NCBI GenBank assembly: GCA_963707395.1
Contig: CAVPPQ010000002.1
Location: 195,474 to 259,473 of the forward strand
DNA from: an uncultured Chloroflexia bacterium
GTDB lineage: Bacteria > Chloroflexota > Limnocylindria > Limnocylindrales > CSP1-4
Direction of reading: 5' to 3'
DNA: 64,000 nucleotides
Shown: one piece after another, positions 1 through 64,000 of the stretch
Numbering within the stretch: position 1 is the first letter of the stretch
How the letters are laid out: every line of letters begins with the position of its first letter
Program-made: the position numbers and the translations under genes
Notes under the pieces: model-generated
What the model saw: the letters and a program-made list of their open reading frames with translations, nothing else
The model's database searches: none
Told to the model about the DNA's origin: nothing

Positions 1-155
1 GCATGCTCCTCAACGTGGCCGGGGCGATGGGCCTCCTGGAAGCCGAGACGGGCTGGGCGGTCATGGTCCGCGACGGCTGCTTCAGCCAGATGGAGGGCTA
101 GCCATCGAAGGCCCCTTTTTTGAGGGTAGAAGTTAGTTAGTAATCACTACATCAA

Positions 156-1640
156 TTGGAGGGGGCTGGAGGCAACAGGATGCAAGGACGCTCATTGGCC
201 ATCTGGACGTTCGCGGTGACGTCGGTGGCACTGGTCATGGTCATGCTCGACAACCTCGTCGTGTCGACCGCTCTCAACGTCATCCGCGAGGAGCTCGGGG
301 CCACCATCGAGCAGCTCGAGTGGACCGTCAACGCCTACACGCTGACGTTCGCGGTGTTCCTGCTCACTGGCGCCGCGCTGGGCGATCGCTTCGGGCGCCG
401 CCGCATGTTCGTCATCGGCGTGGCCATCTTCACGGCCGCCTCGGCCTTCGCGGCCATGTCCACCAGCGTCGAGATGCTGCTGGTGGGGCGCATGGCCCAG
501 GGCATCGGCGCGGCCATCGTGACGCCGCTCACCCTGACGCTGCTGTCAGCGGCCGTGGTCGCGGAGCGCCGCGGCGTGGCCCTCGGGGCCTGGGGCGCCG
601 TCGGCGGCCTCGCCATCGCCATCGGTCCCCTCGTCGGTGGCGCCATCGTCGAAGGCGTGTCCTGGAACTGGATCTTCTGGATCAACGTGCCCATCGGCAT
701 CGCCCTCGTGCCCTTCGGCTGGTTCGCCCTGCGCGAGAGCCGTGGCCCGGCCAGCCGGCTGGACCTCCGGGGCGTGGCCTTCGCGAGCGTGGGCCTGCTG
801 GGCATCGTGTGGGCCCTCATCAATGGCAACAGCGAGGGCTGGACCAGCCCGACCATCGTGGCCTCCTTCGCCATCGGCATCGCCTTCCTGGTCGCCTTCC
901 TGGCCTGGGAGCGGCGGGCGCCGGCGCCCATGCTGCCGCCGCGCTTCTTCCGGGACCGCTCCTTCAGCCTCGCCAACGTGTCCTCGATGCTCATGAGCTT
1001 CGGGATGTTCGGCTCGATCTTCCTGCTGGCGCAGTTCCTGCAGTTCGTGCGCTTCTATTCGCCGCTCGAGGCAGGGGCGGCCATCCTGCCCTGGACCCTG
1101 GCGCCGATGTTCGTGGCACCCATCGCCGGCGCCCTGTCGGATCGCATCGGCGGCGGCCTGCTGATGGGCGCAGGCCTCACGCTGCAGGCCATCGGACTGG
1201 CGTGGCTGGGCCTCGTCTCCAGCACGACCGTCGAGTACGCCACGCTCGTGCTGCCCTTCATCATCTCGGGCATCGGCATGGGCCTCTTCTTCGCACCGGT
1301 CGCGAACGTCCTGCTGAGCTCGGTGCGGCCGGAGGAGGAAGGTCAGGCCTCGGGCGCCGGCAACGCCATCCGCGAGCTTGGTGGCGTCTTCGGAGTGGCC
1401 GTCCTGGCGGCCGTCTTCGCCCGCAACGGCGGCTTCGGGAGCCCGCAGGCATTCGTGGACGGCATGGTCCCGGCCATCCTCATCGGGGCGGCCTTCGTGG
1501 GCCTCGGTGCGGTGGCAGCCTTCGCCATCCCGCGGACCCGCCGCGTCACGGCCGAGCTGCCGGAAGCGCTGCCGGTCAGCACTCGTGGCGCCATGGCCCC
1601 GGGCGACCCGGCGCCCGTCTACATCCGCATCGACGAGTAG
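156..1640 (+). CDS. MFS transporter, DHA2 (EmrB/QacA-like) drug:H+ antiporter family
   Basis: 494-aa ORF with TTG start and about 14 hydrophobic segments. N-terminal MFS signature (GxxLGDRFGRRR), typical of the 14-TM DHA2 subfamily. Confidence 0.85.
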   Translation: MEGAGGNRMQGRSLAIWTFAVTSVALVMVMLDNLVVSTALNVIREELGATIEQLEWTVNAYTLTFAVFLLTGAALGDRFGRRRMFVIGVAIFTAASAFAAMSTSVEMLLVGRMAQGIGAAIVTPLTLTLLSAAVVAERRGVALGAWGAVGGLAIAIGPLVGGAIVEGVSWNWIFWINVPIGIALVPFGWFALRESRGPASRLDLRGVAFASVGLLGIVWALINGNSEGWTSPTIVASFAIGIAFLVAFLAWERRAPAPMLPPRFFRDRSFSLANVSSMLMSFGMFGSIFLLAQFLQFVRFYSPLEAGAAILPWTLAPMFVAPIAGALSDRIGGGLLMGAGLTLQAIGLAWLGLVSSTTVEYATLVLPFIISGIGMGLFFAPVANVLLSSVRPEEEGQASGAGNAIRELGGVFGVAVLAAVFARNGGFGSPQAFVDGMVPAILIGAAFVGLGAVAAFAIPRTRRVTAELPEALPVSTRGAMAPGDPAPVYIRIDE

Positions 1641-1737
1641 GCCGGGCCGGCAGCGGCCTGTGGCGAGCGGCGGGTATCCCTGGGGGCATCCGCCGCTTCC
1701 GCACGGGTTGCATCCGGGTCGCCGTGCTGGGCCTTTG

Positions 1738-1913
1738 GGCCGCTGGCGTTCCCGCAGGGGGTACGGATGGGCCGCCAGGGCTCCGGGAGGTGGCCGGCTC
1801 GTCTCCTTGGGGCCGCTGGCGTTCCCGCAGGGGGTACGGGGGCGTCAAGGGCTCCGGGAGGTGGCCGGCTCGTCTCCTGGGGCCGCTGGCGTTCCCGCAG
1901 GGGGTACGGGGGG
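1738..1913. repeat. intergenic tandem direct repeat, ~70-73 bp unit, ~2.5 copies (unit begins ggccgctggcgttcccgcagggggtacgg)
   Basis: Units start at 1738, 1811 and 1881 and are nearly identical along their whole length. The third copy is truncated. It lies between the MFS gene and a small membrane-protein gene. Confidence 0.8.
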
Positions 1914-2097
1914 CGAGCGATGGAGGCTTCCGAGCTGGGACGGCACGGCGGCCCATCTGCCATCGCTGAGGCGCAGCTCCTCGTCCGGGGGCCGCACTCG
2001 CGGAGCGGGCGCTGCGATAGGCTACCCAAGACGCGGGCCGGGGCCGTCCCCTCGAGATGCGCGGGGCCCCGGCAGCAGAGGGAGGTCTGAGCGGGAC

Positions 2098-2490
2098 ATG
2101 TCCAACCGACCCTTCGGAGTGCTCGTGCTCGGAGCACTCGCCATCGCCATCGCCGTGGTCAAGCTGGTCATCGGCTTCCAGCTGCTCTTCGGCGGGCTCT
2201 TCAGCGACAAGCTCGACGGCAGCGGCGTCGGCTGGGTCGGCCTGCTGACCATCGTCGTGGGCGTCATCTACCTGGCCGTGGGCTGGGCACTCTGGTCGAT
2301 GCGGCCCTGGGCCCTCCTCTTCACGATGATCATGGCCATCTTCGGCCTCGTAGACGCCATGTTCGTGATGCTGGCCACCAACAACATCGCGTACGGCATC
2401 GCCGCAGCGGCCATCCCGGCCTTCCTGCTCTGGTACACCAGCCGCGAGGACATCCGGGCCGCCTTCGGCCCCGACGCCGACCGGGTGTAG
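2098..2490 (+). CDS. small integral membrane protein (4 predicted TM), unknown function
   Basis: ATG at 2098 is in frame with the C-terminal hydrophobic part of ORF 1378..2490. The upstream part of that ORF is Arg/Pro-rich, overlaps the repeat region and is not credible. Confidence 0.5.
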   Translation: MSNRPFGVLVLGALAIAIAVVKLVIGFQLLFGGLFSDKLDGSGVGWVGLLTIVVGVIYLAVGWALWSMRPWALLFTMIMAIFGLVDAMFVMLATNNIAYGIAAAAIPAFLLWYTSREDIRAAFGPDADRV

Positions 2491-2575
2491 CAGCTCGCGA
2501 CTTCGCATCGACTCCAGGGCCGGGCTACGTCGCCCGGCCCTGTCGCATCCGGCAGCGCACCAAGGGAGGAAGAGC

Positions 2576-3220
2576 ATGACCCGCACCATCGTCTGCTTCG
2601 GCGATTCGAACACGCACGGTGCCCATCCGGACCCCTCGGTCGGAGGCCGTCACCCGCGCGCCGTGCGCTGGCCGGGGGTCATGCGCGCCGCGCTCGGCGA
2701 GGGCTTCGAGATCATCGAGGAGGGCCTCAACGGCCGCTGCACCGTCTGGGATGTGCCCATCGAACCGGGGCGCAACGGCTCCGACTACCTCGCGCCGTGC
2801 CTGCTCTCGCACCGGCCGGTGGACCTCGTCATCATCATGCTCGGCACCAACGACCTGAAGGGCATCTACGGCCAGACCGCCTCGGAGATCGCCTGTGGAG
2901 CCGGCGCACTGATCGACCTGGCCCGCGGGACCCTGGCCGGACCTGGCGAGACGCCGCCGCGCGTGCTCCTGGTGTCGCCCGTTCCGGTGGTGCTCACGCC
3001 GCACAGCGAGATGTGGGGCTTCGGGCACAGCATCGAGGAGGGCGCGCGCCTGGCCGGCATGTACCGACTGATGGCCGCCGGCAAGGGAGTCGGCTTCTTC
3101 GATGCCGGATCTGTGGCGCAGGTCAGCCCGCTGGACGGCGTGCACCTCGACGAGGCCGGCCACGCCGCCCTCGGGGCTGCCATGGCGGAGGCCGTGCGCG
3201 GGGAGCTGGCGCGCAGCTGA
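2576..3220 (+). CDS. SGNH/GDSL family hydrolase (lipase/acylesterase-like)
   Basis: N-terminal FGDSNT block (GDS(x) motif) and a downstream DxxH-like region, 214 aa. Confidence 0.8.
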   Translation: MTRTIVCFGDSNTHGAHPDPSVGGRHPRAVRWPGVMRAALGEGFEIIEEGLNGRCTVWDVPIEPGRNGSDYLAPCLLSHRPVDLVIIMLGTNDLKGIYGQTASEIACGAGALIDLARGTLAGPGETPPRVLLVSPVPVVLTPHSEMWGFGHSIEEGARLAGMYRLMAAGKGVGFFDAGSVAQVSPLDGVHLDEAGHAALGAAMAEAVRGELARS

Positions 3221-3248
3221 GACGTCTGGGGTCCGACGCCGGTCGGCG

Positions 3249-3641
3249 TCAGCGCGCCGGCCGCAGGCGGAAGGCCGACCAGGTCTCGTCCACGCTCAGT
3301 AGCCCAAGAGGGCGCAGGTCAAGCTTCTCGGCGAGGGCCCAGACGTCGTCGCGGCTCATGTCCAGGCCGGCTCCGCGCGAGCCCTTGCGGTAGAAGACCC
3401 AGATCGTCGCGTCGTGCGCCAGGCCTGCCACGGCGGGCGGCATGCGCAGCTCCAGTTCCGCCTTCGTGGTGACGAAGAGGAATACGAGCTGCGCCTGCGC
3501 CGGGTCAACGAAGACGGTGTCAGGCGGCAGGCCGAGCGACTCGACGACGCCCAGCACGGGGTTCAGCACCGCGATGGCGGTGCCCGGCTTCAGGCGCGCC
3601 TTCTGGGCGACGGTCTTGCTGGTCACTGGCGGCGCCTCCAT
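3249..3641 (-). CDS. hypothetical protein (130 aa)
   Basis: Clean ORF with coding-like composition. No motif recognised. Confidence 0.45.
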   Translation of the reverse strand: MEAPPVTSKTVAQKARLKPGTAIAVLNPVLGVVESLGLPPDTVFVDPAQAQLVFLFVTTKAELELRMPPAVAGLAHDATIWVFYRKGSRGAGLDMSRDDVWALAEKLDLRPLGLLSVDETWSAFRLRPAR

Positions 3642-3723
3642 CCTTTACATGCCGGCCACGGCGTCCCATCATCACCCGACGCGCGGGCACCCCCGCCCGC
3701 GGGCACGACACGGAGGTCAAGAC

Positions 3724-4038
3724 GTGGCCAAGTATCTGCTCATCTACCACGGCGGCAACCAGCCCCAGGGCGAGGAAGAGGGCAAGGCCGTCATGGCGGC
3801 CTGGATGGCCTGGTTCGAGGGGCTCGGCGCGGCGGTGGCCGACGGCGGCAACCCCACCGGCGCGGCGAAGTCCGTGGCCCCCGACGGCAGCGTGGCCGAC
3901 TACGACCCGGCAAGCCTGACTGGGTATTCCATCCTGGACGCGGACTCGCTCGACGCCGCCGTCGCGATGGCGAAGGGCTGCCCCCACCTGGCAGCCGGCG
4001 GCACGGTCACGGTGCACGCGACCTTCGAGGTCATGTAG
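3724..4038 (+). CDS. YCII-related / dimeric alpha-beta barrel-like small protein (putative)
   Basis: GTG start 7 nt after GGAGG. Sequence KYLLIYHGG...AAW..., 104 aa. The longer 198-aa ORF upstream of it is probably not translated. Confidence 0.5.
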   Translation: MAKYLLIYHGGNQPQGEEEGKAVMAAWMAWFEGLGAAVADGGNPTGAAKSVAPDGSVADYDPASLTGYSILDADSLDAAVAMAKGCPHLAAGGTVTVHATFEVM

Positions 4039-4127
4039 GAGCGGCGCATGCCGAACGCGCGCACGGTCCTGACGCTTGCGCAGCGCGATCCCTGACCGCT
4101 TCCGAGCCCCCACGAGGAGAAGCCAGC

Positions 4128-5573
4128 ATGGCCGTTCGCATCGTCTCGCGCGTCGTGATCGGTCGCGCCGTGGCATCTGCCGCGATGGCCGTCATCCTGA
4201 TGGCCACCACGGTGCAGGCAGCGGCTCCTTCGAGCCCTCCGGCCGATCAGTCGACCGCCGCCACATCGGCGCCGACAGCAGCCCCAGCCACCTCGGGCCT
4301 GAGCACCGGTCCCATCGCCAGCGTCCTCAGCCCCGTCTCGGCGGACCCCGGGTACGCGGAGCAGATCGTGGCCCTGGGACTGGATGAGGCCACCGCGGCC
4401 TTCATGGCCCGGACGCTCTCGACCGTCGAGGTCAGTGACACACACACCTTCGTGGTCCATCACGCCTTCCCGAACGGAGCGATGGGCGACGAGACCTACC
4501 ACTTGGTCCAAGGTTCCGGGATGAGCCCCGGCGACCCTCCGACGATCGTGACCGAGGTCGTGGGCGACGAGCTTCGCTACCAGGTGCGTTACGCCCTCGA
4601 CCTTGCGGAGCTCCCCGAGGACCTCCGGGCACAGGTGCTCGAGGGACTGCCGGTCCTGGCCGAGGGTACGGCCAACACGACGACCGCCGCCGTGCGCCTG
4701 CTCGGCCTGGCCCCGGTGGGCCCGGTCCGCGGGGTCTTCGCGGCCGACGCGCCGAGCACGGTCGCGGTGGTGGTCGACGGCGTCATCTCGCAGGGCAAGA
4801 GCACCGCCATCGGCAAGTTCGTGAAGTTCGGAGAGAAGCAGGGCTTCACCAAGACGGCGAACTCCTACAAGGCCTTCAAGGCGGGCAAGAAGGTGTGGGA
4901 GGCTGTGGAGGCCAACGACCTGATCGCGTCAGCCCTGGACAGGCTCAAGGCGCTCAGGAAGTGCGCCGAGGATCCCACGAACCCTGTGACCCAGCAGCAG
5001 TACGACGAGAACCCCGATGCGCGACAGAAGGTCCTCGACGAGCTGACCGCCGCGGAGAACGACATTCGCGCGAGCACCGCGGTCATGTTCACCACCATGT
5101 TGGTGAGCACCGGGTCCTCGCTCGTCAAGGCTGCCCCGTGGCTGGGGTTCATCACCACCCCGGCCAGCAACTACGTCAAGACGACGAACCGGTCCTTGAT
5201 CGAGGATCGTGTCAAGGCGGCCGAGCGACTTGTCGTGCCCTGCCAGCGCAGTGTGCGCATGACGGGTGGCGCCGATGAGTTGAAGGTCAATGCCGTCGTC
5301 TGCGACATCGGCCAGCCCTTCACGGTCACGGGAGGTCGGATCACGCTCGACTTCACCCCGAACCCGCGCGATCCCCTGGGCGGCGGCACGTACAGGTACA
5401 GGGGCGACTTCGGCAGGTTCAGCGTTTCAGGCGACGGCACCTACAAGGTGGATCTGTCCGCAGCCGGTGGCACCCTGATCGCCAGTGGGCCGGGTAGCGC
5501 CAAGACGAAGCTGGGCACGTTCTCGAACGCTGGCACGGAGCACTACGACCTGACGCCCGTATCCTGCGACTAG
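4128..5573 (+). CDS. secreted protein of unknown function (signal peptide, Ala/Thr/Pro-rich linker, Cys-containing C-terminal domain)
   Basis: ATG after GAGGAG. N-terminal MAVRIVSRVVIGRAVASAAMAVILMATTVQA resembles a Sec signal. 481 aa, no recognisable catalytic motif. Confidence 0.65.
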   Translation: MAVRIVSRVVIGRAVASAAMAVILMATTVQAAAPSSPPADQSTAATSAPTAAPATSGLSTGPIASVLSPVSADPGYAEQIVALGLDEATAAFMARTLSTVEVSDTHTFVVHHAFPNGAMGDETYHLVQGSGMSPGDPPTIVTEVVGDELRYQVRYALDLAELPEDLRAQVLEGLPVLAEGTANTTTAAVRLLGLAPVGPVRGVFAADAPSTVAVVVDGVISQGKSTAIGKFVKFGEKQGFTKTANSYKAFKAGKKVWEAVEANDLIASALDRLKALRKCAEDPTNPVTQQQYDENPDARQKVLDELTAAENDIRASTAVMFTTMLVSTGSSLVKAAPWLGFITTPASNYVKTTNRSLIEDRVKAAERLVVPCQRSVRMTGGADELKVNAVVCDIGQPFTVTGGRITLDFTPNPRDPLGGGTYRYRGDFGRFSVSGDGTYKVDLSAAGGTLIASGPGSAKTKLGTFSNAGTEHYDLTPVSCD

Positions 5574-5590
5574 GCTCAGCGAGCCAACAG

Positions 5591-6301
5591 CTACAGCCCG
5601 GAGTGCAGGCCGATGCGCTCGCCGTTGACGACGCCCGCAGCGTCGCTGAAGAGATAGCGGATGGCGGCCGAGATCTCCGCTGGTGTGGTCATGGCAGCGC
5701 CCTTGCCGTGTGGGTCGGTCGCCCGGACGCCCTTGGTGTCGATGGTCCGGACCCTCACCACGTTGGCGGTCACACCGGTGCCGGCTACTTCCCGGGCCAG
5801 GGCTGCAAAGAGTGTCTCCTCTGCGGCCTTGCCCACCGCGTAGGCGCTCATGCCGGCGGCGGGCGATGCCGCCATGGGCGAGGACACGGCCACCAGGCGT
5901 CCGCGGCCAGCGGCCACCATGCGCGGCACGAGTGGTCGCACGACGTTGAGGGTCGACCAGAGGTGCTGGTCGAGCATCGCGGCGTACGGCTCATCCGCGG
6001 CATCGACGACGTTGGTGCCGCCGGTCCATCCGCCCACGAGGTGCGCCAGGGCATCGACGCGCCCGAAGCGGCCGTAGGTGGCGTCGATGGCGGCCGCCGT
6101 CGCGTCCGCGTCGCGCAGGTCGACGGCGACGCGGAGCACGCGCTCAGGCGCGAGCCCCAGCTCGGCCTCCAGATCCGACAGGCGCTCCGGGCTCGATCCG
6201 AAGAGCGCCAGATGCCAGCCATCGGCCGCGAGGTCGGCTGTCAGGACGCGCCCCAGGCCTCCGGCGGCCCCACAGACCAGGGCCACGGGTCGGTCGGTCA
6301 T
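5591..6301 (-). CDS. SDR family NAD(P)-dependent oxidoreductase
   Basis: N-terminal Rossmann motif CGAAGGLG and a YxxxK region (YAVGKAAE), 236 aa. Confidence 0.8.
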   Translation of the reverse strand: MTDRPVALVCGAAGGLGRVLTADLAADGWHLALFGSSPERLSDLEAELGLAPERVLRVAVDLRDADATAAAIDATYGRFGRVDALAHLVGGWTGGTNVVDAADEPYAAMLDQHLWSTLNVVRPLVPRMVAAGRGRLVAVSSPMAASPAAGMSAYAVGKAAEETLFAALAREVAGTGVTANVVRVRTIDTKGVRATDPHGKGAAMTTPAEISAAIRYLFSDAAGVVNGERIGLHSGL

Positions 6302-7095
6302 GACCGTGACCCAACGGCGTCGAAGGCTTCGAGCGCCTCGACCAACTCAGGTTCCATGCCCTCCAGGATGGGTCGGTCGATCTGCTCGAGCAGGTGCTCA
6401 TGACCCTCGACGTCGATGAGGTGCCCAGACCGCAAGGCCTTCGTCTCCAGGTAAGCGCGGTTGTGGTCGTTGGCCGAGATGACCAGCGGGATGCGCCCGC
6501 TGACCCGGATGCCGAAGCCGGCCAACCCATCCAGCTTGCGCGGGTTGTTGGTCATGAGTCGGATCGAGCGCACCTCGAGCAACTTGAGCATGTGCGCGGC
6601 GACGCTGTAGTCGCGCTCGTCGTCGCGAAAGCCGAGCGCCAGGTTGGCGTCCACCGTGTCCAGGCCCTCGTCCTGCAAGCCGTAGGCCCGCAGCTTGTTG
6701 AGCAGCCCGATGCCGCGACCCTCCTGGCGCAGGTAGAGGACCATGCCTGTCTCCTGCTCACCGACGGCGCGCAGCGATGACATGAGCTGGTCCCGGCAGT
6801 CGCAGCGCAGGGAGCCCAGCGCGTCTCCGGTGAGGCACTCGCTGTGCAGCCGCACCGGGACATCCTCCTTGCCGAAGGGGTCGCCCTTGACGATGGCCAC
6901 GTGGTCCTTGCCGTCCCGGTCGTTCCAGAAGCCGACGATGTGGAAGGTGCCGAAGATGGTGGGCAGGTCGGCCACCGCGGCGATCCTGACGCAGACGTGG
7001 TCGCGGCCGATGCCGTCGCATTCGTGGTCGGCCGTGGAAGCGACGAGCTGGTCGTAGGTGAGGTGGCGGAGACCACGCCCCTGGGAGTCGTTCAT
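6298..7095 (-). CDS. ribA: GTP cyclohydrolase II (riboflavin biosynthesis) with C-terminal extension
   Basis: VRLHSECLTGDALGSLRCDCRDQL zinc/GTP motif. Start assigned to MNDSQ at 7095; the upstream part of the ORF is Arg-rich and non-coding-like. Confidence 0.85.
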   Translation of the reverse strand: MNDSQGRGLRHLTYDQLVASTADHECDGIGRDHVCVRIAAVADLPTIFGTFHIVGFWNDRDGKDHVAIVKGDPFGKEDVPVRLHSECLTGDALGSLRCDCRDQLMSSLRAVGEQETGMVLYLRQEGRGIGLLNKLRAYGLQDEGLDTVDANLALGFRDDERDYSVAAHMLKLLEVRSIRLMTNNPRKLDGLAGFGIRVSGRIPLVISANDHNRAYLETKALRSGHLIDVEGHEHLLEQIDRPILEGMEPELVEALEAFDAVGSRS

Positions 7096-7244
7096 GACGC
7101 GCAGGCTACGACAGCGACGGTGACGACGCTGTGAACGCGGCCGGCCGAGCGTGGCCGGCGGCTGCCACCGAGGGCCGGCAACCGGCGTTGTCCATGATGA
7201 AACTCTCTTGACCTCCGCGTAGCGAGGAGGACAATCGCGTTGCC

Positions 7245-8041
7245 ATGAGTGGCCAGCCAGGGGCTTCTGGCCCTGCCCAGCGCGGCGCCCTCGCAACAGG
7301 TCTACGGATGCTCGAACTGCTTGTGTCCGCGCATGGCTCCCTGGGCGTGACGGAGATCGCCGACCAGCTCAGCCTGGACAAGGCCAACGCTCACCGGACC
7401 CTGGCCGCGCTCGTGCGCCTCGGCTACGTGGAGCAGGATCCTCCACGCGGCGCTACGGCGCCACGGTCCGCATCGTCGAGCTGGCCCGCTCCATCCTGGA
7501 TTCCAAGGACCTCACGGTGGTCGCGGCGCCGCACCTCAAGTCGCTCTGGGCTGCCTCCGGCGAGAACACGCACCTGGCCGTGCTGGCCGGCGACCATGTC
7601 GTCTACGTGTCAACGCTCAACGGCACGACACTCCTCTCCGCCAATGCCGCCATCGGCCAGTCCGGGCCACTGCACTGCACGGCGACGGGCAAGGCCATCG
7701 TTGCCAACCTGCCACGCAGCCTCACGGAGGGCCTCATCCAGAGCCTCGGGTTCGAGTCCTTCACCCCCCGCACCATCGCCAGCCCCGACGCCCTCCAGAA
7801 GGAGCTGGCACAGGTCCGCGTCACCGGTTACGCGGTGGACGACCGTGAGTACCACCCCGGCGTCCGCTGCATCGCCGCGCCCGTCTTCGGGATCGGCGGT
7901 GTCATCGCCTCCCTCGGCATCTCCGCCCCTGCCGACCGGATGGACAGCGATCGGCTGCGCGTCCTGGCGCCGATCGTGGTGGACACCGCCGCGCGTATCA
8001 GTCGAGAACTGGGTGGTCCAGCATCGAGGATGCCTTCATGA
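7245..8041 (+). pseudogene. IclR family transcriptional regulator, interrupted by a single-base frameshift near 7441-7446 (real pseudogene or sequencing error)
   Basis: HTH N-terminus (…LGYVEQDPP) is in frame 0. The continuation RRYGATVRIVELARSILDS… and the full IclR effector domain are in frame 2 (ORF 7517..8041). One base missing in gatcctCCacgcgg would restore DP-T-RRYG. Confidence 0.6.
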
Positions 8042-9852
8042 GCAACCTGCGAACGGGCGGACAGGTCATCGCCGACCACCTGGAGGCCAACGGTGTGCCC
8101 TACGTGGTGGGCATCCCTGGCCATGGCTGCCTGCCCATGGTCGATGCCTTCGTCGGCCGCAGCACGCCCACCTTCCTGCAGGTCCGCCATGAGCAGTCGG
8201 CCGCCCACCTGGCCGACGCCTACTTCCGCGTGGCGCGCAAGCCCTTGGCGGTCATGACCTCCATCGGCCCCGGTGCTGTCAACACGGCGGTGGGCATCGC
8301 CACGGCCTACGTGGACTCCTCGACGATGCTCGTCTTCACCGGTGACGTGCACACCTACATGTTCGGGCGCGGCGTCCTCCAGGAGGTGGACCGCAAGGCC
8401 TGGGCGGACCTCACGACGCTCTTCGAGCCCATCACCAAGCGCCAGTGGCAGGTCACGCGTGTGGACCAGCTGGCGCGCATCCTGCCGCAGGCCTACGCGC
8501 TGGCGGCCGGCGGACGGCCGGGGCCCGTGCTCATCAGCGTGCCCATGGACGTCCAGGCCGATGCGGCCGACGTTCCCGAGGCCCGCGCGGTCGAGCTGCC
8601 CGAGCCACCCGGGCCCTCCGCCTCCGCCGTGGCCCAGATCCGGGCCGCGCTGGCCGATGCCGAACGTCCCGTCCTCCTGGCCGGCGGAGGCGTCGTCCAA
8701 AGCGGCGCCTCCGCCGTGTTCCGGCGCATCGCGGAGCACCTTGGCCTCCCCGTGGTGGCCACCTACCAGGCCAAAGGCGTGCTGCCGGAGGACCACCCGC
8801 TCTATGGCCGCTACCCGGGCTCCAAGGGCACGGACACGGGCAACGCCCTCTGCCGCGAGGCCGATGTCATCGTGGCCATCGGCTGCCGCTTCGCCGACGA
8901 GGCGGCCTCCTCCTACGTGCCCGGGGTGACCTTCTCCATCCCGCCCACAAAGCTCTACCAGGTCGACATCGACGAATATGAGATCGGCAAGAACTACCCC
9001 GTCGAGCTGGGGGTCGTGGCGGACGCCAAGGCCTTCTGCGAGGCCCTCTGGGACCTCGTGCGCGACGAGCCAGCCGACGCGGCGGCGAGTGCGCACTGGC
9101 AGGGCCGCATCGCCGACCTCGTGGTGCCCTGGAACGCCAAGCTGGCGCCGGGCCGCACGGACCGCAGCCTGCCGCTGCGCATCTCCGCGGTGCTGGACAT
9201 CGTCCACGACGCTGTGCCGCCGGACACCATCGTGCTCACCGGCGCCGGCCACTCGCAGGCCCAGTTCCTTCAGGAGTACACCGTCAACGACGCCTCCCAG
9301 GTCATCTCTCCCAACGGCTTCAGCACCATGGGCTTCACCATCCCGGGCGCCATCGGCGCGCGACTGGCGGCACCGGACCGCCCGGTGCTCGGCTTCGCCG
9401 GTGACGGCGACTTCCTCATGACCGTGCAGGAGCTGGCCATGGCGGTCCAGTACGGCCTCGACGTCATCTACGTCGTGGTTGACAACGCGGGCTGGCAATC
9501 CATCCGCGATCTGCAGATGGACGCCTACGGCGAGGAGCACGGCTTCGCAGCCGAGTTCCGCACGCCGGCTGGCGCATCCATCACGCCGGACCTGGTCACG
9601 GTCGCCCGTGGCTTCGGCGTCAAGGCTTCAGAGGCGACCGACGAGCCGGCGCTCAGGGCGGCCATCGGCCGGGCGCTCGCGGAGGGAGGACCGACGGTCA
9701 TCGTCGTGCCCGTGCGCCGCGAGTATCCCGAGTCGGCTGGTCCCACGAGCGGCTGGTGGGACGTTCCCGTGCCGGCGTCGCTGCCGGAGCGTCGTGGGAC
9801 CTACGAACAGGAGGTGGCACCCGTCCGACGAGATGCTGTCAAGCGAGGCTGA
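8038..9852 (+). CDS. thiamine pyrophosphate-dependent enzyme (acetolactate synthase / IolD / Xsc superfamily)
   Basis: 604 aa. N-terminal TPP-Pyr domain, central domain, and a C-terminal TPP-binding GDGDF…N motif (GFAGDGDFLMTVQELAMAVQYGLDVIYVVVDNAGW). ATGA overlap with the IclR stop. Confidence 0.8.
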   Translation: MSNLRTGGQVIADHLEANGVPYVVGIPGHGCLPMVDAFVGRSTPTFLQVRHEQSAAHLADAYFRVARKPLAVMTSIGPGAVNTAVGIATAYVDSSTMLVFTGDVHTYMFGRGVLQEVDRKAWADLTTLFEPITKRQWQVTRVDQLARILPQAYALAAGGRPGPVLISVPMDVQADAADVPEARAVELPEPPGPSASAVAQIRAALADAERPVLLAGGGVVQSGASAVFRRIAEHLGLPVVATYQAKGVLPEDHPLYGRYPGSKGTDTGNALCREADVIVAIGCRFADEAASSYVPGVTFSIPPTKLYQVDIDEYEIGKNYPVELGVVADAKAFCEALWDLVRDEPADAAASAHWQGRIADLVVPWNAKLAPGRTDRSLPLRISAVLDIVHDAVPPDTIVLTGAGHSQAQFLQEYTVNDASQVISPNGFSTMGFTIPGAIGARLAAPDRPVLGFAGDGDFLMTVQELAMAVQYGLDVIYVVVDNAGWQSIRDLQMDAYGEEHGFAAEFRTPAGASITPDLVTVARGFGVKASEATDEPALRAAIGRALAEGGPTVIVVPVRREYPESAGPTSGWWDVPVPASLPERRGTYEQEVAPVRRDAVKRG

Positions 9853-9895
9853 TCGCGAACGACGTTCGAGTGGACGTCACACAGGAGGACAGGGA

Positions 9896-11188
9896 ATGAC
9901 CAGATTCGGAACGATGTGGCGCAGGGGCTTCGTGCTTGCCGCGAGCCTGGCGCTGCTGGCGAGCGTGGTTCCGGCCGCGACCTTCGCCCAGGACGACGCT
10001 GCTGGCGAGGTCACCGTGATGACCTACTTCAGCAAGGACCTCGGCGAGACGGCGCTCAAGGAGCTGCTGGCCCAGTTCGAGGCCGATTCGGGCGTGACGG
10101 TCAAGTTCGCCGATGTCGGCCACGAGGACTTCAAGACCGGCATCCTCATCCAGCTGGCCGGTGGCAACCCGCCGGACGTGCACTCCAACTGGGCTGGCGC
10201 GCGTACCGCCTTCCAGGTCCAGAACGGCATGCTGGCCCCGATCGACGAGATGTGGGCTGCCAACGAGCTGGACAGCCAGTTCCCGCAGGGCCTCATCGAC
10301 TCCGCGGCCACCTATGACGGCACCAAGTACCTGCTGCCGCTGGGGTATCACTACGCGGGCATGTTCTACAACCCCAAGACCTTCGAGGCCGCCGGCATCG
10401 CCGTGCCGACCACGTGGGACGAGTTGAAGGCCAGTTGCGACGCCTTCAACGCGGCGGGCATCGTACCCATCTCGCTGGGCTCCATGAACCGCTGGCCAGC
10501 CCAGTTCTGGTTCGACTACCTGCTGCTCCGCACCGCGGGTCCGGAGTATCGCGCCAAGCTCATGGCCGGCGAGGCCATGTACACCGACGCCGAGGTCGTG
10601 CGCGCCATGGAGCTCTGGGCGGAGCTCGCCAACGCCAAGTGCTTCACGCCCGACGCCAATGCGTTCGACTGGACCGATGCTGCCGACCAGGTGGCCAACG
10701 GTGAGGCAGCCATGAACCTCATGGGCACCTGGATCACCGGCTACTGGAACGGCAACGGCCTGGTCGCGGGCACCGACTACGACTTCTTCGAGTTCCCCGT
10801 CATCGACGAGGGCGTGAAGACGGCCGTCGTCGGACCGGTCGATGGACTCGTGTCCGCTGCCGGAGCTGTGAACCCCGAGGCGGCCATGCAGCTGCTGGCG
10901 GCGCTGGCGACGCCTGAGGCGCAGACCGCCTGGGCGGTCGGCCAGGGCGCTCTGCCGCCCAACGTCAACGCTGACAAGTCGCAGTTCAACGAGGTCATCC
11001 TCAAGGCCCTCGACGTGGTCGCCGCGTCGGAGACCTACAACTTCAACTACGACCTGGCCACACCGCCGGCTCCCAGCGAGGTCGGCCTGGACATGTTCCA
11101 GAAGTTCGTGGCTGATCCGACGCAGGACATCAATGCCCTGCTGACCGAGACCGAGACCGCCGTCGCGGCGGCCTTCGCCAACCAGTAG
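9896..11188 (+). CDS. ABC transporter substrate-binding protein, family 1 (carbohydrate type)
   Basis: ATG 6 nt after AGGAGG. Signal peptide MTRFGTMWRRGFVLAASLALLASVVPAATFA, then a sugar-SBP-like sequence. The ORF track starts it too early. Confidence 0.8.
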   Translation: MTRFGTMWRRGFVLAASLALLASVVPAATFAQDDAAGEVTVMTYFSKDLGETALKELLAQFEADSGVTVKFADVGHEDFKTGILIQLAGGNPPDVHSNWAGARTAFQVQNGMLAPIDEMWAANELDSQFPQGLIDSAATYDGTKYLLPLGYHYAGMFYNPKTFEAAGIAVPTTWDELKASCDAFNAAGIVPISLGSMNRWPAQFWFDYLLLRTAGPEYRAKLMAGEAMYTDAEVVRAMELWAELANAKCFTPDANAFDWTDAADQVANGEAAMNLMGTWITGYWNGNGLVAGTDYDFFEFPVIDEGVKTAVVGPVDGLVSAAGAVNPEAAMQLLAALATPEAQTAWAVGQGALPPNVNADKSQFNEVILKALDVVAASETYNFNYDLATPPAPSEVGLDMFQKFVADPTQDINALLTETETAVAAAFANQ

Positions 11189-11239
11189 AGCGTGGGGGCC
11201 GCGTCTCGCCTGATGAGGTGCGGCTCCACGACCTCGATG

Positions 11240-11266
11240 CCGGGGTGGTGCTGGCCGCCATCCCGG
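11240..11266 (+). promoter_or_regulatory. intercistronic stem-loop (9-bp stem CCGGGGTGG/CCATCCCGG) between the SBP and permease genes
   Basis: Near-perfect inverted repeat 52 nt after the SBP stop. A common position for mRNA-stabilising or partial-terminator hairpins in ABC operons. Confidence 0.25.
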
Positions 11267-11343
11267 CATCGGCACCTCACGCGCGGAATACCATCTGGCT
11301 CAGGAGATATGGGGACCGTCGGACCGCACACCGAGATGAGCGC

Positions 11344-12222
11344 ATGACCAGGGGCAGCCGCTTCTCGCTGGTCCTCATGGCGGCCGGCCCGCTGGCCTTC
11401 TACGCCATCTTCGTGCTGCTGCCGCTGTTGCAGTCGCTGCAGATCAGCACGTGGAGCTGGAACGGACTCGGCGAACCCGTCTTCATCGGCCTCGACAACT
11501 ACACCCGGGCACTCAACGATCCGCTCTTCATCGGGGCCTTCCGCAACACGGCGCTCTGGCTCGTGGTGGCCGTCACGGTGCCCACGGTGCTGGGCCTGCT
11601 GCTGGCCGTCCTCCTGGACCGGCCTCTGCGGGCAAGCCGCGTCTACAAGTCGGCCTTCTACATGCCCGTCACGCTCTCGCTGGTGGTCGTCGGACAGGTC
11701 TGGATCTGGATCTACCAGCCTGACTGGGGCCTGCTCAACAGCGTCCTCACGGCCCTCGGCCTGGAGGGTCTGACCAGGGCCTGGCTGGGCGACCCGCAGA
11801 CGTCCCTGGCCGCGGTCATCGTGGCCTGGTGCTGGCAGCAGACGGCCCTCTCGCTGATCCTCTACCTGGCGGCCCTGACGACGGTGCCAAGGGACCTCCT
11901 GGAGGCGGCAGCCATCGACGGCGCCAACGCCTGGCAGCAATTCCGTCGCATCATCGTGCCCCTCCTGCGGCCGGCCTCCGTGGTGGTCATCTCACTGGCC
12001 GTCATCAACACGCTGAAGGGCTTCGACATCGTCTTCATGCTCACCAAGGGCGGACCATTCCACACCTCGGACAACCTGGCCATGTTCATGTACTCGGAGA
12101 CCTTCTTCAAGTACCAGATGGGCTACGGCGCGGCCATCGCGACGGCCCTCTTCATCCTGGCCATCATCGTCATCGTCATCTACTTCCGACAGGCGCGGGC
12201 CTCGGAGCGCATCTATGGCTAG
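11344..12222 (+). CDS. ABC transporter permease (MalF/UgpA-like)
   Basis: 6-TM permease with EAAxxDGA motif (LEAAAIDGANAWQQFRRI). Start at the internal ATG of ORF 11218..12222. Confidence 0.8.
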   Translation: MTRGSRFSLVLMAAGPLAFYAIFVLLPLLQSLQISTWSWNGLGEPVFIGLDNYTRALNDPLFIGAFRNTALWLVVAVTVPTVLGLLLAVLLDRPLRASRVYKSAFYMPVTLSLVVVGQVWIWIYQPDWGLLNSVLTALGLEGLTRAWLGDPQTSLAAVIVAWCWQQTALSLILYLAALTTVPRDLLEAAAIDGANAWQQFRRIIVPLLRPASVVVISLAVINTLKGFDIVFMLTKGGPFHTSDNLAMFMYSETFFKYQMGYGAAIATALFILAIIVIVIYFRQARASERIYG

Positions 12223-13168
12223 CCTCACCGGCAGCGGGTCCGTGACACCACCGGCGCCGGGTGGCATCGCGCCAACCCTGACCGTGAAGCCTGCCGATGG
12301 CGCGCGGCGTGCCCGGCCCGTGAGCCGCTCCGTCCTCCTCCACGGCTTCATCCTGGTCATCCTGATCATGTACGCAGCTCCGATGATCGGGGTCATGCTG
12401 ACGTCGCTGCAATCCAACGCCGAGATCGCTGCCCGGGGTGTGTGGCACATCCCGGAGAACGCCTCGCTGGCCAACTTCGGTGACGTCCTCGCCAACACGC
12501 CCCTGCCTCGCTACCTGCTCAACAGTTTCCTGGTGACGATCCCGGCCACCTTCTTCTCCGTGTTGGGCGGCGTGCTGCTGGGCTACGTCTTCAGCCAGTT
12601 CCGTTTCCCCTTCGCCGAGCTCCTCTTCCTGGCGGTCATCGCGGGCATGTTCTTCCCGCCCCAGGCCATGCTCATCCCGCTCTTCCGGCTCTTCAACTCG
12701 CCGATCGAGATCGCCGGCTTCCAGGTCCTGCCCGTCCTCTACGACACCGTCTACCCGATGATCATCATCCATGTCGCGCTGGGCCTCGCCATCACCACAC
12801 TGTTGTTGCGCAATTTCATGAGCGCGCTTCCATCCGGGTTGCGCGAAGCCGCGATCGTCGATGGCGCCGGGGAGTGGTCGGTCTTGTTCCGCGTCATCCT
12901 GCCGCTGCTCCTGCCGGCGCTCGCGGTGCTGGCCACGCTGCAGTTCACCTGGATCTGGAACGACTTCCTGTGGCCCCTCGTGCTGACACGATCGGAGGAG
13001 GCCAAGACCGTGATGGCCGGCATCAACGCCATGAAAGGGCAGTACAACGTGGCCTGGGCCAGCCAGGCGGCCATGGCCGTCATCGCCAGCATCCCGACCA
13101 TCGTCATCTTCGTGCTCTTCCAGCGCTACTTCATCGCCGGCCTGACGATGGGCTCGGTGAAGGAGTAG
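12215..13168 (+). CDS. ABC transporter permease (MalG/UgpE-like)
   Basis: EAA motif (LREAAIVDGAGEWSVLFRVILP). Overlaps the upstream permease by 8 nt. Confidence 0.8.
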   Translation: MASLTGSGSVTPPAPGGIAPTLTVKPADGARRARPVSRSVLLHGFILVILIMYAAPMIGVMLTSLQSNAEIAARGVWHIPENASLANFGDVLANTPLPRYLLNSFLVTIPATFFSVLGGVLLGYVFSQFRFPFAELLFLAVIAGMFFPPQAMLIPLFRLFNSPIEIAGFQVLPVLYDTVYPMIIIHVALGLAITTLLLRNFMSALPSGLREAAIVDGAGEWSVLFRVILPLLLPALAVLATLQFTWIWNDFLWPLVLTRSEEAKTVMAGINAMKGQYNVAWASQAAMAVIASIPTIVIFVLFQRYFIAGLTMGSVKE

Positions 13169-13241
13169 GCCGCCAGTCGTCCAGTCAGCCCGCCGGCCGG
13201 CCCCACGGCCAGCACAGCCAACCAGCCAGGAGGGGGTTCCC

Positions 13242-14333
13242 GTGACCGCAGCCGTCGAACGCATGAGGGTGGCCATCATCGGGCCCGGCCGCATCAGCGA
13301 CCTGCACGCCATCGAGTACGTGAAGTCGCCCTACACGCAGATCGCGGCCGTCTGCAAGCCGGACACGGCGGGGGCGCTGGCCCGGGCACGCAGCTGGGGC
13401 ATCGAGCCGGAGAAGGTCTACGCCGACTGGCAGGACTGCCTGGCCGACGACTCGATCGACGCCTTCGAGGTGCTGCTGCCTCACAACATGCACCTCGAGG
13501 TGGCCCTGGCGGCCCTGGCGACGGGCAAGCACCTCTCGATCCAGAAACCGGTGGGCTTCACGGTGGCCGAATGCCAGCAGTTCGTGGAAGCGGCAGATGC
13601 CGCCACGGCGCGCGGGCAGGTCGTGCGGGTCTTCGAGAACTTCCTCTTCTACCCACCCGTGGCCAAGCTGGTGGAGATCGTGCGCGCCGGCGAGATCGGT
13701 GACGTGCTCTCCATCCGCCAGAAGTCCCTCTCGGGTGATCCGACCTGCGGCTGGGAGGTGCCCGCCCGCGCGGCGGAGTGGCGCTTCGACCTGGATCGTA
13801 ACGGCGGCGGCCCGCTCGTCTTCGACGATGGCCTGCACAAGTTCAGCATCTTCTGGTCGATGCTCGGCGTGGCCGACGAGGTCCACGCCTGGATCGGCTC
13901 CACGCCGGTCGAGGGCGGGGCGCTCGATTCGCCGTCAGTGGTCTCGCTGCGCTGGGCCTCCGGGGCGGTTGGCGCGCTGGAGGTCGTCAACGCGCCCAAG
14001 CTGCAGGTGCAGTCGATCTTCTACTCGCAGGATGACCGCGTCGAGGTCAGCGGCACGAAGGGCGTGGCCTGGGTCAACCGCGGTCACGGCAAGATCCAGG
14101 AGCTGCCGGCGCTGCAGGTCTACAAGGACGGGCGCACGACCGACTACGAGGATCTGCCCAGCGAGTGGGACAGCAGCTTCATCCTGGCCACGCGCGACTT
14201 CATCGAGGCCGTGCGAGAGGGCCGCAGCTCCCTGCTGACAGCGGCGCAGCACCTCGAGGTGCTCTCGACGGCGCTGGCAGCGCAGATCTCGGCTCGCGAG
14301 GACCGGGTCGTCCGTCCGTCCGAGGTCGGCTGA
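13242..14333 (+). CDS. Gfo/Idh/MocA family oxidoreductase
   Basis: N-terminal Rossmann fold VAIIGPGRIS; GTG start after AGGAGGGGG. Confidence 0.8.
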   Translation: MTAAVERMRVAIIGPGRISDLHAIEYVKSPYTQIAAVCKPDTAGALARARSWGIEPEKVYADWQDCLADDSIDAFEVLLPHNMHLEVALAALATGKHLSIQKPVGFTVAECQQFVEAADAATARGQVVRVFENFLFYPPVAKLVEIVRAGEIGDVLSIRQKSLSGDPTCGWEVPARAAEWRFDLDRNGGGPLVFDDGLHKFSIFWSMLGVADEVHAWIGSTPVEGGALDSPSVVSLRWASGAVGALEVVNAPKLQVQSIFYSQDDRVEVSGTKGVAWVNRGHGKIQELPALQVYKDGRTTDYEDLPSEWDSSFILATRDFIEAVREGRSSLLTAAQHLEVLSTALAAQISAREDRVVRPSEVG

Positions 14334-14384
14334 TCCTGGAGGCTGCCCCGGAGCGGGCGAGGTGGCGCTCCGAGGGGCGGGCGG

Positions 14385-15029
14385 CTACGTGGCTGACACG
14401 ACCTGTCGTCGCGCCTGGAGAGCCGCGCGCAGCGCGTCGTCCGCGATGGTGTCGAGATCGAGCGCGGCGGACGCGGCTGGGTGGGTCAGGGCCGGCAGCA
14501 GGATCTCGTCGGGCAGATCAGCGACGATCTCGGCCATGGTGCGGTGGGCGACCCGGGAGATGAGGCTGAGGCGCTCTCGGGACGCGCGCTGCGGCTCCTG
14601 CCGATGTGCCGGGAAGCCCTGCCCTCGGGCGTCCGTGAAGAGCTGGTCGAAGAGCAGGCGCAGGTTCTCGTCACCGGCCCAGCCCCAGCCCTGGTTGAGC
14701 GACAGCGAGATGACGTTGCCGGCGTTGATGCGGGCGAAGAGGAACGCGTCCAGCGACGTGAGCAGGTGCCCGCAGGTGACGCCCGGGTACTGCATCACGG
14801 CGTTCATGTAGCCCTGCCCCGTGCCGCACCCGCCGACGACCAGGTCCACGCGGCCGGCCGCCAGCAGCAGCGCGGAGATGAGGCCCGTGTGGATGTACTG
14901 CAGCTCCGGCTCTTCGCCCTTCTCCGCCATGCCGGCGTTGACGACGTCGAGGCCGCGGCCTTCCAGGGCGGACATGATGTCAGCGTGCTTGTCGACCGCG
15001 CTGGTCTCGTTGACCACTGCCACGCGCAT
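14385..15029 (-). CDS. RpiB/LacA/LacB family sugar-phosphate isomerase (extended C-terminus)
   Basis: Conserved LVVGGCGTGQG active-site block; 214 aa versus about 150 aa for classical RpiB. Confidence 0.7.
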   Translation of the reverse strand: MRVAVVNETSAVDKHADIMSALEGRGLDVVNAGMAEKGEEPELQYIHTGLISALLLAAGRVDLVVGGCGTGQGYMNAVMQYPGVTCGHLLTSLDAFLFARINAGNVISLSLNQGWGWAGDENLRLLFDQLFTDARGQGFPAHRQEPQRASRERLSLISRVAHRTMAEIVADLPDEILLPALTHPAASAALDLDTIADDALRAALQARRQVVSAT

Positions 15030-15137
15030 CGTTCAGGGCTCCTTCCACGGGCTGAGGGGATCGATCCGTCGGTCAGACGGGCCAGCGGGCCAGCGGGCCA
15101 GCGGGCCGAGCATAGCGCGGTGATAGGCTCGCCGACG

Positions 15138-15779
15138 ATGAGCGACACGCACTGGCCCGACTACTACACGGTGACCGCCGAGCGACCCGCCTGGGCGACC
15201 GTGACCCGCGCTGCCGAGGCCTTCCCCGACCTGGCTCCCGGGTCGCGGCCGAGACTGGCCGTCGACCTTGGCTGCGGCGCCGGGCGGGACACCCGCGAGC
15301 TGCTGCGCCGCGGCTGGCGCGTCATCGCCATCGATCGCACGCCCGAGGGCATCGAGATGCTCCGTCGCCTGACGCCTGGTCGCGACCGCTCACGCCTCCG
15401 GGCCCACGTGGCGGACGTGGCCGACTTCGAGATCCCGGCCTGCGACCTCGTCAACGCCAACCTCATCCTGCCCTTCCTGCCGGCGGTCGCGTACGCGGCC
15501 ACATGGCAGCGCATCAGGGACGCACTCGGCCCGGGCGGCCGCTTCAGCGGCATGCTCTTCGGGGACCGCGACCAGGCGGCGAGCGACGAGCCGGACATGA
15601 CCTGCCCGACCCCGGAGGTCATCCGTGGACACCTCGCGGGATTCGCCATCGAGCACTGGGACGAGAAGGAGGAGGACGGCCACACGGCCCTCGGAGAAGC
15701 CCATCACTTCCATCTCATCGAGGTCGTGGCCGTGCGCCTGGGCGACGCGGCCTCGACCGCGGGCGGGCTGGTCGGGTAG
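15138..15779 (+). CDS. class I SAM-dependent methyltransferase
   Basis: Motif I VDLGCGAGRD and acidic motif II. Start at the internal ATG of the long ORF. Confidence 0.7.
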   Translation: MSDTHWPDYYTVTAERPAWATVTRAAEAFPDLAPGSRPRLAVDLGCGAGRDTRELLRRGWRVIAIDRTPEGIEMLRRLTPGRDRSRLRAHVADVADFEIPACDLVNANLILPFLPAVAYAATWQRIRDALGPGGRFSGMLFGDRDQAASDEPDMTCPTPEVIRGHLAGFAIEHWDEKEEDGHTALGEAHHFHLIEVVAVRLGDAASTAGGLVG

Positions 15780-15780
15780 C

Positions 15781-16623
15781 ATGCCGTCGATGTCAGACAC
15801 CACGCCCGCCGTGACCATCGGAACGGGCGAGCCCGCCCCGCAGGCGTCGCCGCCGGTCGCTGCGCCTCCGGCTTTGCCGGTCGTCGTGCCGCCCAGCCTG
15901 CCGGTGGCCGAGCGGGTTGCCCTGGCAGAGGCCGCCCCCGGCATCGAAGAGTTGTTCCGCTTCGCCCGAGAGGCCGAGCTGCGGGTGCGCAGCCTGCGGA
16001 TGACCATCGAGGAGCGACTCGAGAGTGCGCGGGGCCCAGAGGTCAGCCGCCACGAGGTCTGGCTCCGCCACCCGGGCCAGGCTCGCGTGACGACCCGCCG
16101 CGACGACGCCATGCCCTCGCGTGACTACGACGTCTGGCTCCTGGACGACGGCACGGTGACGACGTACCTGGCCGCCCGCAACGTGGCCAGCAGGCGTCCG
16201 CTGGCACGTCATGTCGTCGGCGTGGGCGGCCCGGACCTGCCCGCGTATGCGCGCCAGCGCGAACCACTCACGGCGCTGCCGTCGGGCAGCCTGGCGGACA
16301 CCTTCGTGCATCCCCACGGCCTCTTCCGCAACGTCCTCGTGACCGGCCCGTTGGCGGTCTCCGGCACCCGCTCCGTCGGCGGGCGCGAGGCCATCGTCGT
16401 GCGCTCGGACCACCCGCGTGCGTCCAAGGTCCTGGTCGATCGTCCGGACCGCAGCATCGAGGTCGGGATCGACCGTCAGCTGGGCTTCGTGGTCCTCTTG
16501 CGCGAGACGATCGCGGACCGCGTGACACGCCAGGCGGAGGTCACCGAGCTGGCCGTCGACCCGCCCGTGCCGCCGTCGGCCTTCGAGCTGCACCTGCCGG
16601 CCGACGTTCGGATGCTCTACTGA
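15781..16623 (+). CDS. hypothetical protein with Ala/Pro-rich N-terminus
   Basis: ATG at 15781 immediately after the methyltransferase stop. No motif recognised. Confidence 0.45.
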   Translation: MPSMSDTTPAVTIGTGEPAPQASPPVAAPPALPVVVPPSLPVAERVALAEAAPGIEELFRFAREAELRVRSLRMTIEERLESARGPEVSRHEVWLRHPGQARVTTRRDDAMPSRDYDVWLLDDGTVTTYLAARNVASRRPLARHVVGVGGPDLPAYARQREPLTALPSGSLADTFVHPHGLFRNVLVTGPLAVSGTRSVGGREAIVVRSDHPRASKVLVDRPDRSIEVGIDRQLGFVVLLRETIADRVTRQAEVTELAVDPPVPPSAFELHLPADVRMLY

Positions 16624-16649
16624 ACGACCTCGTCCGAAGCGATGGCCTG

Positions 16650-17267
16650 GTGCGCTGCGGCTGGGCCGGCGACGACCCGCTGATGGTCGCCTACCACGAT
16701 GACGAGTGGGGCCGGCCGGTCCACGACGAGCGGTGCCTGTTCGAGATGCTCTGCCTGGAAGGCGCGCAGGCGGGTCTCTCGTGGGCCACGATCCTGCGCC
16801 GCCGCGACGGCTACCGGGCAGCCTACGAGGGGTTCGATGCGGAGCGCATGGCGACCTGGGACGATGACCGCCAGGCACGGCTGCTGACCGACACGCGCAT
16901 CATCCGCAATCGCGCCAAGGTGCGCGCTTTCCGCGACAACGCCGCCGCCGTGCTGCGCCTGCGCGCGGACGAGGGCGGGCTGGGTGCCTGGCTCTGGTCG
17001 GCGGTCGGCGGTGCGCCGATCGTCAACCGCTTCAGGCACCTGACCGACGTGCCCGCGCGGACCCCGCTCTCGGATGGCCTGTCTCGCGACCTGACGGCGC
17101 GGGGCTTCCGTTTCGTCGGCCCGGTCATCGTCTACGCCTACCTGCAATCGGTCGGCGTTGTCAACGACCACCTGCTGGGCTGCTTCCGGCACCCGGAGTC
17201 GGATGCCGGGGATGTCGCGGCGCCGCTAGGATGGACCGGGCAGTCGAACCCGCCACTGCCGGCTTGA
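16650..17267 (+). CDS. tag: DNA-3-methyladenine glycosylase I
   Basis: YHDDEWG, FEMLCLEGAQAGLSW and zinc-site residues typical of Tag. Confidence 0.8.
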   Translation: MRCGWAGDDPLMVAYHDDEWGRPVHDERCLFEMLCLEGAQAGLSWATILRRRDGYRAAYEGFDAERMATWDDDRQARLLTDTRIIRNRAKVRAFRDNAAAVLRLRADEGGLGAWLWSAVGGAPIVNRFRHLTDVPARTPLSDGLSRDLTARGFRFVGPVIVYAYLQSVGVVNDHLLGCFRHPESDAGDVAAPLGWTGQSNPPLPA

Positions 17268-17289
17268 GCGTGGGCCATCCGGGACGTCG

Positions 17290-18096
17290 ATGGGCAAGCG
17301 GTCCAAGGAGAAGGTCAGCAAGAAGGAGCGTCGGCGAGTCGAGGCTGCCGCGCTCGCCAGGTCGACCTGGCTCACGGAGGCCGCGGGCCTGACCTCGGCA
17401 CCCGGTGGCCGGAGCATGGCGCCAGCCGGCCTGACAGCGGCGCCAGCCGGCCTGACCTCGGCGCCAGCGTCCGTCAGCGCGACGGCATCCAACGGGGTGA
17501 CCGGGCCTTTCACGGATATCGGGCCCGACGCGGCCCCGGATGCCCGGACCACCAGCGCGGCCCGACCGACGGGCGCGGATCTCCGCACGGTCGAGGTCGC
17601 GACTCCGCCGACCACCGTCGACGCCACGGAGTTGGCCGCCCGGTTGGCCAGCCTGAGCACCATCCTGCAGCGCGACCTGGGACGCGCTGACGCCGGAGAC
17701 GGACTCACCCGGGCTCGCCTCTCCGCCCTGTCGCTCCTCGTCCTTGGCGGGCCACGCACGCTGGGCGACCTGGCCGCCGCTGAGCACGTGCGCCCGCCGA
17801 CCATGACCCGCCTCATCCACGCCATGGAGGCAGACGGCCTGGTGGTCCGTGAGCCTCACCCCACTGACGGCCGCTCGATCATCATCCGGGCCACGGCCGG
17901 TGGCGAGGGCCTCCTCGGTCACGGCCGCGCGCAGCAGATCGCCTCGTTGGCAGGGGCCATCGCCGACCTTGATGACGTCGACCGGGTGCGCCTCGCCGAT
18001 GCCGCGGACCTCCTTGGCCGTGTCCTGTGGTCTGCGGGCCGGGAGACCTCCGACCGAGGGACCGTCGACCGGGGGGCCTCCGACCCACCCACGTGA
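17290..18096 (+). CDS. MarR family transcriptional regulator with low-complexity N-terminal extension
   Basis: C-terminal winged-helix region (…LGDLAAAEHVRPPTMTRLIHAMEADGLVVREPHPTDGRS). N-terminus contains APAGLT repeats encoded by a 21-bp DNA repeat at 17419-17481. True start is uncertain. Confidence 0.65.
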   Translation: MGKRSKEKVSKKERRRVEAAALARSTWLTEAAGLTSAPGGRSMAPAGLTAAPAGLTSAPASVSATASNGVTGPFTDIGPDAAPDARTTSAARPTGADLRTVEVATPPTTVDATELAARLASLSTILQRDLGRADAGDGLTRARLSALSLLVLGGPRTLGDLAAAEHVRPPTMTRLIHAMEADGLVVREPHPTDGRSIIIRATAGGEGLLGHGRAQQIASLAGAIADLDDVDRVRLADAADLLGRVLWSAGRETSDRGTVDRGASDPPT

Positions 18097-19286
18097 CGAA
18101 CGCCACGGGCTCCACCCCGCGGGATGCGGCCAGCGGAAGCGCGCCGGCGCGCCGCACCGAGCTCGCCGTCTGGCTGGCGCTCATCGTGGCCCTGGTAGGC
18201 CTGCTCCAGGCGGGCACGCCGCCACGGGTCACGGTCCTGTCACTCATCGTCGTGGCGGCCACGCTGGCAGCCTCGCTGCGCTGGCGGATCAGCGGGGTCG
18301 CCGTCATCGTGCTGTTGGCCGTCGGCGTCGCACTCCGCCTCTCGCCCGCGACCGGGTCCAGTGACGTGCTGCTCACGACGGAGGCCGCCATCCGGGAGAT
18401 GCTGGCCGGAGGCAGCCCCTACGGCCACGGCTTCGCGGAATCGATCCCGCCCGGCGCGCCGTTCGCCTACGGGCCGGTGGCGCTCCTCTGGTACCTGCCC
18501 AGCCTGGAGCGGCCGGGGTCGATGGAGCTCCTGGCGTCGCTCGTGGTGCTGGGCTTGCTGGCCCTCCGCGGCCGGCCCTTGGGGCTGGCCATCTACGCCG
18601 TGACGCCGGCCTTCGTGGTCTCGGCGAGCGACGGCTCCAACGACACCACCGCTGGCCTGCTGCTCCTCGTCGCCCTGTTGACGGCCGTGCGCCGGCCGGT
18701 GGCCGGGGCCGTGCTGCTGGGTGTGGCGACGGCCTTCAAGCCCTACGCGCTGGCCTGGCTGCCCGGGCTCATCGGCTACGCCGGGTCCGCGTGGCCCCTG
18801 GTGGCCTTCCTGGGAGCGTCAGCCGTGGCCTGGCTGCCGGCAGTCGTGGCGTGGGGACCGGAGTCCCTGCTGTGGTCCTTCCGACAGGCGGACGCGGTCC
18901 ACGCCCGGCCCTACTACTCGTTGGCCTATGGGCTGGGCAGCCCGGAGAACGTCCCGAAGGCCGCCTGGCAGGCGCTGCGGGTGGCGGCCGGTGTGTTCCT
19001 CGCCGTGCTCAGCCTGCGCCTGGTGCGCTCGGCCCCCTCGCTGGTCATCGTCGGCACGCTCGTCTTCGGCGCCACGCTGTTCCTCGGCTACTGGAGCACC
19101 TTCGCCTACCTGGCCGCCGTGGCACCCGTGCTCTGCTGGCATCTGGACGACTGGCTGGGCCTGGGGGCGCAGCGCATCGCCTGGCCGGGCGACCCGGTGC
19201 GCGCCGTCACCAGGTGGGCCGATCGGCGCTGGCCGGTAGCCCATCCGGGTCATGGCCAAGCGGTGTCGATCGTGTCCACGCGGTAG
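18093..19286 (+). CDS. polytopic membrane protein, GT87/DUF2029-like glycosyltransferase family (putative)
   Basis: About 10 TM segments. GTG at 18093 overlaps the MarR stop. Family assignment is from general resemblance only. Confidence 0.5.
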   Translation: MTNATGSTPRDAASGSAPARRTELAVWLALIVALVGLLQAGTPPRVTVLSLIVVAATLAASLRWRISGVAVIVLLAVGVALRLSPATGSSDVLLTTEAAIREMLAGGSPYGHGFAESIPPGAPFAYGPVALLWYLPSLERPGSMELLASLVVLGLLALRGRPLGLAIYAVTPAFVVSASDGSNDTTAGLLLLVALLTAVRRPVAGAVLLGVATAFKPYALAWLPGLIGYAGSAWPLVAFLGASAVAWLPAVVAWGPESLLWSFRQADAVHARPYYSLAYGLGSPENVPKAAWQALRVAAGVFLAVLSLRLVRSAPSLVIVGTLVFGATLFLGYWSTFAYLAAVAPVLCWHLDDWLGLGAQRIAWPGDPVRAVTRWADRRWPVAHPGHGQAVSIVSTR

Positions 19287-19348
19287 AATCCGAGCCTCCG
19301 AGCAGAGACCCGCAGCGTGCCGTGCGCTGCACAAGGCCGGAGGGTGCC

Positions 19349-19642
19349 ATGTCCGCGATCGGGATCGGCCTGCTCATCATCGCCAACGCGGCTGACTACC
19401 TCACGTTCCTGCCCATGGTGGCGCGCCACGGGCTCCGGGCAGAGCTGAACCCCATCGTCGTGGCCCTTCTGCGCGACCACGGGCTGCTGCTGCTGACCCT
19501 GGCCAAGGTCTCCGCCGTCCTGCTGGTGGCGTCGACCTTCCTCATCGTGGGGCGCACGCGGCCGCGGCTGGCGGGCGCCATGCTGGCAGTGGGCATCGCC
19601 ATCGGCAGCGTCGGGGCCCTCTCCAACATGGCGACCCTCTGA
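19349..19642 (+). CDS. small membrane protein (97 aa), DUF5658-like
   Basis: ATG after GGAGGG. Three hydrophobic segments. The rest of ORF 18791..19642 overlaps the preceding gene and is discarded. Confidence 0.45.
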   Translation: MSAIGIGLLIIANAADYLTFLPMVARHGLRAELNPIVVALLRDHGLLLLTLAKVSAVLLVASTFLIVGRTRPRLAGAMLAVGIAIGSVGALSNMATL

Positions 19643-19711
19643 GCCGCCTTGCGGCGCGGGGGGCTGAACTCTCCGCGGCCCGGGCGTTCCCGAACTCCCA
19701 GCGCGCGGCCG

Positions 19712-20332
19712 TCAGCCCTCCGCCAACCCCGCGCAGGAGGCGTCGACATCAAGGTCCGGCCTGACGCCACGGACCCAGTCGCGCACGGCCCAGAGCGTCG
19801 TGCAGAAGGCCAGGCCGTTCCACGGGATGTCGTCCACGGGGAAGGGCCGCACCTCCAGGGACTCCTTGGTCACGGTCATGGTGCCACCGACGATGGTCGC
19901 CTGGAAGACGACCACCACGATGGCGGCCTGCGGCCGCGAGTAGATGCCCACGATGCGCTCCGGCTCGACGATGAGGCCGGTCTCCTCGCGTGTCTCGCGC
20001 ATGGCCCCCTGGATCACGGTCTCGTCAGCCTCCAGGAAGCCACCCGGCTGCGCCCAGGCGCCAAAGCCCGGCGGGATGGCACGGCGGAGGAGGATGAGCT
20101 CGCCGGCCTCGGTCACCGGCAGCGTGGTGACCACGACCCGCGGGTTGACGTAGGTCACACAGCCGCAGTCGGTGCAGTGATGGCGGTCGCGGTCCTCGCT
20201 GGGAACCGGGCCGAAGGCCAGCGAACCACCACAGCGGGAGCAGTTGCGCAGCGCCGGGGCCAGCCAGTCGGGCGCACCATCAGTGAAGCCGTGCAGCGGC
20301 TGCCTCGCCCCCGGATCCTCCAGTCGGGTCAT
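19712..20332 (-). CDS. NUDIX hydrolase with N-terminal zinc-ribbon
   Basis: CxxC…CxxC followed by Nudix box GAWAQPGGFLEADETVIQGAMRETREETG. Confidence 0.8.
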   Translation of the reverse strand: MTRLEDPGARQPLHGFTDGAPDWLAPALRNCSRCGGSLAFGPVPSEDRDRHHCTDCGCVTYVNPRVVVTTLPVTEAGELILLRRAIPPGFGAWAQPGGFLEADETVIQGAMRETREETGLIVEPERIVGIYSRPQAAIVVVVFQATIVGGTMTVTKESLEVRPFPVDDIPWNGLAFCTTLWAVRDWVRGVRPDLDVDASCAGLAEG

Positions 20333-20335
20333 CGG

Positions 20336-20755
20336 TCAGGCCAGCAGGACGACGAGCATGATGGCAGCCACCACGACCAGGGAGCCAGCCAGCACGGCGA
20401 CCCATACCAGGCGGAAGGCGGCCCGGCCGGCATCCACCGGGCGCCACGCCCCCACCGAGCGCCACACTCGGAGGAGCGCGTCCGCCGTGATGAGCAGGAG
20501 CACGGCGCCGCCGACGAGCACGGGGATGCGGACCAGCGGCGACGACATGGGCGTGCCCAGCTCGAGAGCCATGATGGCGACGACGCCGCAGACGAGCACC
20601 ACGATGGAGAGGTAGATGAAGGCGCCCTGCAGCGGCGTCGGCTTGAGCTCGGGGACGCGTTGGGGCACCAGCGGCCGTCCGTGGGCATCGACGGGCGGCG
20701 TCGGCCGCGCCTGGCGGTCGAGCCGCGGAAGTCCCTGGAGATCGTCGGCATCCAC
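20336..20755 (-). CDS. membrane protein, unknown function
   Basis: 139 aa, 3 TM; sits 4 nt from the NUDIX gene, so they probably share an operon. Confidence 0.45.
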   Translation of the reverse strand: MDADDLQGLPRLDRQARPTPPVDAHGRPLVPQRVPELKPTPLQGAFIYLSIVVLVCGVVAIMALELGTPMSSPLVRIPVLVGGAVLLLITADALLRVWRSVGAWRPVDAGRAAFRLVWVAVLAGSLVVVAAIMLVVLLA

Positions 20756-20859
20756 GCAGCGGAGTCTAGACGTGCGCGCAAGTCGGCCCCCGACCGTCCG
20801 TTGCTGGCTGACGTCCGTTCGTCGCCTCTCGGACGATCGCCACGTGGACGGTCGGTCGC

Positions 20860-22320
20860 CTACTGTCCCTGGGCGCGCGTGAAGCCCTCTTCGTCCCCGT
20901 ACGTGCGCAGCTTCTGGACGTGCACCCAGGGCAGCCGCTCCCCGATGCGGCCCAGCAGCCGCAGGATGGCCGCGTCATCCACGCTGCCGCCCTCTGCCGC
21001 GGCCACGAGGCGGCATCGCCACCAGGCGACCGTGTCGATGTTGGCGTTGCCGGCCGGGTACACGACCGTGCCGCGCGCGGAGACGAACAGGAGGCGGAAC
21101 TCCGGACCGGCGGCGGCCTCCAGGGCCGCACCCACGGCTTCAGGCCCCCCGTCCTGCTCGACGAAGACATCCACGCCCAGGAGACGGATGTCCGAGCCGG
21201 TCACGCTGCGCACCTGCCAGCGCGGCAGCGGCGCTGGCGGGCTGGCCGGGGCGCCCTGCGACTTGGTCGCGTAGCGGGTGGAGGGCGCACGACCGAGGTT
21301 GGCGATGATGGCGTCGGCGAAACCGGACGTGGAGGTGGCGTGCTCCACGTCGCCGGCCTGGCGGGCCACGTCCAGCGTCACGGCTTCACCCTCCTCGAGG
21401 GTCACGAAGACGGCGTCCTCGACGCGCTGCGCCGCCGCAGGCTCGCCGATATGGCGCAGCATCATGACCGAGCTCAGGATGAGCGCCGTGGGGTTGATGA
21501 CGTTCTTGCCGGCGTACTTCGGCGCGGAGCCGTGGACGGCCTCGAAGATGGCCGCCGTGTCACCGTAGTTGCCGGAGGCTGCGAAGCCCAGGCCGCCGAC
21601 GAGGCCAGACGCCAGGTCGCTGATGATGTCGCCGGCCAGGTTGGTGGTCACGATGACGTCGAACTGGGCGGGGTCCTTGGCCATCTGGTGGGCCACGTTG
21701 TCGATGATGAGGTGCTGCGCCTCGATGTCCGGGTACTCCGGCGCCATCTCCTCGAAGATGCGCTTGAACATGCCCTCGCTGAGCTTGAGGATGTTCGCTT
21801 TCGTAGCGCAGGTGACCTTGCGGCGGCCCTCCCGTCGGGCCAGCTCGAAGGCGTAGCGGATGATCTTCTCCGAGCCGCGACGGCTGATGATCTTGAGAGC
21901 CACGGCCACGTCGCGCGAGTCCAGGTACTCCACGCCGGCGTAGAGGTCCTCGATGTTCTCGCGCACGACGATGAAGTCGATGCCCTCGCCGTCGTAGCGG
22001 GTGGGTACCCCGGGGATCTGACGCGCGGGGCGGATGTTGGCGTAGGTCTCGAAGAGCTTGCGCAGGGTCACGTTGGCCGACTTCTCGCCAAAGCCCACCG
22101 GCGTCTCGAGGGGACCCTTGAGCGCGACGCGGGTGCGGGCGATCGAATTGGCCGTCTCACGCGGCACCCCGGTCGTGTCGCCGCGCTTGAAGACCTCAGC
22201 GCCGGCCTCGCACTCCTCCCACTCGACGGCCACGCCGGCGGCGTCGATGACGCGGCGCGTGGCGAGGGCGATCTCGGGGCCGACCCCGTCGCCGGGGATG
22301 AGGGTGATGCGGTGGCTCAT
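20860..22320 (-). CDS. icd: isocitrate dehydrogenase (isocitrate/isopropylmalate dehydrogenase fold) with ~140-aa C-terminal extra domain
   Basis: [12 protein letters not shown] start, NLAGDIISD and GSAPKYAG blocks. A C-terminal extension like that of Thermus-type IDH. Confidence 0.8.
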
Positions 22321-22552
22321 GCTTCCTCCGGGGACCGTGCTGGTCGAGATCTGCGGTGCGTTCAGAGACCCGTGGCGCGACAGGTTCGCTCGCGGTTGGG
22401 CGGGCTGTCGAGAATGCTACACGGGCCGTTCCTCCACCTGCGGGGATGATGCCCGCCATCAGGCACCCGCTAGCGTAGGCTCGAGCGCGCGACCACGCGG
22501 GGACCGACAGCACATGCGGTCTGTGCCGCACGGCGCAGGAAGGGAAGACGGC

Positions 22553-25324
22553 ATGACCGCGCCGACTACGACGACCGGGCCATCGGCCGGCTCTGCCCCT
22601 GCAGAGACCGGCGGCGGCTGGCATGGGCTGAGCCCAGATGAGGTGGCCGCCCGACTCAAGGTCGACCCGGCCATCGGCCTGACGTCCGCCGAGGCTGACG
22701 CGCGGCGCTCGACATATGGCCAGAACACCTTCGACGAGGCGAAGAAGGCATCGCGCTGGCAGCAGTTCAGCGGCCAGTACGCGGACCCCATGCAGATCGT
22801 GCTCCTCGTCGCCGGCATCGTCTGTCTGTTCCTGCCGGGCCAGTTCTACACGGGCGTCTTCCTGCTGTTGCTCACCTTCTTCAACGCCTGGATGGCCATG
22901 AACCAGGAGGGCAAGGCCGAGGCGAGCGCCTCCGCCCTGCAGGGCATGATGGTCGTCAAGGCCAAGGTCCGCCGCGATGGCGACCTGGTCGAGGTCCCCA
23001 TGCAGGATCTCGTCCCCGGTGACGTCGTGAACATCGAGGCGGGCGACCTCGTCCCGGCCGACGCCCGCATCCTCTCCGCGGCGACCCTCGAGATCGACGA
23101 GTCGGCGCTCACGGGCGAGAGCATCCCCAGCCCCAAACAGGTGAACGCCGTCGCCCCAGACGCCGCCCTCGGGGATCGCGTGGACATGGCCTTCATGAAC
23201 TGCCAGGTCACCCGCGGATCCGGCACCATCCTCGTGACGACGACGGGGATGGCCACCGAGGTCGGGCACATCAGCGGCATGCTCCAGGCCACCGGGGTCG
23301 AGAAGACCCCGCTGACCAGGCAGCTGGACGCGCTCACGAACCAGATCCTCGTCATCGCCGGCGTGGCGCTCGCCATCTCGGTCGTCCTCGGCCTGTACCG
23401 CGACGTCGAGCTCCAGGAGCTGTTCCTGAGCGCGGTCGCCTTCGCGGTGGCAGCCATCCCCACGGCGCTCCCTGCGGTCGTCACGGCCATCCTGTCCAAG
23501 GGCTCGCAGTCGCTGGCCGACGCCGGGGCGATCATGAAGCGCCTGCGCTCCGTCGAGACGCTCGGATCGACCTCCGCGCTCAACTCCGACAAGACGGGCA
23601 CCCTCACGCTCAACCAGATGACGGCCACGCAGATGGCCGTCGTCGGCCGGCGCTACTCCATCAGCGGCGACGGCTACTCGACGGTCGGTCAGATCTCGCA
23701 CGCTGGCGGACAGCCGGATGTCCCGCTCGAGCAGTACCTGCTGCCGATGGCCCTCTGTGCAGACGCTGAAGTCCGTGACGGAGGGCTCGTGGGTGATCCC
23801 ACGGAGGGCGCGCTCGTCGTCCTCGCCGCGAAGGGCGGCGTGGACCCGTCCCTCACTCGCGAACGGTATCCCCGCGTGGCGACCCTGCCCTTCGACGCGG
23901 CCTACAAGATGATGGCCACGTTCCACGCCATGCAAGACGAGTCGGGCAAGGACGTCGTGCGCGGCTACATCAAGGGTGCACCGGACCAGCTCCTCGCTCG
24001 CGCGACCAGCGCCCACGGGCCGGACGGCACCCAGGTCCCGGTCGAGCAGGTCCGCGACGGCTATCTGGCTGAGAACGATCGCCTGGGCACCATGGGCCTG
24101 CGCGTCATGGCCACCGGCCAGAAGGACTTCGATCCGGCCACCTTCGATCCCGCTGCGGACCTGCTGCCGCTCCTCGACGGCATGACCCTCCTCGCCATCG
24201 TCGGCATCGTGGACCCGCCGCGACCCGCGGCCAAGGACGCCATCGCGATCGCCCACGCAGCCGGCATCCAGGTCCGCATGATCACCGGCGACCACGCGGT
24301 CACGGCCGAGGCGATCGCCCGCCAGCTCGGCATCGAGGGTCGCGCCATGACCGGCGCCGACTTCCGAGCGCTGAGCGACGAGGAAGCCATGCGCCAGATC
24401 GACGGCATCGGCGTCCTCGCCCGCGTCTCGCCCGAGGACAAGGTCCACCTCGTGGACATCCTGCGCAAGAAGGGCCACGTGGTGGCCATGACCGGTGACG
24501 GCGTGAACGACGCGCCGGCGCTCAAGAAGGCTGACATCGGTATCGCCATGGGCATCACCGGAACGGAGGTCTCCAAGCAGGCCGCCGTCATGATCCTCAC
24601 CGACGACAACTTCGGGACGATCGTGAAGGCCGTCGGCCTCGGGCGCGCGGTGTACGACAACATGCTGCGCTTCATCCGCTTCCAGATGGCCGGCCTCTTC
24701 GGCTTCATCGCCACGTTCCTGGGCTCGTCGCTCCTCAACATCCTGGGCGGCATCCCGTTCCTGCCGTTGCAGACGATGTGGCTCAACTTCACCGTCAACG
24801 TGTTCCAGGCCATCGGCCTGGGCTACGGCAAGCCGCGCGAGGGCCTCATGGCGGTCCCGCCGCGTCCGAAGGAGCAGCCGATCATGCCGCGCCGCCTGAT
24901 GAGCTGGCTCGTGTTCGTCGGGCTCGTCATGGCCGCGGGCACCCTGGGGATCCTGTGGTGGGGCAACGACAACTACGGGGACGTGGTCGCCCGCACGATG
25001 GGCATCACCGTCTTCTCGCTCTTCCGCCTCTTCTCCTCCCTGGAGACCATGGACGAGCGGGAGTCGCTTTTCGGCGGCTCCATCCTCGCCAACCGCGCCC
25101 TCCTGGTGGCCACCGGCCTGTCGGTGCTGACCATCATCCTCGCGACCGAGCTCGGCTTCCTGCAGCGGCTCCTCGGGACGGTGAGCCTGACCATCGACCA
25201 GTGGGCCATCTGCCTCGTCGTGTCGCTCTCGGTCGTCGTGGTCGAGGAGGTCCGCAAGCTCCTCCGGATACACGCCGTGGAGGAGACGACCGCTCCGGCC
25301 ACTGCGGTGGCTGCCGCGGCATAG
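22553..25324 (+). CDS. cation-transporting P-type ATPase (P2/HAD-IC type, Ca2+/Mg2+-like)
   Basis: DKTGTLT phosphorylation site, TGES, MTGDGVNDAPALKKADIGIAMG hinge, 10 TM. Start at the internal ATG after GGAAGGGAAG. Confidence 0.9.
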   Translation: MTAPTTTTGPSAGSAPAETGGGWHGLSPDEVAARLKVDPAIGLTSAEADARRSTYGQNTFDEAKKASRWQQFSGQYADPMQIVLLVAGIVCLFLPGQFYTGVFLLLLTFFNAWMAMNQEGKAEASASALQGMMVVKAKVRRDGDLVEVPMQDLVPGDVVNIEAGDLVPADARILSAATLEIDESALTGESIPSPKQVNAVAPDAALGDRVDMAFMNCQVTRGSGTILVTTTGMATEVGHISGMLQATGVEKTPLTRQLDALTNQILVIAGVALAISVVLGLYRDVELQELFLSAVAFAVAAIPTALPAVVTAILSKGSQSLADAGAIMKRLRSVETLGSTSALNSDKTGTLTLNQMTATQMAVVGRRYSISGDGYSTVGQISHAGGQPDVPLEQYLLPMALCADAEVRDGGLVGDPTEGALVVLAAKGGVDPSLTRERYPRVATLPFDAAYKMMATFHAMQDESGKDVVRGYIKGAPDQLLARATSAHGPDGTQVPVEQVRDGYLAENDRLGTMGLRVMATGQKDFDPATFDPAADLLPLLDGMTLLAIVGIVDPPRPAAKDAIAIAHAAGIQVRMITGDHAVTAEAIARQLGIEGRAMTGADFRALSDEEAMRQIDGIGVLARVSPEDKVHLVDILRKKGHVVAMTGDGVNDAPALKKADIGIAMGITGTEVSKQAAVMILTDDNFGTIVKAVGLGRAVYDNMLRFIRFQMAGLFGFIATFLGSSLLNILGGIPFLPLQTMWLNFTVNVFQAIGLGYGKPREGLMAVPPRPKEQPIMPRRLMSWLVFVGLVMAAGTLGILWWGNDNYGDVVARTMGITVFSLFRLFSSLETMDERESLFGGSILANRALLVATGLSVLTIILATELGFLQRLLGTVSLTIDQWAICLVVSLSVVVVEEVRKLLRIHAVEETTAPATAVAAAA

Positions 25325-25408
25325 GCCGGGCGACACCGAAGCCGACCGTATCGACACCAGACGGCGAACCCAGACCATCCACCCAAGCAGGGAAGAAGAG
25401 GGACGAAC

Positions 25409-26272
25409 GTGGCGAAGGACAAGGACAAGAAGGCGGCGAAGGATCGCGCCATCAAGCCGCTGGGCGACGCCGAGGCGAGCGCTGCCACGTCACCGCAGCC
25501 GCAGATGAAGACCAAGGACTATGAGCGCGAGATGCGCCGTCTCCATGGCGAGCTCGTGGCGATGCAGGAGTGGGTCAGGGCGACCGGCGCGAAGGTCTGC
25601 GTCGTGTTCGAGGGCCGTGACACGGCTGGCAAGGGCGGCGCCATCAAACGCATCACGGAGCGGGTCAGCCCACGCGTGTTCAAAGTGGTGGCCCTGTCCG
25701 CCCCGTCGGAGCGGGAGCGGTCGCAGATGTACGTGCAGCGCTACATGGCGCACTTCCCGGCCGCCGGTGAGGTCGTCATCTTCGATCGCAGCTGGTACAA
25801 CCGCGCCGGTGTCGAGCGAGTGATGGGCTTCTGCACGCCAGAGCAGACGGAGCGATTCCTCGAGCAGGTCCCGACCGTCGAGAAGGCCATGGTCGACTCG
25901 GGGATCATCCTCATCAAATACTGGCTGGAGGTCAGCCCCGACGAGCAGACCCGCCGGCTCGAGGGTCGTATCCACGACCCGCGCAAGGTCTGGAAGCTGA
26001 CCGACATGGACCTCAAGTCGTACAGCCGCTGGTTCGACTACTCACGGGCACGGGATGCCATGCTCAGTGCCACGGACACGCCCTGGGCGCCCTGGCACAT
26101 CGCCCACACGGACGACAAGATGCGGGGGCGTCTCAACATCATCAGTCACCTGTTGAGCCAGGTCCCGTACGAGCCGCTCAAGCCACGCGACGTCAAGCTG
26201 CCGAAGCGGCAGCCGGCCGGCAAGTACAGGGAGCCGGACCTGCCGCTGAAGCACATCCCGACGCCGTTCTGA
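25409..26272 (+). CDS. ppk2: polyphosphate kinase 2 family protein
   Basis: Walker A FEGRDTAGKGG plus the characteristic PPK2 blocks (YxxRY, WYNRAG). Confidence 0.85.
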   Translation: MAKDKDKKAAKDRAIKPLGDAEASAATSPQPQMKTKDYEREMRRLHGELVAMQEWVRATGAKVCVVFEGRDTAGKGGAIKRITERVSPRVFKVVALSAPSERERSQMYVQRYMAHFPAAGEVVIFDRSWYNRAGVERVMGFCTPEQTERFLEQVPTVEKAMVDSGIILIKYWLEVSPDEQTRRLEGRIHDPRKVWKLTDMDLKSYSRWFDYSRARDAMLSATDTPWAPWHIAHTDDKMRGRLNIISHLLSQVPYEPLKPRDVKLPKRQPAGKYREPDLPLKHIPTPF

Positions 26273-26312
26273 CGGTGCGACCCTCCGTCGTCAAGGAGAT
26301 GCGATCGTTCGC

Positions 26313-27281
26313 GTGAGCCAGCGTGAGGCCCCCTGGTCGGCATCGCGGCCAGGCACCCGATGGATCTGGACGACGTTGGCAGTGCTGCTCACGCTGCTGG
26401 CGTGGGCCTTGCCTCGCAGCCCGGTCCTGGCCCTGGAGGACGGGGCATGGGGGGAGACGGGGCCTCACGAGGTGGCCACGTTGGAGGTGAGTGTGCCCCG
26501 CACGCGGGGTGGCAGCGGCAGCTTCGAGGCTCGCCTCTACGTACCGCTGCCACGCGAGTGGGACGCTGAGGCACCGGCGGCGAGCTCGCCGGTGGTGGCC
26601 TTCGGGCACGGCTACCAGGCGTCCGTCGACTGGTACGAGTCCACGCTCGCGCACCTGGCGTCCCGGGGCATCGTCGTCATCGCACCCCGATCGGCAGGAG
26701 GTCTGTTCCCGGACCATTCCGCCTTCGCCGATGACCTGCTGTCAGCCCTGGACTGGGTCACGGCCGCTGCCAAGCCCGGGAGCCGCGACTGGCCCGGCGG
26801 CCCCGTCGACCCGGAGGCGCTCGGCCTGTCCGGTCATTCGATGGGCGGTGGGGCGGCACTCCTGGCCGCCGCTCGCGATCCCGCGATCCGCGCCGTGGCG
26901 ACGTTGGCGGCCGCCGAGACGGACCCCAGCGCCATCATGGCCGCGGGAACCATCGCGGCCCCGGTCCTGTTCGTGGCCGCCGGCGATGACGCCATCACCC
27001 CGCTGGCCGAGCACCAGCGACCGATGTTCGAGGCCAAGGCGGTCGGACCAGCCGAGCTGCGCACCATCGTGGGTGCCAGCCACTGCGGGTTCCTCGACCT
27101 CCAGACGCCACTCCTGCGCCTGGTCTGTGATGACGCGTCCATCGGGCCGGACGAGCAGCGGCGCCTGACGCGCGCGCTGCTCGCGGCCTGGCTGCGTCAC
27201 GAGCTGGCTGGCGATGCCGCAGCGGCTGCGCTGGCCTGGCCTGGCGTTTCTGACGACAGCACCCTGGTCGAGACGCGCTGA
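26313..27281 (+). CDS. alpha/beta hydrolase (chlorophyllase / dienelactone-hydrolase-like), secreted or membrane-anchored
   Basis: N-terminal hydrophobic segment, nucleophile elbow GHSMGG, later Asp/His. Confidence 0.7.
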   Translation: MSQREAPWSASRPGTRWIWTTLAVLLTLLAWALPRSPVLALEDGAWGETGPHEVATLEVSVPRTRGGSGSFEARLYVPLPREWDAEAPAASSPVVAFGHGYQASVDWYESTLAHLASRGIVVIAPRSAGGLFPDHSAFADDLLSALDWVTAAAKPGSRDWPGGPVDPEALGLSGHSMGGGAALLAAARDPAIRAVATLAAAETDPSAIMAAGTIAAPVLFVAAGDDAITPLAEHQRPMFEAKAVGPAELRTIVGASHCGFLDLQTPLLRLVCDDASIGPDEQRRLTRALLAAWLRHELAGDAAAAALAWPGVSDDSTLVETR

Positions 27282-27340
27282 GGCGCGGCGCGCATGGGCG
27301 CTGCGGGTCGGGTCGTGGCGAAGAGCCGCGCCGCGTCCGC

Positions 27341-27697
27341 TCAGGGAAGCCGTGGATCGTCGAGGCGCTCGAGCGCGGCGTCGATGTCGTAGCCCAGGGC
27401 CCGCGCCAGCTCCGGGGCGATGGCCACGGCCCGGTCGATGCCGATCGTCGGCGCCAGGGCCGTGAGGGCCTCCACGATGTCATCGAACCCGAGCCCGCTC
27501 TCCAGCGCCTCGGTGACGCGCTGCTGCCACACGGGTCCCGCCATGCCGGCCGTCATCGTGGCACCCAGTCGCAACAGGGCCAAGCTGCGCGCATCAAGGT
27601 GGTGCGACACGCCCGGCACCTCGTCGGCCACCAGGCTCCGGCAGTAGGCGCGGTCGCCGATGGTCAGTCTCCGGAGGATCTCCTCGCTCTCGATCAT
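27341..27697 (-). CDS. carboxymuconolactone decarboxylase (AhpD-like) family protein
   Basis: 118 aa with a CMD-like helical core. Low certainty from sequence alone. Confidence 0.55.
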   Translation of the reverse strand: MIESEEILRRLTIGDRAYCRSLVADEVPGVSHHLDARSLALLRLGATMTAGMAGPVWQQRVTEALESGLGFDDIVEALTALAPTIGIDRAVAIAPELARALGYDIDAALERLDDPRLP

Positions 27698-27748
27698 CAG
27701 GCTAGAGCCTCACGTGGCCGGTGCTGCGGGATAGGCACCAGTCCATCA

Positions 27749-30019
27749 TCAGCCAGCGGCGGCCGCATCCTCCACGATGGGGGAGACCGGGCCGGTGGCC
27801 GGGAAGGGGTCCAGGAGACCGGCCTCAACGGCACGCTCGACGGACTCGCTGCGCGAGGAGGCGCCGAGCTTGCCGTAGATGGACAGGGCGTGCGTCTTGA
27901 CCGTGGTGCCCTTCACGCCGAGCCGTTGCCCGATCTCCTTGAACGAGAGGTAGTAGGGCAGCATCGCCAGCACGCGCAGCTCTGCTGCAGTCAGGGTGGA
28001 GACGCCGCCAAGACCCGCCGGCAGCAGGGCGATGGCGGTCCGCAGGTCAGCCACCTGTGCGGGCAGGACACCGAGGTCGGGGCGCCTCCGGATGATGTCC
28101 TCGGCTTGGCGCAGGAGGGTGCGGGCGCCGCCAGGATCACCCACCGCAAGGTGCGCGCGTGCCAGCCCCAGCAGGAAGGCGACCGAGACGGCCGGGCCAT
28201 CGATGCCCATCGCCGGACGTAGGCTGACGGCGCGGGCGGCTGCTCGACGGGCTGCGCCAGCGTCACCCTGATGGGCAAGGATCCGGATGTTCGCGATGAC
28301 AGCCGGGACAGAGGCCAGGAATCCTTCGACCAGCACTGACACCCCGAGCTGCTTCGCTTCGTCCATGAAGCTGATCGCGGCTGCCCAATCGCCCCGTTCG
28401 GCGGCCCGCAGTGCGCGATGGCCGAGGATGCAGTAGGTGAGCGGGTCGTGGCCGGCACCGCGCGCTGCCATCAGGGCGTCCGCGATGGCCTGGTCGCCAG
28501 CCTCCGATTCGCCGTTCGTGAGCAGTGCGAACGAGAGCATCCAGAGCGCGAAGTCCCGCCAGGGGCTCGCCTCCGGCTCCAGCTCCACCGCGCGCCGCGC
28601 ATCCCGGAGCATCTCAGCTGCGCCATGCCGGCACAGCGCCGTGCGCAGCATCGCCCGGCTCGACTCGAAGGAGGCGGTGCCATCCGGCGGGCGACCGGCG
28701 AAGGAGCCCCGTTCCGCGATGTCGGCAAAGCGAAGGGTCCGCGAAGCATCGCCGGTGCCGAAGCATTCCCAGGCCGCCAGGATGGCCAGCCACGGCCGCT
28801 CCTCGAGCGCGGCGTCGCTGTAGCGAGCCAGCCACGCCTGGGTCATGGCGCGCCGGCCGGACCAGTGGTTGTCCAGCATCACGCGACCAAGGAATGACGC
28901 CGCCAGGTCGAGGTCTCCGGCCGAGAACGCCTGGTGGGCAGCCAGGTCGATCTCACCGGCCCCCTCGTACCAGGCCGCGGCTCGCCGATGCAGCTCGGCG
29001 ACGTGGTCGGGCTCGCGTGCCAGGAGCTCCGCGGCCAGGAACTCGCGCAGCAGGAGGTGGTAGCGGAACCAGCCGCCGTACTCGACCACGAGCAGGGTCG
29101 ACTGCGCGAGATCGGCGAGATGACCAGCCGACCCGCGGCCACCGGTCACCGCGTCACACAGGGGGCCATTGAGGCGCTCCAGGATCGAGGTGCGCGTCAG
29201 GAACGCGACCTCCTCCTCGGAGCGACGGCCCAGGAGCTCTGCCCGGAGGTAGGCGGTGACGGCCGGGTTGCCGTGGGGCAGGAGGTCTGCGTCGACCGGG
29301 GCTGGCTCCCGGGCCGCCCTGGTCGCCAGCGCCAGCAGTGCCGGCCAGCCATCCGTGCGCCGGGTCAGGCGCTCGATGACATGATCGGGCAGTCCGGGTC
29401 CGAGCCGGCGAGCGAGAGTGTCAGCCTCGTGGGCGTCCATGGCCAGCTCGGCCGGGCCGAACTCCAGCAGCGTGGAGCCCTGCGCGCGCCAGCGGGCCAG
29501 CGGGAGGTCCACCAGGTCGCGACTGGCGACGGCCACCTGCGATCCGAGTGGCAGGTACGTGATCAGCTCGGCGAGCGCGTCAAGGGATGCGCGGTCCGTG
29601 AGCCGGTGCGCGTCATCCAGGGCCAAGAGGACCGGGCGCGAACGACCGACGATGGCCGACAGCAGGCGCCCGATCACGGAACGGGCATCCACGCTGCGAG
29701 CGTGGACGGCCTGGAAGACGGACGGGTCCAGCGGCTCGATGCGGTCGAGGGTCGCGGCCAGGTAGCCGAGGAACACGCCCGGGTCGTTGTCGAAATCGTC
29801 GAGCGTCAGCCAGGCCGCCTCGCGCGGCCCGTCGGTGGCCCACTGCGCGAGCAGCGTCGTCTTGCCGTAGCCGGGTGGCGCGACGATGGAGACGAGCCGG
29901 CGATCAGGAGCGGCCCGGAGGCGTCGCAGGATCCCACGCCGTGGCACGGAGGCCTCCGTGCCACTCGGGACGAGGAGCTTGGCCGCGATGAAGTCGGTCG
30001 AGCCGCTGCGGATGGTCAC
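27749..30019 (-). CDS. LuxR-family transcriptional regulator of the large ATP-binding (LAL/MalT-like) type
   Basis: N-terminal P-loop APPGYGKTTLL, central TPR-like region, C-terminal LuxR HTH (…LTAAELRVLAMLPYYLSFKEIGQRLGVKGTTVKTHALSIYGKLG). Confidence 0.8.
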   Translation of the reverse strand: MTIRSGSTDFIAAKLLVPSGTEASVPRRGILRRLRAAPDRRLVSIVAPPGYGKTTLLAQWATDGPREAAWLTLDDFDNDPGVFLGYLAATLDRIEPLDPSVFQAVHARSVDARSVIGRLLSAIVGRSRPVLLALDDAHRLTDRASLDALAELITYLPLGSQVAVASRDLVDLPLARWRAQGSTLLEFGPAELAMDAHEADTLARRLGPGLPDHVIERLTRRTDGWPALLALATRAAREPAPVDADLLPHGNPAVTAYLRAELLGRRSEEEVAFLTRTSILERLNGPLCDAVTGGRGSAGHLADLAQSTLLVVEYGGWFRYHLLLREFLAAELLAREPDHVAELHRRAAAWYEGAGEIDLAAHQAFSAGDLDLAASFLGRVMLDNHWSGRRAMTQAWLARYSDAALEERPWLAILAAWECFGTGDASRTLRFADIAERGSFAGRPPDGTASFESSRAMLRTALCRHGAAEMLRDARRAVELEPEASPWRDFALWMLSFALLTNGESEAGDQAIADALMAARGAGHDPLTYCILGHRALRAAERGDWAAAISFMDEAKQLGVSVLVEGFLASVPAVIANIRILAHQGDAGAARRAAARAVSLRPAMGIDGPAVSVAFLLGLARAHLAVGDPGGARTLLRQAEDIIRRRPDLGVLPAQVADLRTAIALLPAGLGGVSTLTAAELRVLAMLPYYLSFKEIGQRLGVKGTTVKTHALSIYGKLGASSRSESVERAVEAGLLDPFPATGPVSPIVEDAAAAG

Positions 30020-30346
30020 CGGTCGATGCCGCCTTCGACCGCAGGCCGGCAGATCGGCTCAACGGTCCGCCCCGCACGGAGGTCGCCGCCTGATCGGGCC
30101 GAGCATCGTCCTTCCATGGTTGACAGCCTACCGGCTCCCATTCCGCCTCGCCATCGGGACGGCCCGTCTCACCGCTTGCGGCGTGAGGGTCTACCAGCAG
30201 GAGTCCGTGTGTCCCCCCACGCGGATGAGGCACCATAGACGAGCGGAGTGCTTCACTCCCTCGAGCGGGTGAAGCGGCCACCGTGGACACGCACCGCGGG
30301 TCGGGGCGACCGCTTCGGGCGACGCACGACCAGAGAGGAGAACGGG

Positions 30347-30646
30347 ATGATCCTGCTCGGATGTCTGCTGGCCTTCGGGCTGGCCGTGGCGCCTCGCGCC
30401 TTCCTCGTCCTGGCCTGGCTGTTCAGCGAGCGCTGGCCGATCGTATGGGGCGGCGACTTCCTGTTGCCGTTGTTGGGCATCATCTTCGTGCCCTACACCA
30501 CGGTCATGTACATGCTCGCCTGGTCGCCCCAGGGTATCGAGGGCTGGGACTGGATGTGGATCGCGCTGGGGCTCTTCCTTGACGTCTCGCACTGGGCCCA
30601 GACGGCCGCCAACCGCAAGCAGGTCCCCGGCTACACGGGTCCCTAG
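30347..30646 (+). CDS. small membrane protein (99 aa)
   Basis: ATG after GAGAGGAG. 3 TM. Divergent from the LAL regulator. Confidence 0.5.
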   Translation: MILLGCLLAFGLAVAPRAFLVLAWLFSERWPIVWGGDFLLPLLGIIFVPYTTVMYMLAWSPQGIEGWDWMWIALGLFLDVSHWAQTAANRKQVPGYTGP

Positions 30647-30736
30647 GCCGGAGAGGCGTCCGCCACCCAGAAAGCCTGGACCCCCGGCTGGTGGCCGAGG
30701 GTCCAGGTGGCGGCTCCCGACTCGCGTCGGAGCGAT

Positions 30737-30943
30737 CTAGAAGCGGCGGCGGCCGGGTGTGACCGCTGCGCCAACGACGGCGGCCTTGGCGACGGGCGAG
30801 GGGCCGGGGCCCACTGCTGCGCCAACGACGGCGGCCTTGGCGACGGGCGAGGGGCCGGGGCCCACCGCTGCACCCACCACGGCAGCCTTGGCGACGGGGG
30901 CGCCGATGACCCCGACTCCGGCACGACCTGGTCCGAGTGGCAT
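30737..30943 (-). CDS. 68-aa Gly/Ala/Val-rich peptide built from three 17-aa tandem repeats (PVAKAAVVGAAVGPGPS), translationally coupled to the upstream gene
   Basis: ATG 5-6 nt after AAGGAG and 1 nt after the upstream stop. Underlying 51-bp DNA repeat x3. Alternative frames give Pro/Arg-rich nonsense. Confidence 0.4.
   Translation of the reverse strand: MPLGPGRAGVGVIGAPVAKAAVVGAAVGPGPSPVAKAAVVGAAVGPGPSPVAKAAVVGAAVTPGRRRF
30765..30917. repeat. 51-bp tandem repeat x3 (gctgcgccaacgacggcggccttggcgacgggcgaggggccggggcccact…)
   Basis: Copies begin at 30765, 30816 and 30867. The third is diverged. Coincides with the small repeat-peptide ORF. Confidence 0.8.
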
Positions 30944-30944
30944 G

Positions 30945-31406
30945 TCAGACTCCTTCGGCTGCAAGGGCCGCGTCGGCTTCGACGGCGGCGATGATGGCCT
31001 GGATGGGGATGCGGCCGTTGGCGATGAGCTGGCCACCGGCCCGGCGCATGGCCGAGGCGAAGGGTGCCGCCCAGAGGTTCTCGTAGACGAGCACGCCGGC
31101 GACACTGCCCGGCTCCATGGCCGCCGCCAGATGGTCGACGTCCTCCTCCGCGAGGGTCTGCACGAGCTCGGCCTCGAGCCGTGCCAGCTCTCCGAGCTCG
31201 GCAAGGTCGCCCAGCTCCTGGGCCATCACCGAGCCGTCCTCGGCCTTCTGGAGGATGAGCACGTCCATGAGGCGGATGATGCCCGCGTCGTGAAGTCTGA
31301 CGAGCTCCGCGGCGCCCTCACCCGTGAAATGCTGGCCCCCGGGCGGGAACTCCACGATCAGGTAGTCGACGGGCCCCAGCTCGTCGATGGATCTCTCGGT
31401 CATCAT
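30945..31406 (-). CDS. DUF1269-N-domain-like soluble protein (DUF6325-like)
   Basis: Start MMTERS after GGAGG. Resembles the soluble N-terminal domain of the DUF1269 protein encoded at 45532-46023 but lacks its glycine-zipper membrane segment. Confidence 0.55.
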   Translation of the reverse strand: MMTERSIDELGPVDYLIVEFPPGGQHFTGEGAAELVRLHDAGIIRLMDVLILQKAEDGSVMAQELGDLAELGELARLEAELVQTLAEEDVDHLAAAMEPGSVAGVLVYENLWAAPFASAMRRAGGQLIANGRIPIQAIIAAVEADAALAAEGV

Positions 31407-31513
31407 GCCTCCATCCAGATACGGTGTTTGCAGCGCCACTATGCGCCACAGCGCGGCGCGCCGCATCCCCCGGGGCGGATGAGCGGGCGTCCTGGACCGG
31501 CACGAGCCGGGTA

Positions 31514-33457
31514 TCAGTCGCCACTCGGAGAGGCGGTCCTGGCGGGCGCGGGTGAGGCACCCAGGTCCGGCGATGAGCCCGGGGCCGAGGACGTCTCGAT
31601 GCCGGCGCCCGCGGCGGCCTGTACCTCCAGCACAAGGCGCCGCTCGATGGCGTCGAGGGTCTCGATGGCCTCGCTGGATGTGCCGGGCCGCGTCCGCCGC
31701 TCGCGCACGAAGGTCAGGATGTCGTCGATGATCGCGACGCGTGCGGCGGCGCCCGGCGAGCGCAGCGCGTAGGCGAGGAGCCCGTCCGAGGTGCGCGCGT
31801 AGACACGCGCCCGCCCGATGGATTCGAAGACACCCGCACGTTCCAGCGTGTCCCTGGCGCCCGGCCGCAGGTGGCTCAGCCAGAGCTCCACGCCGGCCGT
31901 CGTGAGGTGCTCATTGAGACGCTCCAGCACCTCCACGACGGGCACGTCCACCTCCGGCGTCAGCGAGAGATCGAGCAGGACCACCGAGCAGGCGGGCTCG
32001 GCGTGCTCGGCGGCCTCCAGGATGCCGTCCCGGATGGAGGCGGCGTTGGCGAAGTAGAGCATCTCGTCCGGGCGCACGATGATGAGACCCGGGACCGCCG
32101 CCTCAGGCGACGTGCGCAGGTCGAGGGGCTCGAGGCCGCCGCTGGCTCGGCCCAGGAACGTGAGACGCGGCTCGCTCGTGCGCCAGATGAGGACGCCCAG
32201 CGAGGCCACGACGGCGATGCCCAGGGCCTGCAGGGTGGGCACCACGAGGACCCCCACGAGCGCGATCATGGCCAGCCAGAAGTCGGCACGCCGCAGCTCC
32301 CAGAGCTGGCGCATCTTGCCCACCTTCATCATGCCCATGACAGCCACGATGACGATGGCCCCGAGCGTGGCCTCCGGCAGCGGCTCGAAGATCGGCGTCA
32401 GGAACAGGGCCACCAGGGCCGTGGCCGCCGCGGCCGTCACCAGCGATGCCGGCGTGCGAGCCCCCGCGCGGTCGTTGGCGGCTGACTTGGAGAGCGAGGA
32501 GCCGATGGGGAACCCGGAGAAGAGGCCGGCGCTGGTGTTGGCCGCCCCGATGGCCACGAGCTCACGGTTCGGATCGATGCGCCCGCCGTGCCGGCGCGCG
32601 AACTCGTGGGCCGGACCGATGGCCTCGGCGAAGGCCACCAGGGCGATGCCCACGGCACCCACGAGAAGCAGCGGTACGGCATCCAGGCCGACGCCCGGCA
32701 ACGAGGGCCCGGCCAGGCCAGCGGGCAGGTCGCCCACCACGTGGACTCCCGCCGCCTCCAGCGCGAACACGATCGAGGCGGCGATGGAGGCCAGCAGCAC
32801 CACCAGCGCGGCGGGCACGCGCGGCAGCCGGTGCTCCAGCAGGAGCATGCCGGCGATGCCCGCCAGGCCCACGGCCAGGGTCAGCAGGTCCGTCTCGCCG
32901 ACGTGCCGGACGATCTCGACCACCACCTGGACGGCCGATTCACCGTGCGCCTCGATACCCAGGAGCTTGGGGACCTGTTTGATCGAGATGAGCAGCGCCA
33001 GGCCGAAGACGAAGCCCGTGAGCACCGATTCCGAGAAGAACTGGGCGATGCGGCCGAGCTTCAGGACGCCGGCCCCGATGGAGATGAGGCCGGCCAGGAT
33101 GGCCAGCGCGGCCGTGAGGGCCACGAACTCGGCGCTGCCTTCCACGGCGATCTCGCCGATGGTCGCGGCCGACATGATGGCGATCGCCGACGAGACCGCC
33201 ACCACCAATTGGCGCGACGTGCCCAGCGCCGCGTACGCCAGCAGGGCCGCCGGCGCCGCGTAGAACGCGTACTCCGGTGGCACGCCCGCCAGTTCTGCGT
33301 AGGCCATGCCTTCCGGGACGAGGATGGCGCAGACGGTCAGGCCGGCGATGACATCGAAGCGCAGCCAGCTCCGCTGGTAGCCCGGGAGCCAGGAGAACAC
33401 GGGCCAAGTCCGGGGGGTCGGTGCGGTGGTGGCGCGACGGGTCATGGCGGCTTTCAA
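31514..33457 (-). CDS. SulP family sulfate/anion permease with C-terminal STAS domain
   Basis: 647 aa. Polytopic core with SulP signature region, and a C-terminal STAS fold. Confidence 0.85.
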   Translation of the reverse strand: MKAAMTRRATTAPTPRTWPVFSWLPGYQRSWLRFDVIAGLTVCAILVPEGMAYAELAGVPPEYAFYAAPAALLAYAALGTSRQLVVAVSSAIAIMSAATIGEIAVEGSAEFVALTAALAILAGLISIGAGVLKLGRIAQFFSESVLTGFVFGLALLISIKQVPKLLGIEAHGESAVQVVVEIVRHVGETDLLTLAVGLAGIAGMLLLEHRLPRVPAALVVLLASIAASIVFALEAAGVHVVGDLPAGLAGPSLPGVGLDAVPLLLVGAVGIALVAFAEAIGPAHEFARRHGGRIDPNRELVAIGAANTSAGLFSGFPIGSSLSKSAANDRAGARTPASLVTAAAATALVALFLTPIFEPLPEATLGAIVIVAVMGMMKVGKMRQLWELRRADFWLAMIALVGVLVVPTLQALGIAVVASLGVLIWRTSEPRLTFLGRASGGLEPLDLRTSPEAAVPGLIIVRPDEMLYFANAASIRDGILEAAEHAEPACSVVLLDLSLTPEVDVPVVEVLERLNEHLTTAGVELWLSHLRPGARDTLERAGVFESIGRARVYARTSDGLLAYALRSPGAAARVAIIDDILTFVRERRTRPGTSSEAIETLDAIERRLVLEVQAAAGAGIETSSAPGSSPDLGASPAPARTASPSGD

Positions 33458-33509
33458 TCATCGCGCTTCGATGCCCGGCCCGCGGGGCCGGAGATCAGCC
33501 CGTGAGGGT

Positions 33510-34061
33510 TCAGTCGGCCTCGTTGCCCGGTTGGAGCTCAGTGGCCTCGCGCTTCGGCAGCACCATGCGCTCGCGGTCGATGACGTAGGTCCAGGGCAGG
33601 CCGGAGTTCTTCCAGCCGTTCTTCATGCGCATCCCGTCGAAGACGCTGTCGGGGTCCTTGACCTGGCCGCCCTCCATGCCGTCGACGATGTTCCAGGCGT
33701 TCGTGTAGCCGTTCTTGGCCAGCAGGTTGATGGCCATCGCGCTGCGGCCGCCCGAGCGGCAGGAGACGAGCAGGGTGTCGTCTGGCTTCGCCCACGCCTG
33801 GACCGCGGGCAGGAACCCGGGGTTGAGGTCCCAGTGGAAGCCCTGCTTCTCGGCATCCCATTCGAAGGACTGGAAGGCGAGCGGGATGTTGGTGGCCATC
33901 GGCGCGTGGCCCACGAAGACGTACTCCTCGGGCGTGCGGACGTCGAGGATGCGCACGCCCTCGGGGTCCGCCTGCCAGCGGTCAAACGCCTCCCGGGCGG
34001 TGAGGTACAGGCCCAGGCTGGTCAGCCGCTCCTGGGCGAGGGTGGGGGGGTCCACGGTCAT
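33510..34061 (-). CDS. rhodanese-domain sulfurtransferase
   Basis: Active-site loop CRSGGRS. Confidence 0.8.
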   Translation of the reverse strand: MTVDPPTLAQERLTSLGLYLTAREAFDRWQADPEGVRILDVRTPEEYVFVGHAPMATNIPLAFQSFEWDAEKQGFHWDLNPGFLPAVQAWAKPDDTLLVSCRSGGRSAMAINLLAKNGYTNAWNIVDGMEGGQVKDPDSVFDGMRMKNGWKNSGLPWTYVIDRERMVLPKREATELQPGNEAD

Positions 34062-34130
34062 CGCGATCTCCTGTCCAGTCGTCGGGCCCGCGAAGGCGGA
34101 CCCGACGTGAGAGGTGGTGGTTCGTGACGG

Positions 34131-35309
34131 CTACCCGAGCCGGGTGCCCTCGACCTCGAGCCCGCCCCCTTCTGGCAGCTTGCTCCAGCTACGCCGTGCC
34201 CACTCCTCCTTGAGGACCTCCTCGGCCGCCTTCTCCAGGAACTCGGGCCTCGCCCAGGCAGCCACGTCGAAGTCGTTCTTGATGTAGCCGTGGCTGAACA
34301 TGAAGTCCTTGCCGATCTCGACGCACGCCAGGTTGCGGGCGCTCAGGCTCGGCACCATGTCGACGTCCTTGATGCCCTGGTAGGTGTCCTCGGCGTCGAG
34401 GTAGAACGTCTGGCGGTTGAGGATCTCGCCGGCGGCGCGCTTGTTGCGATTGGCCCAGAGGCCGACCTTGATCATGGCCTTCATGTAGGCGATGACCAGC
34501 TCGGGATGTTCCTCGGCCATGACGTCGGTGCAGGTGATGACAGCCGGCGTGTTGGCGACCTGGATCCGCCAGTCCGAGCGCTTCGACAGGTCCTCGATCA
34601 TGGCGATCTTGCCAGTCGCTTCCTGGAGATGCTGGAAGACCTTGCTCTGAGTGTAGATGGCATCGACGACGCCACCAAGCAGCGCCTTCTCGAGCGGGCG
34701 GAAGGCGTAGTCGTGCTTGTGGTCGCGGCGCATCCACAGCTCCGACGGGTTGTTCATCGTGACCCGGAGCATCTCGGGCTTGTCGTACCAGTCGTCCGGG
34801 TAGGGGAACTCGACGAGCTCGATGTCATCCATCGTCATGTCGTTGAGCATGAGCATGGACTCGATGCCCATGTGCTCCTGGATCCGCCACCAGTCGTTCT
34901 TGATGGTGTTCAGGCTCTTGCTGATGCCGATCTTCCTGCCCTTGAGGTCCTGCATCCGGAAGATCCGGTCGTCAGCGCGGACCGCCATGCAGCCGCCCTC
35001 GTGCACCCACGTCGCCCCGAGCAGCACGGTGCGGCGGAGGTCGGCGTTGACGTGGATCGGCGGGTAAAGCCCCCCGAAGCGGATCAGGTTGTCGAGGTTG
35101 TGGATGTAGTGCGGGTACCAGTTGTTCTCCGGAGCGTGGCGGAAGTAGGCGTACTCGACGCCGATCTTCTTGAACTCCTCACGGCACCACCCCAGCTCTT
35201 GGTCCACGTTGTTGGCGGACACCATGGGGCAGTTGGTGAACCAGACCTCGTTCCAGTCCAGGGGCACGGTCGTGGAGACACGCTTCGGCGCCTGGTTCTC
35301 GTTGGTCAT
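34131..35309 (-). CDS. cytoplasmic SsuA/THI5/DszB-fold protein; DszB (2-hydroxybiphenyl-2-sulfinate desulfinase)-like
   Basis: No signal peptide. ATG after GGAGGAGG. Blocks TNCPM, RFGGLYPPIH and GCMAVRADDRIFRMQDLKGRKIGISKS match my recollection of DszB blocks SNCPV, RFGGEIPPLL and GFFVRDDSPITAAADLAGRRIGVSAS. Confidence 0.55.
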   Translation of the reverse strand: MTNENQAPKRVSTTVPLDWNEVWFTNCPMVSANNVDQELGWCREEFKKIGVEYAYFRHAPENNWYPHYIHNLDNLIRFGGLYPPIHVNADLRRTVLLGATWVHEGGCMAVRADDRIFRMQDLKGRKIGISKSLNTIKNDWWRIQEHMGIESMLMLNDMTMDDIELVEFPYPDDWYDKPEMLRVTMNNPSELWMRRDHKHDYAFRPLEKALLGGVVDAIYTQSKVFQHLQEATGKIAMIEDLSKRSDWRIQVANTPAVITCTDVMAEEHPELVIAYMKAMIKVGLWANRNKRAAGEILNRQTFYLDAEDTYQGIKDVDMVPSLSARNLACVEIGKDFMFSHGYIKNDFDVAAWARPEFLEKAAEEVLKEEWARRSWSKLPEGGGLEVEGTRLG

Positions 35310-35491
35310 GGGGGCTTCCTCCTCCGGTGCTCCGGTCGGGCGAACGCGCGACGGCGCGTGACGGTCACGAACATCGAGCCTCGGCCACGATGACGGCTGC
35401 GAGTTGACCACCATCGACCTCGCGCCGCATCCTCCGCGGCGGTGGAGCCACGACGAGGACGAGGTGCCGCGCTCGGGCTAGTCTGCTGACG

Positions 35492-36556
35492 GTGATGACG
35501 ACGCCCACTCCGATCCCCCTGCTCATCGACTGCGACACCGGCATCGACGATGCCCTGGCGCTGCTCTATGCCGCCGCCTCGCCAGAGGCGGAGATGGTGG
35601 GGGTCAGCTGCGTGGCCGGCAACGTGGAGTTGCCTCACATCGTGCGCAACACGCTGGCCGTGCTGGAGCTGGCCGGTCGGGCGGACATCCCCGTGGCCGC
35701 CGGGGCCGACCGACCCCTGGTCCGGGCGCTTCGCACCGCCGCGGACACGCACGGTCCGACGGGCCTCGGCTACGCGGTCCTCCCGGCGCCCAGCCGGGGT
35801 GTCGTCGCCGAAGGTGCCGCAGGGGTCATCGCGGCGGCCGCCCGCGCCCGTCCCGGTGAGCTGACGTTGGTGACGCTCGGCCCCCTGACCAACGTGGCGC
35901 TCGCGCTGCAGCGCGAGCCTGACCTGCCGCGCCTGCTGCAGCGGATGGTGATGATGGTCGGCTCGTACCGCTCACCGGGCAACACCGCGCCGACCATGGA
36001 GTGGAACGCCGGGCTGGACCCGGAGGCGCTGGCCACGGTGCTCGCAGCCTGGAGCGCGGCGCGGGTCGCCGATCGAGCCATCGGCCGGCCGGTCGCCTTC
36101 GGCCTGGATGTCACGGAGCGGGCCAAGCTGACCCCGGCCCACCTGGAGCGCCTCGCTTCCCGGGCGGGCGGCGGGTCCGCGAACGCCGTGGTGCGCTTCG
36201 TGGCCGACGCCCTGCGCTTCTACTTCGAGTTCCACAGCCGCTACGACGGCTTCTACGGTGCCTTCATCCACGATGCCCTGGTGCTCGCGGCGGCGCTTGA
36301 CCCCGATCTGGCCCGCACGGAGGCGCTGGCCGTGGAGGTGGAGCTCGAGGGTCGCTGGACGACCGGCGAGACCGTGACCGACTGGCGGCGGGCCTGGGGC
36401 CGCGAACCGAACCTCGACGTCGCCGTTGACGCTGACATCGGGACCTTCTTCGAGCATCTCATCGAGCGCGTCGGCGACCTGGCGGCTCAGCGGCCGGGAG
36501 AGCGGCCGGGCGGCAGGGACCACGCTCCAGCGGCGACCCCGGAGGACCACTGCTGA
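35492..36556 (+). CDS. nucleoside hydrolase (inosine-uridine preferring family)
   Basis: N-terminal DCDTGIDDA calcium/ribose-binding aspartate motif. Confidence 0.85.
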   Translation: MMTTPTPIPLLIDCDTGIDDALALLYAAASPEAEMVGVSCVAGNVELPHIVRNTLAVLELAGRADIPVAAGADRPLVRALRTAADTHGPTGLGYAVLPAPSRGVVAEGAAGVIAAAARARPGELTLVTLGPLTNVALALQREPDLPRLLQRMVMMVGSYRSPGNTAPTMEWNAGLDPEALATVLAAWSAARVADRAIGRPVAFGLDVTERAKLTPAHLERLASRAGGGSANAVVRFVADALRFYFEFHSRYDGFYGAFIHDALVLAAALDPDLARTEALAVEVELEGRWTTGETVTDWRRAWGREPNLDVAVDADIGTFFEHLIERVGDLAAQRPGERPGGRDHAPAATPEDHC

Positions 36557-37638
36557 TGCCGCAGACCTGGCTGCGGGTCGGCGTCGGCCTCCTCGCCTTC
36601 CTCGTCGTCGGCCTGGCAGGCGTGCTCGTGCTGCGTCAGATCGACCCGGAGCAGGCGGCTGACTCGTGGTCGCTGGTGACGCTCCTGGCCATCCCGGCCG
36701 GCATCACCGCCTACGCGCTCATCGAGCACCGCCAGACGGGGCGCCTGGACTCGATCACGCGCCAGTTCGACACGCACACGCTGGTGCTGATGCCGGTGGC
36801 CGTGGCCCTCAACATCGTCCTCGGCACGGCCGTGGCGAGCGCACTCAAGATCCCCATCTATCTCGATTCGATCGGCACCATCCTGGTGGCCGTCCTGGCC
36901 GGACCACTGGCCGGCGCCGTGACGGGCTTGCTGGCCAACCTGGTCTGGACGTACCTGGCACCGCCGCCCTTCGCCAGCCCGTACGCGGCGCCCTTCGCCC
37001 TCGTGGCCGTCGTCGTGGGCCTGCTGGCCGGAACGTTCGCGCGCTGGGGCTGGCTGCGACCCCGACCCCACACCTCGGGGCGGCAGCTGGCGATGGGGGC
37101 AGCCGCGGCCATCGGCCTGCTCGCCCTGATGGCCGTGCTGGCACTGGGGGTCTGGCAGGTCGCCTCGCTGGGTAGTGCGCTGGCGCCGTCGAGCGACGAG
37201 CTGGCCTTCACCGCGCTGGGCTGGCTGTCCATGGCGCTCGTGGTGGGCACGGGCATCGGCCTGGTCTGGCTCCTGGTGCGCCAGCGCGACCTGACCGCGG
37301 CCTACATCGTGGTGGCCGGTGCGTTGACCGGCCTCTGTGCGGCCGTGGTGGCTGCCCCGATCGCCGCCAGCCTCTTCGGGGGCGTGACAGGTTCAGGGGC
37401 GGACTTCGTGATCGCCGCCTTCCGCCAGGCTGGCGCGGACCTGCAGCAGGCGGTCCTGGGCCAGAGCCTCGTCTCCGATCCCATCGACAAGGTCGTCACG
37501 TACTTCGTCGTCTACGTCATCCTGGGCACGCTGGCGGTACGCACGAAGGCTCGTTTCCCGCAAGGTGAGTACCTCATCGAACGACCGACCGATGAGGCCA
37601 CGGGTCGGACGGATGGAGCCATCCCCGCTGCGCGCTGA
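36556..37638 (+). CDS. ECF-transporter substrate-specific (S) component-like membrane protein, unusually large (360 aa)
   Basis: Start overlaps the hydrolase stop. Polytopic, with an S-component-like N-terminal core and SDPIDKVVTYFVVYVILG C-terminus. Immediately followed by EcfT and two EcfA genes. Confidence 0.5.
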   Translation: MPQTWLRVGVGLLAFLVVGLAGVLVLRQIDPEQAADSWSLVTLLAIPAGITAYALIEHRQTGRLDSITRQFDTHTLVLMPVAVALNIVLGTAVASALKIPIYLDSIGTILVAVLAGPLAGAVTGLLANLVWTYLAPPPFASPYAAPFALVAVVVGLLAGTFARWGWLRPRPHTSGRQLAMGAAAAIGLLALMAVLALGVWQVASLGSALAPSSDELAFTALGWLSMALVVGTGIGLVWLLVRQRDLTAAYIVVAGALTGLCAAVVAAPIAASLFGGVTGSGADFVIAAFRQAGADLQQAVLGQSLVSDPIDKVVTYFVVYVILGTLAVRTKARFPQGEYLIERPTDEATGRTDGAIPAAR

Positions 37639-38431
37639 GCGGAGCCTGCCGGCCGGCGTCGCCGTTCCTGGCCCGACGGCCTGGCACCGGCTTGACCCGC
37701 TCACCCGTCTGACGCTCTCACTGGTCAGCGTGCTGGCGGTGGTCGTGCTGGGCGGCGTCGTGGGCCCGCTGCTCCTTTGGCTGCTGGCCGTGCTGCTGCC
37801 CGCGTCCCGGGCCCGTGTGCTGCCCGCCGTGTGGCGAGTGTCCGTGCTCCTATCGCTGCCGCTGGCGGCCAGCGCCGCCATCGTCAACGTGTTCTTCACG
37901 CCCGGCGGCGGCACGGTCGTGGCGCAGGTCGGCCCGCTCACCATCACGGCGGAGGGCATCGGGGTCGCCGTGGAGGTCGTCGTGCGCGTCCTGGTGATGT
38001 CCGGCGCGGTGACGCTCTACTACCTCACCACGCGGCCGGCCGAGCTTGTGGCCAGCCTCCAGGCGCACGGCGCGCCGCCACGGCTGACCTTCGTCATCCA
38101 CAGCGCCGTGTCCATGATCCCGCGCCTGGCCGAGCGCGCCTCCGAGGTGACCGCGGCGCAGCGGGCTCGCGGACTGGACAGCGAGGGCAGCCTGTCGCGG
38201 CGCCTGCATGGCGTGATGGCCGTGGCCGGACCCACGGTGAGCGGCGCCATCGCGGAAGCCGAGGCGCGCACGCTGGCGCTGGAGGTCCGCGGCTTCACCC
38301 GTCCCGGGCGCCATACGCTGCTGTGGATCCCGGCGGACAGCGATGGCCAGCGCCTGGCACGCTGGGGCATGGCCGCGGGCGTGGTCCTGCTGGTGGCGCT
38401 CCGGCTGGCCGGCTGGCGGCTACCGTGGTGA
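37613..38431 (+). CDS. energy-coupling factor transporter transmembrane component EcfT/CbiQ
   Basis: HRLDPLTRL (DPRxKL-type) motif and C-terminal ALEVRGF coupling motif. Confidence 0.7.
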   Translation: MEPSPLRAERSLPAGVAVPGPTAWHRLDPLTRLTLSLVSVLAVVVLGGVVGPLLLWLLAVLLPASRARVLPAVWRVSVLLSLPLAASAAIVNVFFTPGGGTVVAQVGPLTITAEGIGVAVEVVVRVLVMSGAVTLYYLTTRPAELVASLQAHGAPPRLTFVIHSAVSMIPRLAERASEVTAAQRARGLDSEGSLSRRLHGVMAVAGPTVSGAIAEAEARTLALEVRGFTRPGRHTLLWIPADSDGQRLARWGMAAGVVLLVALRLAGWRLPW

Positions 38432-38556
38432 TGTCGGCACCACGGGGACAAGTGCCGGGCCGCACCGGGCTCCCCGGGCCCATCGGGCTGGTCGGGCTCT
38501 CAGCCGGTCGGGCTCCCCAAGCTGGTCGCGCTTCGCCGACAGATGCGCGGACGCCG

Positions 38557-39417
38557 GGCCGCGACATGCTGACGCTCAGCGGCGCCACGTACCGCTACCC
38601 GGGCGCGGCGGTGGACAGCCTCCGGGACGTCTCGCTGGTGCTGCCGGAGGGCAGTGTCACGGGCATCGTGGGCACGGCGGAGTCCGGCCTCTCCACGATC
38701 TGCCTGGTGTTGAGCGGGCTGGCGCCGCGCGTGGTCGGTGGCCACCTGCGGGGCTCTCTGCAGGTCGATGGCGAGGACACGGTCGGCTGGCCCATGCACC
38801 GACTCTGCGAGTCCGTCGTGCTGGGCGTCGGACGGCCCGGTGGTCAGCTCTCGATGGTGGCCGAGACCGTCTACGAGGAGGTCGCGTTCGGGCCCGCCAA
38901 CCTGGGGCTGCCGCGCGACGAGGTCATGGCACGCACGGAAGAGGCGCTCGAGCAGGTCGCCATCAGCCACCTGGCGGGCCGCGAGCCGCGCCTGTTGTCC
39001 GGCGGCGAGCATCAGCTGGTGGCGATCGCGGGCCTGCTGGCCATGCGGGCGCCACACCTGGTCCTCGACGAGCCGGTCGCCCACCTTGACGCACACGGCC
39101 GAGAGAAGGTCCTGGCGGCCGTCGCGAGCGCGGCCGCGGCGGGCACGGCCGTGCTCCTCGCCACCCGCTCGAGCGAGGTCGTGCTCCGCAGCTGCGCAAC
39201 GGTGCTGGTGATGGCCGGCGGGCGTGTCGTGGCACAGGGTCCCCCGGTGGAGGTCCTTGCCGACCCGGCGACCTGGGCGCTGGGCATCGCCGAGCCGACC
39301 GGCATGCGCCTCGAGCGGCTGCTGGCAGTCGAGCGCCTGCTGGCGGCGACCAGCATGGCATCGCCTTCGGGAGCCTCATCCGCGCTGCCGCAGCCTCCTC
39401 CCCCGGGTGCGCGCTGA
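38557..39417 (+). CDS. ECF/ABC ATPase component with degenerate Walker A (no P-loop lysine)
   Basis: Walker A position reads GIVGTAESGLST instead of GxxGxGK(S/T). Signature LSGGEHQ and Walker B LVLDEP are present. Confidence 0.65.
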   Translation, partial: GRDMLTLSGATYRYPGAAVDSLRDVSLVLPEGSVTGIVGTAESGLSTICLVLSGLAPRVVGGHLRGSLQVDGEDTVGWPMHRLCESVVLGVGRPGGQLSMVAETVYEEVAFGPANLGLPRDEVMARTEEALEQVAISHLAGREPRLLSGGEHQLVAIAGLLAMRAPHLVLDEPVAHLDAHGREKVLAAVASAAAAGTAVLLATRSSEVVLRSCATVLVMAGGRVVAQGPPVEVLADPATWALGIAEPTGMRLERLLAVERLLAATSMASPSGASSALPQPPPPGAR

Positions 39418-40247
39418 TGGACATCGAGCTGGAGGGCGTCAGCTTCGCCTACCCGTCCGGTCCGACGGTCCTGGACGGCCTCGACTTGGTCTTCCCGGGT
39501 GGCCGGTCGGTGGCCCTGGTGGGCGCCAACGGCAGCGGCAAGACGACCCTGGCTCGGCACCTGAACGGCCTCCTGCGCCCGACCCGTGGGCGCGTGCTGC
39601 TGGACGGCGCCGACATCGCGACCCGCCGCGTGGCCGACCTGGCCGCGAGCGTGGCCGTGGGCTTCCAGGATCCGGACCGGCAGGTGTTCTCGCGCAACGT
39701 GCGGGCCGAGGTCGAGTTCGGGCCGCGGCGGCTGCGCTTCTCCGCGGAGCGTCGCGAGCGGGTCGTCGCCGAGGCGCTCGAGGCGACCGGCCTCGACGAT
39801 GCCGCCCATGTCCACCCTCACGACCTCGGTGAGAGCCGCCGCATGCTCCTCGCGCTGGCCTCGCTGCTGGCCATGGAGACGGCCGTGCTCGTGCTCGACG
39901 AGCCGACGGTCGGCCTCGACCCTGCCGGGCGGGCACGGGTGGCCGGGGTCATGGCCAGGCTGCTGGCCGCAGCGAGGAGCGTCATCGTCATCAGCCACGA
40001 CATGCGCCTGGTGGCGGAGACCTGCGAGCGCGTCGTCGTGTTCGAGCACGGCCGCATCGCTCTCGATGGCAGTCCAGCCGACGTCTTCGCAGAGGCCTCG
40101 TGGCCGCTCCTGCACCGCGCCGGGCTGGAGCCGCCGGAGGCCGCACTCCTCGGCTCGCGACTGGGTCTCGGCTCCACCCCCACGGAGTCGGCCCTTCTGG
40201 CGGCCGCTCGGCGTCCGCACCCAGATCGCGACTGCACAGTCACTTGA
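39417..40247 (+). CDS. ECF/ABC ATPase component (canonical)
   Basis: Walker A GANGSGKTT and Walker B VLVLDEPT. ATGA overlap with the upstream ATPase. Confidence 0.8.
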   Translation: MDIELEGVSFAYPSGPTVLDGLDLVFPGGRSVALVGANGSGKTTLARHLNGLLRPTRGRVLLDGADIATRRVADLAASVAVGFQDPDRQVFSRNVRAEVEFGPRRLRFSAERRERVVAEALEATGLDDAAHVHPHDLGESRRMLLALASLLAMETAVLVLDEPTVGLDPAGRARVAGVMARLLAAARSVIVISHDMRLVAETCERVVVFEHGRIALDGSPADVFAEASWPLLHRAGLEPPEAALLGSRLGLGSTPTESALLAAARRPHPDRDCTVT

Positions 40248-40350
40248 CACGGCTTGGCGGATGGCAGGTACGATGACTCCTCGAGCGAGTGGAGGCCGGG
40301 ACATCGCCCGCCGGGTGCGCCTGCCTCCCGGCGCTGGAGGGTTCCTATCG

Positions 40351-41373
40351 ATGGTCAGGCGTATCTCCGTGTGCGCGGCCGCAGGGCTGCTGACACTCAC
40401 CGTGACCGTGGGCGGTGCCGTGGCCGTCGCCCAGGACGAGCCCCTCAAGGTCTTCGGCGCCTATGCGACGGAGATCGAGGAGCCCTGGGACGGCGTCATC
40501 CACGCAGCGCTGCAGGCCGAGGCTGACGCCGGTCGCATCGAGTACACCTTCGCCGACGGCCTGGGCTACTCGGGTGACATGGAGTTGACCCTGCGCGAGG
40601 TCTCCGAGATCGACGTGCCGGACATCATCTTCGGCGACGCCTTCGGCAACGAGGAGGCCGTGCGTGCCGTGGCCGCCGACTATCCCGACATCGCCTACGT
40701 CTTCGGCTCCGGCGGCGGTCCCGCCGACCCCAACTTCAGTGTCTTCGACAACTGGATCCACGAGCCCGCCTACCTGGCCGGCATGCTCGCCGGCGGCCTG
40801 ACCGAGACGGGCATCATCGGTGTCGTGGGCGGCGTGCCCGTTCCTGAGGTCAACCGCATCACCAACGCCTTCGTCGCTGGCGCCCGTGACGTCAACCCGG
40901 AGGTGGAGGCCAAGGTCAGCTTCATCAACAGCTGGTTCGACCCGGCCGCGGCCAAGGAAGCCGCGCTGGCCCAGATCGACGCCGGCGCGGACGTCCTCTA
41001 CGCGGAGCGCTTCGGCGTCATCGAGGCCGCCGACGAGAACGACCTCATCGCCGTGGGCAACATGAGCGACCAGTCCGCGCTGGCACCGGACAACGTCGTC
41101 ACCAGCGTGACCTGGAACATGACCCCGACCGCCGAGTACGTCATCGAGCAGGTCGCCGGCGGGACCTACACCGCCCAGGACCTGAAGGACTTCAGCATGG
41201 TCGCCAAGGGCGGTGCCGCACTGGCGCCCATCAACACGGCGCTCGTGCGCGAGGTGCCCGCGGATCTCGTCGAACAGGTCAAGGCCCGGGAGGCGGAGAT
41301 CGTCTCCGGCGTCTTCCGGGTGGACATCAACGAGTCGACCCCGCCCGGCTCGGACATCCCGCCGGCCGAATAG
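40351..41373 (+). CDS. BMP-family ABC transporter substrate-binding lipoprotein (PnrA-like nucleoside receptor)
   Basis: Signal peptide MVRRISVCAAAGLLTLTV, then a BMP/Med-like sequence. Confidence 0.8.
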   Translation: MVRRISVCAAAGLLTLTVTVGGAVAVAQDEPLKVFGAYATEIEEPWDGVIHAALQAEADAGRIEYTFADGLGYSGDMELTLREVSEIDVPDIIFGDAFGNEEAVRAVAADYPDIAYVFGSGGGPADPNFSVFDNWIHEPAYLAGMLAGGLTETGIIGVVGGVPVPEVNRITNAFVAGARDVNPEVEAKVSFINSWFDPAAAKEAALAQIDAGADVLYAERFGVIEAADENDLIAVGNMSDQSALAPDNVVTSVTWNMTPTAEYVIEQVAGGTYTAQDLKDFSMVAKGGAALAPINTALVREVPADLVEQVKAREAEIVSGVFRVDINESTPPGSDIPPAE

Positions 41374-41393
41374 CCGCCCTCCCTCTCACCAGC

Positions 41394-42914
41394 ATGATCG
41401 GCGACGGCGGCCAGGGCGACCTGGCCGCCGATCTGCGAGGCATCAGCAAGCGCTTCGGCGACCTCATCGCCAACGACGAGGTGGACCTCTCGCTGGCGCG
41501 AGGCGAGGTGCATGCCCTGCTGGGCGAGAACGGCGCCGGCAAGACGACGCTGATGCGCATCCTCTACGGGCTCACCCGGATGGACAGCGGCAGCATCCTG
41601 ATCGGCGATCGACCAGTCAGCATCGGCTCGCCGCGGGACGCCATCGCGGCCGGGGTGGGCATGGTCACCCAGCACTTCTCGCTGGTGCAGCCCATGACCG
41701 TGACGGAGAACCTCGTGCTGGGGCGCGCGCGAGGCGCGCGGCTGGACCTGGCCGCCGGGCGCCGCTCCGTGGAGGCCGCCGCGGAGCGCTTCGGCATCGC
41801 GGTCCGGCCGGAGGCCATCGTCTCGGAGCTCTCGGTCGGCGAGCAGCAGCGCGTCGAGATCGTCAAGGCCCTGGCGCGTGACTGTCGCGTGCTCATCCTC
41901 GACGAGCCCACGGCCGTCCTCGTGCCCCACGAGGTGGAGGCCCTCTTCGAGACCCTGCGGCGCCTCGTTGGCGAGGGCCTTTCGGTGGTCTTCATCAGCC
42001 ACAAGCTGGGCGAGGTGCGCGCCATCAGCGACCGGGTCAGCGTCATGCGGCGCGGGCGCATGGTCGGCACCGCCCCCGGATCGACCGACGAGCGCGAGCT
42101 GGCACGGATGATGGTGGGCAGGCCGACCTTCGGTGTCGGGCAGCAGGAGACCATCTGGGGGGGCGGGGAGCCTCGACTCAAGGTCCGCGAGGTCTCGGCG
42201 CTGGGCGGTCACGGGCGGCCGGCCCTGCACGGCGTCTCACTGGAGGTGCACGCGGGTGAGATCCTCGGCGTCGCCGGTGTCTCAGGCAATGGCCAGACCG
42301 AGCTGGCCGAGGTCCTCTCGGGCATGCGCCCCGTGACCAGCGGCTCGGTCCTGGTGCACGAGCAAGAGCTGGCGGGGGCGGAACCGGCGGTCGTCATGGC
42401 CGCCGGCGTGGGACGCATCCCGGAGGACCGGCACGCCAGCCTGGTGCTGGATCTGCCCGTCTCGTTGAACCTCATCCTCGAGCACATCGACGATTTCACG
42501 CGCGGCGGCCGCCTCGACCGTCGCGCTGTGGATGTCCACGCTCGAGAGCTCATCGAGCGCTACCGCATCAAGGCCCAGCCCGATGACCGCGTGGCCACCC
42601 TGTCCGGCGGCAACATCCAGAAGGTGCTCCTGGCACGGGTGCTGTCACGCGACCCGCACGTCATCGTCGTCTCACAGCCCACGCGCGGCCTGGACGTGGG
42701 CGCCAGCGAGTACGTGCGCGAGGAGCTCCTGGCGCACCGTCGCGACGGGGCGGCCATCCTGCTCATCTCCGAGGACCTCGACGAGCTGCTCTCCCTGTCC
42801 GACCGCATCGTGGTGCTCTACGAAGGTCGGGTCGTGGGCCGCATGGCGGCCTCGCAGGCCGAGCCGGAGCAGCTGGGCATGCTCATGGCCGGGCGCGGCC
42901 AGGCCGCGGCATGA
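41394..42914 (+). CDS. ABC transporter ATP-binding protein with two tandem nucleotide-binding domains (nucleoside/sugar importer type)
   Basis: Walker A GENGAGKTT in NBD1. Degenerate second NBD typical of NupA/RnsA-type proteins. 506 aa. Confidence 0.85.
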   Translation: MIGDGGQGDLAADLRGISKRFGDLIANDEVDLSLARGEVHALLGENGAGKTTLMRILYGLTRMDSGSILIGDRPVSIGSPRDAIAAGVGMVTQHFSLVQPMTVTENLVLGRARGARLDLAAGRRSVEAAAERFGIAVRPEAIVSELSVGEQQRVEIVKALARDCRVLILDEPTAVLVPHEVEALFETLRRLVGEGLSVVFISHKLGEVRAISDRVSVMRRGRMVGTAPGSTDERELARMMVGRPTFGVGQQETIWGGGEPRLKVREVSALGGHGRPALHGVSLEVHAGEILGVAGVSGNGQTELAEVLSGMRPVTSGSVLVHEQELAGAEPAVVMAAGVGRIPEDRHASLVLDLPVSLNLILEHIDDFTRGGRLDRRAVDVHARELIERYRIKAQPDDRVATLSGGNIQKVLLARVLSRDPHVIVVSQPTRGLDVGASEYVREELLAHRRDGAAILLISEDLDELLSLSDRIVVLYEGRVVGRMAASQAEPEQLGMLMAGRGQAAA

Positions 42915-44058
42915 CGCTGGAGGCCCGTCGGGCCGCAGAGACACGCTTCGGACGCACGGGGACCATCATCCTGGGGGCCCTGGTGGCCGTCCTGGCGGTG
43001 ACCGGGGGCGCCTTCATCATCGCCGGCGCCAACCCGGTCGATGCCACCTTCGCCTACTTCGTCGCGCCGCTGACCCGCGAGTTCACGCTCTGGGAGGTCC
43101 TCAATGTCTCGACGCCGCTGCTCTTCGCGGGCGCGGCCGTGGCCATCGCCTTCCGGAGCGGCTACTGGAACATCGGTGTCGAAGGACAGCTGCTGATGGG
43201 TGCCGTGGCCGCGGCCGGCATCGGCCAGGTCGTGCACGGCTGGCCATCCATCGTGGTGCTGCCGCTCATGATCGTGGCCGGCGCACTGGCCGGCGCGGCA
43301 TGGGCCCTTGTGCCAGCCCTCCTGCGCGTGCGCCTGGGCATCGACGAGGTCGTCACCACGCTGCTCCTGAACCCCGTGGCGCTGCTGGTCGTGGAGGCCC
43401 TCCTCCACGGGCCATGGACGGACCCGGAGACCGGCTTCCCGGAATCGCCGCGCATCGCCGAAGCCGCCGAGTTCCCCAAGCTGGCGGCCTTCCTGCCCTT
43501 CCTGGGCAAGTCGCGGCTGCACATCGGGTTCATCATCGCCATCGTCATCATCGTCGCCGCCTGGTGGGTGCTGAGCCGCACTTCGACGGGCCTGCGCGTG
43601 CGTGCCGTGGGCCTCTCGCCACACGGGGCGCGCTTCGCCGGGATCAAGGTCGAGCGGACGCTCCTGCGGGTGGCGCTCATCAGCGGCGCGGTGGCCGGCG
43701 TGGCCGGCGTGAGCGAGGTGGCCGGCATCCAGTTCCGCCTCACAGCGGGCATCTCGCCGGGCTTCGGCTACACGGGCATCGTGGTGGCCATGCTGGGCGG
43801 CCTGACCATGCCCGGCGTCCTCCTGGCCGGCCTGCTGCTGGGCGACCTCGCCGTGGGCGCCTCGTCTGCGGTGCGCAGCCTGCAGATCCTTCACAGCTGG
43901 GGGCCGTGGTCGAGGGCACCCTGTTGCTGGTCGTCATCGGGGCCCTGGCGCTGCGCCGGGCCAGGTCGCGACAGGAGGATGAGCGCCCCGCCGACGAGGG
44001 TGAGCCGCCGCCGGCCGAGCCCAAGTCCATGGCGTCCGCCGAGGGGCCGCCGGGATGA
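42911..44058 (+). pseudogene. ABC transporter permease (BMP-system, NupB-like) with single-base frameshift near 43883-43888 (pseudogene or homopolymer sequencing error)
   Basis: Frame A encodes the permease up to …AVRSLQI, then degenerates into Cys/Trp nonsense. Frame B (ORF 42532..44058) carries the proper end …PSQLGAVVEGTLLLVVIGALALRR and an ATGA overlap with the next permease. One extra C in cagatCCttca restores it. Confidence 0.6.
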
Positions 44059-44969
44059 ACTTCCTGGCTGACATCCTGGCGGCCACGTTCCGCAACGCCA
44101 CGCCGCTCGTCTACGGCACGGTCGGGGAGACCTACGCGGAGCGGTCCGGCGTCCTCAACCTGGGCATCGAGGGCACGATGTACGCGGGAGCCTTCTTCGG
44201 CTTCGCCGTGGCCTTCCAGACTGGGAACCCCCTGGTCGGTCTCGTCGCCGCGATCGTCGTGGGCATGGTCGCAGGCGGCCTCATGGGGCTGCTCACGGTG
44301 ACGCTGGGAGCCAACCAGCACGTCAGCGGCCTGGGTCTGACCATCGGCCTCATCGGCATCTCCGAGTTCGCCAACCGGCTCATCTTCTCGGGCGACACGC
44401 TGGCCCGCATCGAGCCCATGCCGCTCTGGGATCCGCTGGCCGGCCTGGGTGACATCGGCACGATAGCCAACCAGTACGGCCTGACCTACCTGGCCTTCCT
44501 GGTCGTGGTGCCCGTGGCCTGGTGGGTGCTGAGCCGAACGCCGCTGGGCCTGTCGATCCGCGCCGTGGGCGAGAACCCCGAGGCGGCCGACGTGGCCGGC
44601 ATCAGCGTCTTCCGCATCCGCTATGTGGCGCTCATGATCGGTGGCGCGCTGATGGCGGTGGGCGGCGCATTCATCACGCTCTCGATGCTGGGCACCTTCA
44701 CCCTGGACATCATCGCCGGGCGCGGTTGGGTGTGCATCGCGCTCGTCATCTTCGGGCGCTGGCGCATCTTCCGCGGCGTGCTCGGCGCACTCGTCTTCGC
44801 GGCGGTCTTCTCGCTGGGCCTGCGCTTGCGCATCACGCCCGGCTTCGAGGGCGTGCCCAACGAGCTCATGCTGGCCCTGCCGTACGTGGTGGTCATCGCG
44901 GCGCTCGCCCTGTCGGGCCGCAACGTGCCATATCCCGGCGCCTACCTGAAGGCATACCGTCGTACCTAG
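44055..44969 (+). CDS. ABC transporter permease (BMP-system, NupC-like)
   Basis: 304 aa, polytopic, branched-chain/ribose-permease-like. Confidence 0.8.
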   Translation: MNFLADILAATFRNATPLVYGTVGETYAERSGVLNLGIEGTMYAGAFFGFAVAFQTGNPLVGLVAAIVVGMVAGGLMGLLTVTLGANQHVSGLGLTIGLIGISEFANRLIFSGDTLARIEPMPLWDPLAGLGDIGTIANQYGLTYLAFLVVVPVAWWVLSRTPLGLSIRAVGENPEAADVAGISVFRIRYVALMIGGALMAVGGAFITLSMLGTFTLDIIAGRGWVCIALVIFGRWRIFRGVLGALVFAAVFSLGLRLRITPGFEGVPNELMLALPYVVVIAALALSGRNVPYPGAYLKAYRRT

Positions 44970-45024
44970 GCAGGAGCCGGGCAGCGCCGCAGGGCGCCCA
45001 CGGCAACCATCAGAAGGAGGGCAC

Positions 45025-45471
45025 ATGGACGACCAGGGATTCATGAAGATCGCCATCGAGGAGGCCGCCCGCGGGCTCTCGGAAGGCGGGGTGCCCGTCG
45101 GCGCGGCTCTCGTGGCCGACGGCAAGGTCCTGGGCTCAGGCCACAACCGGCGCGTCCAGCAGGGCAGCGCCATCCGCCACGGCGAGACGGACTGCCTGGA
45201 GAACATCGGGCGGCTGCACGCCTCGGTCTATCGGCGGGCCACGATGTACACGACGCTGTCACCCTGCGACATGTGCACGGGCGCCATCCTGCTGTACGGG
45301 ATCCCGCGCGTCGTCGTGGGCGAGAACGAGACGTTCATGGGTGGCGAAGGTCACCTGCGCTCGCGGGGCGTGGAGGTGGTGAACCTCGATTCGGCCGACT
45401 GCAAGGCGCTCATGGCCGAGTTCATCGCTCGCTACCCGGATATCTGGAATGAGGACATCGGGCAGGAGTGA
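45025..45471 (+). CDS. cytosine deaminase, Fcy1-like (CDA-fold zinc deaminase)
   Basis: HGE…SPCDMCTGAI zinc motifs. Overall very similar to my recollection of yeast Fcy1, including the YTTLSPCDMCTGAI and GIPR(V/C)VVGEN blocks. Confidence 0.8.
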   Translation: MDDQGFMKIAIEEAARGLSEGGVPVGAALVADGKVLGSGHNRRVQQGSAIRHGETDCLENIGRLHASVYRRATMYTTLSPCDMCTGAILLYGIPRVVVGENETFMGGEGHLRSRGVEVVNLDSADCKALMAEFIARYPDIWNEDIGQE

Positions 45472-45531
45472 CGCGCCGCCGCCCCCCGCGCCGTCCGGGT
45501 CAGCCGAGCCGGGCCGAGGCTGTGGGCCGGC

Positions 45532-46023
45532 CTACCCCTCCTCGGTTCGGTCCAGCGCGGCCTGGATCTGCGCCTCGGCCTCCGCGTCCAGGGTGGTCTG
45601 GTAGACCTTGCCCTTGTACGGCTCCAGGGCGCCGACCACGGCGGACGCATTGCCGGTGCCGAGCACGAAGAGGGCGGACGTGCCCGCGGTCAGGTCGCGG
45701 GTGACATCCTCGACGAGCTTCTTGTCGACGTTGTGGTGCAACGAGCGGCCGATGACCCCGCCGATGGCAGCTCCGATGGCGAGACCGGCCACGGGGAAGA
45801 AGACCAGTCCAAGCAGGAGGCCCAGCGCACCGCCGACCACGGCTCCCCCGGCCGTGGTGCGGTCGAAGCCGTGGTGGACGTGGACCTTGCCATCGGCGTC
45901 CTTCTCGACCACCGCCACGTCGTCGATCTGCGCGCCGTGGGCGCTCTGCAGCGACTTGAGCCGTTCACAGGCCTGCCCGGCGCTCTCGCGGTCCTCGAAC
46001 GTGATGACCAGCAGTTGACTCAT
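45532..46023 (-). CDS. DUF1269 family membrane protein (soluble N-domain plus glycine-zipper TM segment)
   Basis: TAGGAVVGGALGLLLGLVFFPVAGLAIGAAIGGVIG GxxxG-rich segment. Confidence 0.7.
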   Translation of the reverse strand: MSQLLVITFEDRESAGQACERLKSLQSAHGAQIDDVAVVEKDADGKVHVHHGFDRTTAGGAVVGGALGLLLGLVFFPVAGLAIGAAIGGVIGRSLHHNVDKKLVEDVTRDLTAGTSALFVLGTGNASAVVGALEPYKGKVYQTTLDAEAEAQIQAALDRTEEG

Positions 46024-46146
46024 GGAGGCGCTCCTTTCTGACGCAGGCCTCGAGTGTATCGCCGCACGCCCTCCTGCGGCTCACGACCGCGCCTTCCGGA
46101 GCGACGTTCGACCGAACACTTGCCGTTCGCCACGCGGGCGGTGACG

Positions 46147-46548
46147 TCACGTCCGTTCCAGGACGACCTCGTTGACGGCGCCCTCGACGATCGTCCAGGC
46201 GCGCACCTCGGGCGGCTCGCCCAGGAAGGAGCAGAGCACGTAGAGCGCGTCGGGGTAGGCCGCCAGGCCGACGTCGGTGGCCGAGGGCCGTGGCGGCGAG
46301 GCGACGTGGGAGTGGACGATGGCCCAGATCACCTCGTCCGCGTCGTCGATCTCGAGCATGACGCGCAGCTGCTCGTCGGGGTCCATGAGATAGCGATAGG
46401 GAGAGGCAGCCGCGTTGCGCATGCCCACGAAACGCGTCGGGACGCCGCCGTCCTCGGGGGTCCGGTCGGAGACGAGGAGTCCGCAGCCCTCGTTGGGCAG
46501 GGCGTCCCGCAGCCAGTCGACGAGCTCGTCGCGGATGCGGGGCGACAT
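46147..46548 (-). CDS. mec: JAMM/MPN+ metalloprotease, Mec+-like (CysO C-terminal processing and cysteine release)
   Basis: JAMM motif E…HSHVASPPRPSATD; Mec-like N-terminus (RIRDELVDWLRDALPNEGCG). Start set at the internal ATG; the ORF could extend upstream to 46746. Confidence 0.7.
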   Translation of the reverse strand: MSPRIRDELVDWLRDALPNEGCGLLVSDRTPEDGGVPTRFVGMRNAAASPYRYLMDPDEQLRVMLEIDDADEVIWAIVHSHVASPPRPSATDVGLAAYPDALYVLCSFLGEPPEVRAWTIVEGAVNEVVLERT

Positions 46549-46866
46549 GGCGGCCGAGGCCGGCGTCCACGGCGGGCCGGCGCCGCGGCCGACGGCACCC
46601 CAGTCGGCCAGGTGGCGTTCCTCCGCGACCGCGCCCAGGTCGGCCGCCCGTTGCCAGGCCGCGACTCCGGGGACGGAGGCATCGCCCGTGACCGCCGGCT
46701 CGTGAGCCTCGGAGCGGATCGGAGACGCGCCGGCGCCGGAGGCCACGCCCGTGCCAGGACCCTGGCCGGTGCCGAGGATCCTCGCGGGTGCCGGGATCCT
46801 CGCCGGTGCTGGGGTCCTCGCGGGTGCTGGGGTCCTCGCCAGAGGTCGGGCCCCGGTCGCTGTCGC

Positions 46867-47886
46867 TCACCACAGGTTCAGGCTGTCCACGACATCCTCG
46901 TCGGCGTCGAGATCACGCGTCCAGATGTCCTCGCTGAGGTACTTCCAGCCACCGTCGGCGAGGAGCGCGACGATCGTGCCGCGCTCCATCTCGCGAGCCA
47001 GCTGCTTGGCCGCCACCATGACCGCGCCACAGGAGACGCCGGCGAAGATGCCCTCGCGGTCGGTGAGCTCGCGCAGCGCCTCGATGGCCTGCGCGTTGGA
47101 AACGAGGAGCCGGCCGTCCAGCACGGAGGCATCGAAGATCTCCGGGATGAAGCCCTCCTCCAGCGAGCGCAGGCCCTGGACGCGCTCGCCGGGCAGCGGC
47201 TCCGCGGCATAGATGCGCACGTCGGGGTTGTGCCGCCGCAACCGCCGGCCCACGCCCATGAGCGTGCCGCCGGTGCCCAAACCAGCCACGAAGGCGTCCA
47301 CCTCCGGACAGTCGGCGATGATCTCCTCCGCGGTGGTCTCCTCGTGCGCCCGCGGATTGGCTTCGTTGCCGTACTGGTAGGGCATCACGAAGCGCGCGTC
47401 CCTGGCCACGAGGTGCTTGGCCAGCGCGATCGCCCCATTTGAGCCCAGGTGGCCCGGCGAGTCGATGACCTCCGCGCCGAAGAGCGCCAGCAACTGGCGC
47501 CGTTCCATGGTCACGTTGTCCGGCACCACGACGGCCACGCGATAGCCCTTGCGGCGCGCGATCATGGCCAGCCCGATGCCGGTATTGCCGCTGGTGGGCT
47601 CGATGATGATGGAGTCCGGCCGCAGGCGGCCGGCGCGCTCCAGGTCCTCGATGAGGTACTTGGCGACGCGGTCCTTGACCGACCCCGTCGGGTTCATGAA
47701 CTCCAGCTTGGCGTAGAGCCGCACGTTGGGATTGGGGCAGACGTTGGGGACCTCCACCAGCGGCGTGAAGCCGATGGCGTCCACGATGGACGGGAAGCGG
47801 CCCCCGTGTCGCGCGTTGCCGCCGTGGGCATGCGGCCGCAGAGCGTCGACCTCGACCCCGGACGGCCGCTCCGACGTCGCCGTCAC
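46867..47886 (-). CDS. cysM: cysteine synthase, CysM-type (CysO-thiocarboxylate-dependent O-phosphoserine sulfhydrylase-like)
   Basis: PLP lysine region NPTGSVKDR, and GTGGT glycine loop. GTG start. Confidence 0.85.
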   Translation of the reverse strand: MTATSERPSGVEVDALRPHAHGGNARHGGRFPSIVDAIGFTPLVEVPNVCPNPNVRLYAKLEFMNPTGSVKDRVAKYLIEDLERAGRLRPDSIIIEPTSGNTGIGLAMIARRKGYRVAVVVPDNVTMERRQLLALFGAEVIDSPGHLGSNGAIALAKHLVARDARFVMPYQYGNEANPRAHEETTAEEIIADCPEVDAFVAGLGTGGTLMGVGRRLRRHNPDVRIYAAEPLPGERVQGLRSLEEGFIPEIFDASVLDGRLLVSNAQAIEALRELTDREGIFAGVSCGAVMVAAKQLAREMERGTIVALLADGGWKYLSEDIWTRDLDADEDVVDSLNLW

Positions 47887-47898
47887 GAGCGTGGCGCC

Positions 47899-48174
47899 CT
47901 ACCGGCCTCCGGCCATGGCCGGCAGAAGGATGACCTCGTCGGCAGCGGCGACCGGGGTCTCCAGGCCCTGCTCGTAGCGCACGTCGCGGCCGTTGACGTA
48001 GACGTTGACGAAGCGGTTCAGCTCGCCGTCGGCGGAGAAGACCTGCTCGCGGAGGCCGGGGTGCAGCTCCAGCAGCGACGTGAGGGCCTCACCGACGGTC
48101 GCGCCACTCACCTCGACGCGCTTCTGGTTGCCGGCCTGTGCGCGCAGCACGGGCGGGATGCGGACCGCGGTCAT
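47899..48174 (-). CDS. cysO: sulfur-carrier protein CysO (MoaD/ThiS family) with one residue (Arg) after the Gly-Gly
   Basis: 91 aa. The C-terminal two-thirds (RFVNVYVNGRDVRY…VILLPAMAGG-R) closely match my recollection of the M. tuberculosis CysO C-terminus (RFVNIYVNDEDVRF…SVTILPAVAGG). ATGA overlap with the upstream E1 gene. Confidence 0.8.
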   Translation of the reverse strand: MTAVRIPPVLRAQAGNQKRVEVSGATVGEALTSLLELHPGLREQVFSADGELNRFVNVYVNGRDVRYEQGLETPVAAADEVILLPAMAGGR

Positions 48175-49358
48175 GCACTCGCCTCCATCGTGGTCGGAAG
48201 GTTCAGGGGGAAGGTGAAGACGCCATCGGCGGCCTCGGGCGCCGGCAGCTCGCCATCGCCGCAGGCGGGGCAATGCGGGTCGCGCCGCAGCTGCAGCTCG
48301 CTGAAGGAGCCGTCCAGGGCGTCGTAGATGAGCAGGCGCCCGGCCAGCGAGTCGCCGATGGCGAGGAGGACCTTGATGCCTTCCGTGGCCTGCAGGAGGC
48401 CCATGACGCCGGGCACGACACCCAGGACGCCGGCCACCGAACAGCCCGGCGCCAGCTCGGGGGGCGGCGGGGTCGGGTAGAGGCAGCGATAGCAGGGCCC
48501 CTCGTGAGGCGTGAAGACGGTCAGCTGGCCCTCGAAGCGGAAGACGGAGGCGTGCACGACAGGGATGCCGGCGCGCACGGCAGCATCGTTGAGCGTGTAG
48601 CGCGTCTCGAAGGTATCGGTGCCATCGAAGATGAGGTCGTACCCGGCGATGAGACGCTCCACGTTGTCCGGTCCGAGCATCTCCTCGAAGGTCTCGACGC
48701 GAACGTCCGGGTTGAGCTCCCGGATGGTCTGCGCGGCCGACTCCGTCTTCTTCATGCCCACCCGGTCGGCGCGGTGGACGACCTGGCGCTGCAGGTTGGA
48801 GACGTCCACGACGTCGAAGTCGACGATACCGATGGTGCCCACGCCGGCTGCGGCCAGGTAGAGCATGGCCGGAGAGCCCAGGCCGCCGGCGCCGATGAAG
48901 AGCACCCGTGAGCCGAGGAGCTTGGCCTGGCCGGCCGCGCCGACCTCCGGGATGAGCAGGTGGCGCGAGTAGCGCTGCTTCTGCTCGCTGGTCAGCAGCA
49001 CGGGTTGCGTGAAGGGGCGACCCTCCGACTTCCAGGCCTGGAAGCCGCCGCTCATGGAGGCCACATCGGTGTAGCCCATGGCCTGCAGCGTCTGGGCCGC
49101 GAAGAGCGAGCGGATGCCGCCCGCGCAGTAGAGGATGACCGGCACCTCGCGGTCCGGGGCGAGGCCCTCGATCTCCTGTTCGATGAACGATTTCGAGACG
49201 TGATGGGCGCCGCCGATGTGCCCTTGCTCCCACTCGCTGACCTCGCGGACGTCGACCAGGACGGCGCCTTCCCGCGTGGCGCGCTCCGTCTGTGCCGTGG
49301 TCACCTCGCGAACGGCGGCGCGGGCATCGCGCAGCAGGTCGCGGTACGACTTGCTCAT
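48171..49358 (-). CDS. moeZ: MoeZ/MoeB-like E1 sulfurtransferase with inverted domain order (N-terminal rhodanese, C-terminal ThiF/E1 domain with CxxC…CxxC)
   Basis: Residues about 1-125 are a rhodanese domain (active-site CAGGIRS). E1 Rossmann motif LFIGAGGLGS follows. Zinc cysteines CYRC…CPAC. Start set at MSKSYRDLL. Confidence 0.8.
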   Translation of the reverse strand: MSKSYRDLLRDARAAVREVTTAQTERATREGAVLVDVREVSEWEQGHIGGAHHVSKSFIEQEIEGLAPDREVPVILYCAGGIRSLFAAQTLQAMGYTDVASMSGGFQAWKSEGRPFTQPVLLTSEQKQRYSRHLLIPEVGAAGQAKLLGSRVLFIGAGGLGSPAMLYLAAAGVGTIGIVDFDVVDVSNLQRQVVHRADRVGMKKTESAAQTIRELNPDVRVETFEEMLGPDNVERLIAGYDLIFDGTDTFETRYTLNDAAVRAGIPVVHASVFRFEGQLTVFTPHEGPCYRCLYPTPPPPELAPGCSVAGVLGVVPGVMGLLQATEGIKVLLAIGDSLAGRLLIYDALDGSFSELQLRRDPHCPACGDGELPAPEAADGVFTFPLNLPTTMEASA

Positions 49359-49801
49359 GTCGGTGCGACCGCGTCGGTCGCGGAACCCCCGTGGGTCGTG
49401 CCTGCGCCACCCGCCGCGGAGGCCGGGGCGTCCGGGCGGCCGTGGAGGGCGTGGTGCAGCGTGTTCAGGGAGAGGAGCGCGCACTTCAGCCGCGCCGGGC
49501 TGATCTCGATGCCCAGCAGGTCCAGGACGTCCTGATCGGTCAGGGCCTCGACGTCGGCCAACGGGCGGCCCTTGACCTCGTCGGTGAGCAGCGAGGCGGA
49601 GGCCTGGCTGATGGCGCAGCCGCGGCCGCTGAAGGCCACGTCGCGGACGGTGCCGTCCGCGCCGAGCGCCAGCATCATCGTGATGCGGTCGCCACAGAGC
49701 GGGTTGTTGCCCTCGTAGACGGCATCAGGCGCGTCCAGCGTGCCGAAGTTGTGGGGCTGTCGATAGTGCTCGAGGATCTCGTCGCGGTAGAGGTCGTCCA
49801 T
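49355..49801 (-). CDS. sufU: SufU/IscU-like Fe-S scaffold / sulfur acceptor
   Basis: Conserved cysteines LCGD…GRGCAISQASAS…LKC. ATGA overlap with moeZ. Confidence 0.8.
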   Translation of the reverse strand: MDDLYRDEILEHYRQPHNFGTLDAPDAVYEGNNPLCGDRITMMLALGADGTVRDVAFSGRGCAISQASASLLTDEVKGRPLADVEALTDQDVLDLLGIEISPARLKCALLSLNTLHHALHGRPDAPASAAGGAGTTHGGSATDAVAPT

Positions 49802-49839
49802 GGGAGTGTGCAGGGTACCCGATGCGGTGGGGTGGATGG

Positions 49840-51144
49840 CTAGGAGATGCTGCCGCCGCTGAGCGGGATGGCCGGCACAGGAGACACGGGCGGGCGGCCA
49901 AAGATGGCCTGCACCTTGCGCAGGCCAGCGGCCAGGCGATCGACGTCGTCACGGCCGCTGTACACGCTGAACGAGGCACGGTTGGTGGCTGGCAGCCCCA
50001 GGCGCTCGTGGAGCGGCTGCGTGCAGTGGTGCCCGGCACGGATGGCCACCGCCTCGCGGTCGAGCAGCGTGGCGACATCGTGGGGATGCGCCTCCGGCAG
50101 GGTGAAGGTGACGATGCCGGCCCGCTCGGCTGCCGTGCGCGGCCCGTGGATGCGGATGCCCGGCACCTCGCGCGGCAGCATCTCCAGCGCGTACGCGGTG
50201 AGGGCCTCCTCGTGCACGGCGACCCGCTCCATGCCGATGGCGGAGAGGTAGTCGACGGCCGCCCCCAGGCCGATGGCGGCCCCGATGTCGGGCGTGCCGG
50301 CCTCGAACTTGTGGGGGATCTCGTTGAACGTGGTGTGCCGCAGGTGCACAGAGCTGATCATCTCGCCGCCGCTCATGAAGGGCGGCATGGCCTCCAGGAT
50401 CTCGGCTCGCGCCCACAGGGCACCCGAGCCGGGGGGGCCCAGGACCTTGTGGCCGGAGAAGACGTAGAAGTCGGCGCCCAGGTCCGCCACGTCCACCGGC
50501 AGGTGCGGCACGGCCTGGGCGCCGTCCACCAGCACCAGTGCGCCGGCGTCGTGCGCCTGGCGAACCATCTCGCGGACGGGCAGCAGCGTGCCCAAGCCAT
50601 TGGACTTGTGGGTGAAGGCCACCAGCCGCGGACGCGTGCGCAGCAGGACCTCCCAGGCGTCCATGTTGAGGTGTCCCTCGGCGTCGAAGGGCACGAACTC
50701 CAGGTCGGCGTCCTTCTCCTGGGCCAGCAGCTGCCAGGGCACCAGGTTGGCGTGGTGCTCCAGCTCCGTCAGGACGATGGTGTCCGCCCGGCCGATGTTG
50801 CCCCGCCCCCAGGCGTAGGCCACCAGGTTGATGGCCTCCGTGGCGTTGCGCACGAAGACGATCTCGCGAGCATCGGGTGCGCCCAGGAAGCGGGCCACCT
50901 TCTGGCGGGCCCCCTCGTAGGCCGCCGTCGCCTCCTCGCCGATGGTGTAGATGCCGCGGTGCACGTTGGCGCTGTAGCGGCTGTGGTAAGCGTCCACCGC
51001 CTCGATGACCGAGCGCGGCTTGAGGGCCGTGGCAGCGCTGTCCAGGTAGGCCAGTCGCCGCCCACCGAAGTCGCGCTCGAAGATCGGAAAGTCGCGGCGG
51101 ACGACGTCCGGGTCGAGCGGGGGTTGGTCGTGCACGGGTGCCAT
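49840..51144 (-). CDS. sufS: cysteine desulfurase, SufS (class II)
   Basis: PLP lysine FSGHKVLGP, active-site Cys region RAGHHCTQPL. 434 aa. Confidence 0.9.
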   Translation of the reverse strand: MAPVHDQPPLDPDVVRRDFPIFERDFGGRRLAYLDSAATALKPRSVIEAVDAYHSRYSANVHRGIYTIGEEATAAYEGARQKVARFLGAPDAREIVFVRNATEAINLVAYAWGRGNIGRADTIVLTELEHHANLVPWQLLAQEKDADLEFVPFDAEGHLNMDAWEVLLRTRPRLVAFTHKSNGLGTLLPVREMVRQAHDAGALVLVDGAQAVPHLPVDVADLGADFYVFSGHKVLGPPGSGALWARAEILEAMPPFMSGGEMISSVHLRHTTFNEIPHKFEAGTPDIGAAIGLGAAVDYLSAIGMERVAVHEEALTAYALEMLPREVPGIRIHGPRTAAERAGIVTFTLPEAHPHDVATLLDREAVAIRAGHHCTQPLHERLGLPATNRASFSVYSGRDDVDRLAAGLRKVQAIFGRPPVSPVPAIPLSGGSIS

Positions 51145-51173
51145 GTCGGGTTCGGGTCGAGTGCCCGGCGCCG

Positions 51174-52142
51174 TCAGCCCGCCTGGACCTCGAGGTGCTC
51201 CACCTCGGGGTCCTCGTCGAGTGCGTCGATGTCGAAGCCGGCCTCGCGCAGGATGGGCGCGTAACCCTCGTCCTCCAGCCGCAGGGCCAGGTCCTTGCCG
51301 CCCGAGGCGATGATGCGGCCGTGCGCCAGGACGTGGACGAGGTCAGGCTGGATGTAGTTGAGCAGGCGCTGGTAGTGGGTGATGAGGAGCACGCCCAGGT
51401 CCGGGCTGAGCTGGGCGTTGACGCCCTCGGCCACGATGCGCAGCGCATCGATGTCGAGACCCGAATCGGTCTCGTCGAGGATCGCGAACTCCGGCTCCAG
51501 GATGGCCATCTGGAGCATCTCCAGGCGCTTCTTCTCGCCGCCGGAGAAGCCCTCGTTGACGTACCGACCAGCGAACGAGTCGTCCAGCTTGAGTAGCGCC
51601 ATCTTGTCGCGCAGGAGTCGGCGGAAGTCGGCCATCTTGATGCCGCCCCGGGTCGGGTCGGACGGATCGATCTCGCCGTCGCCGCCCTCCAGCCCCCGTC
51701 GGCGCGCATTGAGCGCGGTGCGCAGGAAGGAGGCCACGGAGAGCCCGGGCACGGCCGTGGGGTACTGGAAGGCCAGGAAGAGGCCCAGGCGGGCGCGCTT
51801 GTCCGGGCTGAGCTGGAGGATGTCGTGGCCCTTCCAGATGACCTCGCCCTGCGTCACCTGGTAGGCGGGGTGGCCCATGAGGGCGTAGGCGAGGGTCGTC
51901 TTGCCCGAGCCGTTGCGGCCCATGATGGCGTGGACCTCGCCCTTGCGGACCTCCAGGTCGATGCCGCGCAGGATCTCGCGCGTGGGGTCAGCCGAGGGGA
52001 CGACGTGCAGATCCCGGATGAGGAGGACGCGGTCGGCATCGGTGGCCGAAGCGCGCTCGGCAGCTGAGGCGCTCTCGGCGGCAGTGGCGGGGCTGGTGCT
52101 GGCCTGGGGATCTCCGGGCAGCGTGGCAGTGTCGCGGTTCAT
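51174..52142 (-). CDS. sufC: Fe-S cluster assembly ATPase SufC (with ~50-aa N-terminal extension)
   Basis: Walker A GRNGSGKTT, signature FSGGEKKR, Walker B ILDETDSGLD, H-loop ITHYQR; close to canonical SufC. Confidence 0.85.
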   Translation of the reverse strand: MNRDTATLPGDPQASTSPATAAESASAAERASATDADRVLLIRDLHVVPSADPTREILRGIDLEVRKGEVHAIMGRNGSGKTTLAYALMGHPAYQVTQGEVIWKGHDILQLSPDKRARLGLFLAFQYPTAVPGLSVASFLRTALNARRRGLEGGDGEIDPSDPTRGGIKMADFRRLLRDKMALLKLDDSFAGRYVNEGFSGGEKKRLEMLQMAILEPEFAILDETDSGLDIDALRIVAEGVNAQLSPDLGVLLITHYQRLLNYIQPDLVHVLAHGRIIASGGKDLALRLEDEGYAPILREAGFDIDALDEDPEVEHLEVQAG

Positions 52143-52708
52143 GGCTGGACGATGGGCTCCTTGGCGGGACGGTCGGGGAGTGGTCGGACGGTCACGAGGA
52201 CCGCGTCATCTTGACCCGGCCGAGTGTCGCGGCCGGACGTCGGCGGGTGCGAGGGGTGCCCAGCTCCGGGCAGGGTGAGCTCTGCCAGGGAGGTGGACTC
52301 CAGCGCCTGCACGACGGCGTCGCGGACGCGACGCCAGAGCAGATCGACCGTGCAGAACCCGCCCCGGGAGCAGAGTTCGCCGGGGTGCGCGTCCCCGCTG
52401 GCACAGATCATCGGCGCGATGGGACCCTCGAGCGCGGTCACGACCTCCGCCATGTGGATGCGCGAGGGGTGCCGCGCGAGCTCGTAGCCGCCGTGCGCGC
52501 CGCGGGTGCTGGTGACCAAGCCGGCCTCGCGCAGGCTGACCACCAGCTGCTCCAGGTAGGGGCGCGGCAAGTCCTCGTGCTCAGCCATCTCCGAAAGGCT
52601 GACGGGGCCGCTGCCGTGGTGGCGCGCCAGCTCCACCATGAGGCGCACGCCGTACTCCCCACGCGTGGAGAAGTGGAGGGCTCCCGATGGCGGGGCGGTG
52701 GTGCGCAC
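52139..52708 (-). CDS. Rrf2 family transcriptional regulator (IscR/SufR-like) with C-terminal extension
   Basis: HTH STRGEYGVRLMVELARHH…VSLSEMAEHEDLPRPYLEQL. GTG start. ATGA overlap with sufC. Confidence 0.8.
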   Translation of the reverse strand: MRTTAPPSGALHFSTRGEYGVRLMVELARHHGSGPVSLSEMAEHEDLPRPYLEQLVVSLREAGLVTSTRGAHGGYELARHPSRIHMAEVVTALEGPIAPMICASGDAHPGELCSRGGFCTVDLLWRRVRDAVVQALESTSLAELTLPGAGHPSHPPTSGRDTRPGQDDAVLVTVRPLPDRPAKEPIVQP

Positions 52709-52760
52709 GAAGGTCTCCTGGGCCGGGCCGATGCGTCGCCGCGACCTGCGGCGCCGGCGA

Positions 52761-52787
52761 ATAATCCCGACTGATTTCGTCAGGATT
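52761..52787 (-). promoter_or_regulatory. putative Rrf2/IscR-type operator (imperfect palindrome ATAATCCCGACTGATTTCGTCAGGATT) upstream of the Rrf2-suf-cysO operon
   Basis: About 55 nt upstream of the Rrf2 start. Resembles IscR type-1 box ATASYYGACTRwwwYAGTCRRSTAT. Confidence 0.3.
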
Positions 52788-52867
52788 GAGTCTAGCCCGC
52801 GGGCCGGACCTCGTCAACGTGGGCGCCTGCCGCTGTCACGGACCGGGCACAGCCGGCGCGTGTGTGG

Positions 52868-53398
52868 TCAGCTGGGGCGTTGTGCCCGTTGCGCGACCCT
52901 GATCTCGTGACGACGCGGGGTGCGCCCATCCACGGACGCGCGCAGCACCACCTGCCCCTCCGCGGGGATGGCCACCGGGATGTTGAAGGCCATCGGCACC
53001 AGCATGTCCATGCCGGCCATGCCGGGCGGGCGGCCCGTCGTCAACTTCGCCTCGAAGCCGACCAGGCGCTGCTCGTCCTGCTGCATCTCGACCGCCACCG
53101 TGTGCTCGTCGTCGGTGTGGGCGAACGGGATGCGCACGCCAAGGGCGATGCCCACGATCATGCGGTGCGGGAAGGCGGACGGCTGGATGCGGTCCCAGGC
53201 GGCACCCATGAGGTAGAGCTTGCCGTTGACGACCTCGGCCCGGTCAGCCACCAGGAGATAGTCGATCTCCGGCTTGCGAGCGAAGGTCGCCTCGGCCGCT
53301 TCCAGGGCGCCCTCCAGCCCATCGGCCGCCTGCGGCTCTCCTGGCGCGTCGGGATCGGGTGTCTGCGCGGGGTCGGGTGTCTGCGCGGGATCGGTCAC
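52868..53398 (-). CDS. hypothetical protein (176 aa, acidic Pro/Ala-rich N-terminus)
   Basis: Overlaps upstream DUF4389 gene by 4 nt. No motif recognised. Confidence 0.45.
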   Translation of the reverse strand: MTDPAQTPDPAQTPDPDAPGEPQAADGLEGALEAAEATFARKPEIDYLLVADRAEVVNGKLYLMGAAWDRIQPSAFPHRMIVGIALGVRIPFAHTDDEHTVAVEMQQDEQRLVGFEAKLTTGRPPGMAGMDMLVPMAFNIPVAIPAEGQVVLRASVDGRTPRRHEIRVAQRAQRPS

Positions 53399-54318
53399 AG
53401 TCGCGGGTCGTCCTCTCCGAGCGAGAAGGGCGGGTAGCGGTCGACCATCAGGAGCTGATAGGCGAGGACCCGGAAATACCAGCGGTTGTAGCCGCCGACG
53501 ATGGTGTAGATGACATCCGCCTGGTGGCCCGTGAAGAGGACCGGCACCCAGGTGAACCAGATGAGGAACATGGCCAGGATGTTCAGGAACGAGAGCACGA
53601 TGTAGTGCGGGATGAGGATGATGAAGCGCACCCAGATGCCGATGAGCGGGATGCCCCAGAGGCGGTTGATGCGCACGCCCTCGTCGAAGCGCACCGTGAC
53701 TGGGTGCTCCTCGCCGGAGAGGGAGAAGGGCGGATAGGTCGGTGTCAGCAGCTCAAGGTAGGCCTGCACGCGGACCAACCAGCCCATCAGGCCACCGATC
53801 CAGCGGTAGCCCCAGCCCGGGAAGCGGCCCAGGATGAGCACGGGGATCCAGGTCACGAGGCTGAGCAGAGCGGCCACGATGGCGATGAGCGCCAACAGGA
53901 TGAAGTGCGGGATGAGCAGGATGGTGCGGACGAGGATGCCGACGATCGGGATCCCCCAGAGCCGGTTGATCCGAGCGAGGCGGTCGTACGAGATGTTGAC
54001 CGGGTAGGCGTCAGGGGCAAGGGGGTAGGCCGGGGGCGGCTGCCAGACCGGCTCAGGCGGGAGATAGCCTGGGGGCTGGTAGCCGGGCGGAGGCAGCGGG
54101 TAACCGGGCGGAGGCGGCGGGTAGCCGCCGGCGGGCGGGTAGCCGGGCGGAGGCGGCGGGGCGTAGCCGCCAGGGGGCGGCGGGTAGCCACCAGGGGGCG
54201 GCGGGTAGCCACCAGGCTGGGAGTAGCCCGGGGGCGGCGCCTGCCACGGCGATGGCTGCTGGCCTTCACTCCATCGCGGATCCTGCGGAGTCGCGGGGCC
54301 CTGGGATTCCCACGTCAT
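53395..54318 (-). CDS. DUF4389 domain membrane protein (two tandem DUF4389 repeats) with Pro/Gly/Tyr-rich N-terminal repeat region
   Basis: Two copies of R(I/L)NRLWGIP…IPH(F/Y)I(L/V)L…YPPFSL. N-terminus has (GGYPPPP)n. Confidence 0.7.
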   Translation of the reverse strand: MTWESQGPATPQDPRWSEGQQPSPWQAPPPGYSQPGGYPPPPGGYPPPPGGYAPPPPPGYPPAGGYPPPPPGYPLPPPGYQPPGYLPPEPVWQPPPAYPLAPDAYPVNISYDRLARINRLWGIPIVGILVRTILLIPHFILLALIAIVAALLSLVTWIPVLILGRFPGWGYRWIGGLMGWLVRVQAYLELLTPTYPPFSLSGEEHPVTVRFDEGVRINRLWGIPLIGIWVRFIILIPHYIVLSFLNILAMFLIWFTWVPVLFTGHQADVIYTIVGGYNRWYFRVLAYQLLMVDRYPPFSLGEDDPRL

Positions 54319-54429
54319 GTCACGACCTCGATGTGGTCTGAACGTCCCTCACAGCGTACACGCATCCCGACCCCTCGGACGCGAGCCGGCCGCCGGAGGC
54401 CCGGCGGGACACGGCGGCCTGGACGCGGA

Positions 54430-55209
54430 TCAGCGGCTGCTGCCGAAGATCCGGAGCATGAAGAGGAAGAGGTTGACGAAGTCGAGGTACAGCGTCAGCG
54501 CGCCCAGGACGGTGGCCGAGTCCTTGTTGATGCCCGGGAGGGCGCCATTCTTGAGGCGCTGCACGTCCCAGGCCGTGAGGCCCGTGAAGATGCCCACGCC
54601 CAGGAGGCCGATGAGCAGGCTGGCCATGCTGCTGTCCGCGAAGAAGAAGATCTGCAGGAACATGACCACGATGAGCCCGATGAGGCCCATGAAGAGGATG
54701 CCGCCGAGGCTGGTCAGGTCGCGCTTGGTGACCACGCCGTAGAGCGCCGCGCCGCCGAAGATGCCGGCCGCGCCTGCGAAGGCCGAGACGACGCCGGAGA
54801 TGCCGATGGTGCCGACGTAGGCGAGCACGATGACGCCCAGCGTCAGGCCCATCGTCAAGGCGTAGATGAAGAAGAGGCCCAGGGCCACGATGGGCGAGAT
54901 GCGCGCGATGAGGAAGCTGATGGCCATGACCAGGCCGAGCTGGGCGATGAACAGCAGCAGCCAGAGGTCCTGGACCTGATCCATGAGCTGCTCGTTGCCC
55001 ATCACGAAGGCGGCGGAGACAGCCGACAGCAGCACGCCCACGAACATCCAGACGAAGCTGCCCGTCAGGAAGCCCTCCCGGGGCGCGGTGGCCACGATGG
55101 GCTGGCCTCGCACGAGGCCGGAGGCTGCGGGTGTCCCGGCGCTCACCTGGTTGGAGGGCGACTGGGCGCGGTTCAGGGGATCGATGTCGTTGGCGGGCAC
55201 GGTCCTCAT
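54430..55209 (-). CDS. Bax inhibitor-1/YccA family membrane protein
   Basis: 7-TM, BI-1-like pattern with a charged C-terminus. Confidence 0.75.
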   Translation of the reverse strand: MRTVPANDIDPLNRAQSPSNQVSAGTPAASGLVRGQPIVATAPREGFLTGSFVWMFVGVLLSAVSAAFVMGNEQLMDQVQDLWLLLFIAQLGLVMAISFLIARISPIVALGLFFIYALTMGLTLGVIVLAYVGTIGISGVVSAFAGAAGIFGGAALYGVVTKRDLTSLGGILFMGLIGLIVVMFLQIFFFADSSMASLLIGLLGVGIFTGLTAWDVQRLKNGALPGINKDSATVLGALTLYLDFVNLFLFMLRIFGSSR

Positions 55210-55309
55210 TCCTTTCAGGGGCGCCCGTCACGGGCGTCGTGACTCACAGTCTAGCGAGCGCTCCATGACGAGCCTGCGACACCCAGGCGAGCCCATGACG
55301 CAGGGTGGG

Positions 55310-55954
55310 TCAGGCGGACGTGGACCCGCGCGACGACTCGGCGGCAGCGCCCTCGGCCTGCTCGGCGAGGCGCGCGAGCACCCACAGCAGGTCGGCCAGG
55401 CGGTTGAGGTAGGGCATCAGCCAGGCGCCCGGTACGAGGCGGTCGTGGTCGAGCGCGATGACGCGTCGCTCGGCACGCCGCACCACGGTGCGGCTCACCT
55501 CGAGCGCGGCGGAGAGACGGCTGGCGCCCGGCACGATGAACTCGCGGGGCATCTCCACCGCCTCCTCGGCGGCGCGAAGCCGGTCCTCGAGGGCGATCAG
55601 CATGGCCTCGTCGACGCGGGTCTCGCCATCACGCAGGCGATCCCAGGCATCGGGATTGGTGGCCAGCTCCGCACCGGCCACGAAGAGGTCGCGCTGCAGC
55701 GAGAGGATCGTGTGACCAAGGTCCTCGAGGGCGGACGGCTGCCGGCCTGCGGCACGCATGACGTCCAGCTCAGCCCGGGCCAGGCCAAGGCAGGCCACGG
55801 CTTCGTCGATGGTCCCGTAGGCCTCCGCGCGGGCGTCGTCCTTGGCGATGCGGCCGCCATAGAGCAGGCCCGTCGTGCCATCGTCACCCTTACCCGTGGC
55901 GACGGCGCTGCCCGCGATGCGGACGCGGGACGGTCGCGGGTCGGTGCCGCTCAC
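55310..55954 (-). CDS. ATP:cob(I)alamin adenosyltransferase, PduO-type
   Basis: TGKGDDGTT P-loop-like motif diagnostic of PduO/MMAB. Confidence 0.8.
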   Translation of the reverse strand: MSGTDPRPSRVRIAGSAVATGKGDDGTTGLLYGGRIAKDDARAEAYGTIDEAVACLGLARAELDVMRAAGRQPSALEDLGHTILSLQRDLFVAGAELATNPDAWDRLRDGETRVDEAMLIALEDRLRAAEEAVEMPREFIVPGASRLSAALEVSRTVVRRAERRVIALDHDRLVPGAWLMPYLNRLADLLWVLARLAEQAEGAAAESSRGSTSA

Positions 55955-56304
55955 CAGGTCAGGCCGGCGTCCCGCGGGTCCCAGCGCTCAGCGAGCAGGG
56001 TGACCTTGACGTCGTGGCCCTCGGCCTCCTCGGCTGCCTCCTTGACCTGCTGGATCATGGAACCAGCGTAGGGGCAGAAAGGCGTCGTGAGGATCATCTT
56101 GATCTCGGTCAGCTCGTCGCCAAGGATGACCTGCCTGATGAGCGCCAGCTCCACCACGTTCATGCCGATCTCTGGATCGACCACGGCCCGCAGAGCGTCC
56201 AGGACGGCCAGCTCGCGGGAGCGTGCCACGGGGTCGAAGGCCGGCGCGGCGGAGGGGGCGATGGTCGGGCCGAGGGCGTCCTCGGAAAGCGTCTGGTCGG
56301 ACAT
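55951..56304 (-). CDS. DUF59/MIP18-family Fe-S assembly protein (SufT-like)
   Basis: VVDPEIGMNVVELALI and conserved Cys in TTPFCPY. Confidence 0.7.
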   Translation of the reverse strand: MSDQTLSEDALGPTIAPSAAPAFDPVARSRELAVLDALRAVVDPEIGMNVVELALIRQVILGDELTEIKMILTTPFCPYAGSMIQQVKEAAEEAEGHDVKVTLLAERWDPRDAGLTW

Positions 56305-56360
56305 CGTCGGGCCATCCTACACCGGGCTCCGAAGTGGGCCCTCCAAAGGCAAGTCCCGGG

Positions 56361-56708
56361 CTACGTGTTCGAGGCGGCGCCCTCGGCCGTCAGGGGTGCC
56401 TCGACCATGCCCAGCACAGTCCGCAGGTGGTCCGGCAGCCCGGCGGCGTCAGCGGGCGAGAAGCCCGGCCCCTGGAGGGCCCCGTCCGGCCCCAGCAGAC
56501 CGGCGTAGCGCTCCGGATGCTCGGCGGCATATCGGAAGGCCTCGGCGATGCCGACCCGGCGCAGCTCAGGGTGCTCGGCCAGCATGTCAGCCGGGGTGAG
56601 GCCGTGCACCCGCATCTCCAGCAGGTTGCGCACGGTCAGCCGCGTGCCGTAGCAGAAGGGCTCGCCGTTCATGACCAAGGGGTCCGACTTGACCCACTTG
56701 ATGGTCAT
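56361..56708 (-). CDS. DUF433 domain protein
   Basis: DUF433 core MNGEPFCYGTRLTVRNLLE…G…P. 115 aa. Confidence 0.6.
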   Translation of the reverse strand: MTIKWVKSDPLVMNGEPFCYGTRLTVRNLLEMRVHGLTPADMLAEHPELRRVGIAEAFRYAAEHPERYAGLLGPDGALQGPGFSPADAAGLPDHLRTVLGMVEAPLTAEGAASNT

Positions 56709-57208
56709 CAGACGACCGTGTCGTCGCCGAGGCCGGCGCCCTTCCAGATGAAGCGGACGGCGCGGTGGCCGGCGTGATCGCCCGCCAGTCGGCGGTGGCG
56801 GCGCAGGCAGGTGATCCAGGCCGCCACGGGCGCTCGGATGATCTCTGCGTCCGACGACGGACCGGAGGCCACGGCGGCCTCCTCCAGGCCGCGCAGGAGG
56901 GAGACGACGTCGTTCATGCGCACCTTCCGGCGGCGGTAGCTGGGCACGAGGTCCTCTCCATAGACGACCACGTAGCGATCCTCCCCGGTGGACACCGCCC
57001 GTGCCAACTGCTCGATGTGGCGCTCGTAGTCGCGCAGGAAGCGGCGCAGCATGAGGTCGTCATAGCGGTCGCGCAGCGTGGGGTCCACGCGCAGCGCGGC
57101 TTCCAGCGCCAGGGTCGGCAGGCGTTCCGCGGCGCGCAGGCGCGCCGCGACGGCCGGGTGGCCAGCGCCGTGATCCGAAGGCGGTAGTCCGAGAGCGGGG
57201 TGCGGCAT
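56708..57208 (-). CDS. hypothetical protein (166 aa) cotranscribed with DUF433 gene
   Basis: ATGA overlap with the DUF433 start. Not a recognisable PIN/DUF5615 domain. Confidence 0.4.
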   Translation of the reverse strand: MPHPALGLPPSDHGAGHPAVAARLRAAERLPTLALEAALRVDPTLRDRYDDLMLRRFLRDYERHIEQLARAVSTGEDRYVVVYGEDLVPSYRRRKVRMNDVVSLLRGLEEAAVASGPSSDAEIIRAPVAAWITCLRRHRRLAGDHAGHRAVRFIWKGAGLGDDTVV

Positions 57209-57262
57209 CGACGGGCCCAAGTCTAGCGACTGCCGAGCGGGCGGCGCAGCTACAGTGACGAC

Positions 57263-57769
57263 GTGAGCGAACCTGGAGAGCGACGCGTGCCGAGCACGAC
57301 CGGGCCGACCGGCGAGGCCGGGCGCGGCTGGGGCGCGCCGCAGGGCAGGGACCGTGGCCGACCGCCGCCCTCGCTGACCGCGACGCTGCTCCTTGCCGTC
57401 GGCGTGGTCCTGCTGACCGCCACGGCCTGGGCCCTGCTGCGCGGCATCCTCGAGCTGGGCTTCACGGCCCTGGCCGTCTGTGCGTTGGGAGGCTGGGGCA
57501 TCGGGGCCATCCTGCGCCAGTCGCGTCAACCTGTCCTCCTGGCCGTGCTCTTGGGCGGGGCGGCCTGGGTCCTGGGCCTCGTCTTCAGCTGGCTGCTCGC
57601 CATGGCCCTGCTGCCGGGCTCCAGCCGCACGTTCGTCGAACGCCTTCAGGGCACGCCCTTCCTCGAGTGGTTGAGTCCGCAGCTCGGGCTCGTGGAGGTT
57701 GCCGCCCTGCTCGTGACCGTGGCCGCGGCAGCCTACGGCGCGCGCCCGTCCGCCAGACCCGCCGACTGA
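57263..57769 (+). CDS. membrane protein, unknown function
   Basis: 168 aa, 4 TM, Arg/Gly-rich N-terminus. Confidence 0.4.
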   Translation: MSEPGERRVPSTTGPTGEAGRGWGAPQGRDRGRPPPSLTATLLLAVGVVLLTATAWALLRGILELGFTALAVCALGGWGIGAILRQSRQPVLLAVLLGGAAWVLGLVFSWLLAMALLPGSSRTFVERLQGTPFLEWLSPQLGLVEVAALLVTVAAAAYGARPSARPAD

Positions 57770-57844
57770 TCCGCCCGCGAGACCCTGCGCTGCTCCCCGG
57801 GGGCGCGAGCGCCCGCCAACCCCCGAGGTTGACTCGCCGGACCG

Positions 57845-58204
57845 TCAGCCGTCGCCGACCGTGTCCTGCCCGACGAAGGGCATGCCATCCTCCTCGACGG
57901 CCCTGAGGCTCATGCGCAGGGCCGCCGACTTGGCGGCGGCGACCTGTCGGACGTAGGCTGCCTCTTCTTCGGCCGTCATGGCCCGTCCGCGGACGGCATC
58001 GGCCGGGCGGCCCACCATGAGCCACGCGAGGTGGTAGCGGTCCATCGACCCCCAGGCCTGCCGAAGCAGATCGTCGGAGACGGCGATCCAGGTGCGCAGG
58101 GCACCCAGCGACGGGCGGGCCTCCAGCCGCTCACCCTCGGTCAGCAGCCGGCGGACCTGGCGCACGTACTCATCGCGGGTCACGTCCCTATCATCGGCTG
58201 ACAT
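57845..58204 (-). CDS. hypothetical protein (119 aa)
   Basis: Start MSADDRD. The longer 196-aa version of the ORF would overlap the beta-lactamase-like gene. Confidence 0.4.
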   Translation of the reverse strand: MSADDRDVTRDEYVRQVRRLLTEGERLEARPSLGALRTWIAVSDDLLRQAWGSMDRYHLAWLMVGRPADAVRGRAMTAEEEAAYVRQVAAAKSAALRMSLRAVEEDGMPFVGQDTVGDG

Positions 58205-59270
58205 GACCATCCCCGCAGCGTCCCTGGATGTGACCGCCCTCGACCTGGGGGAGGCACGTTCCATCACCGCCCGGTACGTGCAGGCTGGCACGCTGCCATG
58301 CGCGAGCTTCGGGCTGGTCGATGCGGCCGGGCGCACCGCGACGCAGATCGTGGCCGCACCGGGCCTGCGCGTCGCCGAGGACTCGGTGTTCTTCCTGGCA
58401 TCCATCAGCAAGGCCATCGTGGCCACGGCGGTCATGCAGTACGTGGACGAGGGGCGCCTCGATGTGCACGCGCCGCTGGTCCGCTACCTGCCCGAGCTCC
58501 GGGGCGGCGTCGACGGCGTCAGCGCCTGGCACGTGCTGACGCACACCTCCGGCCTGCCGGACATCCCCGTGGAGACGCTGCGGCGCGAGCGACCGGCCTA
58601 TCGCAGCACCGTCGCGTTCGTGGCCGCCAGCCGGCCCGCCTGGCCGCCCGGCAGCCGCTACGAGTACAACTCGGCCGCCTGGGTGCTGCTCTCCGAGGTG
58701 ATGGCGCGTCTCAGCGGGATGCCCTTCGCCGAGGCGCTCGCGCTGCGCCTGACGCGGCCGCTGGGCATGGTCGACACGAGCTTCGATGGGCGCCCGAGGC
58801 GCTCGCGCATCGTGCGGGTGCGGGGCTCGCGGATGGACAACCGACTGGTGCAGGAGCTGCTGCTGCGCTTCCTGGCCCGGGCCCAGCTGCCGGGCGGGGG
58901 CCTCTTCGGCAGCCTCCCGGACCTCCTGCGCCTGGGAGGCGCACTGCTACCGCCCATCGACGCCTCGAGCGGCCCCCGCGTCCTGAGCCAGGCGGCCATC
59001 GACGAGATGGCGCGCAGCCAGGCGGAGGGCCTCACGCACGAGGGCCAGGACGGGCGCGTCCACGAGATCCGGCAGGGCCTGGGTTGGCGGAAGCCACAGC
59101 CCGAGTGGCCCGGGTCGGAGCGGGCATTCACGCACGGGGGCATCTCTGGCGGTCGGCTCTGGGTCGACCCGGAGGCCGGCTTCGCCTTCGCCTTTCTCAC
59201 CAACCTCTGGCAGGCGCCGCTGACGCCGGCGATCGAGACCCTCGAGGCCGTCTACCGGGCCCGCGGCTGA
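58203..59270 (+). CDS. serine hydrolase, beta-lactamase/esterase (class C-like) family
   Basis: SxxK motif ASISK, then YxN/HTSG regions. Start at the internal ATG (MTIPAAS). Confidence 0.75.
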   Translation: MTIPAASLDVTALDLGEARSITARYVQAGTLPCASFGLVDAAGRTATQIVAAPGLRVAEDSVFFLASISKAIVATAVMQYVDEGRLDVHAPLVRYLPELRGGVDGVSAWHVLTHTSGLPDIPVETLRRERPAYRSTVAFVAASRPAWPPGSRYEYNSAAWVLLSEVMARLSGMPFAEALALRLTRPLGMVDTSFDGRPRRSRIVRVRGSRMDNRLVQELLLRFLARAQLPGGGLFGSLPDLLRLGGALLPPIDASSGPRVLSQAAIDEMARSQAEGLTHEGQDGRVHEIRQGLGWRKPQPEWPGSERAFTHGGISGGRLWVDPEAGFAFAFLTNLWQAPLTPAIETLEAVYRARG

Positions 59271-59272
59271 GC

Positions 59273-59686
59273 TCAGGGAGCGGCGCCCTCGTCGGTCGCG
59301 AAGGCGCGCAGCTGGTCCACGCAGACGGCCCGGCGGCGCTCCACCTGGCGAACGATCCAGGGATCCACGCGGGCGCTGTCCTCGATGCGCAGCTCCGGAC
59401 CGGTGGGACCGTCCTGCAGCAGGATCCCATCACTCGTGCGGTAGTCGGACCGCCAGTCGGCCTGCAGTTGCACGGCGGAGGCGACGACCACCGCCCGCGA
59501 GAAGGACCAGTCGAGATGCTCGGCGTTGAGACGGTCGACGATGTCACGGACGCGGATCAGCTCGGCGCGGGGGAGGCGCGCCAGCAGGTGGACGACGCGA
59601 AGGTCGGCGAAGGGGTCACCGGGGGCCGCCACGACGGGTGGCTGGAGGCTGGCGTCGGGCAGGCCGGGAGGCTCCCTGAGCCGCAT
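59273..59686 (-). CDS. hypothetical protein (137 aa)
   Basis: ATGA overlap with the upstream gene. No motif recognised. Confidence 0.4.
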   Translation of the reverse strand: MRLREPPGLPDASLQPPVVAAPGDPFADLRVVHLLARLPRAELIRVRDIVDRLNAEHLDWSFSRAVVVASAVQLQADWRSDYRTSDGILLQDGPTGPELRIEDSARVDPWIVRQVERRRAVCVDQLRAFATDEGAAP

Positions 59687-60111
59687 CAGACCTCCTCGCG
59701 ATCCTCGCCGCTGCCGGCCGGTCCGCGCCGCACCGCCAGGTAGCTGCCCGGCGGGACGTCGGCCAGGAGCGGCCGCACGACGTCCAGGACGCCGTCGGCG
59801 TCCGTGCCCACGAGTCGGATGGCCAGGTAGCCCGCCTCGAGCGAGTTGGAGTCGTGCTCGCCCACGCCAGACGCGTCGAGCGCGCGCATGAGACCGTTCT
59901 CCAGCGCGAAGAGCCGCTGCTGCTCACGAACGGACTCGAAGGCCGGGTCCGCGAGGCGCAGCCAGACGGTCACCCGATGCTTGTCGGCGTTGGCGTCGAA
60001 CGTGGCCTCGTGGGCGGTACGCCACTCCGCCTCATCGTCCCCGATCGCCGACGACGACGCGCGCGCCTCGCCGTCCCCGGACCCGCCGAAGAGCCGCCGC
60101 AGGAAGCCCAC
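59686..60111 (-). CDS. hypothetical protein (141 aa)
   Basis: GTG start 5 nt downstream of the KamA stop. No motif recognised. Confidence 0.4.
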   Translation of the reverse strand: MGFLRRLFGGSGDGEARASSSAIGDDEAEWRTAHEATFDANADKHRVTVWLRLADPAFESVREQQRLFALENGLMRALDASGVGEHDSNSLEAGYLAIRLVGTDADGVLDVVRPLLADVPPGSYLAVRRGPAGSGEDREEV

Positions 60112-60116
60112 CGTGG

Positions 60117-61682
60117 CTAGAGGAGCTCTCCGTGCGCGGAGGCCGTGGGCTCGCCCTCGCGGGGCCGCGGCTCCTCACCCGGACCGAAGGCGGCGGCGCC
60201 ATCCCTGCCGTCGCCCTGGGACCCGGCACCGGTGCCGAGCTCGGGCAGTGGCCGGCCGGCCTGACCCTCGATGGCACCCACACCGTAGGGCACCCACTTC
60301 TCCGGCGACTGCAGGCGGTGCTGCTCCTCGTTGCCGCGGGCGTGAAGCTGGGCAAAGCCTGATGGCTCGATCCACATGGCATCACCCTGGAGGAGGGCGT
60401 GGACGCCGCCCTGTCCCGGCTCGGAGCGCTCGGAGCGGCACCAGGCGCAGCTGGCGCGCTGGTGGGCCTGGTAGTCCGTGGGCTCCTCGTAGGTCGTGAT
60501 GTAGCCCTCGTAGTTGCGCAGGATGACCTTGTGATCCGAGTAGCTGATGAGGTAGTTGGGCATGACCGGGATCTTGCCGCCGCCGCCGGGCGCGTCGATG
60601 ACGTAGGTCGGCACCGCATAGCCGCTGGTGTGCCCGCGCAGGCCCTCGATGATCTCGAGACCCTTGCCCACCGGCGTGCGGAAGTGCCCGGAGCCCTCCA
60701 CGAGATCGCACTGGTAGAGGTAGTAGGGGCGGATGCGGTTCTCGACCAGCTTGTGGACCAGCGAGCGCTGGATGTGCACGCAGTCGTTGACGCCGGCCAG
60801 CAGCACCGACTGGTTGCCGATGGGGATGCCGGCGCGTGCCAGCATGTCCACCGCGCGGGAGACCTCCGGGGTGATCTCGTTGGGGTGGTTGAAGTGGAGG
60901 TTCATCCAGAGCGGGTGGTAGCGGGCGAGCATCTCGCAGAGCTCGTCATCCACGCGCTGCGGCAGGAACACCGGGACGCGGGTGCCGATGCGCACGATCT
61001 CGATGTGGGGGATCTCGCGCAGGCCGCGCAGCACGCGCTCCAGCAGCTTGGGGGCCATCGTCAGCGGATCCCCGCCAGAGAGGAGCACGTCACGCACCTG
61101 GGGCGTGCGGCGCAGGTAGTCGAGCTGCGCCTCGAAGTCGCGCGTGTTGAAGTTCTGGGCCGCGTCGCCCACGATGCGTGAGCGGGTGCAGTAGCGGCAG
61201 TAGGAGGCGCACTGCGTGGTCACCAGCATCAGCACGCGGTCCGGGTAGCGGTGCACGAGGCCAGGCACGGGCGAATGGCGGTCTTCGGCCAGCGAGTCCT
61301 CCATCATGGCCGTGAAGGCCTCCTGCTCGCGCCCGAGAGGCATGACCTGGCGGCGGATGGGGTCGTCCGGGTCAGCCGGGTCCACGAGGCTGATGAAGTA
61401 GGGCGTGATGTCCACCCGGAACTTGTCCGGTGCACCGAGGCCCTCGCGCTCCTCGTTGGTCAGCTCCAGGATCTGGGCGAACGTCTCCAGGTCGTTGACG
61501 CGGTTGGAGAGCTGCCAGCGCCAGTCGTGCCACTGCTCGTCTGGCACGTCAGCGTAGAAGGGAGCGCGGCGGCTGCGGGCAGGTCGGCCATCGGCGCCCA
61601 AGGCGCGCGCGGGGTCTCGCGGGTTGACCCAGTCGTCCTGTCCGGGTGCTCGCTCCACGGTGGCGTCGGTCGCGTCCTGCAT
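60117..61682 (-). CDS. kamA: lysine 2,3-aminomutase family radical-SAM protein (KamA-like) with ~100-aa C-terminal extension
   Basis: CASYCRYCTRS (CxxxCxxC) radical-SAM motif, and KamA blocks VLLSGGDPL, PYYLYQCD, GYAVPTYVID. Start set at MQDATD. Confidence 0.8.
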   Translation of the reverse strand: MQDATDATVERAPGQDDWVNPRDPARALGADGRPARSRRAPFYADVPDEQWHDWRWQLSNRVNDLETFAQILELTNEEREGLGAPDKFRVDITPYFISLVDPADPDDPIRRQVMPLGREQEAFTAMMEDSLAEDRHSPVPGLVHRYPDRVLMLVTTQCASYCRYCTRSRIVGDAAQNFNTRDFEAQLDYLRRTPQVRDVLLSGGDPLTMAPKLLERVLRGLREIPHIEIVRIGTRVPVFLPQRVDDELCEMLARYHPLWMNLHFNHPNEITPEVSRAVDMLARAGIPIGNQSVLLAGVNDCVHIQRSLVHKLVENRIRPYYLYQCDLVEGSGHFRTPVGKGLEIIEGLRGHTSGYAVPTYVIDAPGGGGKIPVMPNYLISYSDHKVILRNYEGYITTYEEPTDYQAHQRASCAWCRSERSEPGQGGVHALLQGDAMWIEPSGFAQLHARGNEEQHRLQSPEKWVPYGVGAIEGQAGRPLPELGTGAGSQGDGRDGAAAFGPGEEPRPREGEPTASAHGELL

Positions 61683-61775
61683 GGGCCGCGATGATACCCC
61701 CGACACGACGTTTCCCCGGGGGGCGCGGTGGCCTGCCGCACCACGCCAGTGCCTGGAGCCTGGGTCCGGTGTCTT

Positions 61776-61806
61776 GACACACCGACCCCAGTGGCTCATA
61801 AGTGCC
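61776..61806 (+). promoter_or_regulatory. possible promoter (TTGACA-17/18 nt-CATAAG/TAAGTG) upstream of the first Flp pilin gene
   Basis: Good -35 hexamer, weak -10. About 300-nt leader to the 62103 start. Confidence 0.2.
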
Positions 61807-62102
61807 ATACCGTCAGCGGACCCGGAGCGGTACGTTGTCGTTGCCTGGACCCGCGTGGCCGTGAAGGCCCCGGTCGCGAGCCGGCGCATTCATCCATCCT
61901 CGGACAGCCGAATACGAAGGACGGGCACCGACCGAGCGGCGCCCGGGCCCTGTCCCCCGGCATCGCATCCTGAGCAGGCACGCGCTTCATCATCATCCTC
62001 GCGGTGGCTGCAGGGAACGGTCGCTCGGTCCGCATCGGATCGAGGGCAGCGGGCCGGCGGCCAGGTTCGTGAGCGAACTGTCCACCATCGGAGACACAGA
62101 CG

Positions 62103-62561
62103 ATGGAAACGCTTCGGAGCACGCTTGGCGCATTGGCCGACTGGGCCGCTCGCCGCGTCGTGTGGTTCAGATCCACGCTCGATGCCGCGCTGGCGGGCCG
62201 TCCCGACTCCGAGCGCGGACAGGGCCTGGCCGAGTACGCGCTCATCCTGTCACTCATCGCCGTCGCCGTCATCGGCGCGCTGACGTTCTTCGGACAGCAA
62301 CTCGATGGGCGTCTTCCTGGACCCGATCAACGCGGAGACATCAAGGTCTTCGACGGGATGCCTCGCGCCTCGGGTCGAGCCCTCACAAGGCGCTCGATCG
62401 GTGCCAACGAGCGGCCGGAGTTCGGTCACTGCGGGAGCGCGGCGGTTGATAGCTCCGGCGCCACGGCCTGGGACGACTGCGAACCCTGGGCTACGTCCTC
62501 GCCCTGCTCCTGCTGGGGTCGTCACGGCGCATCGAGCGCTAGGCGTCACCGCGGGGGCTAG
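62103..62561 (+). CDS. Flp/Fap pilin-like protein (Flp motif encoded at ~62217-62304); C-terminal part of ORF doubtful
   Basis: ERG/QGLAEYALILSLIAVAVIGALTFFG matches the G/XXXXEY Flp prepilin motif plus hydrophobic core. The ORF then runs another ~85 aa through a duplicated fragment, which is atypical. Confidence 0.5.
   Translation: METLRSTLGALADWAARRVVWFRSTLDAALAGRPDSERGQGLAEYALILSLIAVAVIGALTFFGQQLDGRLPGPDQRGDIKVFDGMPRASGRALTRRSIGANERPEFGHCGSAAVDSSGATAWDDCEPWATSSPCSCWGRHGASSARRHRGG
62469..62518. repeat. 50-bp direct repeat copy 1 (matches 62788-62837 with 2 differences)
   Basis: tgggacgactgcgaaccctgggctacgtcctcgccctgctcctgctggg versus copy 2 tgggaccgactgcgcaccctgggctacgtcctcgccctgctcctgctggg. 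Confidence 0.8.
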
Positions 62562-62781
62562 CTTCCGGCCCGTGCTTGAGGAGAGGCGATTGCGACACCC
62601 CGCCTTGGTGAGTGCCTCGACCGATCGGACGCCGCTCATCGAGCGTGGCGTCACGCGGCGGACCGCTGCTCGCGCCGTACGGACACGTGCGATGCGACGC
62701 CCTTCCCACAAGAGACGCTACGCCTCTGCCACGACAGCTGGCCTTCCCGGCGACTCGGCCGTTTGCTAGACTCCGGACGCC

Positions 62782-63177
62782 ATGACTTGGGACCGACTGC
62801 GCACCCTGGGCTACGTCCTCGCCCTGCTCCTGCTGGGCGTGGTCGTCTTCTCGCTGTACGGCGCCTTCCGCACGGAGCTCGAGAAGAGCCACTTCATCGG
62901 CTTCCTCGGTGGGGTCGTGCTGGGCACGATCATGGTGAGCCTCATCGTGATCATCCTCATCGTCCCGGAGCGGCGACGGACCGCCTGGGTCCAGGCCATC
63001 ACGACCGTCAACGCCAAGTACCTGTTCCTGGCGCTGATCATCGGCTGGGCGCTCGCCATGGGCCTGCTGGCCAGCCTGCAACTCGAGGTCAACACGGTCG
63101 GGGTCCCGGCGCTCATCGGCCTCTTCGCCGGCATCTTCATCTTCATGGGCTTCATCTGGTCCGTCATCGGCGAGTAG
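62782..63177 (+). CDS. small polytopic membrane protein (131 aa) within Flp pilin gene cluster
   Basis: 4 TM segments. Its 5' end is the second copy of the 50-bp repeat. Confidence 0.5.
   Translation: MTWDRLRTLGYVLALLLLGVVVFSLYGAFRTELEKSHFIGFLGGVVLGTIMVSLIVIILIVPERRRTAWVQAITTVNAKYLFLALIIGWALAMGLLASLQLEVNTVGVPALIGLFAGIFIFMGFIWSVIGE
62788..62837. repeat. 50-bp direct repeat copy 2
   Basis: See copy 1. Confidence 0.8.
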
Positions 63178-63281
63178 GGATGGACCGGCCGACGGGGTCG
63201 GGTCCATGACAGGACCGTCGGGTCGTGCAGGGTGGGACACGGTGACACCGCCGACGTCGCGGCGACTGGGGCAGCTCAGAG

Positions 63282-63476
63282 ATGAGGCCAGCCAGGCACT
63301 ACCTCGACCGACTCCTGGGGCATGGCGAGGACGGCGACCATCTGCTCGAGTACGCGTTCATCGCTCTCCTCATCATCGTCGTCGCCGTGCTCGCCCTCGT
63401 CTTCCTCGGTGACGCCGTCGCGGAGTTGATCTCGCTCATCGGTGGCCGAGTCGACGAGGTGACCGTCACCAAGTAG
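63282..63476 (+). CDS. Flp/Fap pilin component (64 aa)
   Basis: GDHLLEYAFIALLIIVVAVLALVFLG Flp motif; typical size. Confidence 0.75.
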   Translation: MRPARHYLDRLLGHGEDGDHLLEYAFIALLIIVVAVLALVFLGDAVAELISLIGGRVDEVTVTK

Positions 63477-63754
63477 GACCCACCGTCCCGCTCCCCGCCG
63501 GATCCGCACCGGGGCGCAGGGGCCGAAGGTCACGGGCGGGGACCCCCCAGAGGTGCCATCGACGGGCGCGCACACCCAGGACCATCATCCCGCCACTGAG
63601 GACGTGCGGCCATCATGCTGGTCGTCCCAGTGGACAGCTTGCGGCGGGGCTGTACCATCCGCCGTGCACGGGTGCTTCATGGCCCCGAGCGCATTCATCC
63701 ATCTCGGCGCCCGGCACCGCCGGATCGCCACCAGGAATAGGGAGGACCATCCGA

Positions 63755-64000
63755 ATGGTCGACTTCATGCTTCGCCAGTACGTGGCGCTTCAGAACTTCG
63801 TCGTCGACCGCGACGAGGAGGGCCAGGGCCTGGCTGAGTACGCGCTCATCCTGGCGCTCATCGCCATCGTCGCGATCGTCGCGCTGACCTTCCTGGGCGG
63901 CAAGATCAACAGCATCCTCAGCGACGATCGGCACGGCAGATCTAGCGCAGCGGCCTCGCAGCGAGCCGTACGACGGCCCGTCCCCTCGGGGACGGGCCGT
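63755..64000 (+). CDS. Flp/Fap pilin component, 3' end not reached in window
   Basis: ATG 8 nt after GGGAGGA. GQGLAEYALILALIAIVAIVALTFLGG Flp motif. No in-frame stop before the window end. Confidence 0.65.
   Translation, partial: MVDFMLRQYVALQNFVVDRDEEGQGLAEYALILALIAIVAIVALTFLGGKINSILSDDRHGRSSAAASQRAVRRPVPSGTGR
63973..64000 (+). terminator. strong GC hairpin (12-bp stem ACGGCCCGTCCC / GGGACGGGCCGT, 4-nt loop) at window edge
   Basis: Perfect inverted repeat. The downstream U-tract cannot be assessed because the window ends. Confidence 0.3.

Follow-up and report, generated by a model that had tools for sequence, protein, structure and literature searches.

The locus described here raises the question of what a protein with the fold of a transport binding protein does inside the cytoplasm, next to a rhodanese and an anion permease. 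The window, a stretch of 64,000 nucleotides from an uncultured Chloroflexia bacterium, carries a minus-strand gene cluster (Table 1) that includes a protein of 392 residues whose relatives are named 'ABC transporter substrate-binding protein' in databases. The comparison that matters most is with DszB, the 2'-hydroxybiphenyl-2-sulfinate desulfinase (EC 3.13.1.3, PDB 2DE2/2DE3; orthologues TdsB and BdsB), an enzyme that releases sulfite.

The gene cluster

Table 1. Features of the cluster, numbered from the first nucleotide of the window.
Feature	Position	Strand	Remarks
DszB-like cytoplasmic type-II PBP-fold protein, 392 aa	34131..35309	-	Catalytic-type C27, H67, R77, G79, G80; DszB is the sole PDB sequence match and top fold match; no signal peptide
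Shine-Dalgarno-like GGAGGAGG	35318..35325	-	8 nt upstream of the ATG at 35309; sequence read directly
Single-domain rhodanese, 183 aa	33510..34061	-	Pfam PF00581, 6.3e-12; active-site loop CRSGGRS (C-X4-R, sulfurtransferase type)
SulP anion permease with C-terminal STAS domain, 647 aa from TTG (start uncertain)	31514..33457	-	Sulfate_transp PF00916, 2.4e-88; STAS PF01740, 2.5e-13
DUF6325 protein, 173 aa	30945..31466	-	PF19850, 1.6e-7; travels with the SulP gene
MalT/LuxR-type STAND transcription regulator, 756 aa	27749..30019	-	AAA_16, MalT-like TPR, GerE; MalT model, 1.8e-69
Small conserved protein, 118 aa	27341..27697	-	Cluster c16, 9 related loci; module membership uncertain

The 392-residue start, rather than that of a 427-residue ORF, is correct because GGAGGAGG is suitably spaced from it and because homologues of 386–393 residues cover 98–100% of the protein. 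A simple scan of its N-terminus found no signal peptide (Kyte-Doolittle 12-mer maximum 0.53), and neither a lipobox nor a twin-arginine motif was found there, in agreement with the initial annotation, which had read this ORF as a protein without a signal peptide. The same annotation had placed a rhodanese and then a SulP/STAS permease downstream on the same strand, and the Pfam domains and coordinates bear this out; the intergenic gaps are 69 and 52 nt. The permease scored 387.3 bits against TIGR00815 (cutoff 380.45), and SulP-DUF6325 pairs are present in related loci L005, L008, L011, L012, L061 and L079. The MalT/LuxR-type STAND protein is likely the regulator of the cluster, the 118-residue protein had no Pfam or NCBIfam match, and a search of the window between 27 and 37 kb gave neither a promoter nor a terminator nor an Rfam element.

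The solved protein nearest to the rhodanese is Ab-RLD of Acinetobacter baumannii (PDB 8W14, E = 4e-14), a demonstrated thiosulfate sulfurtransferase (PMC10925157) with thiosulfate:cyanide and thiosulfate:glutathione activities. The CRSGGRS loop aligns with CRSGNRS of 8W14 and 2FSX, and Ab-RLD and the window rhodanese share both the C-R-S-G-x-R-S loop and a C-terminal 'KNGW..LPW' extension. They differ in their operons, that of Ab-RLD being associated with a desulfurase encapsulin, whereas no encapsulin or shell gene was found among the recurrent neighbours of DszB-like genes. Cargo of an encapsulin or microcompartment, an idea raised by the C-terminal tail, Lys/Ala-rich N-extensions and this encapsulin-associated homologue, was rejected on the missing shell gene and on a tail unlike known targeting motifs.

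Relationship to DszB

In a phmmer search of the PDB, DszB was the only match to the DszB-like protein at E ≤ 1 (aligned residues 24–361), and it was also the best match in fold comparison, where THI5 scored half as high; the fold is of the type-II PBP (SsuA/THI5-like) kind. The blocks that the initial annotation had matched to DszB, including the region of the catalytic cysteine, indeed align with it: TNC27PM with SNC27PV, RFGGLYPP with RFGGEIPP, and G..VRAD..DLKGRKIGIS with G..VRDD..DLAGRRIGVS. C27 corresponds to C27 of DszB in the alignment and is conserved in all 31 sequences compared; H67, R77, G79 and G80, which align with the DszB site formed by His60, Arg70 and Gly73, are invariant as well. 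In DszB, His60, Arg70 and the Gly73 backbone bind the sulfinate (PMC6100217).

These results bear directly on the reading implied by the database name, that of an ordinary SsuA/TauA-type transport binding protein or a THI5/NMT1 HMP-P synthase. Weak matches to Pfam NMT1 (24 bits) and NCBIfam SsuA_fam (42 bits) speak for it as well, but the latter is far under its cutoff of 163.5 and DszB itself yields the same weak NMT1 match. SsuA/TauA sulfonate-binding proteins are exported, non-catalytic and encoded with an ABC permease and ATPase, none of which applies here: the operon has no ABC permease or ATPase. Additionally, no THI5 sequence matched at E ≤ 1 in the PDB. With the missing signal, the weak family scores and DszB as the nearest protein in both sequence and fold, the synthase and the exported SsuA are effectively refuted, and this reading is extremely improbable. 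The fold is also that of 4,5-dihydroxyphthalate decarboxylase, and a (de)carboxylase of aromatic or enolisable acids, served by SulP as a bicarbonate or organic-acid carrier, is a highly improbable alternative. Nothing specific supported selenium (seleninate), arsenic or cyanide/thiocyanate readings.

The likeness to DszB does not extend to the hydrophobic biphenyl pocket (F61, W155, F203). By approximate loop alignment W155 falls within an insertion found only in DszB, F203 aligns with K198 of a polar DHKHD lid and F61 with Y68; since this pocket is not conserved, it gives no guide to the substrate. Compared with DszB, the DszB-like protein has a Trp/His/Asp-rich lid insertion of about 30 residues and a conserved C-terminal tail. 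Two more cysteines, C42 and C260, are invariant and specific to the clade, and together with the D-H-K-H-D lid they could instead be a sign of a persulfide relay or metal chemistry.

Conservation and distribution of the clade

The DszB-like clade is discrete, with 77–95% identity across at least 7 phyla and 498 species genomes from soil, freshwater and marine phyla, whereas records of DszB come almost solely from fuel-desulfurising actinomycetes. The next full-length relatives share at most 44% identity, and the DszB-type catalytic design is common to a large family of more than 900 clusters at 50% identity. Two relatives at 40–44% (P0127 and P0137) lie on contigs whose shortness makes their gene context uninformative. 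Recent horizontal transfer as the sole source of the high identity was ruled out: GC3 follows the host (46–98%), identity at four-fold sites is 0.23–0.64, dS is 0.4–1.1, near its composition-limited ceiling, and dN/dS is about 0.1. Both transfer and strong purifying selection are therefore required.

A sister clade of about 360 residues (Opitutaceae, Rhodovastum, Mesorhizobium), itself uncharacterised, is encoded within ssu-type ABC transporter operons. It shares 35–44% identity, the same invariant residues, a cytoplasmic location and nearby rhodanese genes. It differs in being diverse (50–60% identity among members), in tandem copies of up to 6, in TIC/RDGG motifs and in linkage to an ABC importer, a luciferase-type monooxygenase and a nitroreductase. 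The window's clade, by contrast, mostly has one copy per locus, shows extreme conservation and has a single-domain rhodanese as its linked gene. Two database 'fusions' of DszB-like protein and rhodanese (P0002 and P0412) have garbled junction sequences and are frameshift artefacts, not Rosetta-stone proteins.

Gene neighbourhoods of related loci

Of the neighbourhoods in the 498 carrier genomes the best 80 were covered. Neighbours in related loci were counted from a GC3-filtered gene call, as longest-ORF calls in DNA of high GC content picked up antisense shadow ORFs. In 76 of 84 related loci the DszB-like gene has a rhodanese-domain gene no more than 3 kb away, and SulP recurs in 24–27 of about 85–91; this clustering is far beyond chance. 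In most loci a rhodanese of the window's type is directly downstream. The dszA/dszC flavin monooxygenases, partners of DszB, are absent both from the window cluster and from the recurrent neighbours of the 84 loci, and no sulfinate-forming enzyme (monooxygenase or thiol dioxygenase) is linked to the DszB-like gene in the window's clade. Homologues of the MalT-type regulator occur in 37 related loci, and in 31 of these no more than 3 kb separates the regulator from the DszB-like gene. A literature search for DszB homologues with rhodanese, or for benzoyl-CoA reductase (BCR) with rhodanese and SulP, returned nothing relevant; a Chelatococcus desulfurisation paper concerns canonical DszB peptides and not the DszB-like protein described here.

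These counts weigh against the idea that the protein is a non-catalytic cytoplasmic anion sensor, regulating the SulP/STAS transporter or the MalT-type regulator in the manner of the NrtA-like domain of CmpC/NrtC. Only about one locus in three has SulP and fewer than half have the regulator, the DszB-like/rhodanese two-gene unit also exists without any transporter, and a sensor would not be expected to keep an invariant Cys and His where DszB has its catalytic residues, which makes this role highly improbable.

Other recurrent neighbours are BASS transporters, crotonase, nitroreductase-ferredoxin and CoA-disulfide-reductase-rhodanese (CoADR-rhodanese) fusions, the last in 15 of 91 genome or plasmid loci and 11 of 80 metagenome loci. 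Many related loci share single-domain rhodaneses, CoADR-rhodanese and an anion transporter with cst/CoA-persulfide-reductase-type clusters for sulfide and sulfane-sulfur detoxification; unlike these, the related loci showed no SQR, persulfide dioxygenase or CstR/BigR regulator, and the cst-type clusters have no DszB-like component. In one subclade the DszB-like gene is located between two HGD-D-type subunits and two BcrAD-type activases of an ATP-dependent reductase resembling the class I BCR/2-hydroxyacyl-CoA dehydratase (HAD)/double-cubane-cluster family (best matches BzdN 8S02 and the double-cubane model, all scores being far below family cutoffs). No such reductase is present in the window. 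Culturable carriers of the DszB-like gene include Rhizobium leguminosarum ATCC 14479, which has the complete BCR-like cluster, Chelatococcus asaccharovorans, Fodinibacter luteus JCM 17809 and Aliisedimentitalea scapharcae.

The reductases lead to a further rival, in which the protein is a sulfur-relay or substrate-presenting subunit and not a hydrolase. The oxyanion site would hold an S-oxyanion, either inorganic or attached to a protein (thiosulfate, sulfite, polythionate or S-sulfonate), and Cys27, perhaps with C42/C260, would form a covalent persulfide or thiosulfonate adduct exchanged with rhodanese and then reduced by CoADR-rhodanese, nitroreductase-ferredoxin or the BCR/double-cubane-type reductase. 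The near-universal rhodanese partner, the CoADR-rhodanese fusions, the two clade-specific cysteines and the position of the subclade gene between catalytic and activase genes, with a small-molecule reductase as best model, all fit such a relay; so do the lack of a CoA ligase or transferase near the subclade reductase, or of any organic-substrate-activating gene in the loci, and a very high conservation that suits a protein with several partner interfaces. On the other hand, the invariant residues match those of a C-S-cleaving enzyme exactly, reductase genes are lacking from many loci (those of Synechococcus and Aliisedimentitalea and that of the window among them), and a sulfur-carrier role has no known precedent for this fold. 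We consider the relay rather unlikely.

Proposed function

The DszB-like/rhodanese pair probably marks an undescribed sulfur-processing module. A desulfinase-type enzyme acting on a small polar sulfinate or thiosulfonate and working with the rhodanese has about an even chance of being its correct description. The initial annotation had suggested an organosulfur (sulfinate/sulfonate) desulfurisation module in which the permease handles released or imported sulfur species, and the present results support this in part. The analysis shows that the protein is homologous to DszB, shares its fold and its catalytic residues, is cytoplasmic and has a conserved gene linkage; that it is a catalyst, which class of substrate it takes, which way the rhodanese step runs and which ion is transported are inferences. 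In the desulfinase scheme the retained DszB constellation consists of an Arg and Gly-Gly backbone site that would hold the -SO2(-) group, a His, and a Cys thiol beside the bond to be cleaved. The substrate would be a small polar organosulfur oxyanion, either a sulfinate (R-SO2-) or a thiosulfonate (R-SO2-S-) once its sulfane sulfur is removed, and breakage of the bond to the SO2 group would yield sulfite. Ipso-protonation as in DszB requires a carbon that is aromatic or stabilises a carbanion in some other way; this narrows the range of plausible natural sulfinates and counts against the scheme. The co-transcribed thiosulfate-sulfurtransferase-type rhodanese would act on the same pool, either stripping sulfane sulfur from thiosulfonate or thiosulfate to give sulfinate or sulfite, or combining the sulfite that is set free with sulfane sulfur to give thiosulfate. 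SulP-DUF6325 might carry the substrate inward or sulfite, sulfate or thiosulfate outward, and the MalT-type regulator would switch the operon.

The recurrent reductases (nitroreductase-ferredoxin, CoADR-rhodanese and the BCR/HAD/double-cubane-like enzymes with their activases) are unneeded for hydrolytic desulfination and count against this explanation. A wider and rather doubtful reading accommodates them: the DszB-like protein and rhodanese would form the invariant core of a sulfur-processing system that has spread horizontally and so far gone unrecognised, for instance one of oxygen-independent reductive sulfonyl breakdown and not a hydrolytic copy of the 4S pathway. Fuller versions would add CoADR-rhodanese, ferredoxin-nitroreductase, crotonase and the ATP-driven BCR/double-cubane-type reductase, so as to convert, for example, sulfone, sulfonate and thiosulfonate compounds reductively to sulfite and sulfane sulfur, with the DszB-like protein performing or presenting the C-S/S-S cleavage step.

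Implications

To our knowledge, no other enzyme of the DszB kind has been characterised, and DszB itself is almost confined, as far as is known, to actinomycetes that desulfurise fuel. The clade described here, carried by about 500 species, is conserved like a housekeeping protein, misannotated everywhere as a transporter component and unstudied. Should its members prove to be desulfinases of some common natural sulfinate or thiosulfonate, the clade would fill a gap in the organosulfur cycle, that of sulfinate cleavage with joint handling of sulfite and sulfane sulfur. It would also offer new desulfinase scaffolds for biodesulfurisation, a process whose rate is limited by DszB. A partnership with the ATP-dependent reductase would point instead to new anaerobic sulfur chemistry.

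Organization of the locus

The window (G+C of about 70%) encodes a 392-aa protein with a SsuA/THI5 (type-II periplasmic-binding-protein) fold, followed on the same strand by genes for a rhodanese, a SulP permease and a DUF6325 protein. The intergenic gaps between these four genes are only 69, 52 and 47 nt, which is compatible with a single operon; a search between 27 and 37 kb of the window found no promoter, terminator or riboswitch. The 392-aa start is correct rather than that of a 427-aa ORF, since GGAGGAGG is located 8 nt ahead of the ATG at 35309 and homologues of 386–393 aa span the protein end to end. Its N-terminus lacks a hydrophobic segment (max KD(12) 0.53), a lipobox and a Tat motif; the ORF, start, neighbors and lack of a signal peptide described in the initial annotation were confirmed in every particular. 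Nucleotide identity between the window and a Microflora-Danica 'Chloroflexia' MAG (L008, MFD02979.bin.2.161) is 89–93% across the full 21 kb of the MAG locus.

Coordinates of the features in the window and in related loci (L numbers)
Feature	Position	Strand	Remarks
DszB-like ORF, 392 aa	34131-35309	-	
Conserved tail (residues 375-392)	34131-34187	-	WSKLPxGGGLxxExxRLG
Rhodanese, 183 aa	33510-34061	-	
SulP permease, 647 aa	31514-33457	-	STAS domain
DUF6325 protein, 173 aa	30945-31466	-	
51-nt tandem repeat	30762-30898		2.7 copies, 93% match
MalT/LuxR-type STAND regulator, 756 aa	27749-30019	-	beyond short repeat-containing spacer
Divergent genes	35492-45000	+	inosine-uridine nucleoside hydrolase (Pfam 6.7e-91); ECF-type S-component-like membrane protein; then ORFs resembling ABC/ECF transporter genes by eye
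Second small DUF1269/DUF6325-like ORF	45532-46023	-	by eye
ORFs with N-termini resembling cysteine synthase, SufS-type cysteine desulfurase, Rrf2-type regulator	46867-52708	-	by eye
Four tandem tight-clade paralogues	L004 8001-13685		Lutimonas sp. MAG
HGD-D cluster	L090 6457-15768		R. leguminosarum ATCC 14479 plasmid NZ_CP030763.1
HGD-D cluster	L028 4717-12120		actinobacterial MAG
64% homologue	L091 4776-12380		R. leguminosarum bv. trifolii 22B plasmid pRL22b1
Sister-clade locus	L089 10001-16696		Opitutaceae MAG JACSRI010000122.1; up to six tandem paralogues
Sister-clade locus	L087 7023-10870		Rhodovastum atsumiense; up to six tandem paralogues

The tandem repeat located between the DUF6325 and regulator genes would translate, in two or more frames, into Pro/Ala/Gly-rich repeats. 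The divergent nucleoside hydrolase is a neighbor only in the closest loci (L008, L011 and L043) and is thus probably outside the DszB-like module. If real, the putative ORFs at 45532–52708 would be further sulfur-metabolism genes about 11–17 kb from the DszB-like gene.

Relationship to DszB

Among all PDB chains searched by sequence, the sole match was DszB (2DE2/2DE3; E 3e-9, residues 24–361), the 2'-hydroxybiphenyl-2-sulfinate (HBPS) desulfinase of the final step of the 4S pathway, and the three blocks that the initial annotation had matched to DszB align as it described. The comparisons it proposed also pointed to DszB: a confident AlphaFold2 model (pLDDT 88.6, pTM 0.87; 33-sequence alignment) ranks DszB first in Foldseek (E 1.3e-19), a distant-relative profile matches DszB with 99.9% probability (E 6e-35, 318 columns), and the catalytic Cys/His/Arg are retained. 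In an alignment of the protein, its close and distant relatives (25–80% identity) and DszB, invariance is confined to C27, H67, R77, G79, G80, G124 and L153, the first five of which correspond to DszB Cys27, His60, Arg70, Gly72 and Gly73. In DszB, Cys27 is essential whereas His60 and Arg70 hydrogen-bond the sulfinate (PMC6100217). A transporter or THI5 role is much less likely: the Pfam NMT1 match is weak (24 bits, 66 residues) and gives no evidence of THI5 membership since DszB itself scores 27 bits, and the score of 42 against NCBIfam SsuA_fam falls far short of the 163.5 cutoff.

Judged by its sequence, the window protein is not an HBPS desulfinase. In an approximate loop alignment, the hydrophobic-contact residues cited for DszB are not conserved; W155 falls within an insertion unique to DszB, and F203 corresponds to the charged D196-H197-K198-H199-D200, part of a Trp/His/Asp-rich lid. 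No dszA/dszC or ssuD-like monooxygenase was found in the window cluster or among the recurrent neighbors of 84 loci.

The xNC and RFGG motifs are common to DszB and the window's clade, whereas a sister clade (about 360 aa, 35–44% identical) shows TIC and RDGG. Sister-clade genes reside inside ssu-type ABC operons (binding protein, permease, one to six DszB-like copies and ATPase), alongside luciferase-type monooxygenases, nitroreductases and 530–550-aa rhodanese proteins. Such a setting is classic for organosulfur scavenging and lends support to a desulfinase function of the family as a whole.

Conservation and spread of the clade

Related proteins form 2,977 clusters in a 90%-identity database, the best 120 of which are all 77–91% identical to the query. 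In a 50%-identity library, a single full-length sequence, 65% identical, stands for the whole clade; full-length relatives beyond it reach at most 44%, and 931 representatives are related at E≤1e-3. Relatives were found in 498 genomes (one genome per species scanned), the best 80 being 85–95% identical and labeled as Chloroflexia, Anaerolineae, Thermoleophilia, Actinomycetes, Acidimicrobiia, Acidobacteriota, Nitrospira, Ignavibacteria, Burkholderiales, Alpha- and Delta-proteobacteria. This wide range is confirmed by isolates (Fodinibacter luteus, Nitrospira sp. NS4, Chelatococcus asaccharovorans, Aliisedimentitalea scapharcae, Synechococcus sp. RedBA-s and Rhizobium leguminosarum).

In the 120 cluster representatives, 187 of the 392 positions are at least 97% invariant. 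Recent transfer alone is insufficient to explain this identity, given that third-position G+C tracks the host (46% in Lutimonas, 94–98% in high-GC carriers), identity with the window gene at four-fold sites ranges from 0.23 to 0.64, NG86 dS is 0.4–1.1, near the ceiling permitted by these base compositions, and dN/dS is about 0.1. The pattern requires horizontal spread together with long, strong purifying selection.

The tail that ends all clade members is predicted by AF2 to be disordered, and some members (P0013, P0052, P0118 and P0391) are extended at the N-terminus by a short helical motif and then a low-complexity stretch rich in Lys, Ala and Pro. Two DszB-like/rhodanese fusions (P0002, 493 aa; P0412, 533 aa) have garbled junctions and look like frameshift or assembly artefacts merging adjacent genes. 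Clade members are always named 'ABC transporter substrate-binding protein' or 'hypothetical' in databases, and a literature search on the clade found nothing.

Gene neighborhoods

The neighborhood comparison covered 80 genome loci plus four isolate or MAG contexts. In 76 of these 84 loci, a rhodanese-domain gene is found no more than 3 kb from the DszB-like gene, mostly directly downstream; by tblastn, 49 loci have the window's 183-aa type, 29 a 131-aa type and 15 a CoA-disulfide reductase (CoADR)-rhodanese fusion, counts that overlap as a locus may hold more than one type. Other recurrent neighbors are MalT/LuxR regulators (37 loci), SulP (24–27), MFS (19) and BASS/SBF (16–18) transporters, crotonase (13–15), DUF6325 (13), arylsulfatase (11–12) and a ferredoxin-nitroreductase fusion (3–4). 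The smallest unit, in marine Synechococcus and Aliisedimentitalea, is the DszB-like gene and rhodanese alone. The active loop of the window's rhodanese (CRSGGRS) is of the sulfurtransferase type, and among solved proteins it is closest to Ab-RLD (8W14), for which thiosulfate sulfurtransferase activity has been demonstrated and which bears persulfide and thiosulfate adducts (PMC10925157). The four paralogues of the Lutimonas MAG are 77, 71, 63 and 67% identical to the query and lie near MarC, crotonase, ferredoxin-nitroreductase, DinB and SnoaL proteins and a rhodanese.

On the plasmid of R. leguminosarum ATCC 14479, a 68%-identical homologue is flanked by two HGD-D-type subunits and two BcrAD-type activases, followed by a BASS transporter, two rhodaneses, SulP and a bestrophin-like protein. 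An actinobacterial MAG shares this arrangement, as do at least 12 contigs from metagenomes (L092, L093, L097, L100, L101, L103, L105, L106, L107, L113, L129 and L142; gene order read for L092, L093 and L106). The recurring cluster comprises two HGD-D (BzdN/O- or double-cubane-like), DszB-like, two BcrAD-type activases, BASS and two rhodaneses, ending in SulP or CoADR-rhodanese. In some loci the HGD-D pair is present twice; a BoxA-like ferredoxin-FNR and an SDR are additionally encoded in L106, and a cupin in L092 and L093. The best matches for the reductase subunits are BzdN (8S02, E 1e-40) and the NCBI double-cubane-reductase model, but all scores are far under family cutoffs, and no CoA ligase or transferase was seen at these loci. 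Partner proteins are 70–90% identical between Rhizobium and unrelated carriers across phyla. On pRL22b1, genes for a polar-amino-acid ABC transporter and a homocysteine S-methyltransferase precede the homologue and a CoADR-rhodanese is encoded on the other strand, a possible hint at substrates derived from S-methylated amino acids.

The associations with CoADR-rhodanese, nitroreductase and benzoyl-CoA reductase/double-cubane-like proteins, two extra invariant cysteines in the window's clade and its housekeeping-level conservation motivate the main rival explanation, a sulfur-relay or substrate-presenting partner of reductases, which we regard as unlikely. Sensor and decarboxylase roles are much less likely.

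Proposed function

The most economical reading, to which we give about an even chance, is a putative desulfinase-type enzyme acting on a polar substrate, coupled to the rhodanese and with SulP-DUF6325 or BASS as carrier of the anion. The -SO2(-) group would be held on R77/G79-80 and the adjacent bond broken by C27/H67, releasing sulfite. The polar lid suggests a small and hydrophilic substrate rather than biphenyl. Thiosulfonates serve as donors for rhodaneses, and the obligate rhodanese partner suggests either that the physiological substrate may be a thiosulfonate whose sulfane sulfur is stripped first, or that the sulfite set free may be coupled to sulfane-sulfur handling. Of the desulfurization module initially proposed, the DszB-like, cytoplasmic protein with its catalytic residues and sulfur context stands, but the pathway probably differs from a simple 4S-like step. 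The clade is a worthwhile experimental target given its extreme conservation, its universal misannotation, its close coupling to rhodanese and its link to ATP-dependent reductases.

Follow-up and report, generated by a model that had tools for sequence, protein, structure and literature searches.

The window, the whole 64,000-nucleotide stretch of DNA analysed here, carries at positions 35492-45471 ten genes that are best explained, with a probability of about 0.65, as two separate modules. Genes 35492-40247 would form one operon that joins a nucleoside hydrolase to a dedicated, group-I-style ECF importer (S-T-A1-A2), and genes 40351-45471 a separate module made up of a BMP-type ABC importer and a cytosine deaminase. 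The ECF operon most likely salvages a ribonucleoside. Open reading frames and family matches identify all ten genes in the content and order that a sequence-only reading of this DNA had listed, on one strand and with short gaps:

35492..36556, + strand: IU-family (RihA-like) nucleoside hydrolase, first gene of the operon (PF01156, 305 bits)
36556..37638, + strand: ECF S component, 360 aa, ten predicted helices
37565..38431, + strand: EcfT/CbiQ-family T component (PF02361, 98 bits)
38431 or 38566..39417, + strand: EcfA-type ATPase A1, degenerate half-site
39417..40247, + strand: EcfA'-type ATPase A2, predicted catalytic half-site (TIGR04521, 200 bits)
40351..41373, + strand: Bmp-family substrate-binding protein, first gene of the second module (PF02608, 133 bits)
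41394..42914, + strand: double-NBD ABC ATPase of the BMP system, two ABC_tran domains
42911..44058, + strand: permease 1 (BPD_transp_2), with a -1 frameshift
44055..44969, + strand: permease 2 (BPD_transp_2)
45025..45471, + strand: Fcy1-type cytosine deaminase, 148 aa

One-base TGATG overlaps occur at the hydrolase-S and A1-A2 junctions, and at the T-A1 junction too if A1 begins at ATG 38431, which overlaps the T stop, and not at ATG 38566. Permease 1 is joined by ATGA overlaps both to the double-NBD ATPase before it and to permease 2 after it. The EcfT start is ambiguous (GTG 37565, ATG 37592 or ATG 37613).

The host of the operon is a soil Chloroflexota (Limnocylindria). Nearly all of the 80 GTDB species-level Limnocylindria loci contain the hydrolase-S-T-A1-A2 set, and among the 70 that have enough upstream sequence to be informative, the hydrolase adjoins S in 58 and lies inside the locus in 69. 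The same gene order, with a short or mid-length S, is seen in Limnochordales, in Dormibacterota and in another Chloroflexota lineage, whose hydrolase is 64% identical. Just 16 of the 80 loci, all from closer relatives, have the BMP-ABC-deaminase block beside the operon (17 with L006, where the contig breaks off in the Bmp gene), and elsewhere the operon is found among unrelated housekeeping genes. In a short-S relative the hydrolase-ECF module is directly followed by JAB-PALP-ThiS genes, which in the window come after the BMP-deaminase block; the block therefore looks inserted, an event that would have taken place beside the ECF operon in one Limnocylindria subclade. The hydrolase and ECF genes are an old self-contained unit in varied neighbourhoods, and the initial view of all ten genes as a single island finds no support in that form.

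T, A1 and A2 are ECF-type, and the possibility that they resolve as a CbiQO cobalt transporter fails: neither CbiM nor CbiN is present at the locus, no NikM features were found there, and EcfT scores 75 against TIGR02454 (CbiQ), for which the cutoff is 112. The EcfT translation contains two Arg-Gly coupling motifs, QRARGL and LEVRGF. Compared with canonical group II ECF transporters (EcfAA'T with FolT, ThiT, RibU or PanT), the window encodes all four subunits and an enzyme together, its S component is twice the normal size, A2 is devoid of LSGGQ, and A1 is devoid of both the P-loop Lys and the switch His.

The 360-aa protein, proposed early on to be an S component of about double size, proved to be one, both by its AF2 model (pLDDT 84) and by HMM search, in which the best S family is NCBIfam NF045596, 'CD3073 family putative ECF transporter S component' (E 2.4e-32; score 112, cutoff 180), and not a non-ECF family. 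A two-helix insertion of about 75 aa splits this match and a two-helix extension of about 70 aa precedes it. The modelled protein is the six-helix S fold with two added N-terminal helices and a two-helix hairpin between SM3 and SM4:

36562..36738, + strand: N-terminal extension of S, two extra helices in the model (aa 3-26, 31-61)
36772..37044, + strand: S core helices SM1-SM3 (aa 73-163)
37078..37278, + strand: two-helix insertion between SM3 and SM4 (aa 175-204, 215-241)
37294..37554, + strand: S core helices SM4-SM6 (aa 247-333), with the conserved motifs FGGVTGSG.D and SDP.DK

The closest 240 S homologues in the database are almost all 350-370 aa long, and the N-terminal extension contains residues Y53, E57, Q60 and T61 that are invariant among 127 homologues; the unusual length is therefore a family property and not a start-codon artefact. 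Relatives with 32-50% identity to the window S fall into three graded size classes, at about 200, 260-300 and 350-370 aa. Those of 260-370 aa have the insertion and those of about 200 aa lack it; the N-terminal extension is missing from both the 200-aa and the 260-300-aa forms. Relatives of 195-212 aa share with the window S the motifs LK.P.YLDSIGT, GP.AG..TG, FGGVTGSG.D and SDP.DK; they match NF045596, a family that has a name and no assigned substrate, from end to end, unlike the window S with its split match. Some S-core relatives are fused to EcfT. By hhalign the extension is homologous to neither the insertion nor the core, and the insertion has no profile match; the insertion is modelled mostly at pLDDT 83-96, with a dip to 66-69 confined to the loop between its helices (about aa 201-220). 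Entry of the inserted hairpin from outside would violate the positive-inside rule, given the Arg-rich loops (WLRPRP and RQRD) on its flanks, and any topology of the extra helices is therefore tentative.

The hydrolase retains the DxDxxxDD motif, the His82 equivalent, ExN and the catalytic HD. Its best NCBIfam match is RihA (212 bits, under the cutoff of 433) and its best PDB match is E. coli RihA (176 bits). In the proposed mechanism, S would bind a ribonucleoside outside the cell and deliver it via the EcfT scaffold, and the cytoplasmic hydrolase would then split it into base and ribose. The sequence-only reading had called the S substrate unpredictable; the hydrolase, together with an alternative partner in related loci, narrows it to a probable ribonucleoside. 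That partner is tRNA-guanine transglycosylase (TGT). In the subfamily of P0290, an insertion-type S relative, 46 loci have enough upstream sequence: TGT lies directly upstream of S in 12, in at least three lineages, an IU-type hydrolase lies upstream in 23, and the other 11 have neither. This alternation points to queuosine-family salvage, unproven for the window locus itself, and makes queuosine, which would be imported and hydrolysed to queuine, the leading single candidate, although we rate it at somewhat below even odds.

The only experimentally validated pairing of a hydrolase with an ECF S component in the literature searched also concerns queuosine, namely QueK with QueT/QrtT in Clostridioides difficile (PMC11130926, PMC11570991, PMC12632869), where the imported nucleoside is hydrolysed to the base inside the cell (PMC11130926, PMC11477304, PMC11570991). 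Both this type of salvage system, to which predicted QrtTUVW systems also belong, and the window place an IU-family hydrolase gene directly beside the ECF S gene. They differ in that the window belongs to Chloroflexota, has no queL, has a ten-helix S and one degenerate ATP site, and has a dedicated ECF module with T, A and A' inside the operon; in C. difficile, T and A are encoded elsewhere in the genome (PMC11570991). Several observations count against a queuosine substrate. The window S does not match the QueT family (PF06177), and reaches only 23 bits against PF12822, under the threshold of 30.7; no preQ1 or other riboswitch was found; TGT is absent from the window and from all 80 Limnocylindria loci; and the relatives with a TGT partner share only about 38% identity with the window S. 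Moreover, the hydrolase is nearest to the pyrimidine-specific RihA and UriH, shares with RihA the FxxE[FY]H base-pocket helix, and is followed, 4.8 kb downstream, by a cytosine deaminase that would fit a yeast-like route from cytidine to cytosine to uracil. Canonical pyrimidine ribonucleosides are a possible substrate, at distinctly lower odds than queuosine.

The second module resembles BMP/PnrA-type importers in combining a Bmp protein, a fused double ATPase and two BPD_transp_2 permeases. The Bmp gene starts at ATG 40351 behind a GGAGGG ribosome-binding site, and its product has a signal peptide (MVRRISVCAAAGLLTLTVTVGGAVAVA, followed by QDE) and no canonical lipobox, so that its earlier designation as a lipoprotein does not apply. 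Among solved structures it is closest to AtzT 6pi5 (122 bits) and Brucella BMP 3s99 (118 bits), from whose systems the window also differs in the conserved Fcy1-type deaminase that follows. The system scores far under the NCBIfam 'putative B6 ABC transporter' equivalog cutoffs; the best NCBIfam match of the double-NBD ATPase is NF047930 (462 bits, cutoff 670). In permease 1, the -1 frameshift lies at about 43887-43888, where the window reads CAGAT-CC and L003, L008 and L073 read CAGATCCC; one restored C yields a product of 382 aa. The deaminase, previously described as Fcy1-like, deserves that name, since it aligns with yeast cytosine deaminase from end to end (172 bits, E 7e-50), and it has the zinc motifs HGE and SPCDMC. 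In loci with a BMP system it always comes after it. The substrate of this importer is probably a nucleobase.

An explanation that we consider unlikely holds the whole 10-kb block to be one integrated pyrimidine salvage island, in which both transporters import cytidine, uridine or cytosine, the RihA-like hydrolase converts cytidine to cytosine and the Fcy1-like deaminase converts cytosine to uracil, as with yeast Urh1/Fcy1. The pyrimidine-specific best matches of the hydrolase, the full-length Fcy1 homology and the compact one-strand arrangement all speak for it, as do a GntR/UTRA regulator directly upstream of the hydrolase-ECF module in a Limnochordales relative and a 5'-nucleotidase two genes (about 1.3 kb) downstream of that module in the same relative. 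It is opposed by the restriction of the block to closer relatives, by its apparent insertion between the operon and the JAB-PALP-ThiS genes, and by the repeated occurrence of TGT as partner gene within a related S subfamily, which a pyrimidine substrate does not explain. AtzT and Brucella BMP were, moreover, reportedly crystallised with purine bases and not pyrimidine nucleosides, and the ECF systems characterised to date carry, to our knowledge, micronutrients.

It is improbable that the cargo of the ECF system is a micronutrient other than a nucleoside (vitamin, precursor of a cofactor, or metal) and that the hydrolase beside it has no functional link to it. The second-best S matches do fall, weakly, in folate S families (TIGR04518, E 8.6e-7; FolT 5d0y, E 0.19), and neither hydrolase nor TGT stands beside S in five to six of eleven sampled non-Limnocylindria relatives or in the 11 P0290-subfamily loci mentioned above. 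The folate-family scores, however, are far under cutoff (29 versus 60 bits), and the adjacency of hydrolase and S, with its one-nucleotide overlap, is kept across the class and recurs in three groups outside it. For a metal, the CbiM, CbiN and NikM features are missing and T is under the CbiQ equivalog cutoff; unlike CbiMN/NikMN metal S units, the window S has no metal-binding N-terminus, its extra helices have no sequence relation to CbiN, and those units offer no counterpart of the SM3-SM4 insertion site.

Returning to the hydrolase-ECF operon, its two ATPases are asymmetric. A1 is closest to the ECF ATPases TIGR04520 and TIGR04521 (147 and 143 bits, under cutoff) and, in the PDB, to R. capsulatus CbiO 5x3x (120 bits), and A2 to L. 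delbrueckii EcfA2 5d3m_B (151 bits). These two structures have canonical motifs at the aligned positions, unlike the window:

38671..38697, + strand: A1 Walker A GTAESGLST, opposite GpnGaGKST of CbiO 5x3x
38992..39018, + strand: A1 ABC signature LLSGGEHQL, intact
39154..39174, + strand: A1 H-loop region LLATRSS, Arg at the switch His position, aligned to CbiO sTHd
39822..39848, + strand: A2 degenerate ABC signature DLGESRRML, replacing LSGGQ, aligned to EcfA2 dLSGGQmrr

The remaining A2 motifs are canonical (Walker A GANGSGKTT at 39522-39548, Walker B LVLDEP and H-loop ISHD). The missing Walker A lysine of A1, and the asymmetric pair it implied, had already been recognised; the decay goes deeper, through the A2 signature and the A1 H-loop. 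A degenerate A2 signature (DLGxSRRKL) characterises essentially all 71 Limnocylindria loci and nine of nine sampled A2-type domains from other phyla. The A1 H-loop reads EQK or EQR in most Limnocylindria, and relatives from other phyla retain EH. Leu (CTC, 38689-38691) at the P-loop Lys position is fixed in, and confined to, a seven-species subclade (the window, L073, L002, L003, L001, L005 and L008), and the other 60-plus loci retain GK[ST]. The lysine loss is thus not the origin of the asymmetry but the latest step in a stepwise decay of one ATP site. Given these three losses, one composite site is predicted to be dead and the other is canonical: transport would be powered by a single catalytic site, to which A2 contributes Walker A, Walker B and the H-loop and A1 its LSGGE signature, the site made of the A1 P-loop and H-loop and the A2 signature would be non-catalytic, and in the subclade A1 would serve as structural partner and signature donor.

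Outright pseudogenisation, with neither transporter working, is very improbable: the lost lysine and altered H-loop of A1, the Walker B E-to-A change in L005 and the frameshift in permease 1 would suit it, but A1 is a full-length ORF in the window, all seven K-to-L species keep an intact LSGGE/Q signature and all except L005 an intact Walker B, the K-to-L change takes two nucleotide substitutions (AAR to CTC), which rules out a read error, the degenerate site combines one P-loop with the other NBD's signature in the classical reciprocal manner and the other site is fully canonical, and the frameshift, at a short C run, fits assembly or sequencing error in metagenome-assembled genomes, as do multiple frame breaks in the hydrolase gene of the closest relative.

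One degenerate and one consensus ATP site are known from heterodimeric ABC proteins (PMC3971661), such as TM287/288, TAP1/2 and CFTR, which share with the window the reciprocal pairing of an NBD degenerate in Walker A and H-loop with an NBD degenerate in its signature. Those proteins are exporters or channels, unlike the ECF importer of the window, and no description of a degenerate ATP site in an ECF-type importer was found in the literature searched. In this family, the decay of an ECF ATP site can be traced step by step across lineages.

Ten co-directional genes occupy positions 35492-45471 of the window, which has a G+C content of about 70% and is closest to metagenome-assembled genomes of Chloroflexota, Ca. 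Limnocylindria type; its source is no actinobacterium. Open reading frames and family matches place the genes exactly in the order that an earlier sequence-only reading had given:

35492-36556, plus strand: IU-family nucleoside hydrolase
36556-37638, plus strand: S component, 360 aa
37565-38431, plus strand: T component (EcfT)
38431 or 38566 to 39417, plus strand: first ATPase (A1)
39417-40247, plus strand: second ATPase (A2)
40351-41373, plus strand: Bmp protein
41394-42914, plus strand: double-NBD ATPase
42911-44058, plus strand: first BPD_transp_2 permease
44055-44969, plus strand: second BPD_transp_2 permease
45025-45471, plus strand: deaminase, 148 aa

One-base TGATG overlaps join the hydrolase to the S component and A1 to A2, and also the T component to A1 if A1 starts at ATG 38431; ATGA overlaps link the genes of the second, BMP-type transporter. 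Started at this ATG, within the overlap with the T stop codon, A1 may have 45 additional N-terminal residues rich in Pro, Gly and Arg (38431-38565). In at least one close relative (locus L003) the conserved part of A1 is set apart from T by a similar distance; more distant loci such as L030 lack this gap. A scan for promoters and terminators was uninformative, and no Rfam family reached its gathering score anywhere in the window, with nothing relevant at 35300-35600 even at E <= 10. The genes on both sides of the block lie on the opposite strand:

31514-33457, minus strand: SulP sulfate permease with STAS domain
33510-34061, minus strand: rhodanese
34131-35414, minus strand: 427-aa protein with a weak NMT1/THI5-like match
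45532-46023, minus strand: DUF1269 gene
46147-46746, minus strand: Prok-JAB/Mec-like gene
46867-47886, minus strand: PALP/CysM-like gene
after 47886, within the stretch 45532-49484, minus strand: ThiS/CysO-like and MoeZ-like ORFs

The upstream genes (31514-35414) are transcribed divergently from the hydrolase operon, and the 427-aa gene is conserved upstream of the operon only in L012 and L073. The downstream stretch, 45532-49484, resembles a cluster for cysteine synthesis with a CysO-type sulfur carrier.

The system encoded by the first five genes belongs to the ECF class by its S fold, its T component and its ATPases alike. The T component matches PF02361 at 98 bits, and its translation contains the Arg-Gly coupling motifs QRARGL and LEVRGF of EcfT/CbiQ proteins. 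Both ATPases are of the CbiO/EcfA clade, with TIGR04520/04521 as top NCBIfam matches and CbiO, EcfA1 and EcfA2 as top PDB matches, and none of the five genes encodes an extracytoplasmic binding protein; in most loci the five-gene unit recurs without any binding-protein gene. The system cannot be filed as QueK/QueT, and it fails the CD3073, CbiMNQO and B6 ABC equivalog tests. A CbiMNQO/NikMNQO metal transporter is rejected, as CbiM and CbiN are absent, the TIGR02454 score of 75 falls short of its cutoff of 112, and the cbiO model TIGR01166 stays below its cutoff. The system would operate as a dedicated ECF importer whose partner hydrolase acts inside the cell.

The S component has the six-helix fold of ECF-type ABC importers, predicted to be enlarged to ten helices, which bears out the oversized ECF S component of the sequence-only reading. 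Pfam gives only a sub-threshold ECF_trnsprt match (PF12822, 23 bits against a cutoff of 30.7), and a PDB-sequence profile search returned only FolT, at E 0.19. The NCBIfam model NF045596 (CD3073 family putative ECF transporter S component) matches at E 2.4e-32 and is split in two pieces, residues 76-163 covering profile positions 1-84 and residues 238-329 covering positions 80-171; at 112 bits against a curated cutoff of 180, and without contiguity, this match fails the equivalog test. The short S relatives likewise stay under that cutoff, with 69-133 bits, and a literature search on CD3073 found nothing relevant. The exact sequence of the window S matched no recorded contig. An AlphaFold model from 18 sequences was unusable (pLDDT 48); a model from 127 homologues of 49-85% identity (pLDDT 84, pTM 0.84) predicts ten long helices:

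S residues 3-26 and 31-61: extra N-terminal helices
S residues 73-163: core helices SM1-SM3
S residues 175-204 and 215-241: inserted hairpin
S residues 247-333: core helices SM4-SM6

This size is a family trait, since almost all of the 240 database proteins nearest to it are 350-370 aa long and the N-terminal extension holds invariant residues. Among 1.84 billion cluster representatives searched exhaustively by HMM, 1,661 S relatives were retrieved at E <= 1e-3; they form a graded series: six-helix forms of about 200 aa, with an end-to-end CD3073 match and 39-46% identity to the window core, then forms of 260-300 aa with only the insertion between SM3 and SM4, and finally forms of 350-370 aa with both additions. 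Internal duplication is rejected as the origin of the extra helices, because hhalign comparisons of the N-terminal extension, the insertion and the two core halves all gave probabilities of 1.2% or less, with no likeness between the additions and the core or between the two additions. The loops flanking the hairpin (residues 163-176 and 242-246; window 37057-37293) are Arg-rich and nearly invariant, with W166-L-R-P-R170 and R244-D245 (WLRPRP and RQRD); if the hairpin sits in an extracellular loop, they contradict the positive-inside rule. Several S relatives are fused to EcfT (460-490 aa) and one to a histidine kinase, of the PAS-HisKA-HATPase-REC sensor kinase type; the fused S-core relatives are the database proteins P0356 (935 aa), P0309, P0321, P0331, P0357 and P0360. 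The sensor-kinase fusion recalls the published relation of the S fold to 5TMR sensor kinases (PMC11109136).

Each ATP site of an ABC dimer combines the P-loop side of one NBD with the signature of its partner. Motif positions were fixed by alignment to solved structures, A1 to R. capsulatus CbiO and A2 to L. delbrueckii EcfA2. In A1, GTAESGLST stands opposite CbiO GpnGaGKST, the P-loop Lys being replaced by Leu (codon CTC, 38689-38691), and the switch His position is Arg (ATRSS); the LSGGE signature and the LVLDEP Walker B are kept. In A2, Walker A, Walker B, Q-loop and H-loop are canonical, and DLGESRR stands opposite EcfA2 dLSGGQmr, with LGESR replacing LSGGQ. Because an ATP site pairs the P-loop side with the partner's signature, all defects fall in one composite site and the other is fully canonical, the reciprocal pattern of an ABC dimer with one degenerate site. 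By these motifs the pair has one putatively dead and one putatively live ATP site, and the asymmetry proposed earlier, when one ATPase was called Walker-A-dead, was right.

The A2 signature is degenerate (DLGxSRRKL) in essentially all 71 Limnocylindria loci and, among relatives from Limnochordales, Dormibacterota and other Chloroflexota, in nine of nine A2-type domains sampled; the variants there are VSESARK, LDYTSKK, LPVAQRR, LDYGMRK, LGVSTRK, LPQGMRR, LGYSRRK and LSAAERR. In these relatives outside Limnocylindria, A1 keeps the P-loop Lys and, with one exception, the H-loop His; in most Limnocylindria the switch His is Gln (EQK). The change of the P-loop Lys to Leu occurs in the window and in six related species (L073, L002, L003, L001, L005 and L008), and L005 A1 additionally lacks the Walker B Glu. 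These comparative data show an apparent order of decay that starts with the A2 signature and proceeds to the A1 switch His, the P-loop Lys and, in L005, the Walker B Glu. The Lys-to-Leu change is real and fixed, and it probably followed late, as constraint relaxed on a site that would already have been non-catalytic. A sequencing error is rejected as its cause, since the change takes two substitutions and is common to seven species. The literature searched discusses degenerate sites for exporters and not for ECF importers.

The order of hydrolase, S, T, A1 and A2 is almost invariant across 80 species-level GTDB loci. Among the 70 with at least 1.2 kb upstream of S, the hydrolase gene lies immediately upstream of S in 58 (including L073, where it is frame-broken), 2.5 kb upstream beyond an unrelated minus-strand insert in seven, and downstream in four; it is missing in one. 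The insert of about 2.5 kb, found in L008, L010, L011, L012 (7408-9871), L014, L017 and L020, is a minus-strand gene pair, of which one product (443 aa) is MBOAT/AlgI-like and the other (374 aa) is of unknown family. L073 is the closest GTDB relative, with an S 94% identical; its hydrolase gene (8934-10009) is split across three reading frames, which suggests that indel errors are frequent in these long-read metagenome assemblies or that the gene is decaying. The same order is found outside Limnocylindria, in Limnochordales, Dormibacterota and other contigs, and the Limnochordales case has a GntR/UTRA regulator directly upstream of the module and a 5'-nucleotidase two genes downstream. On the Limnochordales contig L081, two paralogous ECF modules with an S of this family occur together (1-2448 and 4897-9112), one adjoining a hydrolase and the other an MFS gene, both with an A2-type ATPase of degenerate signature.

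The sequence-only reading had joined all ten genes into a single nucleoside/pyrimidine salvage island, which is not borne out. The BMP-ABC-deaminase genes follow the operon in 16 of the 80 loci, all closer relatives (17 with L006, whose contig ends in the Bmp gene); elsewhere the operon is flanked by unrelated housekeeping genes. Unbiased clustering of flanking ORFs in the 80 loci was swamped by high-GC shadow ORFs, and the only neighbours it brought out were housekeeping genes, among them ProRS, an IMPase-like gene and acyl-CoA carboxylase genes. In a Chloroflexota relative with a 207-aa S, the hydrolase (64% identical to that of the window), S, T and both ATPases are followed directly by JAB-CNNM-PALP-ThiS, and JAB-PALP-ThiS genes come directly after the hydrolase-ECF module in L090; in the window these genes stand beyond the BMP block and the DUF1269 gene. 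The BMP-deaminase block would thus most simply be read as an insertion beside the ECF operon, before JAB-PALP-ThiS, so that the supposed island is two modules and should be annotated as such.

The second module has the make-up of a BMP/PnrA-type ABC importer, with a Bmp binding protein, a double-NBD ATPase and two BPD_transp_2 permeases, of which the first is frameshifted. A -1 frameshift lies at about 43887-43888, where the window reads CAGAT-CC and three relatives read CAGATCCC; with one C restored, this permease has 382 aa and ends in an ATGA overlap (44055-44058) with the next gene, and either a short C run was misassembled here or the gene is a genuine pseudogene. A GGAGGG ribosome-binding site precedes the start codon of the Bmp gene, ATG 40351, and the gene product, earlier called a lipoprotein, has a signal peptide and no lipobox. 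The deaminase aligns over its full length with yeast cytosine deaminase (172 bits, residues 3-147 on 11-158) and has the HGE and SPCDMC zinc motifs of an Fcy1-like enzyme. The sequence-only reading is confirmed in what it observed and partly supported in how it explained it: it holds for the S component, the ATPase asymmetry and the Fcy1-like deaminase, and fails for the single island and the lipoprotein. A vitamin B6 transporter is rejected, since the NCBIfam putative B6 ABC transporter models NF047927-30 score 85, 462, 171 and 167 against cutoffs of 400, 670, 400 and 465. The nearest solved relatives of the Bmp protein are AtzT (6pi5) and a Brucella protein (3s99), both reportedly crystallised with purine bases; these ligands and the always-adjacent Fcy1-type deaminase suggest a module for nucleobase import and deamination.

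The substrate of the ECF system is probably a ribonucleoside (probability about 0.8), because the hydrolase has all catalytic features of group I nucleoside hydrolases and the gene order recurs outside Limnocylindria. The hydrolase is most similar to RihA and UriH, at scores far below the equivalog cutoffs. A queuosine-family compound is the leading candidate, at somewhat less than even odds. P0290, an insertion-type relative with 38% identity to the window S, is encoded directly downstream of a tRNA-guanine transglycosylase (TGT), and a metagenome scan around it, covering 46 loci with enough upstream sequence, found a TGT immediately upstream of S in 12, an IU-type hydrolase upstream in 23 and neither in 11, the TGT-linked loci being spread over at least three lineages of the S tree. 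This alternation of base-inserting and nucleoside-cleaving enzymes beside one S family points to queuosine, since it is what queuosine-precursor salvage predicts. The QrtTUVW prediction reportedly goes back to Rodionov et al. 2009. The only experimentally validated pair of hydrolase and ECF S component in the literature searched is QueK with QueT/QrtT of C. difficile (PMC11130926, PMC11477304, PMC11570991, PMC12632869), with QrtT assigned to PF12822 (PMC11130926). The window differs from that system in ways that speak against queuosine for this locus: its S component has no match to the QueT family PF06177 at E <= 0.01 and only a sub-cutoff match to PF12822, and Rfam finds no preQ1 riboswitch upstream of the hydrolase (whole window; 35300-35600 even at E <= 10). 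Nor was a TGT found in the window or in the 80 Limnocylindria loci. Canonical pyrimidine nucleosides are a less likely substrate; the RihA-like hydrolase and the nearby cytosine deaminase, which would fit a route from cytidine through cytosine to uracil, are counted here in their favour and against queuosine.

The family of the window's ECF module comprises about 1,660 clusters at 50% identity in Chloroflexota, Dormibacterota and Bacillota. Neither an S component enlarged from six to ten helices nor a subfamily-wide single consensus ATP site with stepwise traceable decay is described in the literature searched. A phylum-spanning dedicated ECF importer family undescribed in that literature, which would be one of the 'missing' queuosine/queuine transporters, with a single catalytic ATP site and a ten-helix S component in Limnocylindria, is improbable when all parts are taken jointly. 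Canonical ECF transport is thought to rely on a small six-helix S component toppling against EcfT, with two ATPases as power; on the joint reading, the ten-helix S body is perhaps too big for such a movement through the membrane, and translocation would then have to follow a modified mechanism. The ATPase pair, with its single consensus site throughout the family, and the S component, with its four additional well-conserved helices, are natural test cases for the transport mechanism, bearing on the number of ATP molecules per ECF cycle and the mass able to topple. Many of the bacteria predicted to salvage queuosine precursors have no transporter identified so far (PMC11130926). For a queuosine transporter, an S family with TGT as upstream partner in some loci and a nucleoside hydrolase in others offers a concrete candidate, testable in existing E. 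coli reporter strains.

Follow-up and report, generated by a model that had tools for sequence, protein, structure and literature searches.

A conserved gene cluster joining sufC, sufS and sufU to a CysO-type cysteine module behind an Rrf2-family regulator in uncultured soil Chloroflexota

The 64 kb stretch of DNA analysed here (the window) is from an uncultured soil member of the Chloroflexota and carries on its minus strand, from position 52708 down to 46147, eight genes for an Rrf2 regulator, SufC, SufS, a SufU-like protein, a rhodanese-ThiF E1 enzyme, a CysO-like carrier, CysM and a JAMM protease (Table 1). All eight assignments are backed by Pfam and NCBIfam profile matches, and the gene calls are consistent with those of a near-identical ENA contig. 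The number, strand, order and identities of the genes given in a first-pass annotation were thereby borne out; its placement of the DNA in the Actinomycetota was not, the host being Limnocylindria-like. The overlapping stop and start codons described for the cluster were found at about half of the junctions: Rrf2/SufC, SufU/E1 and E1/CysO overlap by 4 nt each (the SufU/E1 overlap is retained within the window lineage), whereas gaps of 29 nt, 38 nt and 12 nt separate SufC/SufS, SufS/SufU and CysO/CysM. The CysM/JAMM junction, a 4-nt overlap in the ENA relative, is disrupted in the window, where a low-complexity stretch carries a 1-bp insertion near 46775.

Table 1. Features of the cluster, with coordinates in the window
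Feature	Position	Strand	Length	Evidence
Promoter-like site TTGACG-17 nt-TAGACT	52789..52817	-		sole sigma-70-like match on both strands, 45400-56800
Palindromic operator ATCCTGAC-gaaatca-GTCGGGAT	52764..52786	-		begins 3 bases downstream of the -10 box
Rrf2-family regulator, IscR-like	52139..52708	-	189 aa	PF02082 127 bits; TIGR00738 117 > cutoff 73
SufC ATPase	51174..52142	-	322 aa as called	TIGR01978 318.5 > cutoff 212.8
SufS, type II cysteine desulfurase	49840..51144	-	434 aa	TIGR01979 550.5 > cutoff 475.1; PF00266 461 bits
SufU-like persulfide acceptor	49355..49801	-	148 aa	TIGR01994 109 > cutoff 92.5
E1-like adenylyltransferase, N-terminal rhodanese	48171..49358	-	395 aa	NF006444 (PRK08762) 546 > cutoff 449
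CysO-like ThiS/MoaD-fold sulfur carrier	47899..48174	-	91 aa	PF02597 55 bits
CysM-type PLP sulfhydrylase	46867..47886	-	339 aa	PF00291 234 bits; TIGR01136 332.6, slightly < cutoff 344
JAMM/Prok-JAB metalloprotease, Mec-like	46147..46746	-		PF14464 66 bits

The SufC call includes a low-complexity N-terminal extension of about 39 aa. Its translation shows the Walker A, ABC signature, Walker B and H-motif and shares 52% identity with E. coli SufC (tblastn); identity to the nearest relatives is 81-83%, on par with the neighbouring genes. This conservation and the intact catalytic motifs argue for a retained canonical role. SufS has 46% identity to its E. coli counterpart (tblastn) and scored below the cutoff of the CsdA equivalog (355 against 493). 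The TIGR01994 alignment to the SufU-like protein spans only positions 2-88 of 137; the protein is a short form that misses the Bacillus-type insertion and keeps the motifs NPLCGD, GCAIS and RLKC. T. thermophilus 2QQ4 and B. subtilis SufU are the structures nearest to it; a gap of about 15-18 residues precedes the third Cys. All Chloroflexota homologues have the short form, even where they belong to canonical sufCBDSU operons. The local absence of sufB and sufD, noted in the first-pass annotation, was upheld: E. coli SufB and SufD as tblastn queries across the 64 kb window gave a best E of 0.56, and no member of the SufB/D family emerged when another 30 window ORFs were scanned with Pfam. Neither gene lies just outside the gene calls: none was found in about 17 kb left of the window in the near-identical relative, in the roughly 81 kb that surround the cluster in this lineage, or within 10 kb of the cluster in 29 related genomes.

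In the E1 enzyme, PF00581 covers residues 71-153 and PF00899 residues 172-407 (numbering of the longer ORF), and the translation shows the rhodanese loop CAGGIRS together with the CxxC pairs CYRC and CPAC. The protein had been called MoeZ-like; with its rhodanese domain at the N-terminus and a score of 364 against the cutoff of 647 for NF005902, it belongs instead to the PRK08762 type. The TcdA equivalog cutoff was also missed (70.6 against 304). The CysO-like carrier ends in AMAGG-R, while its relatives end exactly at GG or 1-7 residues beyond; the best structure match is M. tuberculosis CysO (3DWG_C, 47% identity). CysM matches M. tuberculosis CysM (O-phosphoserine sulfhydrylase, 3DWG/3DKI) best, with 301 bits and 52% identity, and Arg220 of that enzyme aligns to an Arg in the cluster protein, so the Mycobacterium-like character claimed for the CysO, CysM and JAMM part holds. 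The JAMM protein shows the H-x-H-x7-S-x2-D motif (HSHVASPPRPSATD); its low-complexity N-terminal extension runs in a different frame from that of the ENA relative, and an alternative ATG start is available at 46548, near which the catalytic domain begins.

Upstream of Rrf2, the TAGACT -10 box is conserved at the same position in relatives. It is followed by an operator with the consensus ATCCYGAC-N7-GTCGGRAT, which is unique within the 64 kb window (chance expectation 0.11 at two or fewer mismatches) and is kept ahead of Rrf2 in all related loci that contain this gene. Counted by hand, 20 of the 25 positions of the operator 25-mer match the E. coli IscR type-1 consensus (PMC3899308), the type of site at which holo-IscR represses (PMC3899308). 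The regulator has three conserved Cys with the spacing C-x11-C-x5-C, a triad found in all cluster loci and also in the metagenome locus L087 and the Solirubrobacterales genome L071; its scores lie below the cutoffs of the CymR, IscR and SUF-regulator equivalogs. The Cys triad and the IscR type-1-like operator behind the sole promoter-like site support the Fe-S-type Rrf2 control proposed earlier. The regulator can be regarded as a SUF regulator because in L087 the same operator and Rrf2 gene precede a canonical SufC-SufB-SufD-SufS operon, and for the same reason the ancestral operon probably contained sufB and sufD. A split of the operon by an internal terminator or promoter had been considered in the first-pass annotation; inside the cluster no terminator-like site was found on the coding strand, and the sole promoter-like site lies upstream of Rrf2.

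The arrangement recurs in 29 species-level genomes, with E1 identities of 62-80%, and SufU is directly upstream of E1 in all 29 loci. In 13 relatives, opposite-strand genes split the cluster between sufS and sufU, and therefore co-transcription of both halves is not required. All 13 split loci carry a second operator copy about 50 bp upstream of sufU, so that both halves remain in one regulon; contiguous loci have no copy in front of sufU, with the sole exception of L046. SufU remains with E1 in every split cluster. Four loci (L021, L023, L024 and L035) have a SufU-E1-JAMM core from which CysO and CysM are missing, and the retention of SufU with E1 there and in the splits suggests a closer link than co-regulation alone. 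The conserved features are co-regulation through duplicated operators and SufU-E1 adjacency. The carrier module also occurs by itself: in 25 loci, mostly from Gaiellales/Thermoleophilia, E1-CysO-CysM-JAMM has no suf gene beside it. The Rrf2-SufC-SufS-SufU unit, again lacking sufB and sufD, is present in L071 as well. Three other Chloroflexota loci (L059, L079, L083) are arranged as sufC-sufB-sufD-(sufS)-sufU-Rieske-DUF59 ... (tandem rhodanese)-CysO-E1-CysM-(SOD), and in L083 and L059 the tandem-rhodanese sulfurtransferase occupies the slot directly upstream of CysO-E1.

The composite operon is a conserved new arrangement of parts already known. On balance, the cluster is probably an autoregulated operon under an Fe-S-sensing, IscR-like Rrf2 repressor that bundles two known modules, and it is best read as a stress-responsive composite operon whose halves are coupled through shared regulation. 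The regulatory coupling of the suf and cysteine halves is shown; cluster binding and repression by the regulator, as well as the enzyme activities, are predicted from homology. By analogy with IscR, cluster-bound Rrf2 would occupy the operator that immediately follows the -10 box and repress transcription, and a drop in Fe-S supply (oxidative stress, iron limitation, high demand) would derepress the operon. The first module would provide the SUF ATPase and sulfur mobilisation, with SufS passing cysteine sulfur as a persulfide to SufU and SufC expected to find its SufB/SufD partners encoded elsewhere in the genome. The second module would form an M. tuberculosis-type cysteine pathway: E1 would adenylate the C-terminus of CysO, its rhodanese cysteine persulfide would convert the adenylate to the thiocarboxylate, CysM would join this with O-phosphoserine, and the JAMM protease would free cysteine and, in this lineage, probably also remove the extra C-terminal Arg of CysO. 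Cysteine-consuming Fe-S assembly and oxidation-tolerant cysteine production would thus be switched on together. Sulfur from a source other than cysteine is available for cysteine synthesis, since a 99%-identical relative encodes a sulfate ABC transporter, CysD and CysN some 15 kb to the left of where the window begins. Two observations count against the preferred reading: the close SufU-E1 link noted above, and the presence of suf genes no more than 4 kb from the carrier module in three different architectures (the Limnocylindria type, that of L059/L079/L083, and L071), which exceeds the expectation from a single historical accident.

A tentative alternative, which refines the relay of the first-pass annotation and which we consider possible but doubtful, makes SufS and SufU the physiological sulfur donor of E1, with the persulfide passing from SufS to SufU, to the rhodanese catalytic cysteine and finally into CysO-thiocarboxylate; E1 would then be a general activator of carrier proteins for cysteine and possibly molybdopterin, thiamin or thionucleosides. 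The constant SufU-E1 adjacency, overlapping in the window and kept after the split, hints at direct transfer, and a hand-off from SufU to the rhodanese domain would be a plausible extra link. The SufU-E1-JAMM cores fit an E1 serving carriers encoded elsewhere, and a persulfide carrier beside the carrier/E1 pair recurs in the tandem rhodanese of L083 and L059. Routes from a cysteine desulfurase through a rhodanese to a carrier-protein thiocarboxylate are established for IscS/YnjE/MoeB and NFS1/MOCS3 (PMC3227635), where the sulfur source of CysO-thiocarboxylate is stated to be unknown; PMC10219651 offers a precedent for SufS supplying a pathway other than Fe-S assembly. Against this, such a route to cysteine would be an ATP-consuming futile cycle, and the earlier caveat that cysteine-derived sulfur would end up in cysteine again still stands. 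Moreover, the SufS/SufU junction is among the few that do not overlap, so insertions there may merely be tolerated. A SufU-E1 fusion was looked for without success (an apparent read-through in L009 contains a stop codon), and SufU is not known to donate to a rhodanese. Of the dedicated relay in the first-pass annotation, the gene identities and the SufU-E1 adjacency stand; its dedicated nature is not supported, given that E1-CysO-CysM-JAMM works without neighbouring suf genes in the 25 loci and in M. tuberculosis, and given the 13 split relatives.

Adjacency of two unrelated operons by chance, to which the separate existence of each module in other lineages would lend itself, is improbable in view of conservation across the 29 genomes, operator duplication in the split loci and the other architectures that independently join suf genes to the same module. 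It is very unlikely that SufC, SufS and SufU function without any SufB/SufD, the scaffold having been lost and SufC having a new partner or SufU being the scaffold. The local absence described above, the similar unit in L071 and the IscU-like length of SufU would suit such a loss, but SufC has no known function outside the SufB/SufD complex and is here a typical, well conserved protein that passes its equivalog cutoff. Canonical sufCBDSU operons contain the short SufU as well, so it is not a SufB replacement. Division of suf genes among several loci is, besides, known in other bacteria. That E1, carrier and JAMM serve ubiquitin-like protein conjugation (SAMP-like or TtuB-like) instead of biosynthesis is scarcely credible: the carrier scores above the cutoff of the SAMP1 model NF041918 (73.9 bits against 60), but the UbaA and desampylase matches of E1 and JAMM are sub-threshold (333 against 450 and 64.7 against 130), M. 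tuberculosis CysO and CysM are the nearest counterparts of carrier and PLP enzyme, and most loci keep CysM in tight linkage with CysO.

Compared with the M. tuberculosis CysO pathway (Mec Rv1334, CysO Rv1335, CysM Rv1336; MoeZ Rv3206c elsewhere), the co-regulated composite operon shares the ThiS-fold carrier, the CysM with conserved Arg220, both at the identities given above, the JAMM protease with its HxH...S..D motif and a rhodanese-bearing E1. It differs in that the E1 gene lies inside the cluster, in the order E1-CysO-CysM-JAMM, in the N-terminal position of the rhodanese domain in an E1 that misses the MoeZ cutoff, in the additional C-terminal Arg of CysO and in a regulon shared with suf genes. 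With gram-positive SUF operons (Bacillus sufCDSUB; actinobacterial sufR-sufBDCSU-sufT) it has in common SufC, a type II SufS, a SufU-type acceptor, the order C...S-U and a DUF59/SufT-like gene, here 3 kb upstream; sufB and sufD and the SufU insertion of about 15-18 residues are missing, and the regulator is an Rrf2 protein in place of SufR.

Like iscRSUA of E. coli, the cluster is a putative Fe-S biogenesis operon led by an autoregulated Rrf2 regulator with three Cys, and its YYGAC-N7-GTCRR half-sites overlap the promoter as in type-1 operators. The regulator, however, scores 91 bits against the IscR equivalog cutoff of 207, has a Cys spacing other than the C-x5-C-x5-C of IscR, and would govern SUF-type instead of ISC-type genes, plus a cysteine pathway. 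A cysteine desulfurase and acceptor are also linked to a ThiF-family E1-like enzyme or a rhodanese-assisted carrier system in E. coli CsdA-CsdE-TcdA (CsdL) and in Thermus TtuB/TtuC/TtuD (fed by IscS/SufS). The likeness lies in the genetic or functional link of a type II desulfurase and a persulfide acceptor to an E1-like enzyme; here the acceptor is SufU and not the SufE-like CsdE, neither CsdA nor TcdA equivalog is matched, and the product module makes cysteine by way of CysM. In L059, L079 and L083, suf genes likewise adjoin a CysO/E1/CysM module and SufU is of the same short form; sufB and sufD are present there, CysO precedes E1 or, in L079, is fused to it, and neither a JAMM gene nor an Rrf2 operator of the ATCCYGAC-N7-GTCGGRAT type was detected.

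The window, a 64-kb piece of a metagenome-assembled genome, has a G+C content of about 70%, for which reason mechanical ORF lists were full of spurious frames and third-position G+C was chosen for picking reading frames. The eight gene identities proposed in the first-pass annotation are each backed by Pfam and NCBIfam matches, and the identical eight genes are called on a near-identical ENA contig (ERZ25039462:contig_12036). From Rrf2 to CysM, spacers of 29, 38 and 12 nt separate SufC from SufS, SufS from SufU and CysO from CysM, and the other three junctions are 4-nt overlaps. The CysM/JAMM junction is a 4-nt overlap in the ENA relative, where JAMM is called with 240 aa and overlaps the CysM stop; in the window this junction is upset by a 1-bp insertion near 46775 (minus strand), inside a low-complexity repeat of the GEDPSTREDP type before the JAMM domain, and the frame opens only at a GTG at 46746. 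The insertion reflects a long-read sequencing error or else indicates that the JAMM extension is non-coding. An exact-sequence look-up yielded no match for SufS or for a protein of 590 aa encoded close to the window's right end, that of protein P0001 gave the ENA contig alone, and zero RNA families were found in the window with Rfam.

Coordinates of the cluster, its control sites and neighbouring features in the window
Feature	Position	Strand	Length	Supporting model
Rrf2 regulator	52708-52139	minus	189 aa	Rrf2 Pfam above gathering score
SufC	52142-51174	minus	322 aa	TIGR01978
SufS	51144-49840	minus	434 aa	TIGR01979
SufU-like	49801-49355	minus	148 aa	TIGR01994
Rhodanese-ThiF E1	49358-48171	minus	395 aa	NF006444
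CysO-like ThiS-fold carrier	48174-47899	minus	91 aa	ThiS Pfam above gathering score
CysM	47886-46867	minus	339 aa	PALP Pfam above gathering score
JAMM protease	~46746-46147	minus	199 aa as called	Prok-JAB Pfam above gathering score
Promoter-like site	52817-52789
Operator palindrome	52786-52764
DUF4389 and DUF6941 genes	52868-54318	minus
DUF59 and PduO-type genes	55310-56304	minus
Second sulfur-related trio	31514-35414	minus
NMT1/THI5-like binding protein	34131-35414	minus
Single-domain rhodanese	33510-34061	minus
SulP/STAS sulfate permease	31514-33457	minus

SufC scores 318.5 with TIGR01978 (cutoff 212.8), shares 52% identity with its E. coli counterpart (tblastn) and retains the Walker A, signature, Walker B and H motifs intact in translation; with an identity to the nearest relatives of 81-83%, compared with 79-81% for SufS and 79-80% for E1, it is conserved like its neighbours. 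SufS scores 550.5 with TIGR01979 (cutoff 475.1) and is 46% identical to E. coli SufS (tblastn). An assignment of SufS as encapsulin cargo was rejected (NF041166 532, cutoff 800, the alignment being restricted to the desulfurase part). SufU scores 109 with TIGR01994 (cutoff 92.5), the alignment covering just positions 2-88 of 137, and keeps the motifs NPLCGD, GCAIS and RLKC that are typical of SufU. As in SUF systems, the type II SufS is thus accompanied by a dedicated acceptor (SufE or SufU), here a SufU with its Cys/Asp ligand motifs kept. The PDB alignment places no residues in the insertion of about 15-18 residues present in B. subtilis SufU. This short form is common to all Chloroflexota homologues, including those of canonical sufCBDSU operons, and is therefore a trait of the lineage and not an adaptation to the cluster.

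SufB and SufD are not encoded together with SufC at the locus. Their absence next to the cluster, as described at first pass, extends to the sequence just outside the gene calls: tblastn of the 64-kb window with E. coli SufB and SufD gave a best E-value of 0.56, Pfam scans of 30 further window ORFs revealed no member of the SufB/D family, and PF01458 was not found among the genes called in a 99%-identical relative over the approximately 17 kb that precede the window on its left. A walk to the left of the window by way of a VanZ homologue, prompted by a Rieske gene at the edge of locus L206 that pointed to suf surroundings, led to sulfate assimilation genes and a nickel superoxide dismutase, with no sufB or sufD. 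In the 29 related loci, SufB and SufD were likewise not found within 10 kb. Were the lineage to lack SufB and SufD altogether, which is considered highly improbable, the interest of the SufC-SufS-SufU trio would be much greater.

A second sulfur-related trio is located about 12 kb from the cluster. The sulfate assimilation genes reached by the walk occupy 1-7400 of L207, the 99%-identical relative, corresponding to approximately 10-17 kb left of the window start; they comprise a CysN-like GTPase, a CysD-like PAPS_reduct protein, a TauE exporter, a sulfate ABC transporter with TOBE domains and a binding protein, and adjoin the nickel superoxide dismutase and its maturation peptidase. Three kb upstream of Rrf2, a DUF59/FeS_assembly_P (SufT-like) gene overlaps a gene for a PduO-type cob(I)alamin adenosyltransferase by 4 nt, and this pair is kept near the cluster in several relatives (L006, L008, L009, L024-L026 and L048). 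Since DUF59 comes after SufU in canonical Chloroflexota suf operons, the DUF59 gene may be a remnant of an ancestral operon. Immediately before the promoter of the operon, a DUF4389 gene (for a proline-rich membrane protein) and a DUF6941 gene overlap; both are kept only in the closest relatives (L006, L008 and L128).

Among E1 homologues, the closest bear the names Chloroflexota or Candidatus Limnocylindrales; the best species-level genome matches are soil Chloroflexota assemblies, several of them labelled Limnocylindrales, an order of the class Limnocylindria (Chloroflexota). The Actinomycetota frame in which the cluster had been placed is therefore incorrect for the window. For comparison, 80 loci around E1 relatives were collected, and the window proteins together with E. 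coli SufB and SufD were mapped on each. SufU lies directly upstream of E1 in 29 loci, of which 10-12 have the full eight-gene order contiguous and 13 are split, with 1-6 kb inserted after sufS and SufU remaining with E1. The inserts include opposite-strand genes, e.g., a luciferase-like oxidoreductase and an unknown protein in L017. An apparent SufU-E1 read-through ('Rosetta stone' fusion) in L009 was an artefact of ORF extraction, a stop codon lying between the genes. Four loci (L021, L023, L024 and L035, at ~9400-11900 in each) keep SufU-E1-JAMM and are missing CysO and CysM, which suggests that their E1 serves carriers encoded elsewhere. E1-CysO-CysM(-JAMM) without a suf gene at the locus was found in 25 loci, mostly from Gaiellales/Thermoleophilia-type Actinomycetota, which carry the second half of the cluster. 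One further locus is L071 (Solirubrobacterales, Actinomycetota), with Rrf2-SufC-SufS-SufU without sufB/sufD at 3522-7174 and a divergent E1-CysO at 9959-11518, about 3.4 kb from the suf unit; the suf unit devoid of sufBD is therefore not confined to Chloroflexota.

In three loci from other Chloroflexota (L059, L079 and L083) a canonical sufC-sufB-sufD-(sufS)-sufU-Rieske-DUF59 operon is followed within 1-2 kb by CysO-E1-CysM. In L083 (8694-13281) and L059 (8563-13241) a tandem-rhodanese sulfurtransferase directly precedes CysO-E1-CysM and a Fe/Mn superoxide dismutase directly follows, which is another link of the carrier module with a persulfide donor and oxidative stress. In L079 (8092-9573) a single ORF of 493 aa contains ThiS, rhodanese and ThiF domains, i.e., it is a fusion of the carrier to the N-terminal end of E1; the Gly-Gly end of such a carrier would need proteolytic release. 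A 476-aa protein among the E1 homologues (P0100) resembles this fusion. The 80-locus comparison thus shows that each module exists alone and that their adjacency recurs in three architectures.

The sequence TTGACG-17-TAGACT upstream of Rrf2 is the sole promoter-like site on both strands of 45400-56800. Inside the cluster no terminator-like site was found on the coding strand; the suf and cysO parts, described at first pass as one operon, are separated by neither a terminator-like site on that strand nor a promoter-like site. After JAMM no intrinsic terminator was detected, the fold of 46020-46150 being no better than shuffled sequence (z = -0.43). The -10 box is immediately followed by a palindrome, ATCCTGAC-gaaatca-GTCGGGAT, which is unique in the window (chance expectation 0.11 at up to two mismatches) and is kept, together with the -10 box, upstream of Rrf2 in relatives. 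In a systematic scan, this operator (up to three mismatches) was present before Rrf2 in every Rrf2-holding locus. A second operator was found within 160 nt upstream of sufU in 13/13 split loci, whereas contiguous loci have no operator at this position (at least six mismatches), with L046 as the sole exception. The downstream half gains its own operator copy when the operon breaks, and the split halves therefore remain one regulon. This duplication is the strongest single result of the analysis.

At 20/25 positions, the 25-mer AATCCTGACGAAATCAGTCGGGATT agrees with the type-1 motif of E. coli IscR, ATASYYGACTRWWWYAGTCRRSTAT, through which [2Fe-2S]-IscR represses iscRSUA (PMC3899308). Rrf2 has three cysteines, the predicted cluster ligands, in a C-x11-C-x5-C arrangement that occurs in all cluster loci and whose spacing is unlike that of IscR. 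Only the superfamily model is passed among NCBIfam models: IscR (TIGR02010 91, cutoff 207; NF008110 75, cutoff 275), CymR (NF047409 123, cutoff 195, though the top-scoring named model) and the Xanthomonas-type SUF regulator (under the equivalog cutoff) were all rejected. With three cysteines and, at its own promoter, an operator of type-1-like form, the regulator is predicted to be IscR-like in mechanism, and since the equivalog cutoffs were missed it is not labelled a member of IscR. In the metagenome contig L087 an operator of the cluster type and a related Rrf2 precede SufC-SufB-SufD-SufS. The regulator is therefore one of SUF operons, and the gene order of Limnocylindria seems to be derived, through removal of sufB and sufD. 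Among the matches listed in a metagenome scan for the operator pattern (80 loci read), suf genes are located beside the operator in L087, L128, L153 and L158 only, and no Limnocylindria sufBD locus with the operator was present; most of the other loci look like chance matches.

The rhodanese domain of E1 is N-terminal and has CAGGIRS as its active-site loop; two CxxC pairs are located in the ThiF domain. E1 scores 546 with NF006444 (PRK08762; cutoff 449). The earlier label 'MoeZ-like' did not hold, as the score with NF005902 is 364 (cutoff 647) and the rhodanese is N-terminal instead of following ThiF; the order rhodanese before ThiF is absent among solved structures. CysO matches PF02597, and its best PDB match is M. 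tuberculosis CysO with 47% identity. Its C-terminus, AMAGG-R, has the Gly-Gly motif with one residue to be removed; many relatives end precisely at GG and others carry 1-7 extra residues, which makes it probable from these termini that JAMM also acts as a maturation enzyme for CysO. CysM has its best match among all solved structures in M. tuberculosis CysM (3DWG/3DKI, 301 bits, 52% identity), scores 332.6 with TIGR01136, slightly below the cutoff of 344, and is a predicted O-phosphoserine sulfhydrylase, with an Arg aligned with Arg220 of the O-phosphoserine-specific enzyme. JAMM matches PF14464 with 66 bits (cutoff 25) and has the HxHx7Sx2D motif; among structures, uncharacterised JAB proteins and archaeal JAMM1 come nearest. 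The CysO-pathway parts of the M. tuberculosis type (carrier with Gly-Gly, CysM with Arg220, JAMM/Mec hydrolase) are thus predicted. A SAMP/UbaA/desampylase conjugation system was rejected (NF047750 333, cutoff 450; NF041370 64.7, cutoff 130), the SAMP1 model being passed by the small carrier alone (73.9, cutoff 60), as was membership in CsdA-CsdE-TcdA (TIGR03392 355, cutoff 493.6; NF011696 70.6, cutoff 304).

The favoured reading, held with modest confidence, is a composite operon for stress, by which the capacity for Fe-S assembly and a supply of cysteine that tolerates oxidation are raised jointly. Sequence and comparison establish the gene identities, the one promoter and operator, the kept arrangement, the second operator of split loci and the modular nature of the halves. 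From what is known of the respective families, holo-Rrf2 would repress the operon and loss of its cluster would derepress it; SufS and SufU would mobilise persulfide from cysteine, and SufC would find its partners SufB and SufD encoded elsewhere. CysO would be adenylated by E1, whose rhodanese persulfide would make the thiocarboxylate; CysM and O-phosphoserine would then give a CysO-cysteine adduct, to be hydrolysed by JAMM. Because sulfate uptake and activation genes are found nearby in the relative, a sulfur source other than cysteine is available for cysteine synthesis.

The main rival is the direct hand-off of sulfur from SufS via SufU to the rhodanese, as put forward at first pass. The adjacency of SufU and E1 is invariant, a SufU-E1-JAMM core persists in genomes without CysO and CysM at the locus, the tandem rhodanese of L083 and L059 occupies an analogous position, and a route from desulfurase to rhodanese to carrier is well known in other systems (PMC3227635); however, the relay would amount to a futile cycle in which cysteine gives rise to cysteine, and 25 loci have the carrier module as an independent unit. 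The relay is considered rather unlikely. Somewhat more doubtful still is that SufS-SufU are the physiological persulfide donor for the E1 rhodanese, in a hard-wired route via CysO-thiocarboxylate to CysM and other thiocarboxylate consumers. In the MoeZR paper the sulfur source of CysO-thiocarboxylate, i.e., the physiological donor of the CysO/MoeZ pathway, is stated to be unknown (PMC3227635). If such a route existed, SufU would deliver sulfur to an acceptor that has no part in Fe-S assembly, and there would be a concrete answer on where CysO/MoeZ-type systems get their sulfur; that SufU passes persulfide on to the rhodanese of E1 is a specific hypothesis testable in vitro. If the link is only regulatory, the cluster is a neat but ordinary case of co-regulation of Fe-S assembly and cysteine supply.

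A whole class of abundant uncultured soil Chloroflexota has SufS and SufU right before a carrier-protein E1, the two halves being under one repressor predicted to sense Fe-S, and adjacency and co-control persist when the locus breaks. A defined operator-regulator pair is thereby obtained for an uncultured lineage. The cluster also shows that sufC can stay with sufS-sufU while the operon sheds sufB and sufD, which bears on the reorganisation of SUF operons in evolution. No description of the combined operon was found in literature searches, and every part of the cluster belongs to a known family. The closest systems are the CysO/CysM/Mec/MoeZ pathway of M. tuberculosis, the SufU-type SUF operons of Gram-positive bacteria, the autoregulation of IscR and, by analogy, CsdA-CsdE-TcdA and the Ttu system of Thermus.
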